Source: Balanoglossus misakiensis (lineage: Eukaryota > Animalia > Hemichordata). Taken from it: a stretch of 64,000 nt of DNA. Shown here piece by piece: positions 1 through 64,000 of the stretch (its first letter is position 1; the number at the start of each line of letters is the position of its first letter). The position numbers were made by a program, and so were the translations under genes. The stretch is from assembly GCA_040954595.2 (NCBI GenBank), contig CM082589.2:11606894-11670893 (forward strand). Reading direction: 5' to 3'. The notes below the pieces were generated by a model. That model was not told the DNA's origin and made no database searches. It saw only the letters and a list, made by a program, of their open reading frames with translations.

Positions 1-962
1 CTAATTCTAGGCTATTCAGCTGAAGTAGAAACCTGGACATGGACAACTTCGGGGTCAAAATCTTTTGACAAACATTTGTGTGATCTTGGGTAAACTTTGA
101 CCTACATTCCTATATTTTAGCATCCGGAGCAGATACAACCTTGACACTTGGAGTGATGGAACTATTTGATTGAGTACTATGTCTTGCCTCATTAATTATG
201 TACTTACCTAATGCCAGCCTAACCAATAGGGCTGGAAGTCTGGCTTTTTGGACATGATAAATTTGAGATCAACATTTTTCTACAGCAGCCAGCCTTCTCT
301 TAAAAAGAATGGACAATATAAAGGCTTTGATGGTATACTGAACTTTTGACTCCCTCCCTGAGACTGTGTGCCAATGACGGGATAGCCTACTCAGCGTTGG
401 GTAGATCCTAAGAAGGCCTCAGCCAGGCATCAAATACAAAAAGCAGAAATCCAAGCTTTAATGGTGGGTTACATCGTTAACTTCCCTGCAGAGCTGATTT
501 CTCAGACTGTGAGCCAATGACGGGTAAAGCCCCTAGGTAGGGGCCACCTAAGACAGGCTGGTCATGCTTTAATCACAAAGAAGGGCAAGTTCAGTCTTAC
601 CACAACTTTGTCTGCTGTATATGCTTCATAAAGATTGCAGAGTATTTTGAGAATACATTGTGTTAAGGCAGTGTGACCAGCTAAAAAGTACTGGCAAACA
701 CAGCCAATGTGTAATGAAAAACATCTAATTTGGCTGAATAAAAGACATAAAACACAGCAAAAGCACTGTGACTAGCTGAGACATAATACTCCATTATGCA
801 GTTCCATCACTCCAAGTGTCAAGGATGTATCTGTGCCGGATGCCAAGATATAGGAATGTAGGTCAAAGTTTACCCAAGATCACCCAACATTTTGTCATAA
901 GATTTTGACCCCAAAGTTGTCCATGTCCAGGTTTCTACCGCAACTGGATAGCCTAGAATTAG
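1..962. repeat. Diverged inverted repeat pair (~1-185 vs ~778-962), related to the internal repeats of the Helentron/DINE-like elements at 44.3-55.8 kb
   Basis: ctaattctaggctattcag..cctggacatggacaact..taaactttgacctacattcctatat..ccttgacacttggagtgatggaact (1-163) recurs as its reverse complement at ~800-962; shares ctaattc/ggacatgg/tttgacct motifs with the 44-56 kb elements. Confidence 0.65.
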
Positions 963-3549
963 ATATGTACATATTTAATGAGGTTACCATGGATCAAGGC
1001 AGTCCTAAGTAAACCATCAAATTTTTAGTTTCATGTTAATTCATGTTAATATAAAACGCTGTATCTCTAACCCACTGGTATGCCATTCTGTGTTTCATGC
1101 TACCCAATATGGGTAAGTAGGTAAAAAGTCACCCTAGGCCATTTGAAATTTTCCTGAAAAAATCTCGTCTCTTACATATGTACATTTGGTAAAAGGGAAA
1201 TTTTAATCACGGAGTAGAACATATTCATAAAAAATATTTGAGGGAAAGAAGGAAGTTTTTCATAGCTTTGGTGCTTCAAATAGTAGAGAGGTTCCCTTGT
1301 TATCCTTAGACTCAAACTCAGAGTTTCCAATCTTTCAGTATTTTCATGATATTACTTTCCATCTTAGATTTGTTCATCTAAACAAACTGACTGATAGGTA
1401 TACATGAACATTTTATTGACTAATGAATGTGCCTGTATGTTGCCATTTAAAAAAGTCAGATATTAAACGAGCGCCACACCTGTTTTAATCAGCCTCCATA
1501 TGGAGGGTACACATCGCAGAGAGATGACAAACCCCATGCAAATTCAAGTAATATGGCTCAATGTTGCTGATTTTAAAGGATAGGTGGATGATTTGAAAAA
1601 TGTTATTGTGGAAAAAGATGTGTAAAATTTGGCAGCTTGTGAGGCTTTAATTGTAAAATCTTTGAAATGTGTTTTACTCTTTAGGTCCAATTTCGTATAT
1701 GTCAATATACCATTGGGACCAATGTGAAATTGTTCTAAACTCAGAAACTCAAGAAGGTACTGGTCAGATTGCTTTAGAAATTGGTGTGTATTTATGTTAT
1801 TGAGACTTTATACAGATTTTGTTTTTCATTTTTGAAGTATATTTTTGGGGTGATTTTGGTCGTCATATACTCAGAAACCTCTACCCACATTTTTTTTAAA
1901 ATTTGGTTTGCATGTTCTTAGGTGTGATTTTATGACAATTTAACAAACCCAGTGATGGAAGTGACAATATTGTTTTTTTTTTTTTTTGGCAATTTCTGCC
2001 ATTTTTGTCTGATTGCTTTGCAATTTAGTTTGCAGTTTCTAGGGAATTCTTACTGTGGTGCACAAAATTCACAAAGGTGATTTACTATCCTCATGCGCTT
2101 TGTTGAACTGGCACCCTGTTGCAAAACAGACATTACAACACTCTTTGAATTGAATTCATAGCTACCAATTTTTCGGGGGTGTAGCACCTTTTTTATGCCT
2201 AAAACTTTGATCGAGAACTTCAAATTAAATGCAACCCTCCAAATATTTGCAATATTTCAGGTAAAATGATATAATTTTAAAGCATAAATTTTGATGTATT
2301 CATAATCATTAAGAGAAACACATTTTGAAAATAGAATATTAATCACACTAGCAGTTATAATACTTTTGAATCATCACTAAAGAACATATAGAAAAATTAA
2401 ACAGGTTTTAATTTTTTATATTTGAACGCAAAGCGTAAATTCCCTTGTGCCATGGAATTGACAATCTGCAACTGGTGGGGTCCTTCTGCCAGTAAAAAGC
2501 ATCAGATAAATTCTGCATGCTCATCACCGAGGCAATTTAGGTGTACTTTTGTACTTTGAGAACTGTCGGTTTTCGCAACTGAAACTCTGTTCACAGGACA
2601 GAGGAAAAACTAGAATGACAACAGCTATGTAAGGTAACAAAAGGAACACAGAGCATAGTTCTCCATACTCACATTTTAATGCAATAATTTTTGCTGAAAC
2701 TGGGGCGTCCGTGGGCAGGCAAAGGCAGTTCTAACTCGACTTGCAAATAAGGCCCATGTCTCTTGTTCACTGAGATTGTCTGGTTGTAATAATAGCTGTA
2801 AGAACTTGATCATTGACCGAACTGTTGGTTCAATTTTGCAACAATTTATGATTTCAAGCTGTGCAATATTTGCAACTCAGTTTCAACTTTGGTTGGAGGG
2901 ATGATGATGAAGCCATTTCACTGACAAAATAGCGCTACTGACTGATGTCAATGTTTGTTTACAGTCAAATGCATTGCCATCATAAAAATACATGTGAGAA
3001 ATTTCTTATGTGTATGATACACACTTTTGTGCATGACTGCAAACTCTGTTACAGTTGTGAAATTCTATGGGTTGAATTCATTGGGTAGAATTCATGTTTT
3101 TTGGATTCTTAAACAACCAGTCACGAAAGCTAAGTGGTTACCTCAGAGAAACTGTGTTAAATTTGGTCATCAATTGCTTTAAATCACACAAGACATTCCC
3201 AGAGCTAAAGTTACTGCAGCAGTCAGTTTCAACTCAGCTTGCAAATTGGGATCATGTCTTGTGTTCATCGAGACTGTCTGTAGTTGAGTTGACAGTCCTA
3301 TGGGGTCAATGATGAACCTACAAATGTTCTTTCCAATGAAATTGTTATAAATCTAATATTCAGGATTTGCATTCATACCTTAAACAATATAACTGTATTG
3401 CAAATATGGCAACTCTTCTAAGTTACATTGGAACACCTTCTCGCCACTGTTTGTGCCAAAATGGTGAATAAGCTTTCATTTTCAAGCCTTAACATAGGCA
3501 CCCAAAACAAGACAACAGCATTGCAAATATGGCATTTTTTGTTCAACTC

Positions 3550-4205
3550 TTCTCATTTGCATAGTCCAAAATGGCCGCCAAACTCCACTAACATGTACAT
3601 TTCCTATGGTCGTCTTAAATAGCGTGTAGTATCGCATTTGAAGGGTTTTCATCAATATGGGTACCTAAAACAATTTCAACGTGGTTGACATTGCAATGTT
3701 AGACAGCTGTTCTAATTTGCATAATCTAGAATGGCCGACAAACTTCTCTAACATGTAAATTTACTATGGTTGTCTTTAATAGAGTGTAATATCGCATTTG
3801 CAGGGTTTTCATCAATATGGGTACCTAAAACAATTTCAACGTCGTTGACATGGCAATATTAGACAGCTGTTCTAATTTGCATAATCCAAAATGGCCACCA
3901 AACTCTTCTTAAATGTAAATTTCCCTGTTTTGTCTTATATGGTGCCTAAAATCGCATTTGCAGGGTTTTCATCAATATGGGTAACTAAAACAATTTCAGC
4001 GTGGTTGACATGGCAATATTAGACAACTGTTCTAATTTGCATAATCCAAAATGGCCGACAAACTTCTCTATTATGTAAGTTTCCCTGGTTTGTCTTATAT
4101 GGTGTGTAATATCGCATTTTCACGGTTTTAATTAATATGGGTACCTAAAACAATTTCAACGTGGTTGACATGGCAATATTAGACAACTGTTCTAATTTGC
4201 ATAAT
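3550..4205. repeat. 160-bp tandem repeat, ~4 copies
   Basis: atcgcattt recurs at 3631, 3791, 3951 and 4111; shared gggtacctaaaacaatttcaacgtggttgacat and aatttgcataatccaaaatggcc. Confidence 0.9.
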
Positions 4206-4811
4206 TCGAGCACCTGCTGGATAATTTAATTTTTGCCCTTCTTGTCCCATGATTATATGTGTAATATCTCATTTTCAATGTGTTTACATGTATATGCAGA
4301 ATCCATTTCAAACTAAGTGGGCATATTGTAGCGCCAATCTTATTTCTTAATCCGCACCACAGAACTGATGCAAGGTTTAGGACTGGAAATGTATGTGGCC
4401 ACTGGCCGACACCCCGGGCGAGAGGTCTCCAATTATTTTCAGCACGTAGTGTGCTTCCCGGTTGATAACATCAATATGTGTAAATGCCAAAAACCCGACC
4501 TATTGTAATACCAGTCAAATTTTCTTTGTCATTTACCATTTTTCTCTTGCATATGAAGGTTTTTCTTAAAGAGTACATACCCATATACATTTGTATGGGA
4601 GCACACACCCCACCCCCTGCCAACAATAATTGGACAACTTTATTCTTCTTATACTTCTTTTTAGTCTAAACATTCATATAGAGAAGGCAACATGTTCTTG
4701 AAGCTGCTGAATATGGAAATATGATGAAGTACATTTTCCTAGTTGTACATGTACAGTATGATAGGCCCAATGTACCAATTGGAGATGTGTGCCTTACAGG
4801 CAACATACATG

Positions 4812-7800
4812 TAGCTCTGCATGGCCTGGTTAATCAATGTTGACGCAAAGGTTGACCCCACCAAACACTCAAAATTAATGGGCACGACACTGGCCACTAG
4901 CTCTGCATGGCCTGGTTAATCAATGTTGACGCAAAGGTTGACCCCACCAAACACTCAAAATTAATGGGCACGACACTGGCCACTAGCTCTGCATGGCCTG
5001 GTTAATCAATGTTGACGCAAAGGTTGACCCCACCAAACACTCAAAATTAATGGGCACGACACTGGCCGCTAGCTCTGCATGGCCTGGTTAATCAATGTTG
5101 ACGCAAAGGTTGACCCCACCAAACACTCAAAATTGATGGGCACGACACTGGCCGCTAGCTCTGCATGGCCTGGTTAATCAATGTTGACGCAAAGGTTGAC
5201 CCCACCAAACACTCAAAATTGATGGGCACGACACTGGCCGCTAGCTCTGCATGGCCTGGTTAATCAATGTTGACGCAAAGGTTGACCCCACCAAACACTC
5301 AAAATTGATGGGCACGACACTGGCCGCTAGCTCTGCATGGCCTGGTTAATCAATGTTGACGCAAAGGTTGACCCCACCAAACACTCAAAATTAATGGGCA
5401 CGACACTGGCCACTAGCTCTGCATGGCCTGGTTAATCAATGTTGACGCAAAGGTTGACCCCACCAAACACTCAAAATTGATGGGCACGACACTGGCCGCT
5501 AGCTCTGCATGGCCTGGAAATCAATGTTGACGCAAAGGTTGACCCCACCAAACACTCAAAATTGATGGGCACGACACTGGCCACTAGCTCTGCATGGCCT
5601 GGAAATCAATGTTGACGCAAAGGTTGACCCCACCAAACACTCAAAATTGATGGGCACGACACTGGCCACTAGCTCTGCATGGCCTGGCTAATCAATGTTG
5701 ACGCAAAGGTTGACCCCACCAAACACTCAAAATTGATGGGCACGACACTGGCCACTAGCTCTGCATGGCCTGGCTAATCAATGTTGACGCAAAGGTTGAC
5801 CCCACCAAACACTCAAAATTGATGGGCACGACACTGGCCACTAGCTCTGCATGGCCTGGTTAATCAATGTTGACGCAAAGGTTGACCCCACCAAACACTA
5901 AAAATTAATGGCCACGACACTGGCCACTAGCTCTGCATGGCCTGGTTAATCAATGTTGACGCAAAGGTTGACCCCACCAAACACTCAAAATTAATGGGCA
6001 CGACACTGGCCACTAGCTCTGCATGGCCTGGTTAATCAATGTTGACGCAAAGGTTGACCCCACCAAACACTCAAAATTAATGGGCACGACACTGGCCGCT
6101 AGCTCTGCATGGCCTGGTTAATCAATGTTGACGCAAAGGTTGACCCCACCAAACACTCAAAATTGATGGGCACGACACTGGCCGCTAGCTCTGCATGGCC
6201 TGGTTAATCAATGTTGACGCAAAGGTTGACCCCACCAAACACTCAAAATTGATGGGCACGACACTGGCCGCTAGCTCTGCATGACCTGGTTAATCAATGT
6301 TGACGCAAAGGTTGACCCCACCAAACACTCAAAATTGATGGGCACGACACTGGCCGCTAGCTCTGCATGGCCTGGTTAATCAATGTTGACGCAAAGGTTG
6401 ACCCCACCAAACACTCAAAATTAATGGGCACGACACTGGCCACTAGCTCTGCATGGCCTGGTTAATCAATGTTGACGCAAAGGTTGACCCCACCAAACAC
6501 TCAAAATTGATGGGCACGACACTGGCCGCTAGCTCTGCATGGCCTGGTTAATCAATGTTGACGCAAAGGTTGACCCCACCAAACACTCAAAATTGATGGG
6601 CACGACACTGGCCGCTAGCTCTGCATGGCCTGGAAATCAATGTTGACGCAAAGGTTGACCCCACCAAACACTCAAAATTGATGGGCACGACACTGGCCAC
6701 TAGCTCTGCATGGCCTGGCTAATCAATGTTGACGCAAAGGTTGACCCCACCAAACACTCAAAATTGATGGGCACGACACTGGCCACTAGCTCTGCATGGC
6801 CTGGCTAATCAATGTTGACGCAAAGGTTGACCCCACCAAACACTCAAAATTGATGGGCACGACACTGGCCACTAGCTCTGCATGGCTTGGCTAATCAATG
6901 TTGACGCAAAGGTTGACCCCACCAAACACTCAAAATTGATGGGCACGACACTGGCCACTAGCTCTGCATGGCCTGGTTAATCAATGTTGACGCAAAGGTT
7001 GACCCCACCAAACACTCAAAATTGATGGGCACGACACTGGCCACTAGCTCTGCATGGCCTGGTTAATCAATGTTGACGCAAAGGTTGACCCCACCAAACA
7101 CTCAAAATTGATGGGCACGACACTGGCCACTACCTCTGCATGGCCTGGTTAATCAATGTTGACGCAAAGGTTGACCCCACCAAACACTCAAAATTGATGG
7201 GCACGACACTGGCCACTAGCTCTGCATGGCCTGGTTAATCAATGTTGACGCAAAGGTTGACCCCACCAAACACTCAAAATTGATGGGCACGACACTGGCC
7301 ACTAGCTCTGCATGGCCTGGTTAATCAATGTTGACGCAAAGGTTGACCCCACCAAACACTCAAAATTGATGGGCACGACACTGGCCACTAGCTCTGCATG
7401 GCCTGGTTAATCAGGGTTGACGCAAAGGTTGACCCCACCAAACACTCAAAATTGATGGGCACGACACTGGCCACTAGCTCTGCATGGCCTGGCTAATCAA
7501 GGTTGACGCAAAGGTTGACCCCACCAAACACTCAAAATTGATGGGCACGACACTGGCCACTAGCTCTGCATGGCCTGGTTAATCAATGTTGACGCAAAGG
7601 TTGACCCCACCAAACACTCAAAATTGATGGGCACGACACTGGCCACTAGCTCTGCATGGCCTGGTTAATCAATGTTGACGCAAAGGTTGACCCCACCAAA
7701 CACTCAAAATTGATGGGCACGACACTGGCCACTAGCTCTGCATGGCCTGGTTAATCAATGTTGACGCAAAGGTTGACCCCACCAAACACTCAAAATTGAT

Positions 7801-10800
7801 GGGCACGACACTGGCCACTAGCTCTGCATGGCCTGGTTAATCAATGTTGACGCAAAGGTTGACCCCACCAAACACTCAAAATTGATGGGCACGACACTGG
7901 CCACTAGCTCTGCATGGCCTGGTTAATCAATGTTGACGCAAAGGTTGACCCCACCAAACACTCAAAATTGATGGGCACGACACTGGCCACTAGCCCTGCA
8001 TGGCCTGGTTAATCAATGTTGACGCAAAGGTTGACCCCACCAAACACTCAAAATTGATGGGCACGACACTGGCCACTAGCTCTGCATGGCCTGGTTAATC
8101 AATGTTGACGCAAAGGTTGACCCCACCAAACACTCAAAATTGATGGGCACGACACTGGCCACTAGCTCTGCATGGCCTGGTTAATCAGGGTTGACGCAAA
8201 GGTTGACCCCACCAAACACTCAAAATTGATGGGCACGACACTGGCCACTAGCTCTGCATGGCCTGGCTAATCAAGGTTGACGCAAAGGTTGACCCCACCA
8301 AACACTCAAAATTGATGGGCACGACACTGGCCACTAGCTCTGCATGGCCTGGCTAATCAATGTTGACGCAAAGGTTGACCCCACCAAACACTCAAAATTG
8401 ATGGGCACGACACTGGCCACTAGCTCTGCATGGCCTGGCTAATCAATGTTGACGCAAAGGTTGACCCCACCAAACACTCAAAATTGATGGGCACGACACT
8501 GGCCACTAGCTCTGCATGGCCTGTTTAATCAATGTTGACGCAAAGGTTGACCCCACCAAACACTCAAAATTGATGGGCACGACACTGGCCACTAGCTCTG
8601 CATGGCCTGGTTAATCAAGGTTGACGCAAAGGTTGACCCCACCAAACACTCAAAATTGATGGGCACGACACTGGCCACTAGCTCTGCATGGCCTGGCTTA
8701 TCAAGGTTGACGCAAAGGTTGACCCCACCAAACACTCAAAATTGATGGGCACGACACTGGCCACTAGCTCTGCATGGCCTGGCTAATCAAGGTTGACGCA
8801 AAGGTTGACCCCACAAAAACACTCAAAATTGATGGGCACGACACTGGCCACTAGCTCTGCATGGCCTGGCTAATCAATGTTGACGCAAAGGTTGACCCCA
8901 CCAAACACTCAAAATTGATGGGCACGACACTGGCCACTAGCTCTGCATGGCCTGGCTAATCAATGTTGACGCAAAGGTTGACCCCACCAAACACTCAAAA
9001 TTGATGGGCACGACACTGGCCACTAGCTCTGCATGGCCTGGCTAATCAAGGTTGACGCAAAGGTTGACCCCACCAAACACTCAAAATTGATGGGCACGAC
9101 ACTGGCCACTAGCTCTGCATGGCCTGGCTAATCAAGGTTGACGCAAAGGTTGACTCCACCAAACACTCAAAATTGATGGGCACGACACTGGCCACTAGCT
9201 CTGCATGGCCTGGCTAATCAAGGTTGACGCAAAGATTGACCCCACCAAACACTCAAAATTGATGGGCACGACACTGGCCACTAGCTCTGCATGGCCTGGC
9301 TAATCAAGGCCTGGCTAATCAAGGTTGACGCAAAGGTTGACCCCACCAAACACTCAAAATTGATGGGCACGACACTGGCCACTAGCTCTGGCCTGGCTAA
9401 TCAAGGTTGACGCAAAGGTTGACCCAACCAAACACTCAAAATTAATGGGCACGACACTGGCCACTAGCTCTGGGCTGGCTAATCAATGTTGACGCAAAGG
9501 TTGACCCCACCAAACACTCAAAATTAATGGGCACGACACTGGCCACTAGCTCTGCCTGGCCTGGCTAATCAATGTTGACGCAAAGGTTGACCCCACCAAA
9601 CACTCAAAATTAATGGGCACGACACTGGCCACTAGCTCTGGGCTGGCTAATCAATGTTGACGCAAAGGTTGACCCCACCAAACACTCAAAATTAATGGGC
9701 ACGACACTGGCCACTAGCTCTGGGCTGGCTAATCAATGTTGACGCAAAGGTTGACCCCACCAAACACTCAAAATTAATGGGCACGACACTGGCCACTAGC
9801 TCTGCATGGCCTGGCTAATCAAGGTTGACGCAAAGGTTGACCCCACCAAACACTCAAAATTGATGGGCACGACACTGGCCACTAGCTCTGCATGGCCTGG
9901 CTAATCAAGGTTGACGCAAAGGTTGACCCCACCAAACACTCAAAATTGATGGGCACGACACTGGCCACTAGCTCTGCATGGCCTGGCTAATCAAGGTTGA
10001 CGCAAAGGTTGACCCAACAAAAACACTCAAAATTGATGGGCACGACACTGGCCACTAGCTCTACATGGCCTGGCTAATCAAGGTTGACGCAAAGGTTGAC
10101 TCCACCAAACACTCAAAATTGATGGGCACGACACTGGCCACTAGCTCTTCATGGCCTGGCTAATCAAGGCCTGGCTAATCAAGGTTGACGCAAAGGTTGA
10201 CCCCACCAAACACTCAAAATTGATGGGCACGACACTGGCCACTAGCTCTGGCCTGGCTAATCAAGGTTGACGCAAAGGTTGACCCCACCAAACACTCAAA
10301 ATTGATGGGCACGACACTGGCCACTAGCTCTGCATGGCCTGGCTAATCAAGGTTGACGCAAAGGTTGACCCCACAAAAACACTCAAAATTGATGGGCACG
10401 ACACTGGCCACTAGCTCTGCATGGCCTGGCTAATCAAGGTTGACGCAAAGATTGACCCCACCAAACACTCAAAATTGATGGGCACGACACTGGCCACTAG
10501 CTCTGCATGGCCTGGCTAATCAAGGCCTGGCTAATCAAGGTTGATGCAAAGGTTGACCCCACCAAACACTCAAAATTGATGGGCACGACACTGGCCACTA
10601 GCTCTGGCCTGGCTAATCAAGGTTGACGCAAAGGTTGACCCCACCAAACACTCAAAATTGATGGGCACGACACTGGCCACTAGCTCTGCATGGCCTGGCT
10701 AATCAAGGTTGACGCAAAGGTTGACTCCACCAAACACTCAAAATTAATGGGCGCGACACTGGCCACTAAGCTCTGGCATGGCTAATCAATGTTGACGCAA

Positions 10801-13022
10801 GGGTTGACCCCACCAAACACTCAAAATTGATGGGCGCGACACTGGCCACTAGCTCTGGCCTGGCTAATCAAGGTTGACGCAAGGGTTGACCCCACCAAAC
10901 ACTCAAAATTAATGGGCGCGACACTGGCCACTAGATCTGGCCTGGCTAATCAAGGTTGACGCAAGGGTTGACCCCACCAAACACTCAAATTTAATGGGCG
11001 CGACACTGGCCACTTGCTCTGGCCTGGCTAATCAATGTTGACGCAAGGGTTGACCCCACCAAACACTCAAAATTGATGGGCACGACACTGGCCACTAGCT
11101 CTGGCCTGGCTAATCAATGTTGACGCAAGGGTTGACCCCAGCAAACACTCAAAATGGATGGGCACGACACTGGCCACTAGCTCTGGCCTGGCTAATCAAG
11201 GTTGACGCAAGGGTTGACCCCAGCAAACACTCAAAATTAATACGCACGACACTGGCCACTAAGCTCTGGCCTGGCTTATCAATGTTGACGCAAGGGTTGA
11301 CACCACCAAACACTCATAATTGATGGGCACGACACTGGCCACTAGCTCTGGCTGGCTAATCAAGGTTGACGCAAGGGTTGACCCCACCAAACACTCAAAA
11401 TTGATGGGAACGACACTGGCCACTAACCTCTGGCCTGGCTAATCAATGTTGACGCAAAGGTTGACCCCACCAAACACTCAAAATTGATGGGCACGACACT
11501 GGCCACTAGCTCTGGCCTGGCTAATCAATGTTGACGCAAGGGTTGACCCCACCAAACAGTCAAAATTGATGGGCATGACACTGGCCACTAGCTCTGGCCT
11601 GGCTAATCAATGTTGACGCAAATGTTGACCCCACCAAACACTCAAAATTGATGGGCACGACACTGGCCACTAGCTCTGGCCTGGCTAATCAATGTTGACG
11701 CAAGGGTTGACCCCACCAAACACTCAAAATTGATGGGCACGACACTGGCCACTAGCTCTGGCCTGGCTAATCAATGTTGACGCAAGGGTTGACCCCACCA
11801 AACACTCAAAATTGATGGGCACGACACTGGCCACTAGCTCTGGGCTGGCTAATCAATGTTGACGCAAAGGTTGACCCCACCAAACACTCAAAATTAATGG
11901 GCACGACACTGGCCACTAGCTCTGCATGGCCTGGCTAATCAATGTTGACGCAAATGTTGACCCCACCAAACACTCAAAATTGATGGGCACGACACTGGCC
12001 ACTAGCTCTGCATGGCCTGGTTAATCAATGTTGACGCAAAGGTCGACGCCACCAAACACTCAAAATTAATAGGCACGACACTGGCCACTAGCTCTGCATG
12101 GCCTGGTTAATCAATGTTGACGCAAAGGTTGACCCCACCAAACACTCAAAATTAATGGGCACGACACTGGCCACTAGCTCTGCATGGCCTGGTTAATCAA
12201 TGTTGACGCAAAGGTTGACCCCACCAAACACTCAAAATTAATGGGCACGACACTGGCCACTAGCTCTGCATGGCCTGGTTAATCAATGTTGACGCAAAGG
12301 TTGACCCCACCAAACACTCAAAATTGATGGGCACGACACTGGCCACTAGCTCTGGCCTGGCTAATCAATGTTGACGCAAGGGTTGACCCCACCAAACACT
12401 CAAAATTGATGGGCACGACACTGGCCACTAGCTCTGGCCTGGCTAATCAATGTTGACGCAAGGGTTGACCCCACCAAACACTCAAAATTGATGGGCACGA
12501 CACTGGCCACTAGCTCTGGCCTGGCTAATCAATGTTGACGCAAGGGTTGACCCCACCAAACACTCAAAATTGATGGGCACGACACTGGCCACTAGCTCTG
12601 GGCTGGCTAATCAATGTTGACGCAAAGGTTGACCCCACCAAACACTCAAAATTAATGGGCACGACACTGGCCACTAGCTCTGGGCTGGCTAATCAATGTT
12701 GACGCAAAGGTTGACCCCACCAAACACTCAAAATTGATGGGCACGACACTGGCCACTAGCTCTGCATGGCCTGGCTAATCAAGGTTGACGCAAAGGTTGA
12801 CCCCACCAAACACTCAAAATTGATGGGCACGACACTGGCCACTAGCTCTGCATGGCCTGGCTAATCAATGTTGACGCAAATGTTGACCCCACCAAACACT
12901 CAAAATTGATGGGCACGACACTGGCCACTAGCTCTGCATGGCCTGACTAATCAATGTTGACGCATATGTTGACCCCACCAAACACTCAAAATTGATTGGC
13001 ACGACACTGACCACTAGCTCTG
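4812..13022. repeat. Satellite DNA, 86-bp unit with an 81-bp variant, roughly 95-100 copies
   Basis: Unit tagctctgcatggcctggttaatcaatgttgacgcaaaggttgaccccaccaaacactcaaaatt(a/g)atgggcacgacactggccac starts at 4812, 4898, 4984...; 5-bp-shorter units (ctctggcctgg) appear from ~9.4 kb; no unique spacers. Confidence 0.98.
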
Positions 13023-14057
13023 CACTACAGCCCAGTGTGCGCCATCTTTGTCCGATATTTCCGTCCCTACTTTCATGGCCTCATGAATAATGTATGAGGC
13101 GATTTGTTACCGGCAATGGAACGTTCGCCAGTTACAACAACATGAAAATGCCGGTAAGTATTACAAGACATTAAACGCATTTATAATGTTTACATCACGT
13201 TATCATATTCTTTAAGGTCTTAAGCTAGTATTGTCATCATTCTCTGATTTCTATTCATTTAATTTCACTGAAAATCTGACCTGGTTTCAAATCGCTATCA
13301 TTGGTAACTATGTAAACAAAGAACATAGCAACCACAACCAAGACAGAAAAACGGCCAAAAAAATCAAATCTTAATGCATTATTCAAAATTTCAAAACCAT
13401 GAGAGTGTTCCTAAGACGTTTGTAACTCAGTGTTTTGATTTTCTATCCCCAAAAAGGTCATATGTAGAAATTGATCCAAGCAGAAATTCATCGAGTTTGG
13501 CGCGTTCTGCCTGCGCGTCGCTCTACCATTGATTACAATGGCACAGCTACGCAAATGTCGACCGTCAGGCAAAACATATCGGCAGATTTCTCGAGTTTGA
13601 AGCGTGAACCTAAAAAAACAAAACGAGCAGATTGTTCCTTGATATCTATATAACATGTTGATATATCATTTTCGTTCTAAAATGTAAGAGTAAATATTTT
13701 GAACGAGAGAGTTCTTGCGACAGCGCTTTGAACGCCGCGCGCGTACAGCGTTTAGGCAAAGCAGACGCACACAGAAGGAACTGCGTCCACGCGCAATATA
13801 CGTAGATTGCAGCTGATTATACTCAATCAATGTTCCGGTACTTGCAACAGTATGCCAGTACTTCGCAAAATACACAGTCTTTTATATCATCAGGTCTTCT
13901 GTAGCGTCATTAAATACTGTCTGTTTGGAACTGTTTGACTGAAACAGCTTTCTAGATGACCTTTTATGTTTTCTACAACTTTTCACATTTATTCACATTT
14001 AGGAAATGCTCTATTGTGTAACTCCATCCCAGCTGTGCTCTGGATATAACTCAAATC

Positions 14058-14408
14058 ATGCCTAACAGGAAAAGGACAAACCATTTTGACATCGGGCAGT
14101 ATGCAGTCCAACAAAAAAAAGCCAGAGAAATAGCTAGAGACATACAACTTCAACAGCTGTTAGATGCTGAGTTAGCTGCAAAGACACTGCCAGAAAAGGT
14201 TAAGAGCAAGTCAGAGAATAGATACAAGCTAGGGGCATGGGCAAGAGAGAGAAAGCGTAGACGTGAGGAAGAGGTAGCTCAGTACAGAGAGAAAATGCAG
14301 AAATTAGATGCAAAGAGGAGACTAGTCGACAGGGCCAGTAAGCAACTAAACAGGCTAGCAAAGAAGCAAAGGAGATTAGCTGGAAATAGGGTTAAGCTTA
14401 ATCAGGAG
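14058..14408 (+). CDS. Coding exon 1 of the transposase (basic, coiled-coil/NLS-rich, 117 aa)
   Basis: ATG 14058; donor GAG|GTAAGG at 14408/14409 is phase 0 and joins in frame to acceptor TAAAG|ATT at 15235/15236 (..NQE|IADLTSPKK..). Confidence 0.65.
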
Positions 14409-14631
14409 GTAAGGTAATTATATAGAAGGAATTTAGCTTCATTTCAGATTTTCACAAGATTTATGATTACAAGCAGAATAGGAAAATATCCACCAAATTA
14501 AAGTTTGTATACTTTAAATTATATTACAACTAAGTGAATCATAAAACATTTTGACCTTGCTTTAATGTATATGATATGATTTTATGTGTGTTTGTTTTCT
14601 AAATTCTGAACTACAGCTTTGAAACACCTCC

Positions 14632-15203
14632 CTGCTTGACCTTGGCATAACACTGGGGTTTCCATTTATGCATATTGCTTGCTCATGTGACATTGCCTCT
14701 CTGTTTGACCTTGGCATGACACTGGGATTTCCATTCATGTGTATTGCTTGATCATGTGATATTCTCTCTCTGTTTGACCTTGGCATGACACTGGGGTTTC
14801 CATTCATGTGTATTGCTTGCTCATGTGACATGGCCTCCATGTTGACCTTGGCATGACACGTGGGTTTCCATTTATGTGTATTGCTTGCTCATGTGACATG
14901 GCCTCCATGTTTGACCTTGGCATGACACTGGGGTTTCCATTTATGTGTATTGCTTGCTCATGTGACATGGCCTCCATGTTTGACCTTGGCATGACACTGG
15001 GATTTCCATTCATGTGTATTGCTTGATCATGTGATATTCTCTCTCTGTTTGACCTTGGCATGACACTGGGGTTTCCATTCATGTGTATTGCTTGCTCATG
15101 TGACATGGCCTCCATGTTTGACCTTGGCATGACACTGGGGTTTCCATTCATGTGTATTGCTTGCTCATGTGACATTGCCTACCTGTTTGACCTTGGCATG
15201 ACA
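14632..15203. repeat. 69-bp minisatellite (~8 copies) in the predicted transposase intron
   Basis: ttgaccttggcatgacactggg recurs at 14705, 14774...; produces the repetitive 23-aa-period ORFs 14562-15175 on the minus strand. Confidence 0.92.
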
Positions 15204-15235
15204 ATGAAAATCTGTTTTGTATTCATTTATTAAAG

Positions 15236-17442
15236 ATTGCAGATTTGACATCCCCAAAGAAACAGAAGTGGGTTCATAAAAGCAGCCAGGTTTGTGCTAA
15301 TAACAGTGAATGCCTCACACTGTCCAGAAGTCAGCAACATGAACGCAGAAGTCAGACTCTTCATGCAGCTACAGTCATACACCAGTCATCATCAGGAACA
15401 GATATATCTGCAGGGAGACATGTCAGTGCAAATCCACCAAAATCAGCTCTTGATGGGCTATGGTATACTTTGATCAACAGTGCCACTCCACGTCAAATGG
15501 AAAAGTACCTTCAATCATCAATGAAAATAAATGAATTGGTCATACCAACTTTGATAAAGAAATCAATATCTGAATTTGAGAAAAGTGAAGGTAATTTGAC
15601 TAGGAGTGTGCAAGTGTTGTATCAGAATGGGGTTTTGTCAAAACGCAAATACAATGCCTTACGTAATAGTGAGTTGAATCTGTCTAAATTAAAACAACCT
15701 AGAAAAGTGTTGCAATTTCACTTTAGGTGTAACATACCAAGGTTACTTTCCTACAACAAGGTCACTGAATATACACGTGGTTTAGATATAGGAAGTCTTG
15801 AACCAATTGTAACAGATGCAAACAAAGTAGTGGGTATGAAGCGAAATACAGAGCAGATGCTCTTTAAAGTTGCTGACATGTATCTTTGCTTGAGTGAGCA
15901 CCACCCTAACATCCTAAATTGGTTTGGCAAACCGAAGGGCACTTTCCAACTTGCTGTTGGTGCTGATGGGGCTCCTTTTGGAAAATATGGTCAGGCAACT
16001 TCCTGGCTTGTCAGTTTCATCAATGTGGGCCACAGATTAGCAAGCCCTGATGATAATTTCTTGTTGCTAGGGGCTAATCTGAAGGAAGATGACCCAGTCC
16101 TGATAGATTATGCTAAAAACCTAGCCAAAGAGTTTGAGATCATAGAGGCCAAACAATACACTTTACATGGCCTGAGTGTAAAGTTTAATGTATCTTTGCT
16201 GCCATTTGATCAAAAGGGATTAGCCTCAGTTTCTGGTGAGTTATCTAATGCTGCTGAGTATTTCAGTTCCTTTGCTAATGTAACAAAAGGTAGCATAGAT
16301 GAAATAGGGGCAGATATAGGGCCAGGGAAATTTTGGTCAGAGTGGAGCTATAAGCAGTGGCAAAATTCAAAGCAAATTTGACAAAGAAAACAGGTAAGCC
16401 TGAAACATCGACAGATCGCTCTAAGGTCACACGTTTCATTGCCTCCAGAAAATCCCGACAGGAATATATTCCACCCCTGGGTAAGTATATACAGTGTGCC
16501 AAGATAGAACCCCTACATCTAAAAAACAATGCCTGGCAGTATTTCTTTCAAAGGCTTCTTACTGATGCTGTGGCTAAGACTGACCAAAAAGTCATTGACC
16601 ATGGTGTGAAATTAGAAAAGCTACCACCAAATTCATGCCTGTACAAATTCCTGCATACACTAAAATATACAGTGAGAGCAGGGAAACTATACAATCAAAT
16701 TGTCAAATATTTTGCTGAGAATAAGGTTAGTACCCATGCCCAATCAGTGAGAGTTCACCGCTTTACAGGGGAAGAATCAAGGAAGTTGGCATGGTCTTTT
16801 ATGTCACTGATAGAGTGTTTTAGGGAACCCGGTATCAGTGCACAGGTGAGAGCGAAATTGTCCCTGTATGGTTACATTGGTGTCCTACTCAGAGATATAA
16901 CATCTCTCTGTTCCAGGTTTACCCTACATGAGAGAGATATTGTAGTACTAAGGCAGAAGTGCAAATGGTACTTCAATTTGCATGCGTTATTTCTGACCGT
17001 AAACAATACTATTTGGCATATAGGATATGTTGTTCCGTGTCATGCATCTCAAATCCACCAGCAGTTCCAAATGGGGCTTGGGCTTAATACAATGGAGGGC
17101 AGGGAGGCAAAACATCAGCGCCTTCTGGAATACAGCAATAATTCCACCCCTCAAAATAGATGGCCACTAATTTTCAGACATGAGAATGTATTGTTGTACT
17201 GGTTACGCATGCGAGACCCCGCTTCAGATAACTACAGGGGGGATGGGAGGTCAAATGCCTCCAAAGTAATAAAGTACATCCCAGACAAATGCTTTGATGA
17301 CCCATCATACTGTTATTGTGGGAATGTAAAGGAAGAGTTGTCAAATTCCTGTGAAATATGCAGCAGTGAATTTATGTCAGAAATAAAACAGTCTGCAATT
17401 AGTGGTAAGATCTCAAAAAAACTAAAAAAAATAATGAAATAA
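15236..17442 (+). pseudogene. RAG1/Transib-like DDE transposase core, one frameshift near 16357 (~850 aa if spliced and repaired)
   Basis: Motifs collinear with the RAG1 core: GADGAPFG (cf. SCDGMG, D600), PFDQKGLASVSGELSNAAEYF (cf. [21 protein letters not shown], D708), IEPLHLKNN (cf. IDALHCDIG), FTGEESRKL (cf. MNGNFARKL), GLGLNTMEGREAKH (cf. SIGAWASEGNESGN, E962); C-terminal CxC..CxxC; ORFs 15245-16381 and 16357-17442 overlap in different frames. Confidence 0.75.
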
Positions 17443-17862
17443 AATGTGAAAGTTTGAATTTCATGATTCAAAACAATTATTACTGTACATGAAATGTACC
17501 AGATAGTTTTAGATTTGTATATAACTGTAAGAGAGTTTGTTGTAAATAATCTTTCATTATGAATGTCACAGATTTTGTGCTGCTTGTATTGTATTGTTCA
17601 AAATATGTATATAGCTTTTTAATCATCCTTTGAAACTAGCTGCTTATATCAGCTCTGTAGATAACCATGTTTCAAAATAAGTGAATAAAAACTGAATGAT
17701 AAATGATTCACCCACAGCTATTCAGTTCCTATAAAACATGTTTTTCTTTTTTAATTTTGCTTGGACATGCAACGATGCATGAATTCAAATGGACTGACAA
17801 AAAGTAATATAGTCAGTTCCAAGAACATGAAAAAAAATTTCAACAACAGTCTAAATATGATT

Positions 17863-18483
17863 TCACAAATGCTGAGCAACACCATGTTTGTTCCAGCATC
17901 CAAAATGGAAATGTATTGTCACTGTCTCGGCTGATTTCCTGTATCTGACAATCATAGGTTTATCTTCGGTGCAGATAACTTCCACCCGCTTACCCTTTAC
18001 TGTCTTCACCAGAAGTTGTTGGTTTTCATAGTTGACACCTCTACCCAGCACGTAATTCACTTTGTTGATCCAGGTAAATCGAAAGGTAGCAATACATGGA
18101 GTTTCCCGATCATAAATTCCCATTGAATTACGGGTAGCGCACTTTCGAAATACATCGAAAACTTCCATAGGAACATTCCTACCAAAACTGCACTTCCATG
18201 GGTTGCGCACTGAGGGTGATGGCTTCATTCTCTGCATAATTGTTGAGCGCCAGTGACACATCTCCCGTTCGAATACAGGATACACCGGAATCTGCTGCAT
18301 CTTCGCAAGCTCCACCATCGTTGCACTACGTTTGCGAACTGTTACATCAACAGCAGCATCGAGATCATCAAAACAATCATGTAGGTTGATGGAACGGTCG
18401 ATATTTGTCCTCAATAACTGAAATTTGGCCTCACGCAGCTTACGTTTCACTGTTTTAGAAACATCGATCATGGACGCCGCCAT
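17863..18483 (-). CDS. Intact 206-aa protein of unknown function, convergent with the transposase inside the TIRs
   Basis: Uninterrupted 621-nt ORF with strong start context AAAATGGCGGCG, ~105 bp inside the right TIR; no kelch or PHD motifs recognised. Confidence 0.7.
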   Translation of the reverse strand: MAASMIDVSKTVKRKLREAKFQLLRTNIDRSINLHDCFDDLDAAVDVTVRKRSATMVELAKMQQIPVYPVFEREMCHWRSTIMQRMKPSPSVRNPWKCSFGRNVPMEVFDVFRKCATRNSMGIYDRETPCIATFRFTWINKVNYVLGRGVNYENQQLLVKTVKGKRVEVICTEDKPMIVRYRKSAETVTIHFHFGCWNKHGVAQHL

Positions 18484-21400
18484 TTTGTATATACGATGCT
18501 AGGAACGTGACCCCAGCATATGACCTCAATTAACATATTTCCGCTTCGCGGAATAGCGGACAAATGAACACACTTCTGGGCCGCAGTGCTGCATTTTTGG
18601 AGTGGTCGAAAGTTTTAACATACAATCAACATGTCATATATGATCAGGGCACCAAATTCGAAGAACAAAGGTTTTTTTATTTTTTTCTAAAAATGACATT
18701 TTCAAGGAAAATTTGGTAAAACGCAATTTCGTCTGCAGTGAGCCAAATTAGACTGTATTTTGTGGAATTTGTATCGATATATACATACGAAGAGCATTCT
18801 ATACTCCATCAGATTTCCGAAAATGTAGAAAACAGGTATTTTTTGTAATTTTCAAAAATTTACCATTTTGACCAAATTGTGGCTAAAATTGTTATTTTCG
18901 TGTTGAATGCCGCCAGTGTCACTGCTTTTAAAAGTCATCAAAACTTTTAACATACAAGCAATTGTTTATATATGATCAGGTCACCGAATTAAAAAAATAA
19001 AGAATGTTTTCCCTAAAAATGACCTTTTTGGTGCAAAAACGAATAAAACGCAATTTTGTATTAAATCAGCTCATTCAGAGTGCATTTTTTATAATCAGCA
19101 CCATTTTTTACATATAATGGAAATTTCATACATCATCAGATATCCAAATATGAAAAAATGATTTAGATTTTAGATGATTGTCCAAAATTAGCTGATATCT
19201 AATAAATGTAGTATTGAACCGTTCCGTCCCCCCCCCTACATTATATGCGGTACGCCGATGTCAGCTTACCCGGCAGTACTGCAGGCCGTGCCCCCAACTA
19301 ACGTCGGTGTTTGAAACGCCCTGTTAAATTCGGGCTCTCTCTATAAATTGACAGGCAATAATGCAGTCCTACCCGAACAAATGTCGAGTGTTGACCCGCT
19401 GTGACTTTCCCTCTTCGGTTTGCCCGACTTAGCCAACGTCTTTGTACTAGAGTGTCGGGTCTTTTGCAGAGCCAGGCCGAAGGAAATCCGAGTAGATCAA
19501 CGTGGTCTCTGTACGCGTGTTTCTGCTCTAGAGTGTCGGGTCTTTTGCAGAGCCAGGCCTAAGGAATTCCGACTTGATCAACGTTGCTAACGAACGCTAG
19601 TGTCTGTCATGGTGTGCCGGGGTTTTAGTCGAGCCAGGCCGTAGGAGATCTGACTTGATCATCGTGGTCAATGTACGCGTGTTTCCGCTCTAAAGTGCCG
19701 GGGCTTCAGCTAAACCAGGCCGTAGGAAATCCGACGTAATCACCTTTGATAACTTCCGCCAGTCTGTGTCATATAGAGCCGGTGCACCAGCCGAGTCACG
19801 CCGTAGGAAATCTGACTTGATCAACGTGGTCAATGTACGCCTGTTTCTGCTCTAGAGTGCAGGGGCTTCAGCTAAACCAGGCCGTAGGAAATCCGACGTA
19901 ATCACCGTTGATAACTTCCGCCAGTCTGTGTCATATAGAGCCGGTGCACCAGCCGAGTCACGCCGTAGGAAATCTGACTTGATCAACGTGGTCAATGTAC
20001 GCCTGTTTCTGCTCTAGAGTGCCGGGGCTTCAGCTGAGCCAGGCCGTAGGAAACCCGACGTGATTACCGTTGTTAACTTACGCCAGTCTGTGTCCTATAT
20101 GTAGTGCCGGGGCATCAGCCGTGCCAGGCCGAAGGAAATGTGAGTAGATCATCGTGGTCTCTGTACGCGTGTTTCTGGTCTATAGTGCCAGGGCTTTAGC
20201 CAAGCCATGCCGTAGGAAATATGACTTGATCAACGTTGCTTACTAACGCTAGTGTCTGTCATAGTGTGCCGGGGTTTTAGTCGAGCCAAGCCGTAGGAGA
20301 TCAGACTTGATCAACGTGCTCTCTGTACGCGTGTTTCTGCTCTAGAGTGCCGGGGCTTTATCCAAGCCATGCCGTAGAAAATCTGACTTGATCACCGTTG
20401 CTAACGTACGCTAGTGTCTGTCATATTGTGACGGAGATTTAGCCGAGCCAGGCAGTAGAAAAATCGACTTGTTCAACGTTAACAGTGTGCAACTGTTTCT
20501 GCTCTAGAGTGTCAGGGTTTTAGCCGACTTATGCTGTAGGAAATCTTAGTTGATGAACGGGAATTCAATGTTAGAAAACCCGTGTGGAAAGTATCTCTAC
20601 CCGTTTGAAACTAAGAAAAGAATTTATTCTTATTTATTTTGTAAAAAAGACAATTTTTCGAGAGAAAAAAAGTCGAAAATGGTAATTTTTTCTTGGGTGA
20701 TTCAAATTATACCGCCTTTTCTGGAATTTGCAGCACTTTTTACAAGAGAACGACACTTCATGCTCCATAACATTTCCGAAAATGAAGAAAAGAGTTAATT
20801 TTTTAGGATTTTTCAAAAATTTACCATTTTTGTCAAAATATGGCCAAAATGGCTATTTTTACTTGAATTCCGTCAATATCTTTGCATTTTTGGAGTGGTC
20901 GAAAGTTTTAACATACAATCAACATGTCATATATGATCAGGGCACCAAATTCGAAGAACAAAGGTTTTTTTTATTTTTTTTTCTAAAAATGACATTTTCA
21001 AGGAAAATTTGGTAAAACGCAATTTTGTCTGCAGTGAGCCAAATTAGACGGTCTTTTGTGGAATTTGTATCGATATATACATACGAAGAGCATTCTATAC
21101 TCCATCAGATTTCCGAGAATGTAGAAAACAGGTATTTTTGTAATTTTCAAAAATTTACCATTTTGTCCAAATTGTGGCTAAAATTGTTATTTTCGTGTTG
21201 AATGCCGCCAGTGTCACTGCTTTTAAAAGTCATAAAAACTTTTAACATACAAGCAATTGTTTATATATGATCAGGTCACCGAATTAATAAAATAAAGAAT
21301 GTTTTGCCTAAAAATGACCTTTTTGGTGCAAAAACGAATAAAACGCAATTTTGTATTAAATCAGCTCATTCAGAGTGCATTTTTTATAATCAGCACCATG

Positions 21401-23061
21401 TTTACATATAATGGAAATTTCATACATCATTAGATATCCAAATATGAAAAAATGATTTAGATTTTAGATGATTGTCCAAAATTAGCTGATATCTAATAAA
21501 TGTAGTATTGAACCGTTCTGTTCCCCCCCCCCCCTACATTATATGCGGTACGCCGATGTGAGCTTACCCGGCAGTACTGCAGGCCGTGCCCCCAACTAAC
21601 GTCGGTGTTTGAAGCGCCCTGGTTAAATTCGGGCTTTCTCTATAAATTGACAGGCAATAATGCAGTCCTACCCGAACAAATGTCGAGTGTTGACCCGCTG
21701 TGACTTTCCCTCTTCGGTTTGCCCGACTTAGCCAACGTCTTTGTACTAGAGTGTCGGGTCTTTTGCAGAGCCAGGCCTAAGGAATTCCGACTTGATCAAC
21801 GTTGCTAACAAACGCTAGTGTCTGTCATGGTGTGCCGGGGTTTTAGTCGAGCCAGGCCGTAGGAGATCTGACTTGATCATCGTGGTCAATGTACGCGTGT
21901 TTCCGCTCTAAAGTGCCGGGGCTTCAGCTGAGCCAGGCCGTAGGAAATCCGACGTGATTACCGTTGTTAACTTACGCCAGTCTGTGTCCTATATATAGTG
22001 CCGGGGCATCAGCCGTGCCTGGCCGAAGGAAATGTGAGTAGATCAACGTGGTCTCTGTACGCGTGTTTCTGCTCTAGAGTGCCAGGGCTTTAGCCAAGCC
22101 ATGCCGTAGGAAATCTGACTTGATCAACGTTGCTAATGAACGCTAGTGTCTGTCATAGTGTGCCTGGGTTTTAGTCGAGCCAAGCCGTAGGAGATCAGAC
22201 TTGATCAACGTGGTCTCTGTACGCGTGTTTCTGCTCTAGAGTGCCTGGGCTTTATCCAAGCCATGCCGTAGAAAATCTGACTTGATCACCATTCCTAACG
22301 TACGCTAGTGTCTGTCATGTTGTGACGGAGATTTAGCCGAGCCAGGCCGTATAAAAATCGACTTGTTCAAAGTTACCAGTGTGCAACTGTTTCTGCTCTA
22401 GAGTGTCAGGGTTTTAGCCGACTTATGCTGTAGGAAATCTGAGTTGATGAACGGGAATTCAATGTTAGAAAACCCGAGTGGAAAGTATCTCTACCCGTTT
22501 GAAACTAAGAAAAGAATTTATTCTTATTTATTTTGTAAAAAAGACAATTTTCCGAAAAAAAGTCGAAAATGGTAATTTTGTCTTGGGTGATTCAAATTAT
22601 ACCGCCTTTTCTGGAATTTGCAGCACTTTTTACAGAGAACGACACTTCATGCTCCGTAATATTTCCGAAAATGAAGAAAACAGTTAATGTTTTATGATTT
22701 TTTAAAAATTTACCATTTTTGTCAAAATTTGGCCAAAATGGCTATTTTTTCTTGAATTCCGTCAATATCTCTGCATTTTTGGAGTGGTCGAAAGTTTTAA
22801 CATACAATCAACATGTCATATATGATCAGGGCACCAAATTTGAAGAACAAAGGTTTTTTTATTTTTATTTCTAAAAATGACATTTTCAAGGAAAATTTGG
22901 TAAAACGCAATTTTGTCTGCAGTGAGCCATATTAGACTGTCTTTTTTGGAATTTGTATCGATATATACATACGATAAGCATTTTATACTCCATCAGATTT
23001 TCGAAAATGTAGAAAACGGGTATTTTTTGTAATTTTCAAAAATTTACCATTTTGACCAAAT

Positions 23062-23390
23062 TGTGGGGAAGTATCGTGGCAGTGATCAATACTCCCGGGA
23101 GGGGGTTCGAGTATACTGACGTCGGAAAAGAAGCGAACGATTCAGTGCTAGGTAAAACACTGGTTTATTACCATCTGAATCCAACAACAAAGTAACACCA
23201 CAGAGCTCCTTACAAAATGCTGCCCGAAAGCGCCAAAACTGGGTTATATATAAGTCCCACGAACGCCGGAGCAAACACTCAACAATTACAATAAATCTGC
23301 TACAAGTTTGGCGGGAAACAAAGTCAACTCTGATAGGGTAAGAGTTTCCGTCACGTGATCCTTCTGGAGTAAATCTCTCACTTCTCCATA
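23062..23390 (-). repeat. 3' LTR of the BEL/Pao element (329 bp)
   Basis: Direct repeat of 30646-30981; preceded on the minus strand by polypurine tract GCGGGGGAGAA (23391-23401). Confidence 0.95.
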
Positions 23391-23562
23391 TTCTCCCCCG
23401 CGCAAAGGAAAGTCTCGAAAATCATCAGAAAAAAAAACATTAAATAACATGAAATATGATTAAAGTCACCTAAAGTGTTCAAGGATAATAAACTAATGTT
23501 CATTGTGTCAGTAAACATGATAACAGTCACAATGCGATCGAAATTGTTTTCCAATTTCAAAG

Positions 23563-26366
23563 TCAAATAGAGAGATCCGCTATTCGTACTCGAGCGGCAA
23601 CTGCAGAGTCTCTGACAGGTCGTCTCGGGGGTACAACATCCGCCTTCACCGAGGAATCTTCAGAGGCTCCAGCTGTGTCGACTGTTTCAGTATTCGTGTT
23701 GGAATCTGCTCCAATACCTGTATTATCTCCAGACACAGTTGACAGCTCCTTGGAGACAACTTCCAATGGGTACAATTTATGGATAGGTCGGTTTGTAGGA
23801 CCACCTGCGGTGTTCAACTCCGCAGATCGTACCAGTTTATTATTACCGAAGATCAACCTTGTTACAGTTCCTAAATGCCATTTCGGACGTTTGTCAGTGT
23901 CACTGTGTATTATCACGACATCTCCGACCTTGATGACATTATCACGAGTTCCTTTGGTGGGATGTCGTTCACGTAGGGCAGTCAGATACTCGGACGACCA
24001 TCTTCGCCAAAATTGATCGTGTAATCTTGATAGATGTTCATATCTTTTGTTGATTTCACGATTATCACAGTAAGATGGGTCAATCACCTCCTCGTCGGTG
24101 ATCTCGATGTACGGCAATGAGGTCAGTGTCCTGCCATGTAGCAAGTGATTTGGGGTCAATCCAATGTTGTCGTTTATACTAAATGACACGTACGTTAACG
24201 GCCTGTCGTTTAAAACGGCTTCAATTTCAGTCACAACTGTTGCGAGTTCATCAAAGGTTAGGTAAGCTCGACCGAGAGTTTTCCTAATAGCGTTCTTTGT
24301 CAAAGCAATCAGCCTCTCCCAGAAGCCACCAAACCAGGGCGCGCGCTTCGGTATAAACGTCCATTGTACACGGTGTGCGGCGAGAAAGTCATTTACTTCT
24401 GGCGTATCAAACAGTGTTTTGATTTCATTGGCAGCCGATAAATAAGTCGATGCGTTGTCTGACAGCATCCTACTCGGCAAAGAACGTCTCGCGGCGAATC
24501 TTCTGAACGCGTGCATGAACGTCTGGGTTGACATATCAGGAACCAGTTCTAGGTGAATGGCACGCGTCACCGCACAGGTGAATAAACAGATATAGGCTTT
24601 GGCACGTGTCCCATCTTTGGCCTTGGTATAAAGATGACCCGTGAAATCCACGCCTGTTACAGTAAATGCTGGGACAATGTTCACTCGATAACTTGGTAGC
24701 GGCGCTTGCACTGGATTCGCGTAAGGTTTCCCGGTAACTTTGTTGCAAATGACACAACCACGTAAGACACCGCGTACAATAATCTGAATTTTGGGGATCC
24801 AATATCTTTGCCTTATCTGTGTCACTGTAGATTGGACTCCCTGGTGAAGCGTCAGTTCGTGTGATTTCCGTATTATCAAATTTGTCAATTTATGATGCGA
24901 GGGTATCAAGGCGGGAAATCTTGTGACGAAATCGATCGGCGCGTTATGGATTCTACTCCCACAGCGAAGTACGTCTTCTTCGTCAACAAATAAGTTCAGT
25001 TGTCGAACAATGGGCGCACATTTACTCAAGTTCAATTTCACAGACTGGATTTCGGCGTCATAGAACTGCCGTTGAATATGTTTAACCCACATATTTTCCG
25101 CTCGGTGCAGCTCATCAGGGGTAATTCTCCCGTGTTTCACCTCGGTAGATTTTTTCATCCGTGCGATGAATCTGAGGACATAACTTGTCACTCGTAATAG
25201 CCTATCCAAGTTGTTGAATCTGGAAATGTCAACAACGTGTTGAATTCCGTAGTCATTGGGACTGGTAATTTCCAGATTTTCGCGATCTGTACATCGTCTG
25301 GCTTTGGGGGGAGCGAGTATTTCTGCCTTCTCGGTAGACTGATCGTTGATTCCGTTGCCGAAACGCGGCGGCAATCTGTCCGTCTCATCTGGTTCGATTG
25401 CGGTATGCATCACATTAACATCAAACGCTGGGCAACTAGGCCAATCGCTTGTCTTTAGCCATGTTGGTCCATTACGCCATAGTTCAGAGCGTTCCATCAT
25501 TTCGTAGGTTACCCCTCTGGTTAAAAGATCAGCTGGGTTGTGTTCTGATGGGCAGTATTTCTTTGTGGACTGAAATTCGCGAATTTCATCTACTCGATTC
25601 TTCACAAACACCGGAAGTCTCTTCTCACTGTTCAGCCAGTGAAGGACAATTTGGCTGTCACTCCATAAATAACAACGAACTATGTCATATTTGGAGGACA
25701 GGGCTTCTTTAGCGTACTTGCTGAGACGTGTGGCTATTAACGCAGCCATCAATTCCAGTCGCGGGAGTGTAGTTTCAGCCACTGGTGCGGTTCTAGTCTT
25801 CGCCATCACAAACGACGTTTGCTGTCCTCTTTTCAAATACACTACTGCCCCATACGCTCTCTGGCTTGCGTCTGCAAAGGCGTGTAGCTCGCATTCATTG
25901 TCGCCTTCAAGTTCATCAAAATATTGTCGTTCGATCTTCGTGTTTCGCGAGTCTTTGAGATCTTCTGCGATGTGCATCCATTGAGTGTAGAGATCTGCGT
26001 TGATAGGTTCATCCCAGTCTAATTCCAGTTTCCATAGTAACTGAATGAACAATTTGGCTTTGATCATTACAGGGGCGAGAAATCCAAACGGAACAAATAG
26101 CATCGCCACATAGCTGACAATGTCACGTTTGGTCACGAGTTCGGCACGCGACGACATATTAACCACTTTGGAGTAAGTCAATTCGTCAGATTTTGTTGAC
26201 CACTGCATTCCCAAAACGGATACATCTTCGGTGGGTTCGTTCAGATTGTCACATGTAGCGAGTTCGTTTATTTGTTGACAGTTGGAAGACCATGCTCTGA
26301 GTTTGAATCCGCCTGATGTCATCAACTCATTGGCTTCATGGTAGTATTTCATGGAGTTTTCTGCAG
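23563..26366 (-). CDS. BEL/Pao pol, C-terminal part (RT end, RNase H, integrase, DUF5641-type tail)
   Basis: LHAFADASQRAYGAVVY (RNase H), NPADLLTRG, H..H..CxxC zinc finger, GVDFTG / SDNAS / GGFWERL integrase DDE, FWRRWSSEYL. Confidence 0.95.
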
Positions 26367-26369
26367 TAT

Positions 26370-27806
26370 TTTTTTATTTTATTTATTTATTACACAGATC
26401 AACGGGCAAACCCACTTACAGATCTGGGAAACAATAAAAACAATTAAGTCACAAAACAAAAATTAACTGAAAAACAAGACACCAAAAAAGTAACACATGT
26501 CACGTAAAATATAAATACAAATCAAGGAACAGTACTATTAAAATGACTGGATAAAATAGATTTAAAACTGTGGAGCGTAGAAAAAATATCAATATTACAT
26601 TTAGAAGAAATCTCATTAAAAGCAGACATGCATCTGAGCATTGTCGAGAATTTTCTACAATTAACGGAGCGCAAGTCGGGTTTAAAAAGGGGTTTCTTGC
26701 GTAAATTTCTACTAGGGGCGTAAAACATATTTGATTTAAAATACCAGGTGAATCATACTGTGAGTGGATAATTTTGTATAAAAAAAAACATGTCAAGGGT
26801 GAGTCTTCTGTTATATAACATTGGGATATTCAGTAATCTACAATAAATAGGGTAGCTGGACCTGCTGCAGTGAATATTGAGTTTGCAACAAATGTACTTC
26901 ACAAACTTAATTTGTACCCGCTCAATCTTGTCTGACAGGCCCTTTTGGTGGGGTGACCACACAACAGAGCCATACTCTAGAATAGATCTTACATAAACAA
27001 AATATAGAGAAATAATAGCGGATATGTCATTAAAAGGCTGGCAGAGGCGCTTAATAAAACCCAGAGATTTGAAGGCTCTGGAAACTGTGTTATTTATGTG
27101 GAAAGAATAATTGAGATTAGAAGTAAGGTATATGCCCAAGTCCTTGATTACAGAAACACGTTGAAGGGGAGTGCCATTGATAGAGTAGTCAGTAGATGAA
27201 ATAACCCTTTTCTTTAGGGTGAAACTGATGAATTTGCATTTATTGATATTAGGTGACAACTTCCAGTTGTCACACCAGAGAGCAAATTTATCAAGGTCTT
27301 TCTGTAACAAGTCACAATCAGCGGAGGAGGTGATGGTACGGTAAATCTTAGCATCGTCGGCATACATGCTGAGCTTTGCAGAAATATCTAACAGTGATAT
27401 ATCATTTATATACATTACAAAAAGTAGTGGCCCCAAGAGTGAACCTTGTGGGACCCCCGATGTAGCAGTGAAGCTGTTTGACGAGTGACTGCCAAACACC
27501 ACCGTCTGTTGTCTGAGATGGAGATACGACGCCAGCCAGCTGTGCAAATTGCCACATATACCAAATTTGGCGGCTTTGTACAGCAGTAGTGTGTGACAGA
27601 CACTGTCAAACGCCTTGCTAAAATCAGTGTAGATTGAATCTACCTGTTCTTTGTTGTTCAATGAAGCTGAAATGAAATCAGTGTAAGCCACTAAGTTGGT
27701 TGTGGTAGATCTATTTTTAACAAATCCATGCTGATCAATGGATATATTTGGTTGAACATGCTGGTAGATATGAGGGACAATGACAGCTTCGAAAATCTTA
27801 GCAAAA
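26370..27806 (-). mobile_element. 5'-truncated CR1/Jockey-group LINE inserted in the BEL RT
   Basis: RT motifs QHGF..RST, YTDFSKAFDSV, GVPQGSLLGPLLF, YADD, KDLG, WSPH..IERVQ; A/AAAT-rich tail at 26370-26390; TAT on both sides (26367-69, 27807-09). Confidence 0.92.
26753..27806 (-). pseudogene. LINE reverse transcriptase fragment
   Basis: ORF 26753-27691 extends upstream in frame as FAKIFEAVIVPHIYQHVQPNISIDQHGFVKNRSTTTNL; frameshifted toward the C-terminus. Confidence 0.9.
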
Positions 27807-30612
27807 TATCAACTCCATCGATCACATTATCCACACAGATATTATTTCCCAATCTGTCAGCGGTGGGAAGTTGACTATTGTTCTCTAAATGCGTCTTGAT
27901 AACCGCATTGAGGATGAATGGGGAACAGACTGCTCCAAACAAGACAGACTTAAACTGCAAAGTTATGAAGTCACTTTCTGGGTCGTTAATGTCCGACAGC
28001 CACAGAAATTTCGTGAATTTCCTCTCATCTTCTTCCAACCGAATGTTCAGGAATGCTTTCTCAATGTCAGCTGTGAAAGCAATGTTATTGGCGCGGAATC
28101 TCAGCAGAATCGCTGGCAGGTCATTTATTAATGACGGTCCAGTTTGCAAGCAATCATTCAAACTTGGATAATTAGAATCCTTCTTACAAGAGCAATCATA
28201 AACGATGCGAATGGGTGTTGTGGTCGAATTCTTAACCACCGGACGATGTGGCAAATAGTGTCCGATATTCACGTCATCTTCGTCAACCTCTCCGATGAAG
28301 TCGCGACGTCTCTGTTCATTGATTATGTCGTCATATTTCTTGATGAGTTCAGAGGGTAACCTGCGTATCATATTACGCGTGCGTTTCATGGCGACATCGT
28401 AGTTGGTGGGTAGTGGAGGGTGATCTTCCTTCCACAGTAGTTTAGCTACGTATTTTCCTCGGTCAACTCTCAAGTGCGTGTCTCTGTAAGACTCGTACGT
28501 CAACTGTTCATCAACTGTTGGATTGTCCTGAATACCGATCAATTCAAGGTCCCACATATTTTGGACCTGTGGTTCTCGGCCGATCGCAGTACTATCCATC
28601 GGTGTATACATGTCCGTTGCGCGATCTCCATGCAGTCCGTTGATAGAGTTCTCTGAAACTACGTTACTGGTATCAGCAGTAGAAATCACATGTAAGATAT
28701 GCGCATTAGAATCCACTTTGGGAGTTCCGAGGGGTCCGGAGAGTAAGTATCCAAATTTGGATGACACAGCAGTGGGGCCGGACGCGCCAGAAATAACGTG
28801 TGAGCCCATGAAATTCCAATATTGGTCGGCTCCGATTAGAACATCTATTGGCCACGACTGATCACTCGAAACTGGATGTGCGAATGGTAGCCCTTTCAGG
28901 TGGCTCATATTGTGGACTTCCTGAGAAATGTGATTTGTTAAGTCCGACGATATCTCTGGAATTATCATCGCGTGAATAGTTGAAGTATTCCCGTTCAGTT
29001 CATGAGCAGTTAGTTCGGTGAATCCCATGGTGCGTACTTTGGAATCCTTGCCACGGAAGGTCGATAACTTTATGTGTTCGTGCCGCGTAGCTTTCGCGGA
29101 CAGCTGACGGGCGAATCTCTCAGTGACGAATGTCTTATTTGCTCCTTCATCAAACAGGATGATGGCATGTATGGGGGTTCCCCGTCCGACAGACAGTGGT
29201 ACAAACGCAGTTTTCAGCAGCACTGGCCCAGTGTTTATCTTCTTATCCGTAAATGTATCGGTATTAGTCAATGTTACTTTGACATCAGAAGTACTTGATG
29301 ATGGCGATGGCGAGGACGACGCTCCGGTTGGCGTAGTTGTAGCGGTGGGAACGTCGTAGTGTAGCGCAGAGTGATGACGTTTCCTACACTTTCTGCAGGA
29401 GTATTTTGATTTACACTCCGCAACTCTATGTTTTCCAAAGCAATTAAAACATAGTCTGTCCTTCTTCACAATGTCCAGTCTCTCGCGCGTATCAGTTACC
29501 ACAGTGCAATTTGACGCGAAGTGTGACCCTTTGCAGAACGGGCACGTTTTGACAGGGGCGCGAAAATTCTGTTTACCTGTCATCTGCGTTTTCGTGTGAA
29601 ACGCGGTTATTACCGGTTCTCTGGTAGTGGCCATTGTTATCTCGTCGACCCGGTTGCCGGCTTGAAGGGCGTTTATCTCGTGTTGAATGGCTTTTCGTAG
29701 ATCTGGTAATGTCCACGCAGCATTACCATGTTTTCTTGCTATCTGCTCTCGAATGTTAGGAGGTAATTTCTCCCGTATTATTGGAACCAAAAGTTCGCCG
29801 TATGTGGTTTCCTCCTTACCCAGCGACTGAAGACCTCGAACGTGATTTTCAATCGAGTCGTAGAAATGCCTTAAACTTTGTACGTCGGCGGTTGGGCTTT
29901 GTAGATTCCACAACGCGGTCATATGAGCATCTACTATGAGATGGGTTTGTCCGTATCTTTCGGTCAATAAGTCAATCGCGTGCGTGAGTGGCAATCCGTT
30001 GATTGTTCTCGCTGCTTCATCTTTGAGTACACTCCGCAAATACGTAAACTTCTGAATGTTGTCCAAATTAGTGTCCGAAGGTATCGAAGACTTGAATACA
30101 TCGAAGAAACTCGACCATTCTATTACATTGCCTGAGAAAGTTTGCAGCTGGAGTTTCGGTAGAGTTACTGTTTTACGAGGCGTCGCGTTGCCGAGGCTGC
30201 TTCCCGTTACATTACCAGTACTAGTAGTAGTTGTCCGCATCTCCGATTTGTTTTTCTTGATGAAAGATGCGATGCGATGATTGTGTTCGAAGATTTCGGC
30301 GTGGTAGTCGCCTGAAGTTTCATTTTCTTCGTCAAAGTGTTCATCGTCAATTAGATCGAGGATTCTCACCTCGAGGTCGGCGAGTAGACGGATCTTGTTC
30401 GAAAGTTGTTCGTTTAGCCCTTCCAGCGTGTCGAGTGTAGTCGGCTTGTCTGTACCGACGTCTACGAAATTGTTCATGATGGTGTCGGCCCGGTTGAACA
30501 GTCGGGTCACTTGTGCGCGTTGACCACGACGCGATCTCTTCAGTTTTGTCAACGCTGTTGGCTGATCCTCTTGTTGTCCATCTTGTGGCGCGATGTGTTC
30601 TTGTTCCGACAT
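27807..30612 (-). CDS. BEL/Pao gag-protease-RT N-terminal part
   Basis: LPKLQLQTFSG..W (DUF1759-type), three Cys-His knuckles (CPFC..H..C, CFNC..H..C, CRKC..HH), ILFDEGA protease, YLPHRPV, ADIEKAFL, FGAVCSPF, CVDN in place of YVDN. Confidence 0.95.
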
Positions 30613-30623
30613 CTTGCTCGGTT

Positions 30624-30641
30624 ATCCTGGTCTCGGCACCA
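30624..30641 (-). promoter_or_regulatory. Primer-binding site, tRNA-His-like
   Basis: TGGTGCCGAGACCAGGAT lies 4 nt after the 5' LTR; complementary to a tRNA 3' end ATCCTGGTCTCGGCACCA; His vs Phe assignment is from memory. Confidence 0.75.
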
Positions 30642-30645
30642 AAAA

Positions 30646-30981
30646 TGTGGGGAAGTATCGTGGCAGTGATCAATACTCCCGGGAGGGGGTTCGAGTATAC
30701 TGACGTCGGAAAAGAAGCGAACGATTCAGTGCTAGGTAAAACACTGGTTTATTACCATCTGAATCCAACAACAAAGTAACACCACAGAGCTCCTTACAAA
30801 AAGCTGCCCGAAATCGCCAAAACTGGGTTATATATAAGTCCCACGAACGCCGGAGCAAACACTCAAAAATTACAATAAATCTGCTACAAGTATAAAGTTT
30901 GGCGGGAAACAAAGTCAACTCTGATAGGGTAAGAGTTTCCGTCACGTGATCCTTCTGGAGTAAATCTCTCACTTCTCCATA
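30646..30981 (-). repeat. 5' LTR of the BEL/Pao element (336 bp)
   Basis: Matches the 3' LTR except a 7-bp indel (tataaag) and a few substitutions. Confidence 0.95.
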
Positions 30982-32137
30982 CAAATTGTGGCTAAAATTG
31001 TTATTTTCGTGTTGAATGCCGCCAGTGTCACAGCTTTTAAAAGTCATAAAAACTTTTAACATACAAGCAATTGTTTATATATGATCAGGTCACCGAATTA
31101 AAAAAATAAAGAATGTTTTGCCTAAAAATGACCTTTTTGGTGCAAAAACGAATAAAACGCAATTTTGTATTAAATCAGCTCATTCACAGTGTATTTTTTA
31201 TAATCAGCACCATTTTTACATATAATGGAAATTTCATACATCATCAGATATCCAAATATGAAAAAATGATTTAGATTTTAGATGATTGTCCAAAATTAGC
31301 TGATATCTAATAAAATGTAGTATTGAACCGTTCTGTCCCCCCCCCCCTACATTATATGCGGTACGCCGATGTCAGCTTACCCGGCAGTACTGCAGGCCGT
31401 GCCCCCAACTAACGTCGGTGTTTGAAACGCCCTGGTTAAATTCGGGCTTTCTCTATAAATGGACAGGCAATAATGCAGTCCTACCCGAACAAATTTCGAG
31501 TGTAGACCCGCTGTGACTTTCCCTCTTCGGTTTGCCCGACTTAGTCAACGTCTTTGTACTAGAGTGTCGGGTCTTTTGCAGAGCCAGGCCGAAGAAATTC
31601 CGACTTGATCAACGTTGCTAACAAACGCTAGTGTCTGTCATGGTGTGCCGGGGTTTTAGTCGAGCCAGGCCGTAGGAGATCTGACTTGATCATCGTGGTC
31701 AATGTACGCGTGTTTCCGCTCTAAAGTGCCGGGGCTTCAGCTAAACCAGGCCGTAGGAAATCCGACGTAATCACCGTTGATAACTTACGCCAGTCTGTGT
31801 CATATAGAGCCGGTGCACCAGCCGAGTCACGCCGTAGGAAATCTGACTTGATCAACGTGGTCAATGTACGCGTGTTTCTGCTCTAGAGTGCCGGGGCTTC
31901 AGCTGAGCCAGGCCGTAGGAAACCCGACGTGATTACCGTTGTTAACTTACGCCAGTCTGTGTCCTATATATAGTGCCGGGGCATCAGCCGTGCCAGGCCG
32001 AAGGAAATGTGAGTAGATCAACGTGGTCTCTGTACGCGTGTTTCTGCTCTGGAGTGCCTGCCGGGGCTTTATCCAAGCCATGCCGTAGAAAATCTGACTT
32101 GATCACCGTTGCTAACGTACGCTAGTGTCTGTCATAA

Positions 32138-35133
32138 TAGTCATGTTTCATAAGTCAGGTCCATGACATATGTACCGACATCTGTGATTGGTCCATCTGG
32201 TAATCTTAGGTCCACTTGAGGCACGGTGATTGGAGGGACCTTATGTGTTAGGTCTTATTATTATGTATTATTCACTAGACCTTGTAGGTTAGGTCTTATT
32301 ACTATGTATTATTCACTTTACAGCTCCCTGATTGGTTAATGTGTAGGTCTCCAATTTTCACTGCCTCGTTATGCAAAGTCTTTTGTACTTTCTGAATACA
32401 GTTGTCGTATTCTGTCTGGCATGCTGCCTGCGCGTTGTCGAAGCTCGATCCCAGTGTATAAAGAAAGGCACTCATATAATGATTGGATTTAACCTTTCCT
32501 TCACTATTCATGGCATTTTTTTGTGATACTGTGAACTAGATACTCGAAATAAAAATTGCCAGGAGAATTGTTTTATTTTATTTCCAGTGGCGGTTTGTTG
32601 AAATGGGCTAGTGTTTTGTTACGTAATGCTTTTCAGCGCATCACTTTGTGTAACACCTGGCTGAATACGAAGTGTGTGCTATTCATTCGAGCAAACCAAA
32701 AATATCTTACAATAGAACTGTTTAGAATAGCATTGCATTTCTTTAATTGGGATACCTCATTAGTTGCTTTACAGGTATGATTACTTTTATTGTACTTCTT
32801 TCACGAAGCTGCACCGTCATAGTTCCATTTTTATGAAAACAATATACGAATGTATAAACGGACAACGTACTCCTTTTCACAACATCTACGTCAAAACAAA
32901 TTTACTTTAAAATAGTAAAACAACAATAATAATATTGATGATGAGAAGTAGGAGGGTGATTTAAGAAAATATACAACTGTTAGCAAAAATGCTTAGATGT
33001 GTTAATCAGATTTTCAAAGTCCATCTAAAAATCATTTAATCTTTCCAGGGTGCGGTTTATGTTGGAGATAGTATCAGTCAGGCTATTTCTCAGAAAATTA
33101 ATGAATGATCTGCGGACATCCCGAATAATGTGTTACCACAACGCTAGCCAGGAAGCACATGGGACATTTCACAATGAGGCAGTGAACACTGGGAGACCAG
33201 ACTGACACGTTAACCAATCAGGGAGCTGTATGGTGAATAAATACATATTAATATGACCTAACCTACAAGGTCCTGTATTATGAGGCAGTGAACACATGGG
33301 GGACCAGACTGACACGTTAACCAATCAGGGAGCTGTAAAGCGAAAAATGCATAGTAATAAGACCTAACCTACAAGGTCTAGTGAATAATACATAATAATA
33401 AGACCTAACCTACAAGGTTCCTCCAATCAGCGTGCCGCAAGTGGACCTAAGAGAAGCGGATAAACCAATCAAAACATGCAATACATGTGTATAGGACGTG
33501 TAATGTAGGTCATAGTAGTCCTGTTTCAAAATGACCTACATTACACGTCCTATACACATGTATTGCCTGTTCTGATTGGTTTATCCGATTCTCTAAGGTC
33601 CACTTGCGGCACGCTGATTGGAGGGACCTTATAGGTTAGGTCTTATTACTATGTATTATTCACTAGACCTTGTAGGTTAGGTCTTATTAATATGTATTTA
33701 TTCACCATACAGCTCCCTGATTGGTTAACGTGTTAGTCTGGTCCCCCATGTGTTCACTGCCTCATTATACAGGACCTTGTAGGTTAGGTCTTATTAACAT
33801 GCATTTATTCAATTTTCAGCTCCCTGATTGGTTAATGTGTAGGTCTCCAATTTTCACTGCCTCGTTATGCAAAGTCTTTTGTACTTTCTGAATACAGTTG
33901 TCGTATTCTGTCTGCCATGCTGCCTGCGCGTTGTCGAAGCTCGATCCCAGTGTATAAAGAAAGGCACTCATATAATGATTGGATTTCACCTTTTCCTTCA
34001 CTATTCATGGCATTTTATGTGATACTGTGAACTAGATACTCGAAATAAAAATTGTCAGGAGAAATTTCGTATTTTATTTCCAGTGGCGGTTTGTTGAAAT
34101 GGGCTAGTGTTTTGTTACGTAATGCCTTTCAGCGCATCACTTCGTGTAACACCTGGCTGAATACGAAGTGTGTGCTATTCATTCGAGCAAACCAAAAATA
34201 TCTTACAATAGAAATGTTTAGAATAGCATTGCATTTCTTTAATTGGGATACCTCATTAGTTGCTTTACAGGTATGATTACTTTTATTGAACTTCTTTCAC
34301 GAAGCTGCACCGTCATAGTTCCATTTTTATGAAAACAATATACGAATGTATAAACGGACAACGTGCTCCTTATCACAACATGTTCGTCAAAACATATTTA
34401 CTTTAAAATAGTAAAACAACAATAATAATATTGATGATGAGAAGTAGGAGGGTGATTAAAAAAATATACAACTGTTAGCAAAAATGCTTAGATGAGTTAA
34501 TCAGATTTTCAAAGTCCATCTAAAAATCATTTAATCTTTCCAGGGTGCGGTTTATGTTGGAGATAGTATCAGTCAGGCTATTTCTCAGAAAATCAATGAA
34601 TGATCTGCGGACATCCCGAATAATGTGTTACCACAACGCTAGCCAGGAAGCACATGGGACATTTCACAATGAGGCAGTGAACACTGGGGGACCAGACTGA
34701 CATGTTAACCAATCAGGGAGCTGTATGGTGAATAAATACATATTAATAAGACCTAACCTATAAGGTCCTGTATAATGAGGCAGTGAACACATGGGGGACC
34801 AGACTAACACGTTAACCAATCAGGGAGCTGTATGGTGAATAAATACATATTAATAAGACCTAACCTACAAGGTCCTGCATAATGAGGCAGTGAACACTGG
34901 AGGACCAGACCTACACATTAACCAATCAGGGAGCTCTAAAGTGAATAATGCATAGTAATAAGACCTAAGCTACAAGGTCTAGTGAATAATACATAGTAAT
35001 AAGACCTAACCTACAAGGTCCCTCCAATCAGCGAGCCGCAAGTGGACCTAAGATTACCAGATCGACCAATCACAGATGTCGGTACTTATGTCTTGGACCT
35101 GACTTATGAAACAGGACTTTTGAAACAGGACTA
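32138..35133. mobile_element. Dimer of non-autonomous TIR elements with TAG..CTA ends (Academ-like) and long repetitive subterminal inverted repeats
   Basis: Interrupts macrosatellite gtcata/ttgtgac; copy 2 (33516-35133) has a perfect 15-bp TIR tagtcctgtttcaaa/tttgaaacaggacta; ~1-kb core is repeated directly with an offset of 1496 (32556 vs 34052); no clean TSD. Confidence 0.7.
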
Positions 35134-37894
35134 TTGTGACGGAGATTTAGCCGAGCCAGGCCGTAGAAAAATCGACTTGTTCAACGTTACCAGTGTGCAA
35201 CTGTTTCTGCTCTAGAGTGTCAGGGTTTTAGCCGACTTATGCTGTAGGAAATCTGAGTTGATGAATGGGAATTCAATGTTAGAAAACCCGTGTGGAAAGT
35301 ATCTCTACCCGTTTGAAACTAAGAAAAGAATTTATTCTTATTTATTTTGTAAAAAAGACAATTTTTCGAAAAAAAGTCGAAAATGGTAATTTTGTCTTGG
35401 GTGATTCAAATTATACCGCCTTTTCTGGAATTTGCAGCACTTTTTACAAGAGAACGACACTTCATGCTCCATAATATTTCCGAAAATGAAGAAAAGAGTT
35501 AATTTTTTATGATTTTTTAAAAATTTACCATTTTTGTCAAAATATGGCCAAATGGCTATTTTTTCTTGAATTCCGTCAATATCTCTGCATTTTTGGAGTG
35601 ATCGAAAGTTTTAACATATAATCAACATGTCATATATGATCAGGGCACCAAATTCGAAGAACAAAGGTTTTTTTTATTTTTTTTTTCTAAAAATGACATT
35701 TTCAAGGAAAATTTGGTAAAACGCAATTTTGTCTGCAGTGAGCCAAATTGACCGTTTTTTGTGGAATTTGTATCGATATATATATACGAAGAGCATTCTA
35801 TACTCCATCAGATTTCCGAAAATGTAGAAAACAGGTATTTTTGTAATTTTCAAAAATTTACCATTTTGACCAAATTGTGGCTAAAATTGTTATTTTCGTG
35901 TTGAATGCCGCCAGTGTCACTGCTTTTAAAAGTCATAAAAACTTTTAACATACAAGCAATTGTTGATATATGTGATCAGGTCACCGAATTAAAAAAATAA
36001 AGAATGTTTTCCCTAAAAATGACCTTTTTGGTGCAAAAACGAATAAAACGCAATTTTGTATTAAATCAGCTCATTCAGAGTGCATTTTTTATAATCAGCA
36101 CCATTTTTACATATAATGGAAATTTCATACATCATCAGATATCCAAATATGAAAAAATTATTTAGATTTTAGATGATTGTCCAAAATTAGCTGATATCTA
36201 ATAAATGTAGTATTGAACCGTTCTGTCCCCCCCCTACATTATATGCGGTACGCCGATGTCAGCTTACCCGGCAGTACTGCAGGCCGTGCCCCCAACTAAC
36301 GTCGGTGTCTGAAACGCCCTGGTTAAATTCGGGCTCTCTCTATAAATTGACAGGCAATAATGCAGTCCTACCCGAACAAATGTCGAGTGTTGACCCGCTG
36401 TGACTTTCCCTCTTCGGTTTGCCCGACTTAGCCAACGTCTTTGTACCGGAGTGTCGGGTCTTTTGCAGAGCCAGGCCGAAGGAAATCCGACTTGATCACC
36501 GTTGCTAACGAACGCTAGTGTCTGTCATGGTGTGCCGGGGTTTTAGCCGAGTCACGCCGTAGGAAATCTGACTTGATCAACGTGGTCAATGTACGCATGT
36601 TTCTGCTCTAGAGTGCCGGGGCTTCAGCTGAGCCAGGCCGTAGGAAATCCGACGTGATTACCGTTGTTAACTTACGCCAGTCTGTGTCCTATATATAGTG
36701 CCGGGGCATCAGCCGTGCCAGGCCGAAGGAAATGTGAGTAGATCAACGTGGTCTCTGTACGCGTGTTTCTGCTCTAGAGTGCCAGGGCTTTAGCCAAGCC
36801 ATGCCGTAGGAAATCTGACTTGATCAACGTTGCTAACGAACGCTAGTGTCTGTCATAGTGTGCCTGGGTTTTAGTCGAGCCAAGCCTTAGGAGATCAGAC
36901 TTGATCAACGTGGTCTCTGTACGCGTGTTTCTGCTCTGGAGTGCCGGGGCTTTATCCAAGCCATGCCGTAGAAAATCTGACTTGATCACCGTTGCTAACG
37001 TACGCTAGTGTCTGTCATATTGTGACGGAGATTTAGCCGAGCCAGGCAGTAGAAAAATCGACTTGTTCAACGTTACCAGTGTGCAACTGTTTCTGCTCTA
37101 GAGTGTCAGGGTTTTAGCCGACTTATGCTGTAGGAAATCTGAGTTGATGAACGGGAATTCAATGTTAGAAAACCCGTGTGGAAAGTATCTCTACCCGTTT
37201 GAAACTAAGAAAAGAATTTATTCTTATTTATTTTGTAAAAAAGACAATTTTTCGAAAAAAAGTCGAAAATGGTAGTTTTGTTTACACTCACTAGCACTAT
37301 CCACAGTAAAACACGACACAACAATATGTACAGTGTGTGGTCACGTTGCTAGCCGTCCACATTTATTACCCTCCATAGACCTACATAAGTCTTGAGTTTA
37401 ATACAAGAAAGTTAATTACTACTCGTGAAAGAGAAAAAGCCAGAGTACCATGTAATTGCTAGTAAAAACCTTTACAAAAGTACAATGCGAAAACAAGTGC
37501 TGAATACATCTCGCACTAAAAACCAGAGAGAAAACCTATCTATTTAATAGGCCAAAAACTCTGGAAAAGCGTTAGATGTTCAGACACACTGACTCTCCAC
37601 TAAGAACAATAGAATAATACAACTCTAAAGAAAAAATTAGCCGTGTAGTCACCTTGCCAGCAACGTGTAGACTGACGTTCCGCTAGTGATAGCGCCCTCT
37701 ATGGCAACAAAACATTACTTTCTTGTATCTACTACGTGCCTCAAGAAAGTACACGTTTTGTTTACACTCACTAGCACTATCCACAGTAAAACACGACACA
37801 ACAATATGTACAGTGTGTGGTCACGTTGCTAGCCGTCCACATTTATTACCCTCCATAGACCAAAAACAGAAGGGGAATTAGAGAAGAAACGGCT

Positions 37895-38948
37895 TTAAAT
37901 ACCCAGACTCCTTGATACCTTAAGTAAGCTATCCACGTCGTCTTGAATATACCCATCCTTTGCAGCATCAGATTTCCACCTACCATGTTTCTTAAGCTCT
38001 CGGTCACTGACTCCAGCGTGAGCTGCTGCAGTTGTTCCCCCAATCCTAAAAGAATCAATGTGTCCCAAAACACGAAACGTCTGGAACAACAGCCCCCAAC
38101 TTCTCTCTAACAATCTCCCTTACACGGGTATAGCTTAACTTCTTATTTAGGTGGACCAAACTACATTTGCCACCGGATGAAAAAAGTGGTCTAAAAATGA
38201 ATGCATCCTGATTTGTCACAGGCCCTAAAAGGGATAGATACTGCTCCAGCTTAGCAACTGGACACGCTGGACCCCCAGTTCTAGCTACATGAACTGAGTT
38301 GCCCTGTTTACACTGATCTGTTTTGCTTTGGCTAACCCAAATGACAACATGGGAAGAACAAATGTAAATATCCTTAAACTTAATATTGACAACATCGCTA
38401 TATCTAAAAAATCCTGCGTATGCTAGCAGGATCAAACAAACGTCTCTAACATCTTTTAACAAACGTGAGTCCTTAAACAGTGAAGTAATGTCTTGTAAAA
38501 TATTACTCGTAACTGGTCGTTTCTTTTGCACCGGTTTTCCCAGGAGGCGACAGGCTGAAGCCACCAAATTTTGCACAAAAGGATTCTCTGTTGGGGATGG
38601 TAACCCTGCCAAATTGTGGGCCCAACGAATACCGTAATGTGCAACTTCAACAGATTGCTTAGTTGCCCCCTTATCCAAGCCACACTGAATTAAATTTGAA
38701 AAATAAAGGGAAACATGCGCAACCTGTGCAGGAAAAACAGGAAAGCTAAAACTCTTGGCAAAAGTTGCCCAACGGTGAAAAGCTGCTGCGTAAACTCTGG
38801 TTGTTGAATCAGCTTTGGAAGCCATAGCGAAAACTGGCAGTGCCATAGCCAATCTACTGATCTCCGGACTATCACGTGCTAGGCTGTCAATTTCTTTCCA
38901 TATTCCAGTGCTGAATACCTCAGTGTCTGTAATAAACAAAAAGTGCAT
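37895..38948 (-). pseudogene. Tyrosine recombinase with one frameshift near 38055
   Basis: LAYAGFFRYSD (R), SKTDQ (K), GTH/SFRIGG (HxxR split by the frameshift), HGRWKSDAAKDGY (H/W, Y). Confidence 0.92.
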
Positions 38949-39059
38949 TAAATGTCATTACATAGCTAATGCTAGTGTTCCATGTGCACATAACGTGCTT
39001 GGACTACAATGATTAGAACATTTGTCTAATACTAGAGTCCGCCATAACGGCCAGCCAGC

Positions 39060-41144
39060 CTATGAATTGCTGCATAATTTGCATCCACCGGCCGCTGCAG
39101 TGCAAAACCCTGCTTTACGTACTCTGTTTTTTGTCGTATAGTCTAGTCTTAGTGCTAGGATTCTAAATCTCAGAGCTTTACCTCCAAAGACTGAGTTTCT
39201 CCCCCTGCCCTTGTGAAAAACATTCTCCCCATTTGGCAAATCTAGCCAATCGTGAACACCATCATTGAAGTGCAGGCCATCTGGGCACACTGCTGGCCAA
39301 TAATAGGCAGATCTCCACACAGGGACCACCATCGTTCCCTTGCCCTTGCACTCTTTCAGATACCTCATTGCCTTACCAATCAAGCACACTGATGGTAATA
39401 ACCAGTTATTATCAGATCCCCACAACTGGGTAAAAGCATCAACTGCTTCGGTATTTGGACACCAATACCTTGAGTTAAATCGTAAACATTTTGTGTTATA
39501 CGAACAAGCAAATCTGTCCACTGTAAATGGACCCCACAGACAGTTCAGATGGTTAAAAATGTCTGGACTAATCCCCCAGTCATCTGTGTCAACCACTTTA
39601 CTGATAAAATCAGCTTTCTCGTTCAGTGATCTGGGAATCCACTCTGGTAGCAGAGAAACTGCGTTGCTTACACAAAAAGCGTAGATCTGAAGTGCTATTT
39701 TTTGTAACTCTGGCTTCATGCTGCTTTTTGCGATAATGCTCACCACATTTTGGTTATCAGTGAACCACTTTACTGTGTGGCCCTGGATGATGTGCGTAAT
39801 ACTGACAAGAATTCTATGAACTGCTTCAAGTTCACGCCATGTAGAGCTCTTACCTGCTTCGAACTGTGACCAGTTGCCCTGTGCAACACAATCCCCATAC
39901 TCTACTACATAGCCACCGTATCCTGTGCTAGAAGCGTCTGAGTACACCACTCTTGTGACTTTGGATGTAAACCTCATGGCTACCCCGTTTAAATTTGGTA
40001 TGTTGTCATGCCAAAACCGCAATTCCTGAATCGCTTCCATGCCTAATATTACTCTACTACCCCACGATGAACGTGTATTCAATGCAAAAATTAAATGCCT
40101 GGTCATCATTAAGACAACATTGCCAATGCCAATTCTCGTGGAAATGACATGGCCAATTACCTGGGCCAATTTCCTGGCGTGGACTGGAGTGAAGCTTTTT
40201 GATGAACTACAGTTAGACAGCAAATCGGCCAGTAAACCATGCAATCTTTGCAGACGACGAATGGGTATGAAAAACTTACCTTGTTCCAGGTCAATCTCTA
40301 CACCTAGCCATTCCAGCTTTTGCACAGGCTCCCAAACACTCTTACCTTGGTTAATTGCAAGTCCAAATGCTACCAAGTCATGTTCCACCTCATGTGATGC
40401 AACTGTGGCAGATTGCAAAGAACTCCCAGCACCAAGCCCGTCATCTAGGTAAACAACTACTGCCTTACCTTCCCCTCTCCATTTTGCTACTAGAGGGCGT
40501 AGTAACTTAGTAAAAACATATGGTCCTGAAGACAGCCCAAATGGGAGAACACAGAAAATAAAATACCTTCTTGTCCCGTTGAAAACCCAGGAAAACCCCA
40601 GAAATTTGCGATGAGCTGGGAAAATTTCAACATGGTGATAACCTGACTTTAGGTCAAACTTAAACATGAAACTCCCTAGTTCCAAAAACTCTTTTGCAAT
40701 ACTCAAATCTTCACAGCGAAAACTTTGCTTGAAGATGTGCAAATTAACCTTACGTAAATCTAAAATCAAACGCTCCTTTCCGTCATGATTTAGTGCCACT
40801 GAAAGAGGATTGCACACAAATGGAACCTCATTGACCTCCTCTATGGCCCCTGAATGCAAAAGCTTGCCGATTTCCGAAGAAACAAAAACACTATTAGAAC
40901 AAGCCGAGCGATTATTTGATGCGAATGATGAAGGAGGCGATGAAAATAGAGGTAACTTGTAACCATATTCAATAAGCTCCAAAATCCAATTTGGCGCGTT
41001 AATTTCCCGCCATTTTGCAAGATGACGCTTCAAGCCTCCCCTAACGATGACGTCGTCGTGAGGACGACAAATAAAACTCTCCCCTAAAATAGAGGCTTCT
41101 TTTGTAAACCCAATTGCATCAGAGAAATCTCCCTCCCATGACAA
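39060..41144 (-). CDS. Reverse transcriptase - RNase H - N6-adenine-methylase-like domain
   Basis: RLILDLR, FDLKSGYHHV, LPFGLSSGP, VYLDD, YSDASSTGYG, WRELEA, FTDNQN, WIPRSLNEKAD, then DRFA..N..RFNSR..DAFTQLW..W; LPS sits where the methylase PP motif is expected. Confidence 0.93.
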   Translation of the reverse strand: MSWEGDFSDAIGFTKEASILGESFICRPHDDVIVRGGLKRHLAKWREINAPNWILELIEYGYKLPLFSSPPSSFASNNRSACSNSVFVSSEIGKLLHSGAIEEVNEVPFVCNPLSVALNHDGKERLILDLRKVNLHIFKQSFRCEDLSIAKEFLELGSFMFKFDLKSGYHHVEIFPAHRKFLGFSWVFNGTRRYFIFCVLPFGLSSGPYVFTKLLRPLVAKWRGEGKAVVVYLDDGLGAGSSLQSATVASHEVEHDLVAFGLAINQGKSVWEPVQKLEWLGVEIDLEQGKFFIPIRRLQRLHGLLADLLSNCSSSKSFTPVHARKLAQVIGHVISTRIGIGNVVLMMTRHLIFALNTRSSWGSRVILGMEAIQELRFWHDNIPNLNGVAMRFTSKVTRVVYSDASSTGYGGYVVEYGDCVAQGNWSQFEAGKSSTWRELEAVHRILVSITHIIQGHTVKWFTDNQNVVSIIAKSSMKPELQKIALQIYAFCVSNAVSLLPEWIPRSLNEKADFISKVVDTDDWGISPDIFNHLNCLWGPFTVDRFACSYNTKCLRFNSRYWCPNTEAVDAFTQLWGSDNNWLLPSVCLIGKAMRYLKECKGKGTMVVPVWRSAYYWPAVCPDGLHFNDGVHDWLDLPNGENVFHKGRGRNSVFGGKALRFRILALRLDYTTKNRVRKAGFCTAAAGGCKLCSNS

Positions 41145-41240
41145 TAAAGAGCAATTACAGCCCGAAATATTGCAGGGAACATTGATATTTTGGCCAATAC
41201 TTAACTTTTCAGCCTGGGTGTCATGTCGTCCTTGTAATGG

Positions 41241-42044
41241 TCACATCGGACCATTTCCTGAGCCGCTGCTGGTTCCCGCCAAAACTCCTTGTAGTACCCC
41301 AGTACTGTTAGAATGTCCCACGGAACGGCATTCATGTCTGAAATGTCCGGGCTTTCCACAAGCAAAGCATAGACCGCTACGTACTCTCTTCGCATCCCTA
41401 TCTCTGAAGAACGGCCCTTGGGTACCAACGGCGGCGTTGTCTGTGTATTGCCCCTGTCGCTCGCGACCTCTGAACTTCTGTTTCTTTTGGCGCTGCTCTT
41501 TGGAACGACGGCCTGCTCTCAGCTCAGCTTTCCAAATACGCTTCTCATCGTCGCTGTCCTCAGCCAACTCATGCGAGCGATATTCCTGCGCTGTTGCCCA
41601 TCCAAATTCTGAATTTTCCGCCAGCAGAATCAATTTTTGTCTCTGTCCTATCTCATTAATACCTTCATCAATCTTCTTTAGTGCTCCTTCGTATCTTTTA
41701 GCTTCCAACTCCGTTTTGGTCTCCTCGATGATGTCCAACACCTTGTCGTTGTGCTTATATTGGTCCGCATTAGCCTGCTTTTTGAAGGTCGGGGCTTCTT
41801 TGTGTTTCAGACGTTTGAACTCGCCCATGACCTCGCGCGCGGTTCCTTCTTGCGCGGTGCTGAGCTCGTTTTTCATAACTTGTAATTTCTGAGTGATAAG
41901 CTGATTAATAGAAGTCAGCAACTGCCCGTTGTTAGCCTGGATGGCTTCAGAAATGGTTGAAGACTGGTCTTCCATGTTGATGGGAACCAAGATCGCCGAA
42001 ATAAGTGACCGAACACGAAGCGCGAAAATTAGCCGTGTAGTCAC
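41241..42044 (-). CDS. Gag-like ORF1 with CCHC knuckle
   Basis: RQKLILLAENSEFGW..EY..LAEDSDDEKRI typical of this group; CFACGKPGHFRHEC; true start may be the ATG at ~41975. Confidence 0.88.
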   Translation of the reverse strand: MTTRLIFALRVRSLISAILVPINMEDQSSTISEAIQANNGQLLTSINQLITQKLQVMKNELSTAQEGTAREVMGEFKRLKHKEAPTFKKQANADQYKHNDKVLDIIEETKTELEAKRYEGALKKIDEGINEIGQRQKLILLAENSEFGWATAQEYRSHELAEDSDDEKRIWKAELRAGRRSKEQRQKKQKFRGRERQGQYTDNAAVGTQGPFFRDRDAKRVRSGLCFACGKPGHFRHECRSVGHSNSTGVLQGVLAGTSSGSGNGPM

Positions 42045-44309
42045 CTTGCCAGCAACGTGTAGACTGACGTTCCGCTAGTGATAGCGCCCTCTATGGCAAC
42101 AAAACATTACTTTCTTGTATCTACTACGTGCCTCAAGAAAGTACACATTTTGTCTTGGGTGATTTAAATTATACCGCCTTTTCTGGAATTTGCAGCACTT
42201 ATTACATGAGAACGACACTTCATGCTCCATAATATTTCCGAAAATGAAGAAAAGAGTTAATTTTTTATGACTTTTTTAAAAATTACCATTTTTGTCAAAA
42301 TATGGCCAAAATGGCTATTTTTTCTTGAATTCCGTCAATATCTCTGCATTTTTGGAGTGGTCGAAAGTTTTAACATACAATCAACATGTCATATATGATC
42401 AGGGCACCAAATTCGAAGTACAAAGGTTTTTTTATTTTTTTTTCTAAAAATGACATTTTCAAGGAAAATTTGGTAAAACGCAATTTTGTCTGCAGTAAGC
42501 CATATTAGACTGTCTTTTTTTTTGGAATTTCTATCGATATATACATACGAAGAGCATTCTATACTCCATCAGATTTCCGAAAATGTAGAAAACAGGTATT
42601 TTTTGTAATTTTCAAAAAATTACCATTTTGACCAAATTGTGGCTAAAATTGTTATTTTCGTGTTGAATGCCGCCAGTGTCACTGCTTTTAAAAGTCATAA
42701 AACTTTTAACATACAAGCAATTGTTTATATATGATTAGGTCACCGAATTAAAAAAATAAAGAATGTTATGCCTAAAAATGACCTTTTTGGTGCAAAAACG
42801 AATAAAACGCAATTTTGTATTAAATCAGCTCATTCAGAGTGCATTTTTTATAATCAGCACCATTTTTACATATAATGGAAATTTCATACATCATCAGATA
42901 TCCAAATATGAAAAAATGATTTAGATTTTAGATGATTGTCCAAAATTAGCTGATATCTAATAAATGTAGTATTGAACCGTTCTGTTCCCCCCCCCCCCTA
43001 CATTATATGCGGTACGCCGATGTCAGCTTACCCGGCAGTACTGCAGGCCGTGCCCCCAACTAACGTCGGTGTTTGAAACGCCCTGGTTAAATTCGGGCTT
43101 TCTCGATAAATTGACAGGAAATAATGCAGTCCTACCCGAACAAATGTCAAGTGTTGAACCGCTGTGACTTTCCCTCTTAGTTTGCCCGACTTAGCCAACG
43201 TCTTTGTACTAGAGTGTCGGGTCTTTTGCAGAGCCAGGCCGAAGGAAATCCGACTTGATCACCGTTGCTAACGAACGCTAGTGTCTGTCATGGTGTGCCG
43301 GGGTTTTAGTCGAGCCAGGCCATAGGAGATCTGACTTGATCATCGTGGTCAATGTACGCGTGTTTCCGCTCGAAAGTGCCGGGGCTTCAGCTAAACCAGG
43401 CCGTAGGAAATCCGACGTAATCACCGTTGATAACTTACGCCAGTCTGTGTCATATAGAGCCGGTGCACCAGCCGACTCACGCCGTAGGAAATCTGACTTG
43501 ATCAACGTGGTCTCTGTACGCGTGTTTCTGCTCTAGAGTGCCAGGGCTTCAGCCAAGCCATGCCGTAGGAAATCTGACTTGATCAACGTTGCTAACGAAC
43601 GCTAGTGTCTGTCATAGTGTGCCGGGGTTTTAGTCGAGCCAAGCCGTAGGAGATCAGCCTTGATCAACGTGGTCAATGTACGCCTGTTTCTGCTCTAGAG
43701 TGCCGGGGCTTCAGCTGAGCCAGGCCGTATGAAACCCGACGTGATTACAGTTGTTAACTTACGCCAGTCTGTGTCCTATATATAGTGCGGGGGCATCAGC
43801 CGTGCCAGGCCGAAGGAAATGTGAGTAGATCAACGTGGTCTCTGTACACGTGTTTCTGCTCTAGAATGCCAGGGCTTTAGCCAAGCCATGCCGTAGGAAA
43901 TCTGACTTGATCAACGTTGCTACGGAACGCTAGTGTCTGTCATAGTGTGCCGGGGTTTTAGTCGAGCCAAGCCGTAGGAGATCAGACTTGATCAACGTGG
44001 TCTCTGTACGCGTGTTTCTGCTCTAGAGTGCCGGGGCTTTATCCAAGCCATGCCGTAGAAAATCTGACTTGATCAACGTTGCTAACGTACGCTAGTGTCT
44101 GTCATATTGTGACGGAGATTTAGCCGAGCCAGGCCGTAGAAAAATCGACTTGTTCAACGTTACCAGTGTGCAACTGTTTCTGCTCTAGAGTGTCAGGGTT
44201 TTAGCCGACTTATGCTGTAGGAAATCTGAGTTGATGAACGGGAATTCAATGTTAGAAAACCCGTGTGGAAAGTATCTCTACCCGTTTGAAACTAAGAAAA
44301 GAATTTATT

Positions 44310-47300
44310 AGGGGCACAAGCCTATCGGGCTTGTGCCCCTATTGGTATTGTTGGAATATTTGGGGGCACAAGCGCCCTCAGGCGGCTTGTGCCCCCATTG
44401 GTATTGTTGGAATTTTTCTTTATTAGGGCCCAAGCGCATACCAGCGCTTGGGCCCTATTGGTTTCGTTGGGGTTTTTAGGGCCCAAGCGCATACCAGCGC
44501 TTGGGCCCTATTGGTTTCGTTGGGGTTTTTCTGTCTTTCTTTCTTTCTTTAGGGCCCAAGCGCAAGCAAGCGCTTGGGCCCTATTGGTTTCGTTGGGGTT
44601 TTTCTTTCTTTCTTTCTTTCTTTCTTTATTCTCCTGTCCATTTTTTATCGCTCTAGATCTCAGACACCGCTGCAGGTACAGTTCTCAAACTTGCTACAGT
44701 GGTCAAGGTCAATGAGTAGTCGTGCATTGAACCCATGAATTTTTAATTAGTCACGTGACATGGCGGCCATATTGGATTTTCTGAAAAAATGCAAATCTCA
44801 TATCTCAGAAACTACAAGTCAGATCAACTTCAGATTTGGCGTGCAGGTAGTCTACCTTCTGCCCATCATTTTTGTCATTGGATATTTTGCTGTCAATGTT
44901 GCAGTTTTTTTGCTACAGTTGTTTTTCTGAAATCTGGTCAAAATTTCAAAAATCTTCTTCTCCAGAACGGGCGATAACGGAGTCACGCGGTTTGGGGTAT
45001 GGGGTCACCTAACTGAGGTCTATCAAGTTTGTGAAGATCATTGTGATTGGTCGAAGATTATGGCGGCCATATTGGATTTTCGAAAAACCATAGTAAAACT
45101 CCCAAAATCTTCTACTCCAGAATGGGCGATAACTGAGTCACAAGATTCGGGGAGTAGGGTCACTACACAGATGTCTATCAAGTTTGCAAAGAACATTGTG
45201 ATTCGTCGAAGATTATGGCGGCCATATTGGAATTTGTAAAAAGCATCGAAAAATTGAAATTCCTTTTTCTAGTCTAAAAATTGATAGCATAGAAATTCTT
45301 TGTATGGATATCAATCGTCATGTGACTAAAATATGTTGCAAATTTTTTGGCAATTTTCACATGACCTTTGACCTATTTTTCACATGTTATTTTTTCTGCA
45401 TATCTAATTCCAGGCTAACCTATTGGGCTAGATGTTTGGTTTTTGATGCATGTGGATAAGTGTGTGATCAAAATATTTTGCTACTTTCCATGACCCCTTT
45501 GACCTCTGCTTACCTCATTAATTATGTGCATAGCTAATTACAGGCGAACCAATAGAGCTAGAGGTTTGTTTTTTGTTGGACATGGACCAGTATGGGTAAA
45601 AAAAAAATGCACAAATGTTGGGTGACCTCTGGTGACCTTTGACCTACTTTCGCATATCTCAACATCCAGAGCAGATACAGCCTTGGCATTTGGCAGGATG
45701 GGACCTAAAAGTAAAGCCAAATTTTTGGGTCACCTGTGACGCCTGCTGACCTCATTAAATATGCACATACCTAATTGACGCGAACCAATAGAGCTAGAGT
45801 TTTGGTTTTTGTTGGACATGGCCCAGCATGGGTCAAAATTTTTTGCCCAAATGTTGGGTGACCTCAGGTGACCTTTGACTTACTTCACCCTATTTCAGCA
45901 GCAGAAATACACACATCCTTGTTATGTCATGAGATAATACATCCGATAGACAATTCCGTTTCTTCTCATTCATACTGTGCATATATAATTCAAGATCAGC
46001 GCTTGGGCCCGACAATGCTGCTCGCAGCTTTAATTATTCTTGGTTCCATTCTTTATCGCTCTAGATCTCAGACACCGCTGCAGGTACAGTTCTCAAACTT
46101 GCTACAGTGGTCAAGGTCAATGAGTAGATGTGCAGTGACTTGTGAATATTTAATTAGTCACGTGACCTGGCGGCCATCTTGGATTTTCTGAAAAAATGCA
46201 AATCTCAGATCTCAGAAACTACAAGTCAGATCGACTTCAAATTTGGCATGCTGGTAGACTACCTTCTGCCCATCATATTTGTAATTGGAAATTATGCTGA
46301 CAAAGTTGCAGTTTTTTGCTACAATTTTTTTTCTGAAATCTGGCTTAAATTTCAAAAATCTTCTTCTCCAGAACCAGTGATAACCGAGACACGGGGTTTG
46401 CGGTATGTGGTCACCTAACTGATGTCTATCAAGTTTGCGAAGATCATTGTGATTGGTCCAAGATTATGGCGGCCATATTGGATTTTCGAAAAACCCTAGT
46501 AAAATTTCAAAAATCTTCTTCTCAAGAACCAGCGATAACCGAGTCACAAGATTTGGTGTGTGTGGTCATTAAACAGATGTCTATCAAGTTTGCGAAGAGG
46601 AATGTGATTGGTCGAAGATTATGGCGGCCATATTGGATTTTGTGAAAAACAATTAAAAAGTAAAAATTCCCTTTCTAGCCTAAAAATTGATAGCACAGAA
46701 ATTCTTTTTATGGATATGAATCATCATATGACAAGAATAAGCTATAAATATTTTGGTAATTTTGGCAATGACCTTTGACCTACTTTTGACGCATCATTTT
46801 TCTGCATATCTAATTCCAGGCTTACCAATAGGGCTATAAGTTTGGTTTTTGATGTATGTGGATTTGTATGTGATCAAAAAATGTTGCTACTTTTCATGAC
46901 CCCTTTGACCTCTGGTGACCTCATTAAATATGCGCATACCTAATTAATGATGAACCAATAGACCTAGAGGTTTTGTTTTTGTTATACATGGACCAGTATG
47001 GGGTCAAAATATTTTGCCCAAATGTTGGGTGACCTCGGGTGACCTTTGACCTACTTTTGCATATCTCGACATCCACAGCAGATACAACCTTGGCGTTTGG
47101 AGGTATGGGGCCATAATGAAAAGCCAAAGTTTTGGGTCACCTTTGACACCTGCTTAACTCATTATTTATGTGCATACCTAATTCCGGGCTAACCAAAAGG
47201 GCTAGAGGTCTGGTTTTTGTTGGACATGGACCACTATGGATCAAAATTTTCTGCCCAAATTGTGGGTGACCTCTGGGTGACCTTTGACCTACTTAACACT

Positions 47301-50300
47301 ATATCAACACCAAACATAGATATAACCTTGATATTTCATGGGATAAAACACAGCATTATGTTTCTACTCATTAATTATGTGCATATCTAATAATCTGATC
47401 AGATAATAGAGCTTGGGCCCGGACAATGCTGCTTGCAGCTTTAATCTGTCTTTCCTTCTTTCTTTCTTTCTTCTTTCTTTATTCTTCTGTCAATTCTTTG
47501 TCGCTCTAGATCTCAGACACCACTGCAGGTACAGTTCTCAAACTTGCTACAGTGGTCAAGGTCAATGAGTAGTCGTGCATTGAACCCATGAATTTTTAAT
47601 TAGTCACATGACCTGGCGGCCATCTTGGATTTTCTGAAAAAATGCAAATCTCAGATCTCGGAAACTACAAGTCAGATCAACTTCAAATTTGGCGTGCAGG
47701 TAGACTACCGTCTGTCAATCATTTTTGTAATTGGAAATTATGCTGACAAAGTTGCAGTTTTTTTGCTACAATTTTTTTTCTGAAATCTGACTTAAATTTC
47801 AAAAATCTTCTTCTCCAGAACCGGTGATAACCGAGACACGGGGTTTGGGGTATGTGGTCACCTAACTGATGTCTATCAAGTTTGCGAAGATCATTGTGAT
47901 TGGTCGAAGATTATGGCGGCCATATTGGATTTTCGAAAAACCCTAGTAAAATTTCAAAAATCTTCTTCTCAAGAACCGGCGATAACCGAGTCGCAAGATT
48001 TGGTGTGTGTGGTCATTAAACAGATGTCTATCAAGTTTGCGAAGAGGAATGTGATTGGTCGAAGATTATGGCGGCCATATTGGATTTTGTAAAAAGCAGT
48101 GAAAAATTAAAATTCCTTTTTCTAGTATAAAAATTAATAGCATACAAATTCTTTTTATGGATATCAATCGTCATATGACTACAATATGTTACAAATTTTT
48201 GGCGATTTTTCACATGACCTTTGACCTACTTTTCACACATTATTATTTCTGCATATCTATTTCCAGGCTAACCTATAGGGCTAGACGTTTTGTTTTTGAT
48301 GCATGTGGATTAGTGTGTGATCAAAATATTTTGCTACTTTTCATGACCCCTTTTGACCTCTGCTAACCTCATTAATTATGTGCATAGCTAATTACAGGCG
48401 AACCAATTGAGCTAGAGGTTTGGTTTTTGTTGGACATGGACCAGTATGGGGTCAAATTTTTTTGCCCAAATGTTGGGTGACCTCGGGTGACCTTTGACCT
48501 ACTTTTGCATATCTCGACATCCACAGCAGATACAGCCTTGGCGTTTGGAGGTATGGGGCAATAATGAAAAGCCAAAGTTTTGGGTCACCTGTGACACCTG
48601 CTTTACTCATTATTTATGTGCATACCTAATTACGGGCTAACCAAAAGGGTTAGAGGTCCTGTTTTTGTTGGACATGGACCACTATGGGTCAAAATTTTCT
48701 GCACAAATTTTGGGTGACCTCAGATGACCTTTGACCTACTTAACACTATATCAGCACCAAACATAGATATAACCTTGATATTTCATGGGATAAAACACAG
48801 CATTATGTTTCTACTCATTAATTATGTGCATATCTAATAATCTGATCAGATAATAGAGCTTGGGCCCGGACAATGCTGCTTGCAGCTTTAATTCTTTCTT
48901 TCTTTCTTTCTTTCTTTATTCTTCTGTCATTTCTTTGTCGCTCTAGATCTCAGACACCACTGCAGGTACAGTTCTCAAACTTGCTACAGTGGTCAAGGTC
49001 AATGAGTAGTCGTGCATTGAACCCATGAATTTTTAATTAGTCACATGACCTGGCGGCCATCTTGGATTTTCTGAAAAAATGCAAATCTCAGATCTCAGAA
49101 ACTACAAGTCAGATCGACTTCAAATTTGGCGTGCAGGTAGACTACCTTCTGTCAAACATTTTTGTAATTGGAAATTATGCTGTCAATGTTGCAGTTTTTT
49201 TGCTACAATTTTTTTTCTGAAATCTGGCTTGAATTTCAAAAATCTTCTTCTCCAGAACCGGTGATAACCGAGACATGGGATTTGGGGTATGTGGTCACCT
49301 AACTGATGTCTATCAAGTTTGCGAAGATCATTGTGATTGGTCGAAGATTATGGCGGCCATATTGGATTTTCGAAAAACCCTAGTAAAATTTCAAAAATCT
49401 TCTTCTCAAGAACCGGCGATAACCGAGTCACAAGATTTTGTGTGTGTGGTCATTCAACAGATGTCTATCAAGTTTGCGAAGAGGAATGTGATTGGTCGAA
49501 GATTATGGCGGCCATATTGGATTTTCTTAAAAATGATTAAAAAGTAAAAATTCCCTTTCTAGCCTAAAAATTGATAGCACAGAAATTCTTTTTATGGATA
49601 TGAATCATCATATAACAAGAATAAGCTATAAATATTTTGGTAATTTTGGCAATGACCTTTGACCTACTTTTGACGCATCAATTTTCTGCATATCTAATTC
49701 CAGGCTAACCAATAGGGCTATAAGTTTGGTTTTTGATGTATGTGGATTTGTATGTGATCAAAAAAATTTGGTACTTTTCATGACCCCTTTGACCTCTGCT
49801 GACCTCATTAAATATGCGCATACCTAATTACAGATGAACCAATAGACCTAGAGGTTTTGTTTTTGTTGGACAGGCCAAGTATAGGGTCAAAATTTTTTAC
49901 CCAAATTTTGGGTGACCTCTGGTGACCTTTGACCTAATTTCGCAAATCTCAGCATCCACAGCAGATACAGCCTTGGCGTTTGGAGGTATGGGGCCATAAT
50001 GAAAAGCCAAAGTTTTGGGTCACCTGTGACACCTGCTTAACTCATTATTTATGTGCATACCTAATTCCGGGCTAACCAAAAGGGTTAGAGGTCTGGTTTT
50101 TGCTGGACATGGACCACTATGGGTCAAAATTTTCTGCACAAACTGTGGGTGACCTCTGACCTACTTAACACTATATCAGCACTAAACATAGATATAATCT
50201 TGATATTTCATGGGATAAAACACAGCATTATGTTTCTACTCATTAATTATGTGCATATCTAATAATCAGATCAGATAATAGAGCTTGGGCCCGGACAATG

Positions 50301-53300
50301 CTGCTTGCAGCTTTAATTAGGGCCCAAGCGCATACCAGCGCTTGGGCCCTATTGGTTTCGTTGGGGTTTTTCTGTCTTTCTTTCTTTCTTTCTTTATTCT
50401 TCTGTCAATTCTTTGTCGCTCTAGATCTCAGACACCGCTGCAGGTACACTTCTGAAACTTGCTACAGTGGTCAAGGTCAATGAGTAGTTGTGCATTGAAC
50501 CCTTGAATTTTTAATTAGTCACGTGACCTGGCGGCCATATTGGATTTTCTGAAAAAATGCAAATCTCAGATCTCAGAAACTACAAGTCAGATCGACTTCA
50601 AATTTGGTGTGCAGGTAGTCTACCTTCTACCCATCATTTTTGTGATTGGATATTTTCCTGTAAATGTGGCACTTTTTTTGCTACAATTTTTTTTCTGAAA
50701 TCTGGCTTAAATTTCAAAAATCTTCTTCTCCAGAACCGGTGATAGCTGAGTCACGCGGTTTGGGGTATGTGGTCACCTAACTGATGTCTATCAAGTTTGC
50801 GAAGATCATTGTGATTGGTCGAAGATTATGGCGGCCATATTGGATTTTCGAAAAACCATAGTGAAACTTCAAAAATCTTCTTCTCAAGAACGGGCGATAA
50901 CCGAGTCATAAGATTTGGTGTGGGTGGTCATTAAACAGATGTCTATCAAGTTTGCGAAGGGGAATGTGATTGGTCGAAGATTATGGCGGCCATATTGGAT
51001 TTTGTGAAAAACGATTAAAAAGTAAAAATTCCTTTTCTAGCCTAAAAATTGATAGCACAGAAATTCTTTTTATGGATATGAATCATCATATGACAAGAAT
51101 AAGCTATAAATATTTTGGCAATTTTGGCAATGACCTTTGACCTACTTTTGACGCATCATTTTTCTGCATATCTAATTCCAGGCTAACCAATAGGGCTATA
51201 AGTTTGGATTTTGATGTATGTGGATTTGTATGTGATCAAAAAATTTTGCTAATTTTCATGACCCCTTTGACCTCTGGTGACCTCATTAAATATGCGCATA
51301 CCTAATTAATGATGAACCAATAGACCTAGAGGTTTTGTTTTTGTTATACATGGACCAGTATGGGGTCAAAATATTTTGCCCAAATGTTGGGTGACCTCGG
51401 GTGACCTTTGACCTACTTTTGCATATCTCGACATCCACAGTAGATACAGCCTTGGCGTTTGGAGGTATGGGGCCATAATGAAAAGCCAAAGTTTTGGGTC
51501 ACCTGTGACACCTGCTTAACTCATTATTTATGTGCATACCTAATTCTGGGCTAACCAAAATGGCTAGAGGTCTGTTTTTTGTTGGACATGGACCACAATG
51601 GGTCAACATTTTCTGCCCAAATTGTGGGTGACCTCTGGGTGACCTTTGACCTACTTAACACTATTTCAGCACCAAACATAGATATAATATTGATATTTCA
51701 TGGGATAAAACACATATGTGCATATCTAATAATCAGATCAGATAATAGAGCTTGGGCCCGGACAATGCTGCTTGCAGCTTTAATTACGGGCCCAAGCCAA
51801 GCCAGGCTTGGGCCCGTATTGGTTTCGTTGGGGTTTTTCTTTCTTTCTTTCTTTCTTTCTTTATTCTTGGTTCATTTCTTTCGCGCTCTTGATCTCAGAC
51901 ACCGCTGTAGGTACAGTTCTCAAACTTGCTACAGTGGTCAAGGTCAATGAGTAGATGTGCAGTGACTTGTGAATACTTAATTAGTCACGTGACATGGCGG
52001 CCATATTGGATTTTCTGAAAAAATGCAAATCTCAGATCTCAGAAACTACAAGTCAGATCGACTTCAGATTTGGTGTGTTGGTAGTATACCCTCTGCCCAT
52101 CATTTTTGTAATTGGATATTTTGCTGTCAATGTTGCAGTTTTTTTGCTACAGTTGTTTTTCTGAAATCTGGTCAAAATTTCAAAAATCTTCTTCTCCAGA
52201 ACCGGCGATAACCAAGTCACGCCGTTTGGGGTATGTGGTCACCTAACTGATGTCTATCAAGTTTGCGAAGATCATTGTGATTGGTCGAAGATTATGGCGG
52301 CCATATTGGATTTTCGAAAAACCATAGTAAAACTTCAAAAATCTTCTTCTCCAGAACGGGCGATAACCGAGTCACAAGATTTGGTGTGTGTGGTCATTAA
52401 ACGGATGTCTATCAAGTTTGCGAAGGGGAATGTGATTGGTCGAAGATTATGGCGGCCATATTGGATTTTGTGAAAAACGATTAAAAAGTAAAAATTCCTT
52501 TTCTAGCCTAAACATTGATAGCACAGAAATTCTTTTTATGGATATGAATCATCATATGACAAGAATAAGCTATAAATATTTTGGTAATTTTGGCAATGAC
52601 CTTTGACCTACTTTTGACGAATCATTTTTCTGCATATCTAATTCCTGACTAACCAATGGGGCTATAAGTTTGGTTTTTGATGTATGTGGATTTGTATGTG
52701 ATCAAAAAATTTTGCTACTTTTCATGACCCCTTTGACCTCTGGTGACCTCATTAAATATGCGCATACCTAATTAATGATGAACCAATAGACCTAGAGGTT
52801 TTGTTTTTGTTATACATGGACCAGTATGGGGTCAAAATATTTTGCCCAAATGTTGGGTGACCTCGGGTGACCTTTGACCTACTTTTGCATATCTTGACAT
52901 CCACACCAGATACAGCCTTGGCGTTTGGAGGTATGGGGCCATAATGAAAAGCCAAAGTTTTGAGTCACCTGTGACACCTGCTTTACTCATTATTTATGTG
53001 CATACCTAATTCCGGGCTAACCAAAAGGGCTAGATGTCTGGTTTTTGTTTGACATGGACCACCACGGGTTAAAATTTTCTGCCCAAATTTTGGATGACCT
53101 CAGATGACCTTTGACCTACTTTTGCATATATCGGCATCCAAAGCAGGTACAGCCTTGGCATTTGGAGGTATGGGGCCATAATGAAAAGCCAAAGTTTTGG
53201 GTCACCTGTGACACCTGCTTTACGCATTATTTATGTGCATACCTAATTCCGGGCTAACCAAAAGGGCTAGAGGTCTGGTTTTTGTTGGACATGGACCACT

Positions 53301-55835
53301 GTTGGTCAAAATTTTCTGCCCAAATTGTGGGTGACCTCTGGGTGACCTTTGACCTACTTAACACTATATCAACAACAAACATAGATATAACCTTGATATT
53401 TCATGGGGATAAAACACAGCATTATGTTTCAACTCATTAATTATGTGCATATCTAATAATCAGATCAGATAATAGAGCTTGGGCCCGGACAATGCTGCTT
53501 GCAGCTTTAATTATTCTTCTTCTTCTTCTTCTTCTTCTTCCGAGAAATTCGGCCAGGTAGATCTGGAAAACCGCAGCACCTAGGGGGCTGAAACTTGGTA
53601 GGGTGGTAGGGGCCAATGAGTAGACGTGCAGTGGCTCGTGAATATTTAATTAGTCACGTGACCTGGCGGCCATATTGGATTTCCTGAAAATCGTTAAATG
53701 AGTCCTTCTCTAAAACCACTGGGCCGATCGAGTTCAAATTTGGTGTGCAGGTAGCCTACCTTATGTCCATCATTTTACCCCATTAAAATCATGACGTCAT
53801 ACATAACGTTTTTTTGCTACAATTGTTTTTCTGAAAAACTACCTAAAACTTTAAAAATCTTCTTCTCCAGAACCAGCGGTTACCGAGTCTCGGGATTTGG
53901 GATATGTGGTCACCTAACCTATGTCTATCAAGTTTGCGAAGCACACTGTGATTGGTCGATCATTATGGCGGCCATGTTGGATTTTCGGAAAACCATTGAA
54001 AAATGAAAATTCCGTTTTGTAGCCAAAATATTGACAGCACGGAAATTCTTTTTTTGGATATGAGTCATCATATGACCGGAAGTTGTCACAATTTTTCGGG
54101 GCAATTTTCACATGACCTTTGACCCAGTTTTAAAACAACTAATTATATATGCATATTCCCCATACCTCCTCTTGTCAAAGCACCACAGTCATGAATTTTG
54201 TGGACATGGGTACCAATGCAGCCAGGACATGGCAAAAATATTTTTGTAATTTTGGCAATGAACCTTGACCTATTTCTGAAACATCATGTTTCTGCATATC
54301 TAATTCCAGGCTAACCGATAGGGCTAGAGGTCTGTTTTTAGTTGGACATGGCCGACTCTGGGGTCAAAATTTTATGCCCAAATTTTGGGTGACCTTGGAT
54401 GACCTTTGATCTACTTTCCCATATCTCAGCATCCACAGCAGTTAGAGGCCTGGCTTTTGGGGGGCCGATGGAGCACATATGGAGTCTTACACAATACCTC
54501 ATTAATTATGCGCATACCTAATTCTAGGCGAACCAATAGAGCTAGGGGTCTGGTTTTTGTTGTACCTAGACTAGTATGGGGTCCGATTTTTTTGCCCAAA
54601 TTTGGGGTGACCTCAGGTGACCTTTGACCTACTTTCCAATATCTTGGTATCCACAGCCGATACACCCTTGGCATTTGCTGCTTACCATGGGAACCGCTTG
54701 TGCCCCGCCAACGCTGCTTGCAGCTTTAATTCTTCTTTATTATTATTCTTCTTCCGAGAAATATGTCATTGTACATCTGGAAAACCGCAGCACCTAGGGG
54801 GCTGAAACTTGGTAGGGTGGTAGGGGCCAATGGGTAGACGTGCAGTGGCTCGTGAATATTTAATTAGTCACGTGACCTGGCGGCCATATTGGATTTCCTG
54901 AAAATCGTTAAACGAGTCCTTCTCAAAAACCACTGGGCTGATCGAGTTCAAATTTGGTGTGCAGGTAGCCTACCTTCTGTCCATCATTTTAGCCCATTGA
55001 AATCATGACGTCACACAAAGTTTTTTTGCTACATTTGTTTTTCTGAATCACTACTTAAAACTTTAAAAATCTTCTTCTCCAGAACCAGCGATTGCCGAGT
55101 CACGGGATTCGGGGTATGTGGTCACCTAACCTATGTCTATCAAGTTTGCGAAGCGCACTGTGATTGGTCGATCATTATGGCGGCCATGTTGGATTTTCGG
55201 AAAACCATTGAAAAATGAAAATTCCGTTTTGTAGCCAAAATGTTGACAGCATAAAAATTCTTTTTTCGGATATGAGTCATCATATGACCGGAAGTTGTCA
55301 CAATTTTTCGGGGCAATTTTCACATGACCTTTGACCCGGTTTTAAAACAACTAATTATATATGCATATTCCCCATACCTCCTCTTGTCAAAGCACCACAG
55401 TCATGAATTTTGTGGACATGGGTACCAATGCTGCCAGGACATGACACAAATATTTTGGTAATTTTGGCAATGACCCTTGACCTATTTCTGAAACATCATT
55501 TTTCTGCATATATAATTCCAGGCTAACCAATAGGGCTAGAGGTCTGGTTTTAGTTGGACATGGCCCACTCTGGGGTCAAAATTTTATGCCTTACACTAGA
55601 CCTCATTAATTATGCGCATACCTAATTCTAGGCGAACCAATAAAGCTAGGGGTCTGGTTTTTGTTGGACCTAGACTAGTATGGGTTCCGATTTTTTTGCC
55701 CAAATTTGGGGTGACCTCAGGTGACCTTTGACCTACTTTCCCATATCTTGGTATCCACAGCAGATACAGCCTTGGCATTTGCTGTTTACCATGGGAACCG
55801 CTTGTGCCCCGCCAACGCTGCTTGCAGCTTTAATT
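44310..55835 (+). mobile_element. Stack of 8 non-autonomous Helentron/DINE-1-like elements (2 of family A, 6 of family B)
   Basis: Heads are hairpins (agggcccaagcgc..gcgcttgggccct; ggggcacaagc..gcttgtgcccc) followed by (TTTC)/(TTC) microsatellite; tails repeat the same subterminal IR plus gctgcttgcagctttaatt; block interrupts macrosatellite gaatttatt|cttattt. Confidence 0.75.
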
Positions 55836-56087
55836 CTTATTTATTTTGTAAAAAAGACAATTTTTCGAAAAAAAAGTCGAAAATGGTAATTTTGTCTTGG
55901 GTGATTCAAATTATACCGCCTTTTCTGGAATTTGCAGCACTTTTTACAAGAGAACGACACTTCATGCTCCATAATATTTCCGAAAATGAAGAAAAGAGTT
56001 AATTTTTTATGATTTTTTAAAAATTTACCATTTTTGTCAAAATATGGCCAAAATGGCTATTTTTTCTTGAATTCCGTCAATATCTCT

Positions 56088-59000
56088 TAGTCCGTGGGCT
56101 GAAGGGGTCCACCAGGCACCCCCCCCCCCCATAAACCTACCACTTGGGTATTTTTTGTTCTTTAGAACGTGCTGAACAAGAAAAAAGATGTTAACATTGA
56201 ATATTTTGGGTTGCACTACCCCTCCGGGGTGGTTTTTGAATGGTATGTGCCGCGAAAAATGGGTTGGGGTAGGGGGTACTATATTCTCTCCTAAAAAAAT
56301 AAAACTACCATGAAATTACATAAACCTCATATTTTTAGAAAGCTTAGATACTGGTCTTTCCCGAAACCCAACAAGAATAGATTTCACATGAAAAATTGGC
56401 GCCGTATTACATTGCTAAACACGGATGATAAGATTGCATCTGGTGTTATAGCAAACCGTATGAAACGGTTCTTGCCAAAAATTATTCACCCTGACTAGAA
56501 AGTTTTTTTGAGGAAAGGAAGGTATATTGGTGAAAATACACGTTTGATTGATGATGTATTGTTAACTTCAAAGATAGACAAGGTTTTCTTGTACTTCTAG
56601 ACTTTGAAATGGCGTTTGACACGCTTTCTTGGGAATTTATCGATAAAGCATTGAGAAAGTTTAATTTTTATCCCTCTTTCAGAAAATGGGTCAAAGTGTT
56701 TTATAAAAACACCACTAGTTGTGTTATAAATAACGGAAACTTTCCTGATTTTTCCCCTCGAGAGAGGTGTTAGACAAGGTGATCCTCTATCACCGTACCT
56801 GTTTATCACCTGTGTTGAAAAACTTGCGCATGAAATCAGAGCCCATAGTAATATAGAAGGAATTACACTTAGAGATAAAAAAAAATTACTGGGGCAATAC
56901 GCAGATGATATTTTTGTATATTTAGATGGTTCTGAAAGTTCTCTGACAAATCTGTTTGCTACCTTGGGTTTCTTTACTTTTCTGTCGGGTTTGCGAATTA
57001 ACTACCAAAAAACTAAATTGGTTTGGTTTGGCGCTAAATGCCATTCACATGATATTTTGTTGCCAAACAAGAACTTATTATGGGTTGATGAACCGTTAAC
57101 AGTTCTTGGTATTAACCTGAACGTTGATCTTGTTGGGCTCGATATGTTAAATTTTACACCAAAAGTAAGGGAAGTGTCCACACTGCTTACTAAGTGGTCA
57201 TGGCGACCTGTGACCTTATTTGGCAAGATTACAATAGCTAAAACACTTGCTTTGTCAAAGTTTATTCATATTTTCTCATCCTTACCTCCCATGTCAGATA
57301 ATCAAATATGTACACTTATTAGAGTTTTATCGGAATTCAAAACCCGATAAAGTCAATAGATTAAGATTATGTTGTAATTGTGATGAGTGGGGTTTGCGAA
57401 TGACCCATCTTCCCTCATTCGTTCAAGCAGTGCATGCTTCGTGGATTAACAGATTAATGTCCAATCAATATTCTCAGTGGATAGAAATGTTTAAACTGTG
57501 GGTATATCCCCTGCTATCTTACCCACTTCACCCCCGCTCAGGTCGTGGAGTTTGCCAGAAACAGATTTTCACGTCATAGCTTCTGGTACTCAGTACTACT
57601 ATGTTGGTCAAACCCCCCCCCCCCCGACCCTATTAATAACATAAAAAAGTGTATATGGTTCAACCAGAGCTGAAAGTTAACAACGCTACCATATTTTATA
57701 AAAACTGGTATGATAATGTTGTAATGTATATTTCGGATTTATTAGATTTTTCCGGTTCCATTTTATCTTTCCAAGATTTTAGTAACAGACATAATTTTTC
57801 ACCAAACTTCATATGGGTTTAATCAACGCTATTCCAAGATCACGGTTCAGAAAGATTCAGCAACAAGGCTCTGTAAATAATGACCACCCAAACATGTTTT
57901 ACACAAATAGATCCTGAAAAAAACCTACTCTATTTTACTTATAATAAGTTATTTTTGAAGAATAATCTTAAACCGATGAGATGTACGCAAAAATGGAAAG
58001 ACCTCTTCGGGAATTTTGATTCGCAATTACACTATGCTTTACCATTTATTGTAACAAAGGATTCTACTTTGCGTAATTTTCAATTCAGAACTGCTAGTAG
58101 AATCTGTACTACAAATACATTTTTAAAGATAAGGGGGAAAATGCGATTCTGTGAAATGCACCTTCTGTGAAAATTATGAGGAAATCCTTATACATTTATT
58201 TTTCGAATGCGACTGTATTTTGTCTTTTTGGAAGGATGTAGAGTTGCAATTACAGACAAAGTGTAATATTGCCATTGAGCTGTCCCCTTTTGATGTTTTG
58301 GTGGGTATAAAATAGAATTTTCAAAGTAACCACACAAACGGTGAGTGGTTAGCCCTGAATTACTTTATATTACTTTCAAAGAATGTTATCTTTAAATATA
58401 AATTTAAGCCAGTATTGCCAAACCTTCGCACATTTTTATCTTACCTCAATAATATACAAAAAATTGATACTTACCAAGCAAAGGCGATGGAGAATCACAC
58501 ACACTACAGGTACTGGAATATTTTCAAAAACTTCTGTACTTGAACATTTTGTTTTCTTTTGAGATGTAGAGATGTTTTGTCTAGTTTATGACAATAAAAA
58601 AAATAATCCAAACCTAAAAAGTTGTCAAAAATTTGCTTCACAAAAAGAAAAATCACAATAGTTGCTTTGTCTTTGGGGTGAATATTTTCAAAATTGCCGA
58701 AGAAAATAATTTAAAAATCATATAATTAAATAATCAAAAATTAATTTTACTCCCCGTAAAGAGCAGTGTCTAAGCTTTCTAAAAATATAAGGTTTATGTA
58801 CTTTGAAGTTAACTTTATTGTTGTAGGAGAGGATATAGTACCCCCTACCCCAAGACCATGCGTAATCCCATAGGATACATGCATTTCAAAGTTGTCTCTA
58901 AAGAAGTATTGTATTGTTATATAACTAATGTTAACATTTGTTTTCTTGTTTAATAAATAGAAGTCAATAATCCAAACCCCCAAAAGATGTCAAAAATTTG

Positions 59001-59416
59001 CTTCACAAAAAGAAAATCACAATTGTTGCGTTGTCTTTGGGGTGAATATTTTCAAAATTGCCGAAAAAATTAATTTAAAAATCATCTAATTAAATATTCA
59101 TAAATATTGTTTAATAAAGTTTGTGCTTCCCGTAAAGAGCAGTATCTAAGCTTTCTAAAAATATAAGGTTTATGTAATTTCATTGTAGTTTTATTTTTAG
59201 GAGAGAATATAGTACCCCCTACCCCAACCCATTTTTCGCCATTTTGAGCGGCACATACCATTCAAAAACCACCCCGGAGGGGTAGTGCAACCCAAAATAT
59301 TCAATGTTAACTTCTTTTTTTCTTGTTCAGCACGTTCTAAAGAACAAAAAAATACCCAAGTGGTAGGTTTATGGGGGGGGGGGGGTGCTCGGTGGACCCC
59401 TCCAGCCCACGGACTA
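56088..59416. mobile_element. Academ-like non-autonomous TIR element (~270-bp TIRs)
   Basis: TAGTCCGTGGGCTG...CAGCCCACGGACTA termini; 3-bp TSD TCT (56085-87, 59417-19); inverted similarity 56088-56360 vs ~59130-59416. Confidence 0.82.
56360..58603 (+). pseudogene. Decayed 5'-truncated L1/Tx1-clade LINE ORF2 (RT plus C-terminal Cys region)
   Basis: KNWRRITLLNTDDKI..RMK..LPKIIHPD, DFEMAFD, RGVRQGDPLSPYLF, QYADD, SGLRINYQKT, GKITIAKTLALSK, LRNFQFR, C.FC..E...HLFFEC; many stops and frameshifts; A-rich tail near 58593-58603. Confidence 0.85.
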
Positions 59417-62400
59417 TCTGCATTTTTGGAGTGGTCGAAAGTTTTAACATACAATCAACATGTCATATATGATCAGGGCACCAAATTCGAAGAACAAACG
59501 TTTTTTTAGTTTTTTTTTCTAAAAATGACATTTTCAAGGAAAATTTGGTAAAACGCAATTTTGTCAGCAGTGAGCCAAATTAGACGGTCTTTTGTGGAAT
59601 TTGTATCGATATATACATACGAAGAGCATTCTATACTCCATCAGATTTCCGAAAATGTAGAAAACAGGTATTTTTTGTAATTTTCAAAAATTTACCATTT
59701 CGACCTAATTGTTATTTTCGTGTTGAATGCCGCCAGTGTCACTGCCTTTAAAAGTCATAAAAACTTTTAACATACAAGCAATTCTTTATATATGATCAGG
59801 TCACCGAATTAAAAAAAATAAAGAATGTTTTGCCTAAAAATGACCTTTTTGGTGTAAAAACGAATAAAACGCAATTTTGTATTAAATCAGCTCATTCAGA
59901 GTGCATTTTTTATAATCAGCACCAATTTTACATATAATGGAAATTTCCTACCTCATCAGATATCCAAATATGAAAAAATGATTTAGATTTTAGATGATTG
60001 TCCAAAATTAGCTGATATCTAATAAATGTAGTAATGAACTGTTCCGTTTCCCCCCCCCCCCCCTCCCTTACATTATATGCGGTACACCGATTTCAGCTTA
60101 CCCGGCAGTACTGCAGGCCGTGCCCCCAACTAACGTCGGTGTTTGAAACGCCCTGGTTAAATTCTGGCTTTCTCTATAAATTGACAGGCAATAATGCAGT
60201 CCTACCCGAACAAATGTCGAGTGTTGACCCGCTGTGACTTTCCCTCTTCGGTTTGCCCGACTTAGCCATCGTCTTTGTACTAGAGTGTCCGGTCTTTTGC
60301 AGAGCCAGGCCGAAGGAAATCCGACTTGATCACCGTTGCTAACGAACGCTAGTGTCTGTCATGGTGTGCCGGGGTTTTAGTCGAGCCAGGCGTAGGAGAT
60401 CTGACTTGATCATCGTGGTCAATGTACGCGTGTTTCCGCTCTAAAGTGCCGGGGCTTCAGCTAAACCAGGCCGTAGGAAATCCGACGTAATCACCGTTGA
60501 TAACTTACGCCAGTCTGTGTCATATAGAGCCGGTGCACCAGCTGAGTCACGTCGTAGGAAATCTGACTTGATCAACGTGGTCAATGTACGCCTGTTTCTG
60601 CTCTAGAGTGCCGGGGCTTCAGCTGAGCCAGGCCGTAGGAAACCCGACGTGATTACCGTTGTTAACCTACGCCAGTCTGTGTCCTATATATAGTGCCGGG
60701 GCATCAGCCGTGCCAGGCCGAAGGAAATGTGAGTAGATCAACGTGGTCTCTGTACGCGTGTTTCAGCTCTAGAGTGCCAGGGCTTTAGCCAAGCCATGCC
60801 GTAGGAAATCTGACTTGATCAACGTTGCTAACGAACGCTAGTGTCTGTCATAGTGTGCCGGGGTTTTAGTCGAGCCAAGCCGTAGGAGATCAGACTTGAT
60901 CAACGTGGTCTCTGTAGGCGTGTTTCTGCTCTAGAGTGCCGGGGCTTTATCCAAGCCATGCCGTAGAAAATCTGACTTGATCACCGTTGCTAACGTACGC
61001 TAGTGTCTGTCATATTGTGACGGAGATTTAGCCGAGCCAGGCCGTAGAAAAATCGACTTGTTCAACGTTACCAGTGTGCAACTGTTTCTGCTCTAGAGTG
61101 TCAGGGTTTTAGCCGACTTATGCTGTAGGAAATCTGAGTTGATGAACGGGAATTCAATGTTAGAAAACCCGTGTGGAAAGTATCTCTACCCGCTTGAAAC
61201 TAAGAAAAGAATTTATTCTTATTTATTTTGTAAAAAAGACAATTTTTCGAAAAAAAAGTCGAAAATGGTAATTTTGTCTTGGGTGATTCAAATTATACCG
61301 CCTTTTCTGGAATTTGCAGCACTTTTTACAAGAGAACGACACTTCATGCTCCATAATATTTCCGAAAATGAAGAAAAGAGTTAATTTTTTATGATTTTTT
61401 AAAAATTTACCATTTTTGTCAAAATATGGCCAAAAATGGCTATTTTTTCTTGAATTCCGTCAATATCTCTGCATTTTTGGAGTGGTCGAAAGTTTTAACA
61501 TACAATCAACATGTCATATATGATCAGGGCACCAAATTCGAAGAACAAAGGTTTTTTTATTTGTTTTTCTAAAAATGACATTTTCAAGGAAAATTTGGTA
61601 AAACGCAATTTTGTCTGCAGTGAGCCAAATTAGACGGTCTTTTGTGGAATTTGTATCGATATATACATACGAAGAGCATTCTATACTCCATCAGATTTCC
61701 GAAAATGTAGAAAACAGGTTTTTTTGTAATTTTCAAAAATTTACCATTTTGACCAAATTGTGGCTAAAATTGTTATTTTCGTGTTGAATGCCGCCAGTGT
61801 CACAGCTTTTAAAAGTCATAAAAACTTTTAACATACAAGCAATTGTGTATATATGATCAGGTCAACGAATTAAAAAAATAAAGAATGTTTTGCCTAAAAA
61901 TGACCTTTTTGGTGTAAAAACGAATAAAACGCAATTTTTTATTAAATCAGCTCATTCAGAGTGCATTTTTATAATCAGCACCATTTTTACGTATAATGGA
62001 AATTTCATACATCATCAGATATCCAAATATGAAAAAATGAATTAGATATATTTAAGATGATTATCCAAAATTAGCTGATATCTGATAAATGTAGTATTGA
62101 ACCGTTCTGTTTCCCCCCCTACATTATATGCGGTACGCCGATGTCAGCTTACCCGGCAGTACTGCAGGCCGTGCCCCCAACTAACGTCGGTGTTTGAAAC
62201 GCCCTGGTTAAATTCGAGCTTTCTCTATAAATTGACAGGCAATAATGCAGTCCTACCCGAACAAATGTCGAGTGTTGACCCGCTGTGACTTTCCCTCTTC
62301 GGTTTGCCCGACTTAGCCAACGTCTTTGTACTAATGTGTCGGGTCTTTTGCAGAGCCAGGCCGAAGGAAATCCAACTTGATCACCGTTGCTAACGAACGC

Positions 62401-64000
62401 TAGTGTCTGTCATGGTGTGCCGGGGTTTTAGTCGAGCCAGGCCGTACGAGATCTGACTTGATCATCGTGGTCTATGTAAGCGTGTTTCCGCTCTAAAGTG
62501 CCGGGGTTTCAGCTAAACCAGGCCGTAGGAAATCCGACGTAATCACCGTTGATAACTTACGACAGTCTGTGTCATATAGAGCCGGTGCACCAGCCGAGTC
62601 ACGCCGTAGGAAATCTGACTTGATCAACGTGGTCAATGTACGCCTGTTTCTGCTCTAGAGTGCCGGGGCTTCAACTGAGCCAGGCCGTAGGAAACCCGAC
62701 GTGATTACCGTTGTTAACTAACGCCAGTCTGTGTCCTATATATAGTGCCGGGGCATCAGCCGTGCCAGGCCGAAGGAAATGTGAGTAGATCAACGTGGTC
62801 TCTGTACTCATGTTTCTGCTCTAGAGTGTCAGGGCTTTAGCAAAGCCATGCCGTAGGAAATCTGTCTTGATCAACGTTGCTAACGAACGCTAGTGTCTGT
62901 CATAGTGTGCCGGGGTTTTTAGTCGAGCCAAGCCGTAGGAGATCAGACTTGATCAACGTGGTCTCTGTACGCGTGTTTCTGCTCTAGAGTGCCGGGGCTT
63001 TATCCAAGCCATGCCGTAGAAAATCTGACTTGATCACCGTTGCTAACGTACGCTAGTGTCTGTCATATTGTGACGGAGATTTAGCCGAGCCAGGCTGTAA
63101 AAAAATCGACTTGTTCAACGTTACCAGTGTGCAACTGTTTCTGCTCTAGAGTGTCAGGGTTTTAGCCGACTTGTAGGAAATCTGAGTTGATGAACGGGAA
63201 TTCAATGTTAGAAAACCCGTGTGGAAAGTATCTCTACCCGTTTGGAACTAAGAAAAGAATTTATTCTTATTTATTTTGTGAAAAAGACAATATTTCGAAA
63301 AAAAGTCGAAAATGGTAATTTTGTCTTGGGTGATTCAAATTATACCGCCTTTTCTGGAATTTGCAGCACTTTTTACAAGAGAACGACACTTCATGCTCCA
63401 TAATATTTCCGAAAATGAAGAAAAGAGTTAATTTTTTATGATTTTTTAAAAATTTACCATTTTTGTCAAAATATGGCCAACATGGCTATTTTTTCTTGAA
63501 TTCCGTCAATATCTCTGCATTTTTGGAGTGGTCGAAAAATTTAACATACAATCAACATGTCATATATGATCGGGGCACCAAATTCGTAGAACAAAGGTTT
63601 TTTTATTTTATTTTTCTAAAAATGACATTTTCAAGGAAAATTTGGTAAAACGCAATTTTGTCTGCAGTGAGCCAAATTAGACGGTCTTTTGTGGAATTTG
63701 TATCGATATATACATACGAAGAGCATTCTATACTCCATCAGATTTCCGAAAATGTAGAAAACAGGTATTTTTTGTAATTTTGAAAAAAATTTCCATTTTG
63801 ACCAAATTGTGGCTAAAATTGTTATTTTCGTGTTGGTGCCGCCAGTGTCACTGCTTTTAAAAGTCATAAAAACTTTTAACATACAATTAATTCTTTATAT
63901 ATGATCAGGTCACCGAATTAAAAAAATAAAGAATGTTTTGCCTAAAAATGACCTTTTAGGTGCAAAAACGAATAAAACGTAATTTTGTATTAAATCAGCT

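Follow-up and report, generated by a model that had tools for sequence, protein, structure and literature searches.

Does the Balanoglossus misakiensis locus at 13023–18588 hold a transposon whose RAG1-type transposase faces a second gene other than RAG2, and where would such an element belong? The window, by which we mean the whole 64,000-nucleotide stretch that was analysed, carries at these positions a frameshifted copy of a two-gene cut-and-paste transposon lineage. We consider it likely that this is a CAC-ended lineage with a 3-bp target-site duplication (TSD), a DDE transposase of predicted RAG1/Transib fold and a partner that would be a non-enzymatic transposition helper. The unit bounded by terminal inverted repeats (TIRs), with a plus-strand transposase and a minus-strand ORF set tail to tail, was found as originally predicted; with its flanks, it comprises the following features.

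13020–13022, no strand: left flanking CTG, putative 3-bp TSD, closing an 86-bp satellite array (4812–13024)
13023–13065, plus strand: left imperfect TIR, starting CACTAC, from the anchored end alignment (score 14 against a random maximum of 7)
14058–14408, plus strand: predicted transposase exon 1, 117 aa, basic and without Cys, with a GT donor at 14409 (putative splicing)
14409–15235, plus strand: predicted intron with phase-0 donor and acceptor, holding a 69-bp minisatellite of 8.4 copies (14627–15203)
15236–16357, plus strand: transposase core part 1, 65% identical to the homolog P0001, with catalytic D at 15965 and 16208 and YFSSF at 16259 where C(2)C is expected
16354–17442, plus strand: transposase core part 2, after the frameshift, 60% identical to P0001, with H at 16516 (EPLH), H at 17041 and catalytic E at 17104
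17311–17361, plus strand: C-terminal CxC...CxxC of the transposase, in core part 2
17863–18483, minus strand: ORF2, 206 aa, intact, tail to tail with the transposase; conserved convergent partner of an unnamed family
18545–18588, minus strand: right imperfect TIR, starting CACTGC, from the anchored end alignment
18589–18591, no strand: right flanking CTG, putative TSD, within another high-copy repeat distinct from the left satellite

The TIR test was anchored at the ends, unanchored local alignment of the 300-bp ends being uninformative. CACTACAGCCCAG at 13023 and the reverse complement CACTGCGGCCCAG at 18588 agree at 11 of 13 positions, and the imperfect TIR extends over about 43 bp, its score of 14 standing against a maximum of 7 among 20,000 random 44-mers. 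In the anchored test, the right end ranked first among 1,973 CAC-starting positions of the window, the self-match excepted. It lies upstream of ORF2, at a distance of about 105 bp from its start, which is similar to the spacing in relatives (about 80–135 bp). The predicted CACTA/CACTG termini held up as CAC ends; 'CACT' is particular to the window copy and not a feature of the lineage, the ends of relatives starting CACGC or CACGG.

CTG adjoins the element on both sides. Since the left flank is the 86-bp satellite and the right flank a different high-copy repeat, CTG/CTG alone is no proof of a TSD from a single event. For the window copy it is a serious possibility, if not the one we favour, that two insertions, or an adjacent deletion driven by the element, produced the ends and that CTG/CTG reflects target preference rather than one duplication. 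The change of repeat across the element, with CTCTGCAT present in both repeats at the break, agrees with such a history; against it, the two repeats also occur joined to each other with no element between them, and an 8-bp microhomology junction could be older than the insertion. A contig from one run unites both window flanks without the element and reads CTG, its palindrome CAG and then CGG, as a hairpin footprint would. It is one short contig from one of three runs and was placed on another satellite unit once more units were offered, and a junction altered by slippage would account for it as well. Under either view of the window copy, the family TSD is 3 bp.

The predicted 3-bp TSD therefore rests on the relatives and not on the window copy. 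Among ten two-ended contigs of relatives, four carry an exact 3-bp TSD (binomial p = 2e-5), and no 4- or 5-bp match was found in the ten. The 3-bp TSD is absent from the other six, among which two pairs share a left flank and differ in the right flank, as collapsed multicopy contigs would. One further locus, L081, has a perfect TIR of 15 bp and lies in a 294-bp satellite; comparison with the empty units proves that ATA was duplicated. It is the one match in prokaryotic genomes, and we infer that it is animal DNA binned into a MAG. No relative was found in viral contigs; the lineage is present in several marine animals, including Nematostella. Sister contigs carry different flanks, indicating mobility. 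A domesticated host gene was ruled out by the ends, the TSDs and the varied flanks.

The transposase core of the window copy is split between two frames (15236 to about 16357 and 16354–17442; total about 850 aa), and at the break some 6–7 codons are missing relative to P0001. A run contig holding the element, from a run that is possibly the source sample, crosses the break with 0 differences; this copy is thus dead, and sequencing error was rejected as the cause of the frameshift. The exon 1 stretch HFDIGQYA resembles, by inspection, the N-termini of the homologs P0017, P0015 and P0012. Intact elements exist in the lineage, for example L003.

Fold tests used an AF2 model of P0001, an intact homolog 60–65% identical to the window copy (pLDDT 86.8). 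Foldseek matched this model to RAG1 (E 4e-12), HzTransib (1.5e-7), BbRAGL (4.7e-6) and the P element (5e-3). VIA aligned 465 residues to RAG1 with a Z of 21.2 and an rmsd of 4.1, and gave a Z of 19.1 for both BbRAGL and HzTransib, 10.6 for the P element and 5.4 for Hermes. RAG1 chains had the top score in both structure searches, with BbRAGL and HzTransib within about 2 Z. The transposase is thus predicted to have the RAG1/Transib core fold, the structural match that the original prediction proposed as a check. The RAG1-like order of catalytic motifs was also confirmed, D181 and D262 being present in all 136 homologs and E566 in 135 of them. The label 'RAG1-type' fits the predicted fold and catalytic order and fails in sequence: identity to RAG1 in the structure comparison of the P0001 model is only 8–12% (about 10%), and PDB sequence searches gave nothing below E 1.3. 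The likeness to RAG1 is one of fold and catalytic order, not of sequence.

None of the 136 homologs has C(2)C, the zinc motif expected after the second D; Y/F-F/P-S-x-F stands there instead. The original prediction did not mention this loss. The C(2)C motif is described as the defining feature of the CACTA/Chapaev/Transib/RAG1 group (CMCT clade, PMC12730594), and its Cys pair makes up two of the four ZnB zinc ligands of RAG1 (PMC4914335), so RAG-type chemistry cannot be assumed. In the H(3-4)H motif before the catalytic E, the second His is kept in 134 of 136 homologs and the first in 70; the window copy has Tyr at the first. Conserved Cys occurs only at the transposase C-terminus (CxC...CxxC). 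No N-terminal Chapa zinc finger was seen, the N-termini of those homologs that were inspected being not Cys-rich.

Sequence searches of Pfam and PDB with pieces and profiles gave no family-wide match, none of 34 transposase sequences had a transposase Pfam match at E 0.01, and the named homologs are annotated only as uncharacterized or hypothetical. These results speak against an already catalogued animal EnSpm/CACTA (CMC) family that carries a Repbase or Dfam label and has ORF2 as an accessory gene, a reading that we hold to be doubtful. In its favour, CAC..GTG ends with a 3-bp TSD, both of which the lineage has, served to file elements as EnSpm (PMC12730594), and Nematostella, one of the hosts, has a long history of repeat curation.

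ORF2 is closely linked to the transposase. With the window ORF2 as lone query, a minus-strand match was found downstream in 33 of 80 transposase loci (31 at E<1e-4). A profile built partly from the same loci on which it was tested was positive in 33 of the 41 loci that extend 1400 bp or more downstream, spanning 16 of 23 families, in keeping with the idea that homologous transposases generally carry the second ORF. Wherever a right end lies 900 bp or more downstream of the transposase (26 loci), ORF2 is present, and the profile search of loci found no full-length ORF2 outside the convergent position. Significant ORF2 is absent from 8 of the 41 long-enough loci; a weak remnant persists in two of these, and for one of them a relative carries ORF2 at a distance of 4 kb. 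L011 and L030, with an end-like motif 129 bp past the transposase, are possibly a one-gene form. In 17 transposase–ORF2 pairs, four clades are common to both trees (Mantel rho 0.60, p = 1e-4), which follows from physical linkage and does not imply functional coupling; ORF2 keeps its position and orientation in all four. Judged by dN/dS (0.17–0.36 in six unsaturated pairs; three further pairs were saturated), ORF2 is under purifying selection, and it diverges much faster than the transposase (12–69% vs 34–83% identity).

The AF2 model of ORF2 (pLDDT 94) comprises a helical hairpin and an alpha/beta domain with no kelch propeller, in agreement with a partner that is not RAG2. A PDB Foldseek search with this model gave no match at E 0.001 or better; the weak rows (YER067W, RnlA, YwmB, METTL16 KA1 and AP2 appendage), which we take to be TBP-like, had a TM of 0.25 or less. 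One row was returned from a viral structure library (E 1e-4, TM 0.21), and a wide VIA search matched the N-terminal helical hairpin alone (Z up to 7.3), barely probing the alpha/beta domain. The modelled fold may be a known or a new one. A PP_kinase match (E 6e-5), seen in one of 18 members, was put down to chance. With ORF2 as the only query, a word-based search found no homolog, and a full HMM scan recovered 761 clusters; the ORF2 profile is unrelated to that of the transposase. The family is basic (median pI 9.4) and has a conserved C-terminal YGxWNxxGxPQH patch, with no acidic residue conserved above about 68% and no conserved Cys/His finger. Complex prediction for the L003 transposase and its own ORF2 scored 0.00, with no alignments used and the partner fold uncertain.

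Inverted ORF2 fragments lie in the 5' region of six families and hint at RNA-level regulation centred on ORF2. These fragments and the rapid divergence would suit a host-facing passenger, anti-silencing or regulatory, that helps the element survive and takes no part in cutting or pasting, and linkage and purifying selection are just as compatible with it. We regard such a role as unlikely: position and orientation are unchanged across all four clades, and ORF2 is basic with a conserved patch, as expected of a cofactor that binds nucleic acid or a partner. Probably, ORF2 is a transpososome subunit or a cofactor that binds end or target DNA; any other role is given little weight. We infer that the partner aids transposition. 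From its unrelated predicted fold and the distance of the transposase from RAG1, it was probably acquired independently of RAG2.

In the mechanism that we propose for this transposase–helper pair, the transposase would bind the CAC ends and, like RAG and HzTransib, excise the element by the nick-hairpin route, with the hairpins left on the flanks; the stagger at insertion would be 3 nt. An aromatic YFSxF core, in place of zinc, probably holds the zinc-binding domain of the transposase together, and the C-terminal CxC...CxxC probably forms a new zinc knuckle. A more far-reaching reading, offered tentatively, is that of an unnamed superfamily-level RAG1/Transib/CACTA branch in cnidarians, ribbon worms and hemichordates that dropped the shared zinc site and independently took up a partner, possibly new in fold, at the RAG2 position as a true transpososome subunit. 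If so, nature would have run the RAG1+RAG2 experiment a second time, with copies that repeatedly build inverted ORF2 fragments and could self-silence.

To our knowledge, RAG2 is the sole known partner for a RAG1/Transib core in a convergent layout. In a second lineage that has the same predicted core fold and layout but an unrelated partner, the purpose of such a partner can be tested directly, and so can the question whether the tail-to-tail layout is convergent; how the two-subunit RAG recombinase arose from one-gene Transib is a standing question (PMC10629977). That the core persists with half of its zinc site gone and a stagger of 3 bp bears on target bending as the setter of TSD length. 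At least 394 transposase clusters and 761 partner clusters, with no Pfam match where checked, are candidates for re-annotation as genes of mobile elements, and intact elements such as L003 are open to assay.

The papers covered by the literature searches contained no description of the lineage and no family of such architecture; bioRxiv supplements and Repbase Reports may bear on its novelty. Two lineage motifs were not found in the available part of the PMC12730594 supplement and tree files. Lanisha was rejected as an identity, being a moss group with C(2)C. Kolobok (Kol0 with KolX) likewise pairs a DDE transposase with a second protein gene; its TTAA TSD, RR..YY termini, C/DxxH signature and Cys-rich KolX (PMC9587614) are all missing from the lineage, and this identity was rejected too. 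With the CMCT clade (EnSpm/CACTA, Chapaev, Chapaev3, Mirage, Plavaka, ESTA and Lanisha) as described in PMC12730594, the lineage shares CA..TG termini, a TSD within 2–5 bp, a DDE core with a large insertion and the second His of H(3-4)H; it differs in lacking C(2)C, in retaining the first His in about half of the homologs (70/136), and in its convergent partner of an unnamed family. Chapaev and Chapaev3 have an N-terminal Chapa zinc finger (PMC4411706), whereas exon 1 of the window copy has no Cys.

Transib resembles the lineage in predicted fold (HzTransib Z 19.1), D-D-E triad and CAC-starting TIRs. Canonical Transib has a 5-bp TSD and C(2)C, whereas the lineage has a 3-bp TSD, has lost C(2)C and carries a conserved second gene. 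Its TSD places it outside Transib by the 5-bp rule, to which exceptions are reported: some Nozomi relatives within Transib share the 3-bp TSD, but their TIRs start with G (bioRxiv 10.64898/2026.08.26.747230).

The closest parallel in layout is RAGL/ProtoRAG, which likewise has a convergent gene pair inside CAC-starting TIRs, the RAG1 core fold (predicted here) and the D-D-E order, in host phyla that overlap with those of the lineage (PMC7204232). This identical layout, the overlapping hosts and the top scores of RAG1 chains in both structure searches could be taken to mean a derived RAGL offshoot that inherited the layout and had RAG2L replaced in place by an unrelated gene. We judge that very improbable, given the low identity to RAG1, the tie of BbRAGL with HzTransib in Z and the features that set the lineage outside RAGL. 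RAGL has a 5-bp TSD, the ZnB Cys pair, a Cx2Cx3GHx4C tail and N-terminal zinc fingers, whereas the lineage has none of these, with a 3-bp TSD and a CxC...CxxC tail in their place; and the RAGL partner RAG2L is a six-bladed kelch plus PHD protein, whereas the partner here is a 206-aa protein modelled as helical plus alpha/beta.

The transposon was found, as predicted, to be a TIR-bounded two-gene unit at 13023-18588, with pairing ends, a plus-strand transposase and an intact minus-strand open reading frame (ORF2). The terminal inverted repeat (TIR) is imperfect and ~43 bp long, with 11 of the first 13 bases identical between ends. Its alignment score was 14, compared with a maximum of 7 for 20,000 random 44-mers, and the right end ranked best for the left end among 1,973 CAC-starting positions in the window, self-match aside. 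CTG flanks the element on both sides.

Features of the window element
14058-14408, plus strand: predicted exon 1 of the transposase
After exon 1, plus strand: predicted intron, containing a 69-bp minisatellite
Near 16354-16360, plus strand: one frameshift, splitting the transposase core in two
18483-17863, minus strand: ORF2, 206 aa, intact

At the frameshift, ~6-7 codons of the intact homolog P0001 have no counterpart in the window copy. A contig from a sequencing run containing the element spans the break without any difference, which excludes an assembly slip as its cause, with the caveat that the run possibly comes from the source sample itself. The window copy cannot produce transposase; it could be mobilised in trans if its ends still function. 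At 17185, 13618 and 14012, every compared contig of runs X1 and X2 carries another single base than the window; the X1/X2 base at 17185 yields the HEY motif that is conserved in the family, so that an allelic difference or an assembly error in the window is possible there. Variant contigs covering 13274-~14700 have roughly half the depth and a loose end at 13274; they point to another copy of the 5' part in the sample, incomplete and diverged, at a different location. The surroundings are a repeat-dense animal region, with 8 kb of an 86-bp satellite (4812-13024), at least seven dispersed arrays of an 81/162-bp unit (19447-63169) and repeated 155-bp units (44949-52478).

Sequence searches of Pfam and PDB gave no match to the transposase. 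Its C-terminal piece matched 32 long homologs, and a profile from these matched 394 of 7,994 scored candidates. The named homologs, all annotated as uncharacterized or hypothetical, come from Ptychodera flava (60-65% identical), Nematostella, Exaiptasia, Actinia, Actinostola, Dendronephthya, Paramuricea and Lineus. The proposed RAG1-type identity was supported at the level of predicted structure: in Foldseek, an AlphaFold2 model of P0001 (pLDDT 86.8) matched RAG1 (E 4e-12), HzTransib (1.5e-7) and BbRAGL (4.7e-6), and the P element far more weakly (5e-3). VIA gave Z scores of 21.2 for RAG1 (465 aligned, rmsd 4.1), 19.1 for both HzTransib and BbRAGL, and 10.6 for the P element, at 8-13% sequence identity. 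On this model, the transposase is predicted to adopt the RAG1/Transib fold. The catalytic D181 and D262 are present in all 136 homologs and E566 in 135. The C(2)C motif, whose residues are among the zinc ligands of RAG1 in the available text of PMC4914335, occurs in 0 of 136, with Y/F-F/P-S-x-F in its place. Of the two His of H(3-4)H, the second is retained in 134 homologs and the first in 70; the C-terminal CxC...CxxC is retained in 128-133.

A metagenome scan yielded 209 related stretches; the analysis used the best 80, which group into 45 families at ≥88% identity. With window ORF2 as sole query, a minus-strand match was detected downstream of the transposase in 33 of the 80 loci (31 at E<1e-4). 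An ORF2 profile, in part made from these loci, matched 34 of the 80 and found no full-length ORF2 elsewhere. The convergent second ORF recurs in related copies, with profile matches in 33 of 41 loci having at least 1400 bp downstream (16/23 families) and ORF2 in 26/26 loci whose right end sits at least 900 bp downstream. Among the eight misses, L034 and L043 retain a weak C-terminal remnant, and L012 has a relative, L081, with ORF2 ~4 kb downstream. An end-like motif lies 129 bp past the transposase match at L011:3164 and L030:1498, which may represent a one-gene exception or a deleted form. Another locus (L027:7714-8881) contains an unrelated long ORF bearing a transposase-like DG motif, probably a different mobile element.

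The ORF2 family comprises 761 clusters at 50% identity; in 10 clusters checked, the sole organism-labelled member is a hypothetical protein from Actinostola. Seventeen transposase/ORF2 pairs share four clades between both trees (Mantel rho 0.60, p 1e-4), for which physical linkage by itself can suffice. ORF2 dN/dS was 0.17-0.36 in six pairs; three further pairs were saturated. The ORF2 model (pLDDT 94) contains an N-terminal helical hairpin and an alpha/beta domain; no kelch propeller is present in the model, which agrees with the prediction of a partner different from RAG2, and a fold search with it returned no confident match. The protein is basic with a conserved C-terminal YGxWNxxGxPQH patch, and no strongly conserved acidic residue set was found in the family. 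ORF2 probably acts as a non-catalytic cofactor, either of the transpososome or of its DNA; a host-facing factor is the less likely alternative.

Ends of the relatives start with CAC, mostly CACGC(C/T)G(G/A). Their right end precedes the ORF2 start by ~80-135 bp, similarly to the window. Flanks differ between sister contigs, which demonstrates that the element is mobile. Target-site duplications (TSDs) were counted in 10 contigs (seven families) with both ends clear, leaving out L018, L046-L048, L062 and L065 (one end degenerate, unmatched or at a contig edge). Exact 3-bp TSDs were present in four (GAT, AGC, ATT and TAG; binomial p 2e-5, contigs treated as independent); a 3-bp match was wanting in six, and none of the 10 had a 4-5-bp TSD. 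L081 (8,542 bp, with a perfect 15-bp TIR) has inserted into a satellite, and empty units of this satellite reveal that exactly ATA was duplicated. The predicted 3-bp TSD holds in relatives; that of the window is less secure, because its flanks are two different repeats that both have CTCTGCAT at the break. The L081 contig is recorded as a bacterial MAG; the surrounding 294-bp tandem satellite makes it likely that animal DNA ended up in a bacterial genome bin, and the contig should not count as a prokaryotic occurrence of the lineage. In one X2 contig the window flanks (13024/18591) are joined with no element between them; the junction reads CTG, CAG, CGG and was not seen in X1. The palindromic 3-bp addition in this single short contig fits a hairpin-opening/P-nucleotide footprint; slippage could also have generated it.

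In six of the 10 elements whose left end was located (one per family), the 5' non-coding region contains pieces of 31-339 bp from the element's own ORF2, 84-96% identical. All nine pieces lie in inverse orientation to ORF2, and the gene part differs by family, the six families carrying them independently (pN/pS 0.56 against ORF2).

Inverted ORF2 pieces
L002:569-746
L019:3705-3938
L050:3128-3234
L070:806-903 and 1727-1813
L065:282-472
L081:4777-5172

Such pieces are absent from L003, L071, L077 and the window copy. A read-through transcript across piece and gene would be expected to form a hairpin; the pieces are possibly a source of self-silencing hairpin RNA or a repair by-product. L045-L050 contain a degenerate second right-end TIR copy (L050:3240), 845 bp inside the left end and directly after the ORF2 fragment.

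The element is mobile, two-gene and CAC-ended; its stagger is 3 bp and its triad is conserved. The lineage is real and widespread; it probably belongs to the RAG1/Transib/CACTA group, has lost a zinc motif and carries an unrelated partner. A literature search found no published description, nor is the lineage described in the available text of PMC8245031 and bioRxiv 10.1101/2021.09.26.461848; it is apparently unnamed so far. Its novelty would be challenged chiefly by an unpublished Repbase entry, which we consider possible though doubtful. Membership in Kolobok was rejected, the element falling outside that group as delimited in the available text of PMC9587614. RAG, BbRAGL and HzTransib use nick-hairpin excision and strand transfer (available text of PMC10629977), and by analogy the element would excise by the same route before strand transfer, a working mode that is probably like that of Transib/RAG. 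It differs from RAGL, as defined in the available text of PMC7204232, in partner, TSD and zinc motifs, and from canonical Transib in TSD, C(2)C and the second gene, although 3-bp TSD exceptions exist in Transib. Unlike Chapaev, as far as described in the available text of PMC4411706, it shows no Chapa finger; its ends and TSD fit the CMCT clade (EnSpm/CACTA, Chapaev and kin), but the C(2)C signature is lacking.

Follow-up and report, generated by a model that had tools for sequence, protein, structure and literature searches.

A conserved second gene, likely encoding a small DNA-binding accessory protein, in a Transib/Chapaev-like transposon of Balanoglossus misakiensis

Does a 206-aa open reading frame (ORF) lying beside a broken transposase, at the right end of a DNA transposon in the hemichordate Balanoglossus misakiensis, encode a protein that serves the transposon, and what might such a protein do? 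The question comes from a stretch of 64,000 nucleotides, referred to here as the window, which is rich in satellites and retroelement-like ORFs. The original prediction described an intact and intronless orphan ORF in a position equivalent to that of RAG2, and proposed that it encodes an accessory factor of the element. The ORF list confirms the intact, intronless reading frame, located on the minus strand, and the start context is the one predicted, AAAATGGCGGCG. The gene is convergent (tail-to-tail) with the plus-strand transposase, and the features around it are as follows:

17863 to 18483, minus strand: conserved second gene, 206 aa (ORF scan, homology, linkage, model, dN/dS)
18484 to 18588, minus strand: leader of 105 bp, from the element end to the ATG, with a putative promoter, a probably very short 5'UTR and a TISU/YY1-like start context; conserved in relatives
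17443 to 17862, no strand: 420-bp spacer separating the two convergent genes; a motif scan marks candidate poly(A) signals at 17684 (plus strand) and at 17618 and 17750 (minus strand)

The element that carries this gene occupies positions 13023 to 18588 (5,566 bp) and is bounded by imperfect terminal inverted repeats (TIRs) of about 40 bp that start with CACT, while its relatives start with CACGCYGGGC at both ends. The ORF had been placed about 105 bp inside the right TIR; its ATG does lie 105 nt from the last base of the element, 18588, but the TIR itself is only about 40 bp long and imperfect. The ends are:

13020 to 13022, no strand: CTG left of the element, matching the right CTG; possible 3-bp target duplication
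13023 to 13062, plus strand: left TIR, imperfect, starting CACTACAGCCC, aligned to the reverse-complemented right end
18549 to 18588, minus strand: right TIR, starting CACTGCGGCCC on the minus strand, aligned to the left end
18589 to 18591, no strand: CTG right of the element, to be read with the same caution as the left copy

Since the flanks in the window, an 86-bp satellite on the left and a different repeat on the right, both contain CTCTGCAT, the CTG copy alone is no proof of a duplication. A 3-bp duplication was found in 4 of the 11 two-ended elements with flanks, namely the window copy (CTG), L005 (GAT), L074 (TAG) and L081 (ATA); one of the others has a 2-bp duplication and six have none, and duplications of 4-7 bp occur in none of the 10 elements scanned. 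L044, whose left flank is a single base, was kept out of this count. In several elements without a duplication, and also in L074, one of the flanks recurs in a sister contig, a pattern expected when multi-copy sequences are collapsed in assembly. The 3-bp target duplication is proven by the empty site of L081: this element interrupts a 294-bp satellite, whose repeat unit is restored when a duplication of 3 bp is assumed (19 matches) and at none of the lengths 0-2 and 4-6 (no match). The complete element in L081 spans 4415-12956 in an animal-like satellite, and the bin of its contig is labelled Anaerolineae bacterium, so that the contig is probably host DNA inside a bacterial bin.

Both the window copy and L081 are located inside tandem repeats. 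In the window, a large array of the 86-bp satellite (4660-13020) consists of copies about 98% alike, and a tandem repeat of about 2 kb with internal sub-repeats, always starting at TGCATTTTTGGAGTGG and present at very high depth in the sample, occupies 18589-23060 and recurs at 42344 and 59418-63515. The element stands between two different high-copy repeats, both reading CTCTGCAT where they meet it (13016-13022 and 18589-18596). In one contig of run X2 the satellite is connected to the right repeat with no element in between, the short side of this join being only 27 letters. Positions 13386-14623 are matched by a second, diverged copy of the left part of the element, at about half depth in run X1. 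In L074 (806-903) and L026 (2985-3091), which belong to different families, about 100 bp around the 3' end of the second gene are copied in inverted orientation near the left end, with 96% and 92% identity, respectively; in L026, a right-end-like TIR follows at 3097. Such copies could be a source of hairpin RNA or a mark of composite origin. Farther away, the minus-strand ORFs at 23563-30612 and 38055-41975 presumably represent, judging by eye, a BEL/Pao retrotransposon and a DIRS-like element with a tyrosine recombinase.

The description of the ORF as an orphan did not hold. An unindexed phmmer search of 1.84 billion representative sequences returned 118 matches to the 206-aa protein at E≤0.001, 24 of them at E≤1e-10; most are 190-260 aa long or fragments, and P0124, P0177 and P0214 were dropped as false matches, being repeats that fail the family profile. 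A profile search with the second-gene family retrieved 16 proteins, all 16 with the precomputed Pfam accession PF26709.1, and two of these (P0201 and P0217) are also direct matches of the window protein. A word-index homology search with the ORF gave no match, the ESM Atlas held no usable match for the window protein or P0217, and no relative of either the transposase or the second gene was found among viral contigs. When 62 family members were compared with a local copy of Pfam, no significant match was obtained, none being better than E 0.003, and no kelch family appeared.

The link between the two genes was assessed in the best 80 of 206 metagenome stretches, which had been fetched with the transposase alignment alone. 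A minus-strand homologue of the second gene lies downstream of the transposase in 37 of these 80 loci. Its frequency rises to 35 of the 38 loci with at least 1.4 kb of downstream sequence and to 23 of the 24 with at least 2 kb; most loci without the gene are contigs that end too soon. Three loci (L009, L040 and L056) have at least 1.4 kb downstream without a match, and L056 has as much as 5,976 bp. In a search with just the window protein, 36 of the 37 linked homologues are found at E<0.05. L081 is one further linked locus and the sole one from GTDB.

Many of the 80 loci are near-identical copies, and the 38 loci with a second gene were reduced to 23, window included, for tree building. The transposase and second-gene trees have 14 of 20 splits in common (Mantel rho 0.59, p=0.0002); linked genes give congruent trees through common ancestry alone, so this agreement speaks of long co-inheritance and not of interaction. 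The protein is also under purifying selection: the Nei-Gojobori dN/dS of the second gene is far below 1 (0.16-0.32, with p from 7e-3 to 2e-13) in six of seven pairs, and these six share no locus. The seventh pair, L055-L076, gives 0.98, and L055 is a broken copy. Two readings, a chance ORF and a fragment of a separate element, were rejected, and the proposal of an accessory factor is well supported, as the homologues are linked to the transposase family, dN/dS is low and the ORF is not a piece of a host gene.

The start of the second gene is also conserved. The distance from the element end to the ATG is 70-124 bp in 15 of 17 loci (the other two were not parsed), and all 17 have AA at positions -3/-2 before the ATG. 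In 15 of them the second codon is GCG, a triplet used for 18 of 176 Ala codons in the gene bodies. Conservation at a silent position suggests an element acting at the DNA or RNA level, such as TISU/YY1. In mammalian work, this start element is a conserved ATG context located 5-30 nt from the transcription start (PMC2518114). The earlier idea of a promoter inside the element end, itself deduced from position, gains support from this conserved context.

The structure prediction for the protein is confident. An AlphaFold2 model reached a pLDDT of 94.6 and a pTM of 0.83 with an alignment of 140 sequences (the window protein, 109 of the 118 matches, 12 of the 16 profile-search proteins and 18 loci), and a pLDDT of 29.8 without the alignment. 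The model consists of helices at residues 2-26, 28-53, 56-62 and 67-85, followed by a domain of seven strands and two helices; in other words, a helical hairpin (2-53), a basic helix (67-85) and an alpha/beta domain (97-197). The helical N-terminal half, the beta-rich C-terminal half and the basic character (pI 9.8) are as had been foreseen, as is the lack of kelch repeats or a PHD finger. Residues 2-85 are helical and the seven short strands belong to a mixed alpha/beta domain, which is no kelch beta-propeller; a PHD-like pattern occurs in none of 72 full-length members, and there is no conserved Cys column. With neither propeller nor PHD, homology of the second gene to RAG2 was rejected. Fold searches with the model gave no clear match, from which neither novelty nor function follows. 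The 72 full-length members have a median pI of 9.3, and the net charge over residues 76-96 is +5. Conserved positions of the family include R/K84, R/K85, P95, P105, F109, K/R160 and Y181, with K or R at 84, 85 and 160 in about 90% of rows; at position 84, R is found in 84% of the family but Q in the window copy.

The transposase of the window copy is composed of the following parts:

14058 to 14408, plus strand: predicted first exon, charged and coiled-coil-like (ORF)
14627 to 15206, no strand: 69-bp tandem repeat inside the predicted intron (self-BLAST offsets)
15236 to 17442, plus strand: DDE transposase core, with one frameshift near 16342-16357 and a C-terminal CxC…CxxC tail (homologues)

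An in-frame splice would join 14408 to 15236. In relatives, the first exon finds weak matches on the plus strand ahead of the transposase core, the best at E 0.004 in a search of 10,451 segments. The transposase has 45 homologues, the named ones from the corals Dendronephthya, Pocillopora and Porites. Residues D257 (34 of 34), D342 (47 of 47) and E642 (49 of 49) are invariant in the rows of alignment A4 that cover them, and as a second invariant Glu, E297, exists, the catalytic D-D-E assignment is drawn from motif context. The family also has an invariant PLH and a C-terminal cysteine cluster. None of 47 rows contains CxxC within 45 residues after the second D, and of the two His of an H(3-4)H motif before the final E, the second (late) one is present in 48 of 50 rows and the first in only 27. 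HMM searches of Pfam and PDB sequences with the transposase matched no DDE family and, specifically, not RAG1.

With intact homologues as queries, tblastn switches frame near 16342-16357, where about seven codons appear by eye to be missing. An assembly error was rejected as the cause, as contigs of the sample, which may be the window's own source and are then not independent, cross the site without gaps. Judging from short matches, the sample also contains diverged paralogues of both genes. It had been remarked that the ORF is still open while the transposase is frameshifted. The observation is correct, but it carries no weight as evidence: the transposase is about four times longer than the ORF, so that one lesion more likely lands in it, and the reverse decay, an intact transposase core with a damaged second gene, occurs in L004, L006, L033 and L057. 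With both patterns among relatives, the state of the window copy is uninformative, and selective retention of its ORF was rejected.

How does this gene pair relate to known systems? The comparison with RAG2 stands only for position and orientation; the transposase, in turn, falls outside RAG1/Transib by its target duplication and zinc motif. Like the RAG1L and RAG2L genes of RAGL/ProtoRAG elements, the two genes form a convergent pair inside TIRs starting with CAC, and the transposase motifs DG, D-x-K, LH, late His and E come in the same order as in RAG1. The element differs in its partner protein, which has 205-255 aa and neither kelch nor PHD, in the lack of C(2)C in its transposase and in a 3-bp duplication, versus the 5 bp given for RAGL/ProtoRAG and Transib (PMC7204232, PMC4411706, PMC9435367). 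CMCT elements are described by 5'-CA..TG-3' ends, 2-5-bp duplications and the C(2)C and H(3-4)H motifs (PMC12730594). The present element has such ends, a duplication in that range and the D-D-E triad, and it works like a CMCT transposon, but as it lacks the C(2)C motif carried by RAG1, Transib, Chapaev and EnSpm, we do not file it as a member.

EnSpm/CACTA elements encode a second protein, TnpA, in addition to the transposase. They resemble the element in CAC…GTG ends and a 3-bp duplication (PMC12730594), and differ in that the second gene here is convergent and intronless with its own start at the right end, and that C(2)C is missing. CACTA families of Pfam were matched by none of 6 full-length homologues and were absent from the 25 of 32 weak families listed (52 sequences, E≤10). 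Chapaev and Chapaev3 likewise have CAC…GTG ends, a 3-4-bp duplication and marine invertebrate hosts, and the duplication of Chapaev3 is given as TWA (PMC4079192). None of the four duplications found here (ATA, GAT, TAG, CTG) is TWA. There is no conserved Cys/His column before the first D, in a region where first exons are poorly covered, and hence no sign of a Chapa finger. Unlike this element, Chapaev is not known to have a conserved second gene. Kolobok Kol0, with its transposase and KolX, shares a small second gene restricted to one lineage; it belongs to a different superfamily, and KolX has a 7-cysteine ballast fold, while the second-gene family has no conserved Cys. A DDE survey counts 19 superfamilies (bioRxiv 2021.09.26.461848).

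Taken together, the second gene very probably serves the element, and we lean, with some reserve, towards a small basic accessory protein that acts as a DNA-binding helper of transposition. This reading is based on the linkage, the convergent layout, the fixed position at the right end, the congruent trees, the purifying selection, the CAC…GTG ends and the 3-bp duplication. Transcription of the gene would start at a promoter within the outermost ~100 bp of the right end, run into the element and give a very short leader. The basic helix, with the family's R/K at 84 and 85, may contact the element ends or target DNA, and the helical hairpin may mediate self-association or contact with the transposase. 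CACTA TnpA, the Harbinger Myb protein and RAG2, none of them homologous to this protein, would have a comparable job. The window copy, although non-autonomous, could still be a source of the protein in trans. A precedent is given by the named accessory genes of other DDE superfamilies (PMC9587614, PMC12730594). Points against the helper reading are Q84 in the window copy, the pair L055-L076 with its dN/dS of 0.98 and the three loci with enough downstream sequence but no match.

The basic surface of the protein would fit RNA or chromatin binding equally well, and an unlikely alternative is that the protein acts as an anti-silencing or chromatin factor outside the cutting complex, shielding the element against silencing by the host or maintaining its promoters in an open state. 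A parallel exists in the VANC proteins of plant VANDAL elements. The second gene has diverged at roughly twice the rate of the transposase (median identity across the 23 loci of 23% and 40%, respectively), several members of this basic family carry acidic N-terminal extensions, and the gene's own conserved TISU/YY1-like start context suggests independent expression, all of which would suit such a factor; against it, the conserved residues are under purifying selection, and nothing is specific to chromatin.

The most conserved stretch of the family, the C-terminal G-x-W-N-x-x-G-x-x-x-H (N 95%, G 88%, H 83%), ends in a His and could be an active site. A nuclease or another nucleic-acid-processing enzyme that trims transposition intermediates or element RNA is nevertheless decidedly unlikely. 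It would account for the near-invariant N and H at the extreme C-terminus and for the conserved E74, W78, R84/R85 and E107, and accessory nucleases are described in the Kolobok and ISL2EU lineages (PMC9587614). However, no column is invariant across the 140 sequences, His205 is replaced in 17% of rows, and no acidic metal-binding set exceeds 70% identity.

It is improbable that the gene is a negative regulator limiting the activity or expression of the transposase, either through its protein or through convergent transcription, for although the tail-to-tail layout with little DNA between the genes (420 bp in the window) and the persistence of copies with an open ORF and a broken transposase would fit, the four loci named above show the reverse pattern, and nothing else favours repression. 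A captured host gene or passenger without a role for the element is largely refuted and highly improbable: in the nemertean Tubulanus polymorphus, a MAP2/Tau-like gene model does finish with the C-terminal domain of the family (profile E 1.7e-24), but the gene has kept its place in elements whose transposases share only ~40% identity, with congruent trees and purifying selection, and the one fusion to a host gene is explained more simply by the host having taken up the domain from the element, or by the joining of two gene models.

That nemertean model, NCBI LOC141906646 (P0184, P0288 and P0289), combines three Tau/MAP tubulin-binding repeats with the C-terminal ~146 aa of the family in three annotated isoforms, and it possibly represents either a host-gene capture or a joined model. 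KolX was captured by the host gene P2X7, and a similar capture of the second gene may have happened in the nemertean.

On our best reading, the second gene encodes an accessory protein that likely binds DNA, in a Transib/Chapaev-like lineage for which we found no printed description. A literature search retrieved no account of the lineage or of the gene pair within its scope, while Repbase, subscription journals and bioRxiv supplements lie outside it and may hold the family. The term PF26709 occurs in none of the papers searched, and the family motifs are absent from the listed rows of one paper's supplement (DNA and trees), a weak indication. What is already known comprises the Pfam accession PF26709 for the domain and accessory genes in other superfamilies (PMC9587614).

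A bolder version of the helper reading, which we hold tentatively and consider rather doubtful, is that the element represents an unnamed superfamily-level lineage related to Transib/Chapaev that lost the zinc-binding C(2)C motif and independently reached the RAG1-RAG2 layout, its small, new-fold partner being an obligate subunit of the cutting complex. If true, this would be a second natural experiment in which a Transib-like enzyme gained a partner, and the domain of that partner would later have been captured by a ribbon-worm host gene.

Two unannotated protein families with coral relatives are thereby brought together in one mobile element with defined ends, a target duplication and a conserved helper gene. 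What RAG2 does and where it came from has long been asked; in this element, a similar-looking transposase has a tail-to-tail partner that is not related to RAG2. With the intact copies L074 and L081, the benefit of such a partner to the transposase is directly testable.
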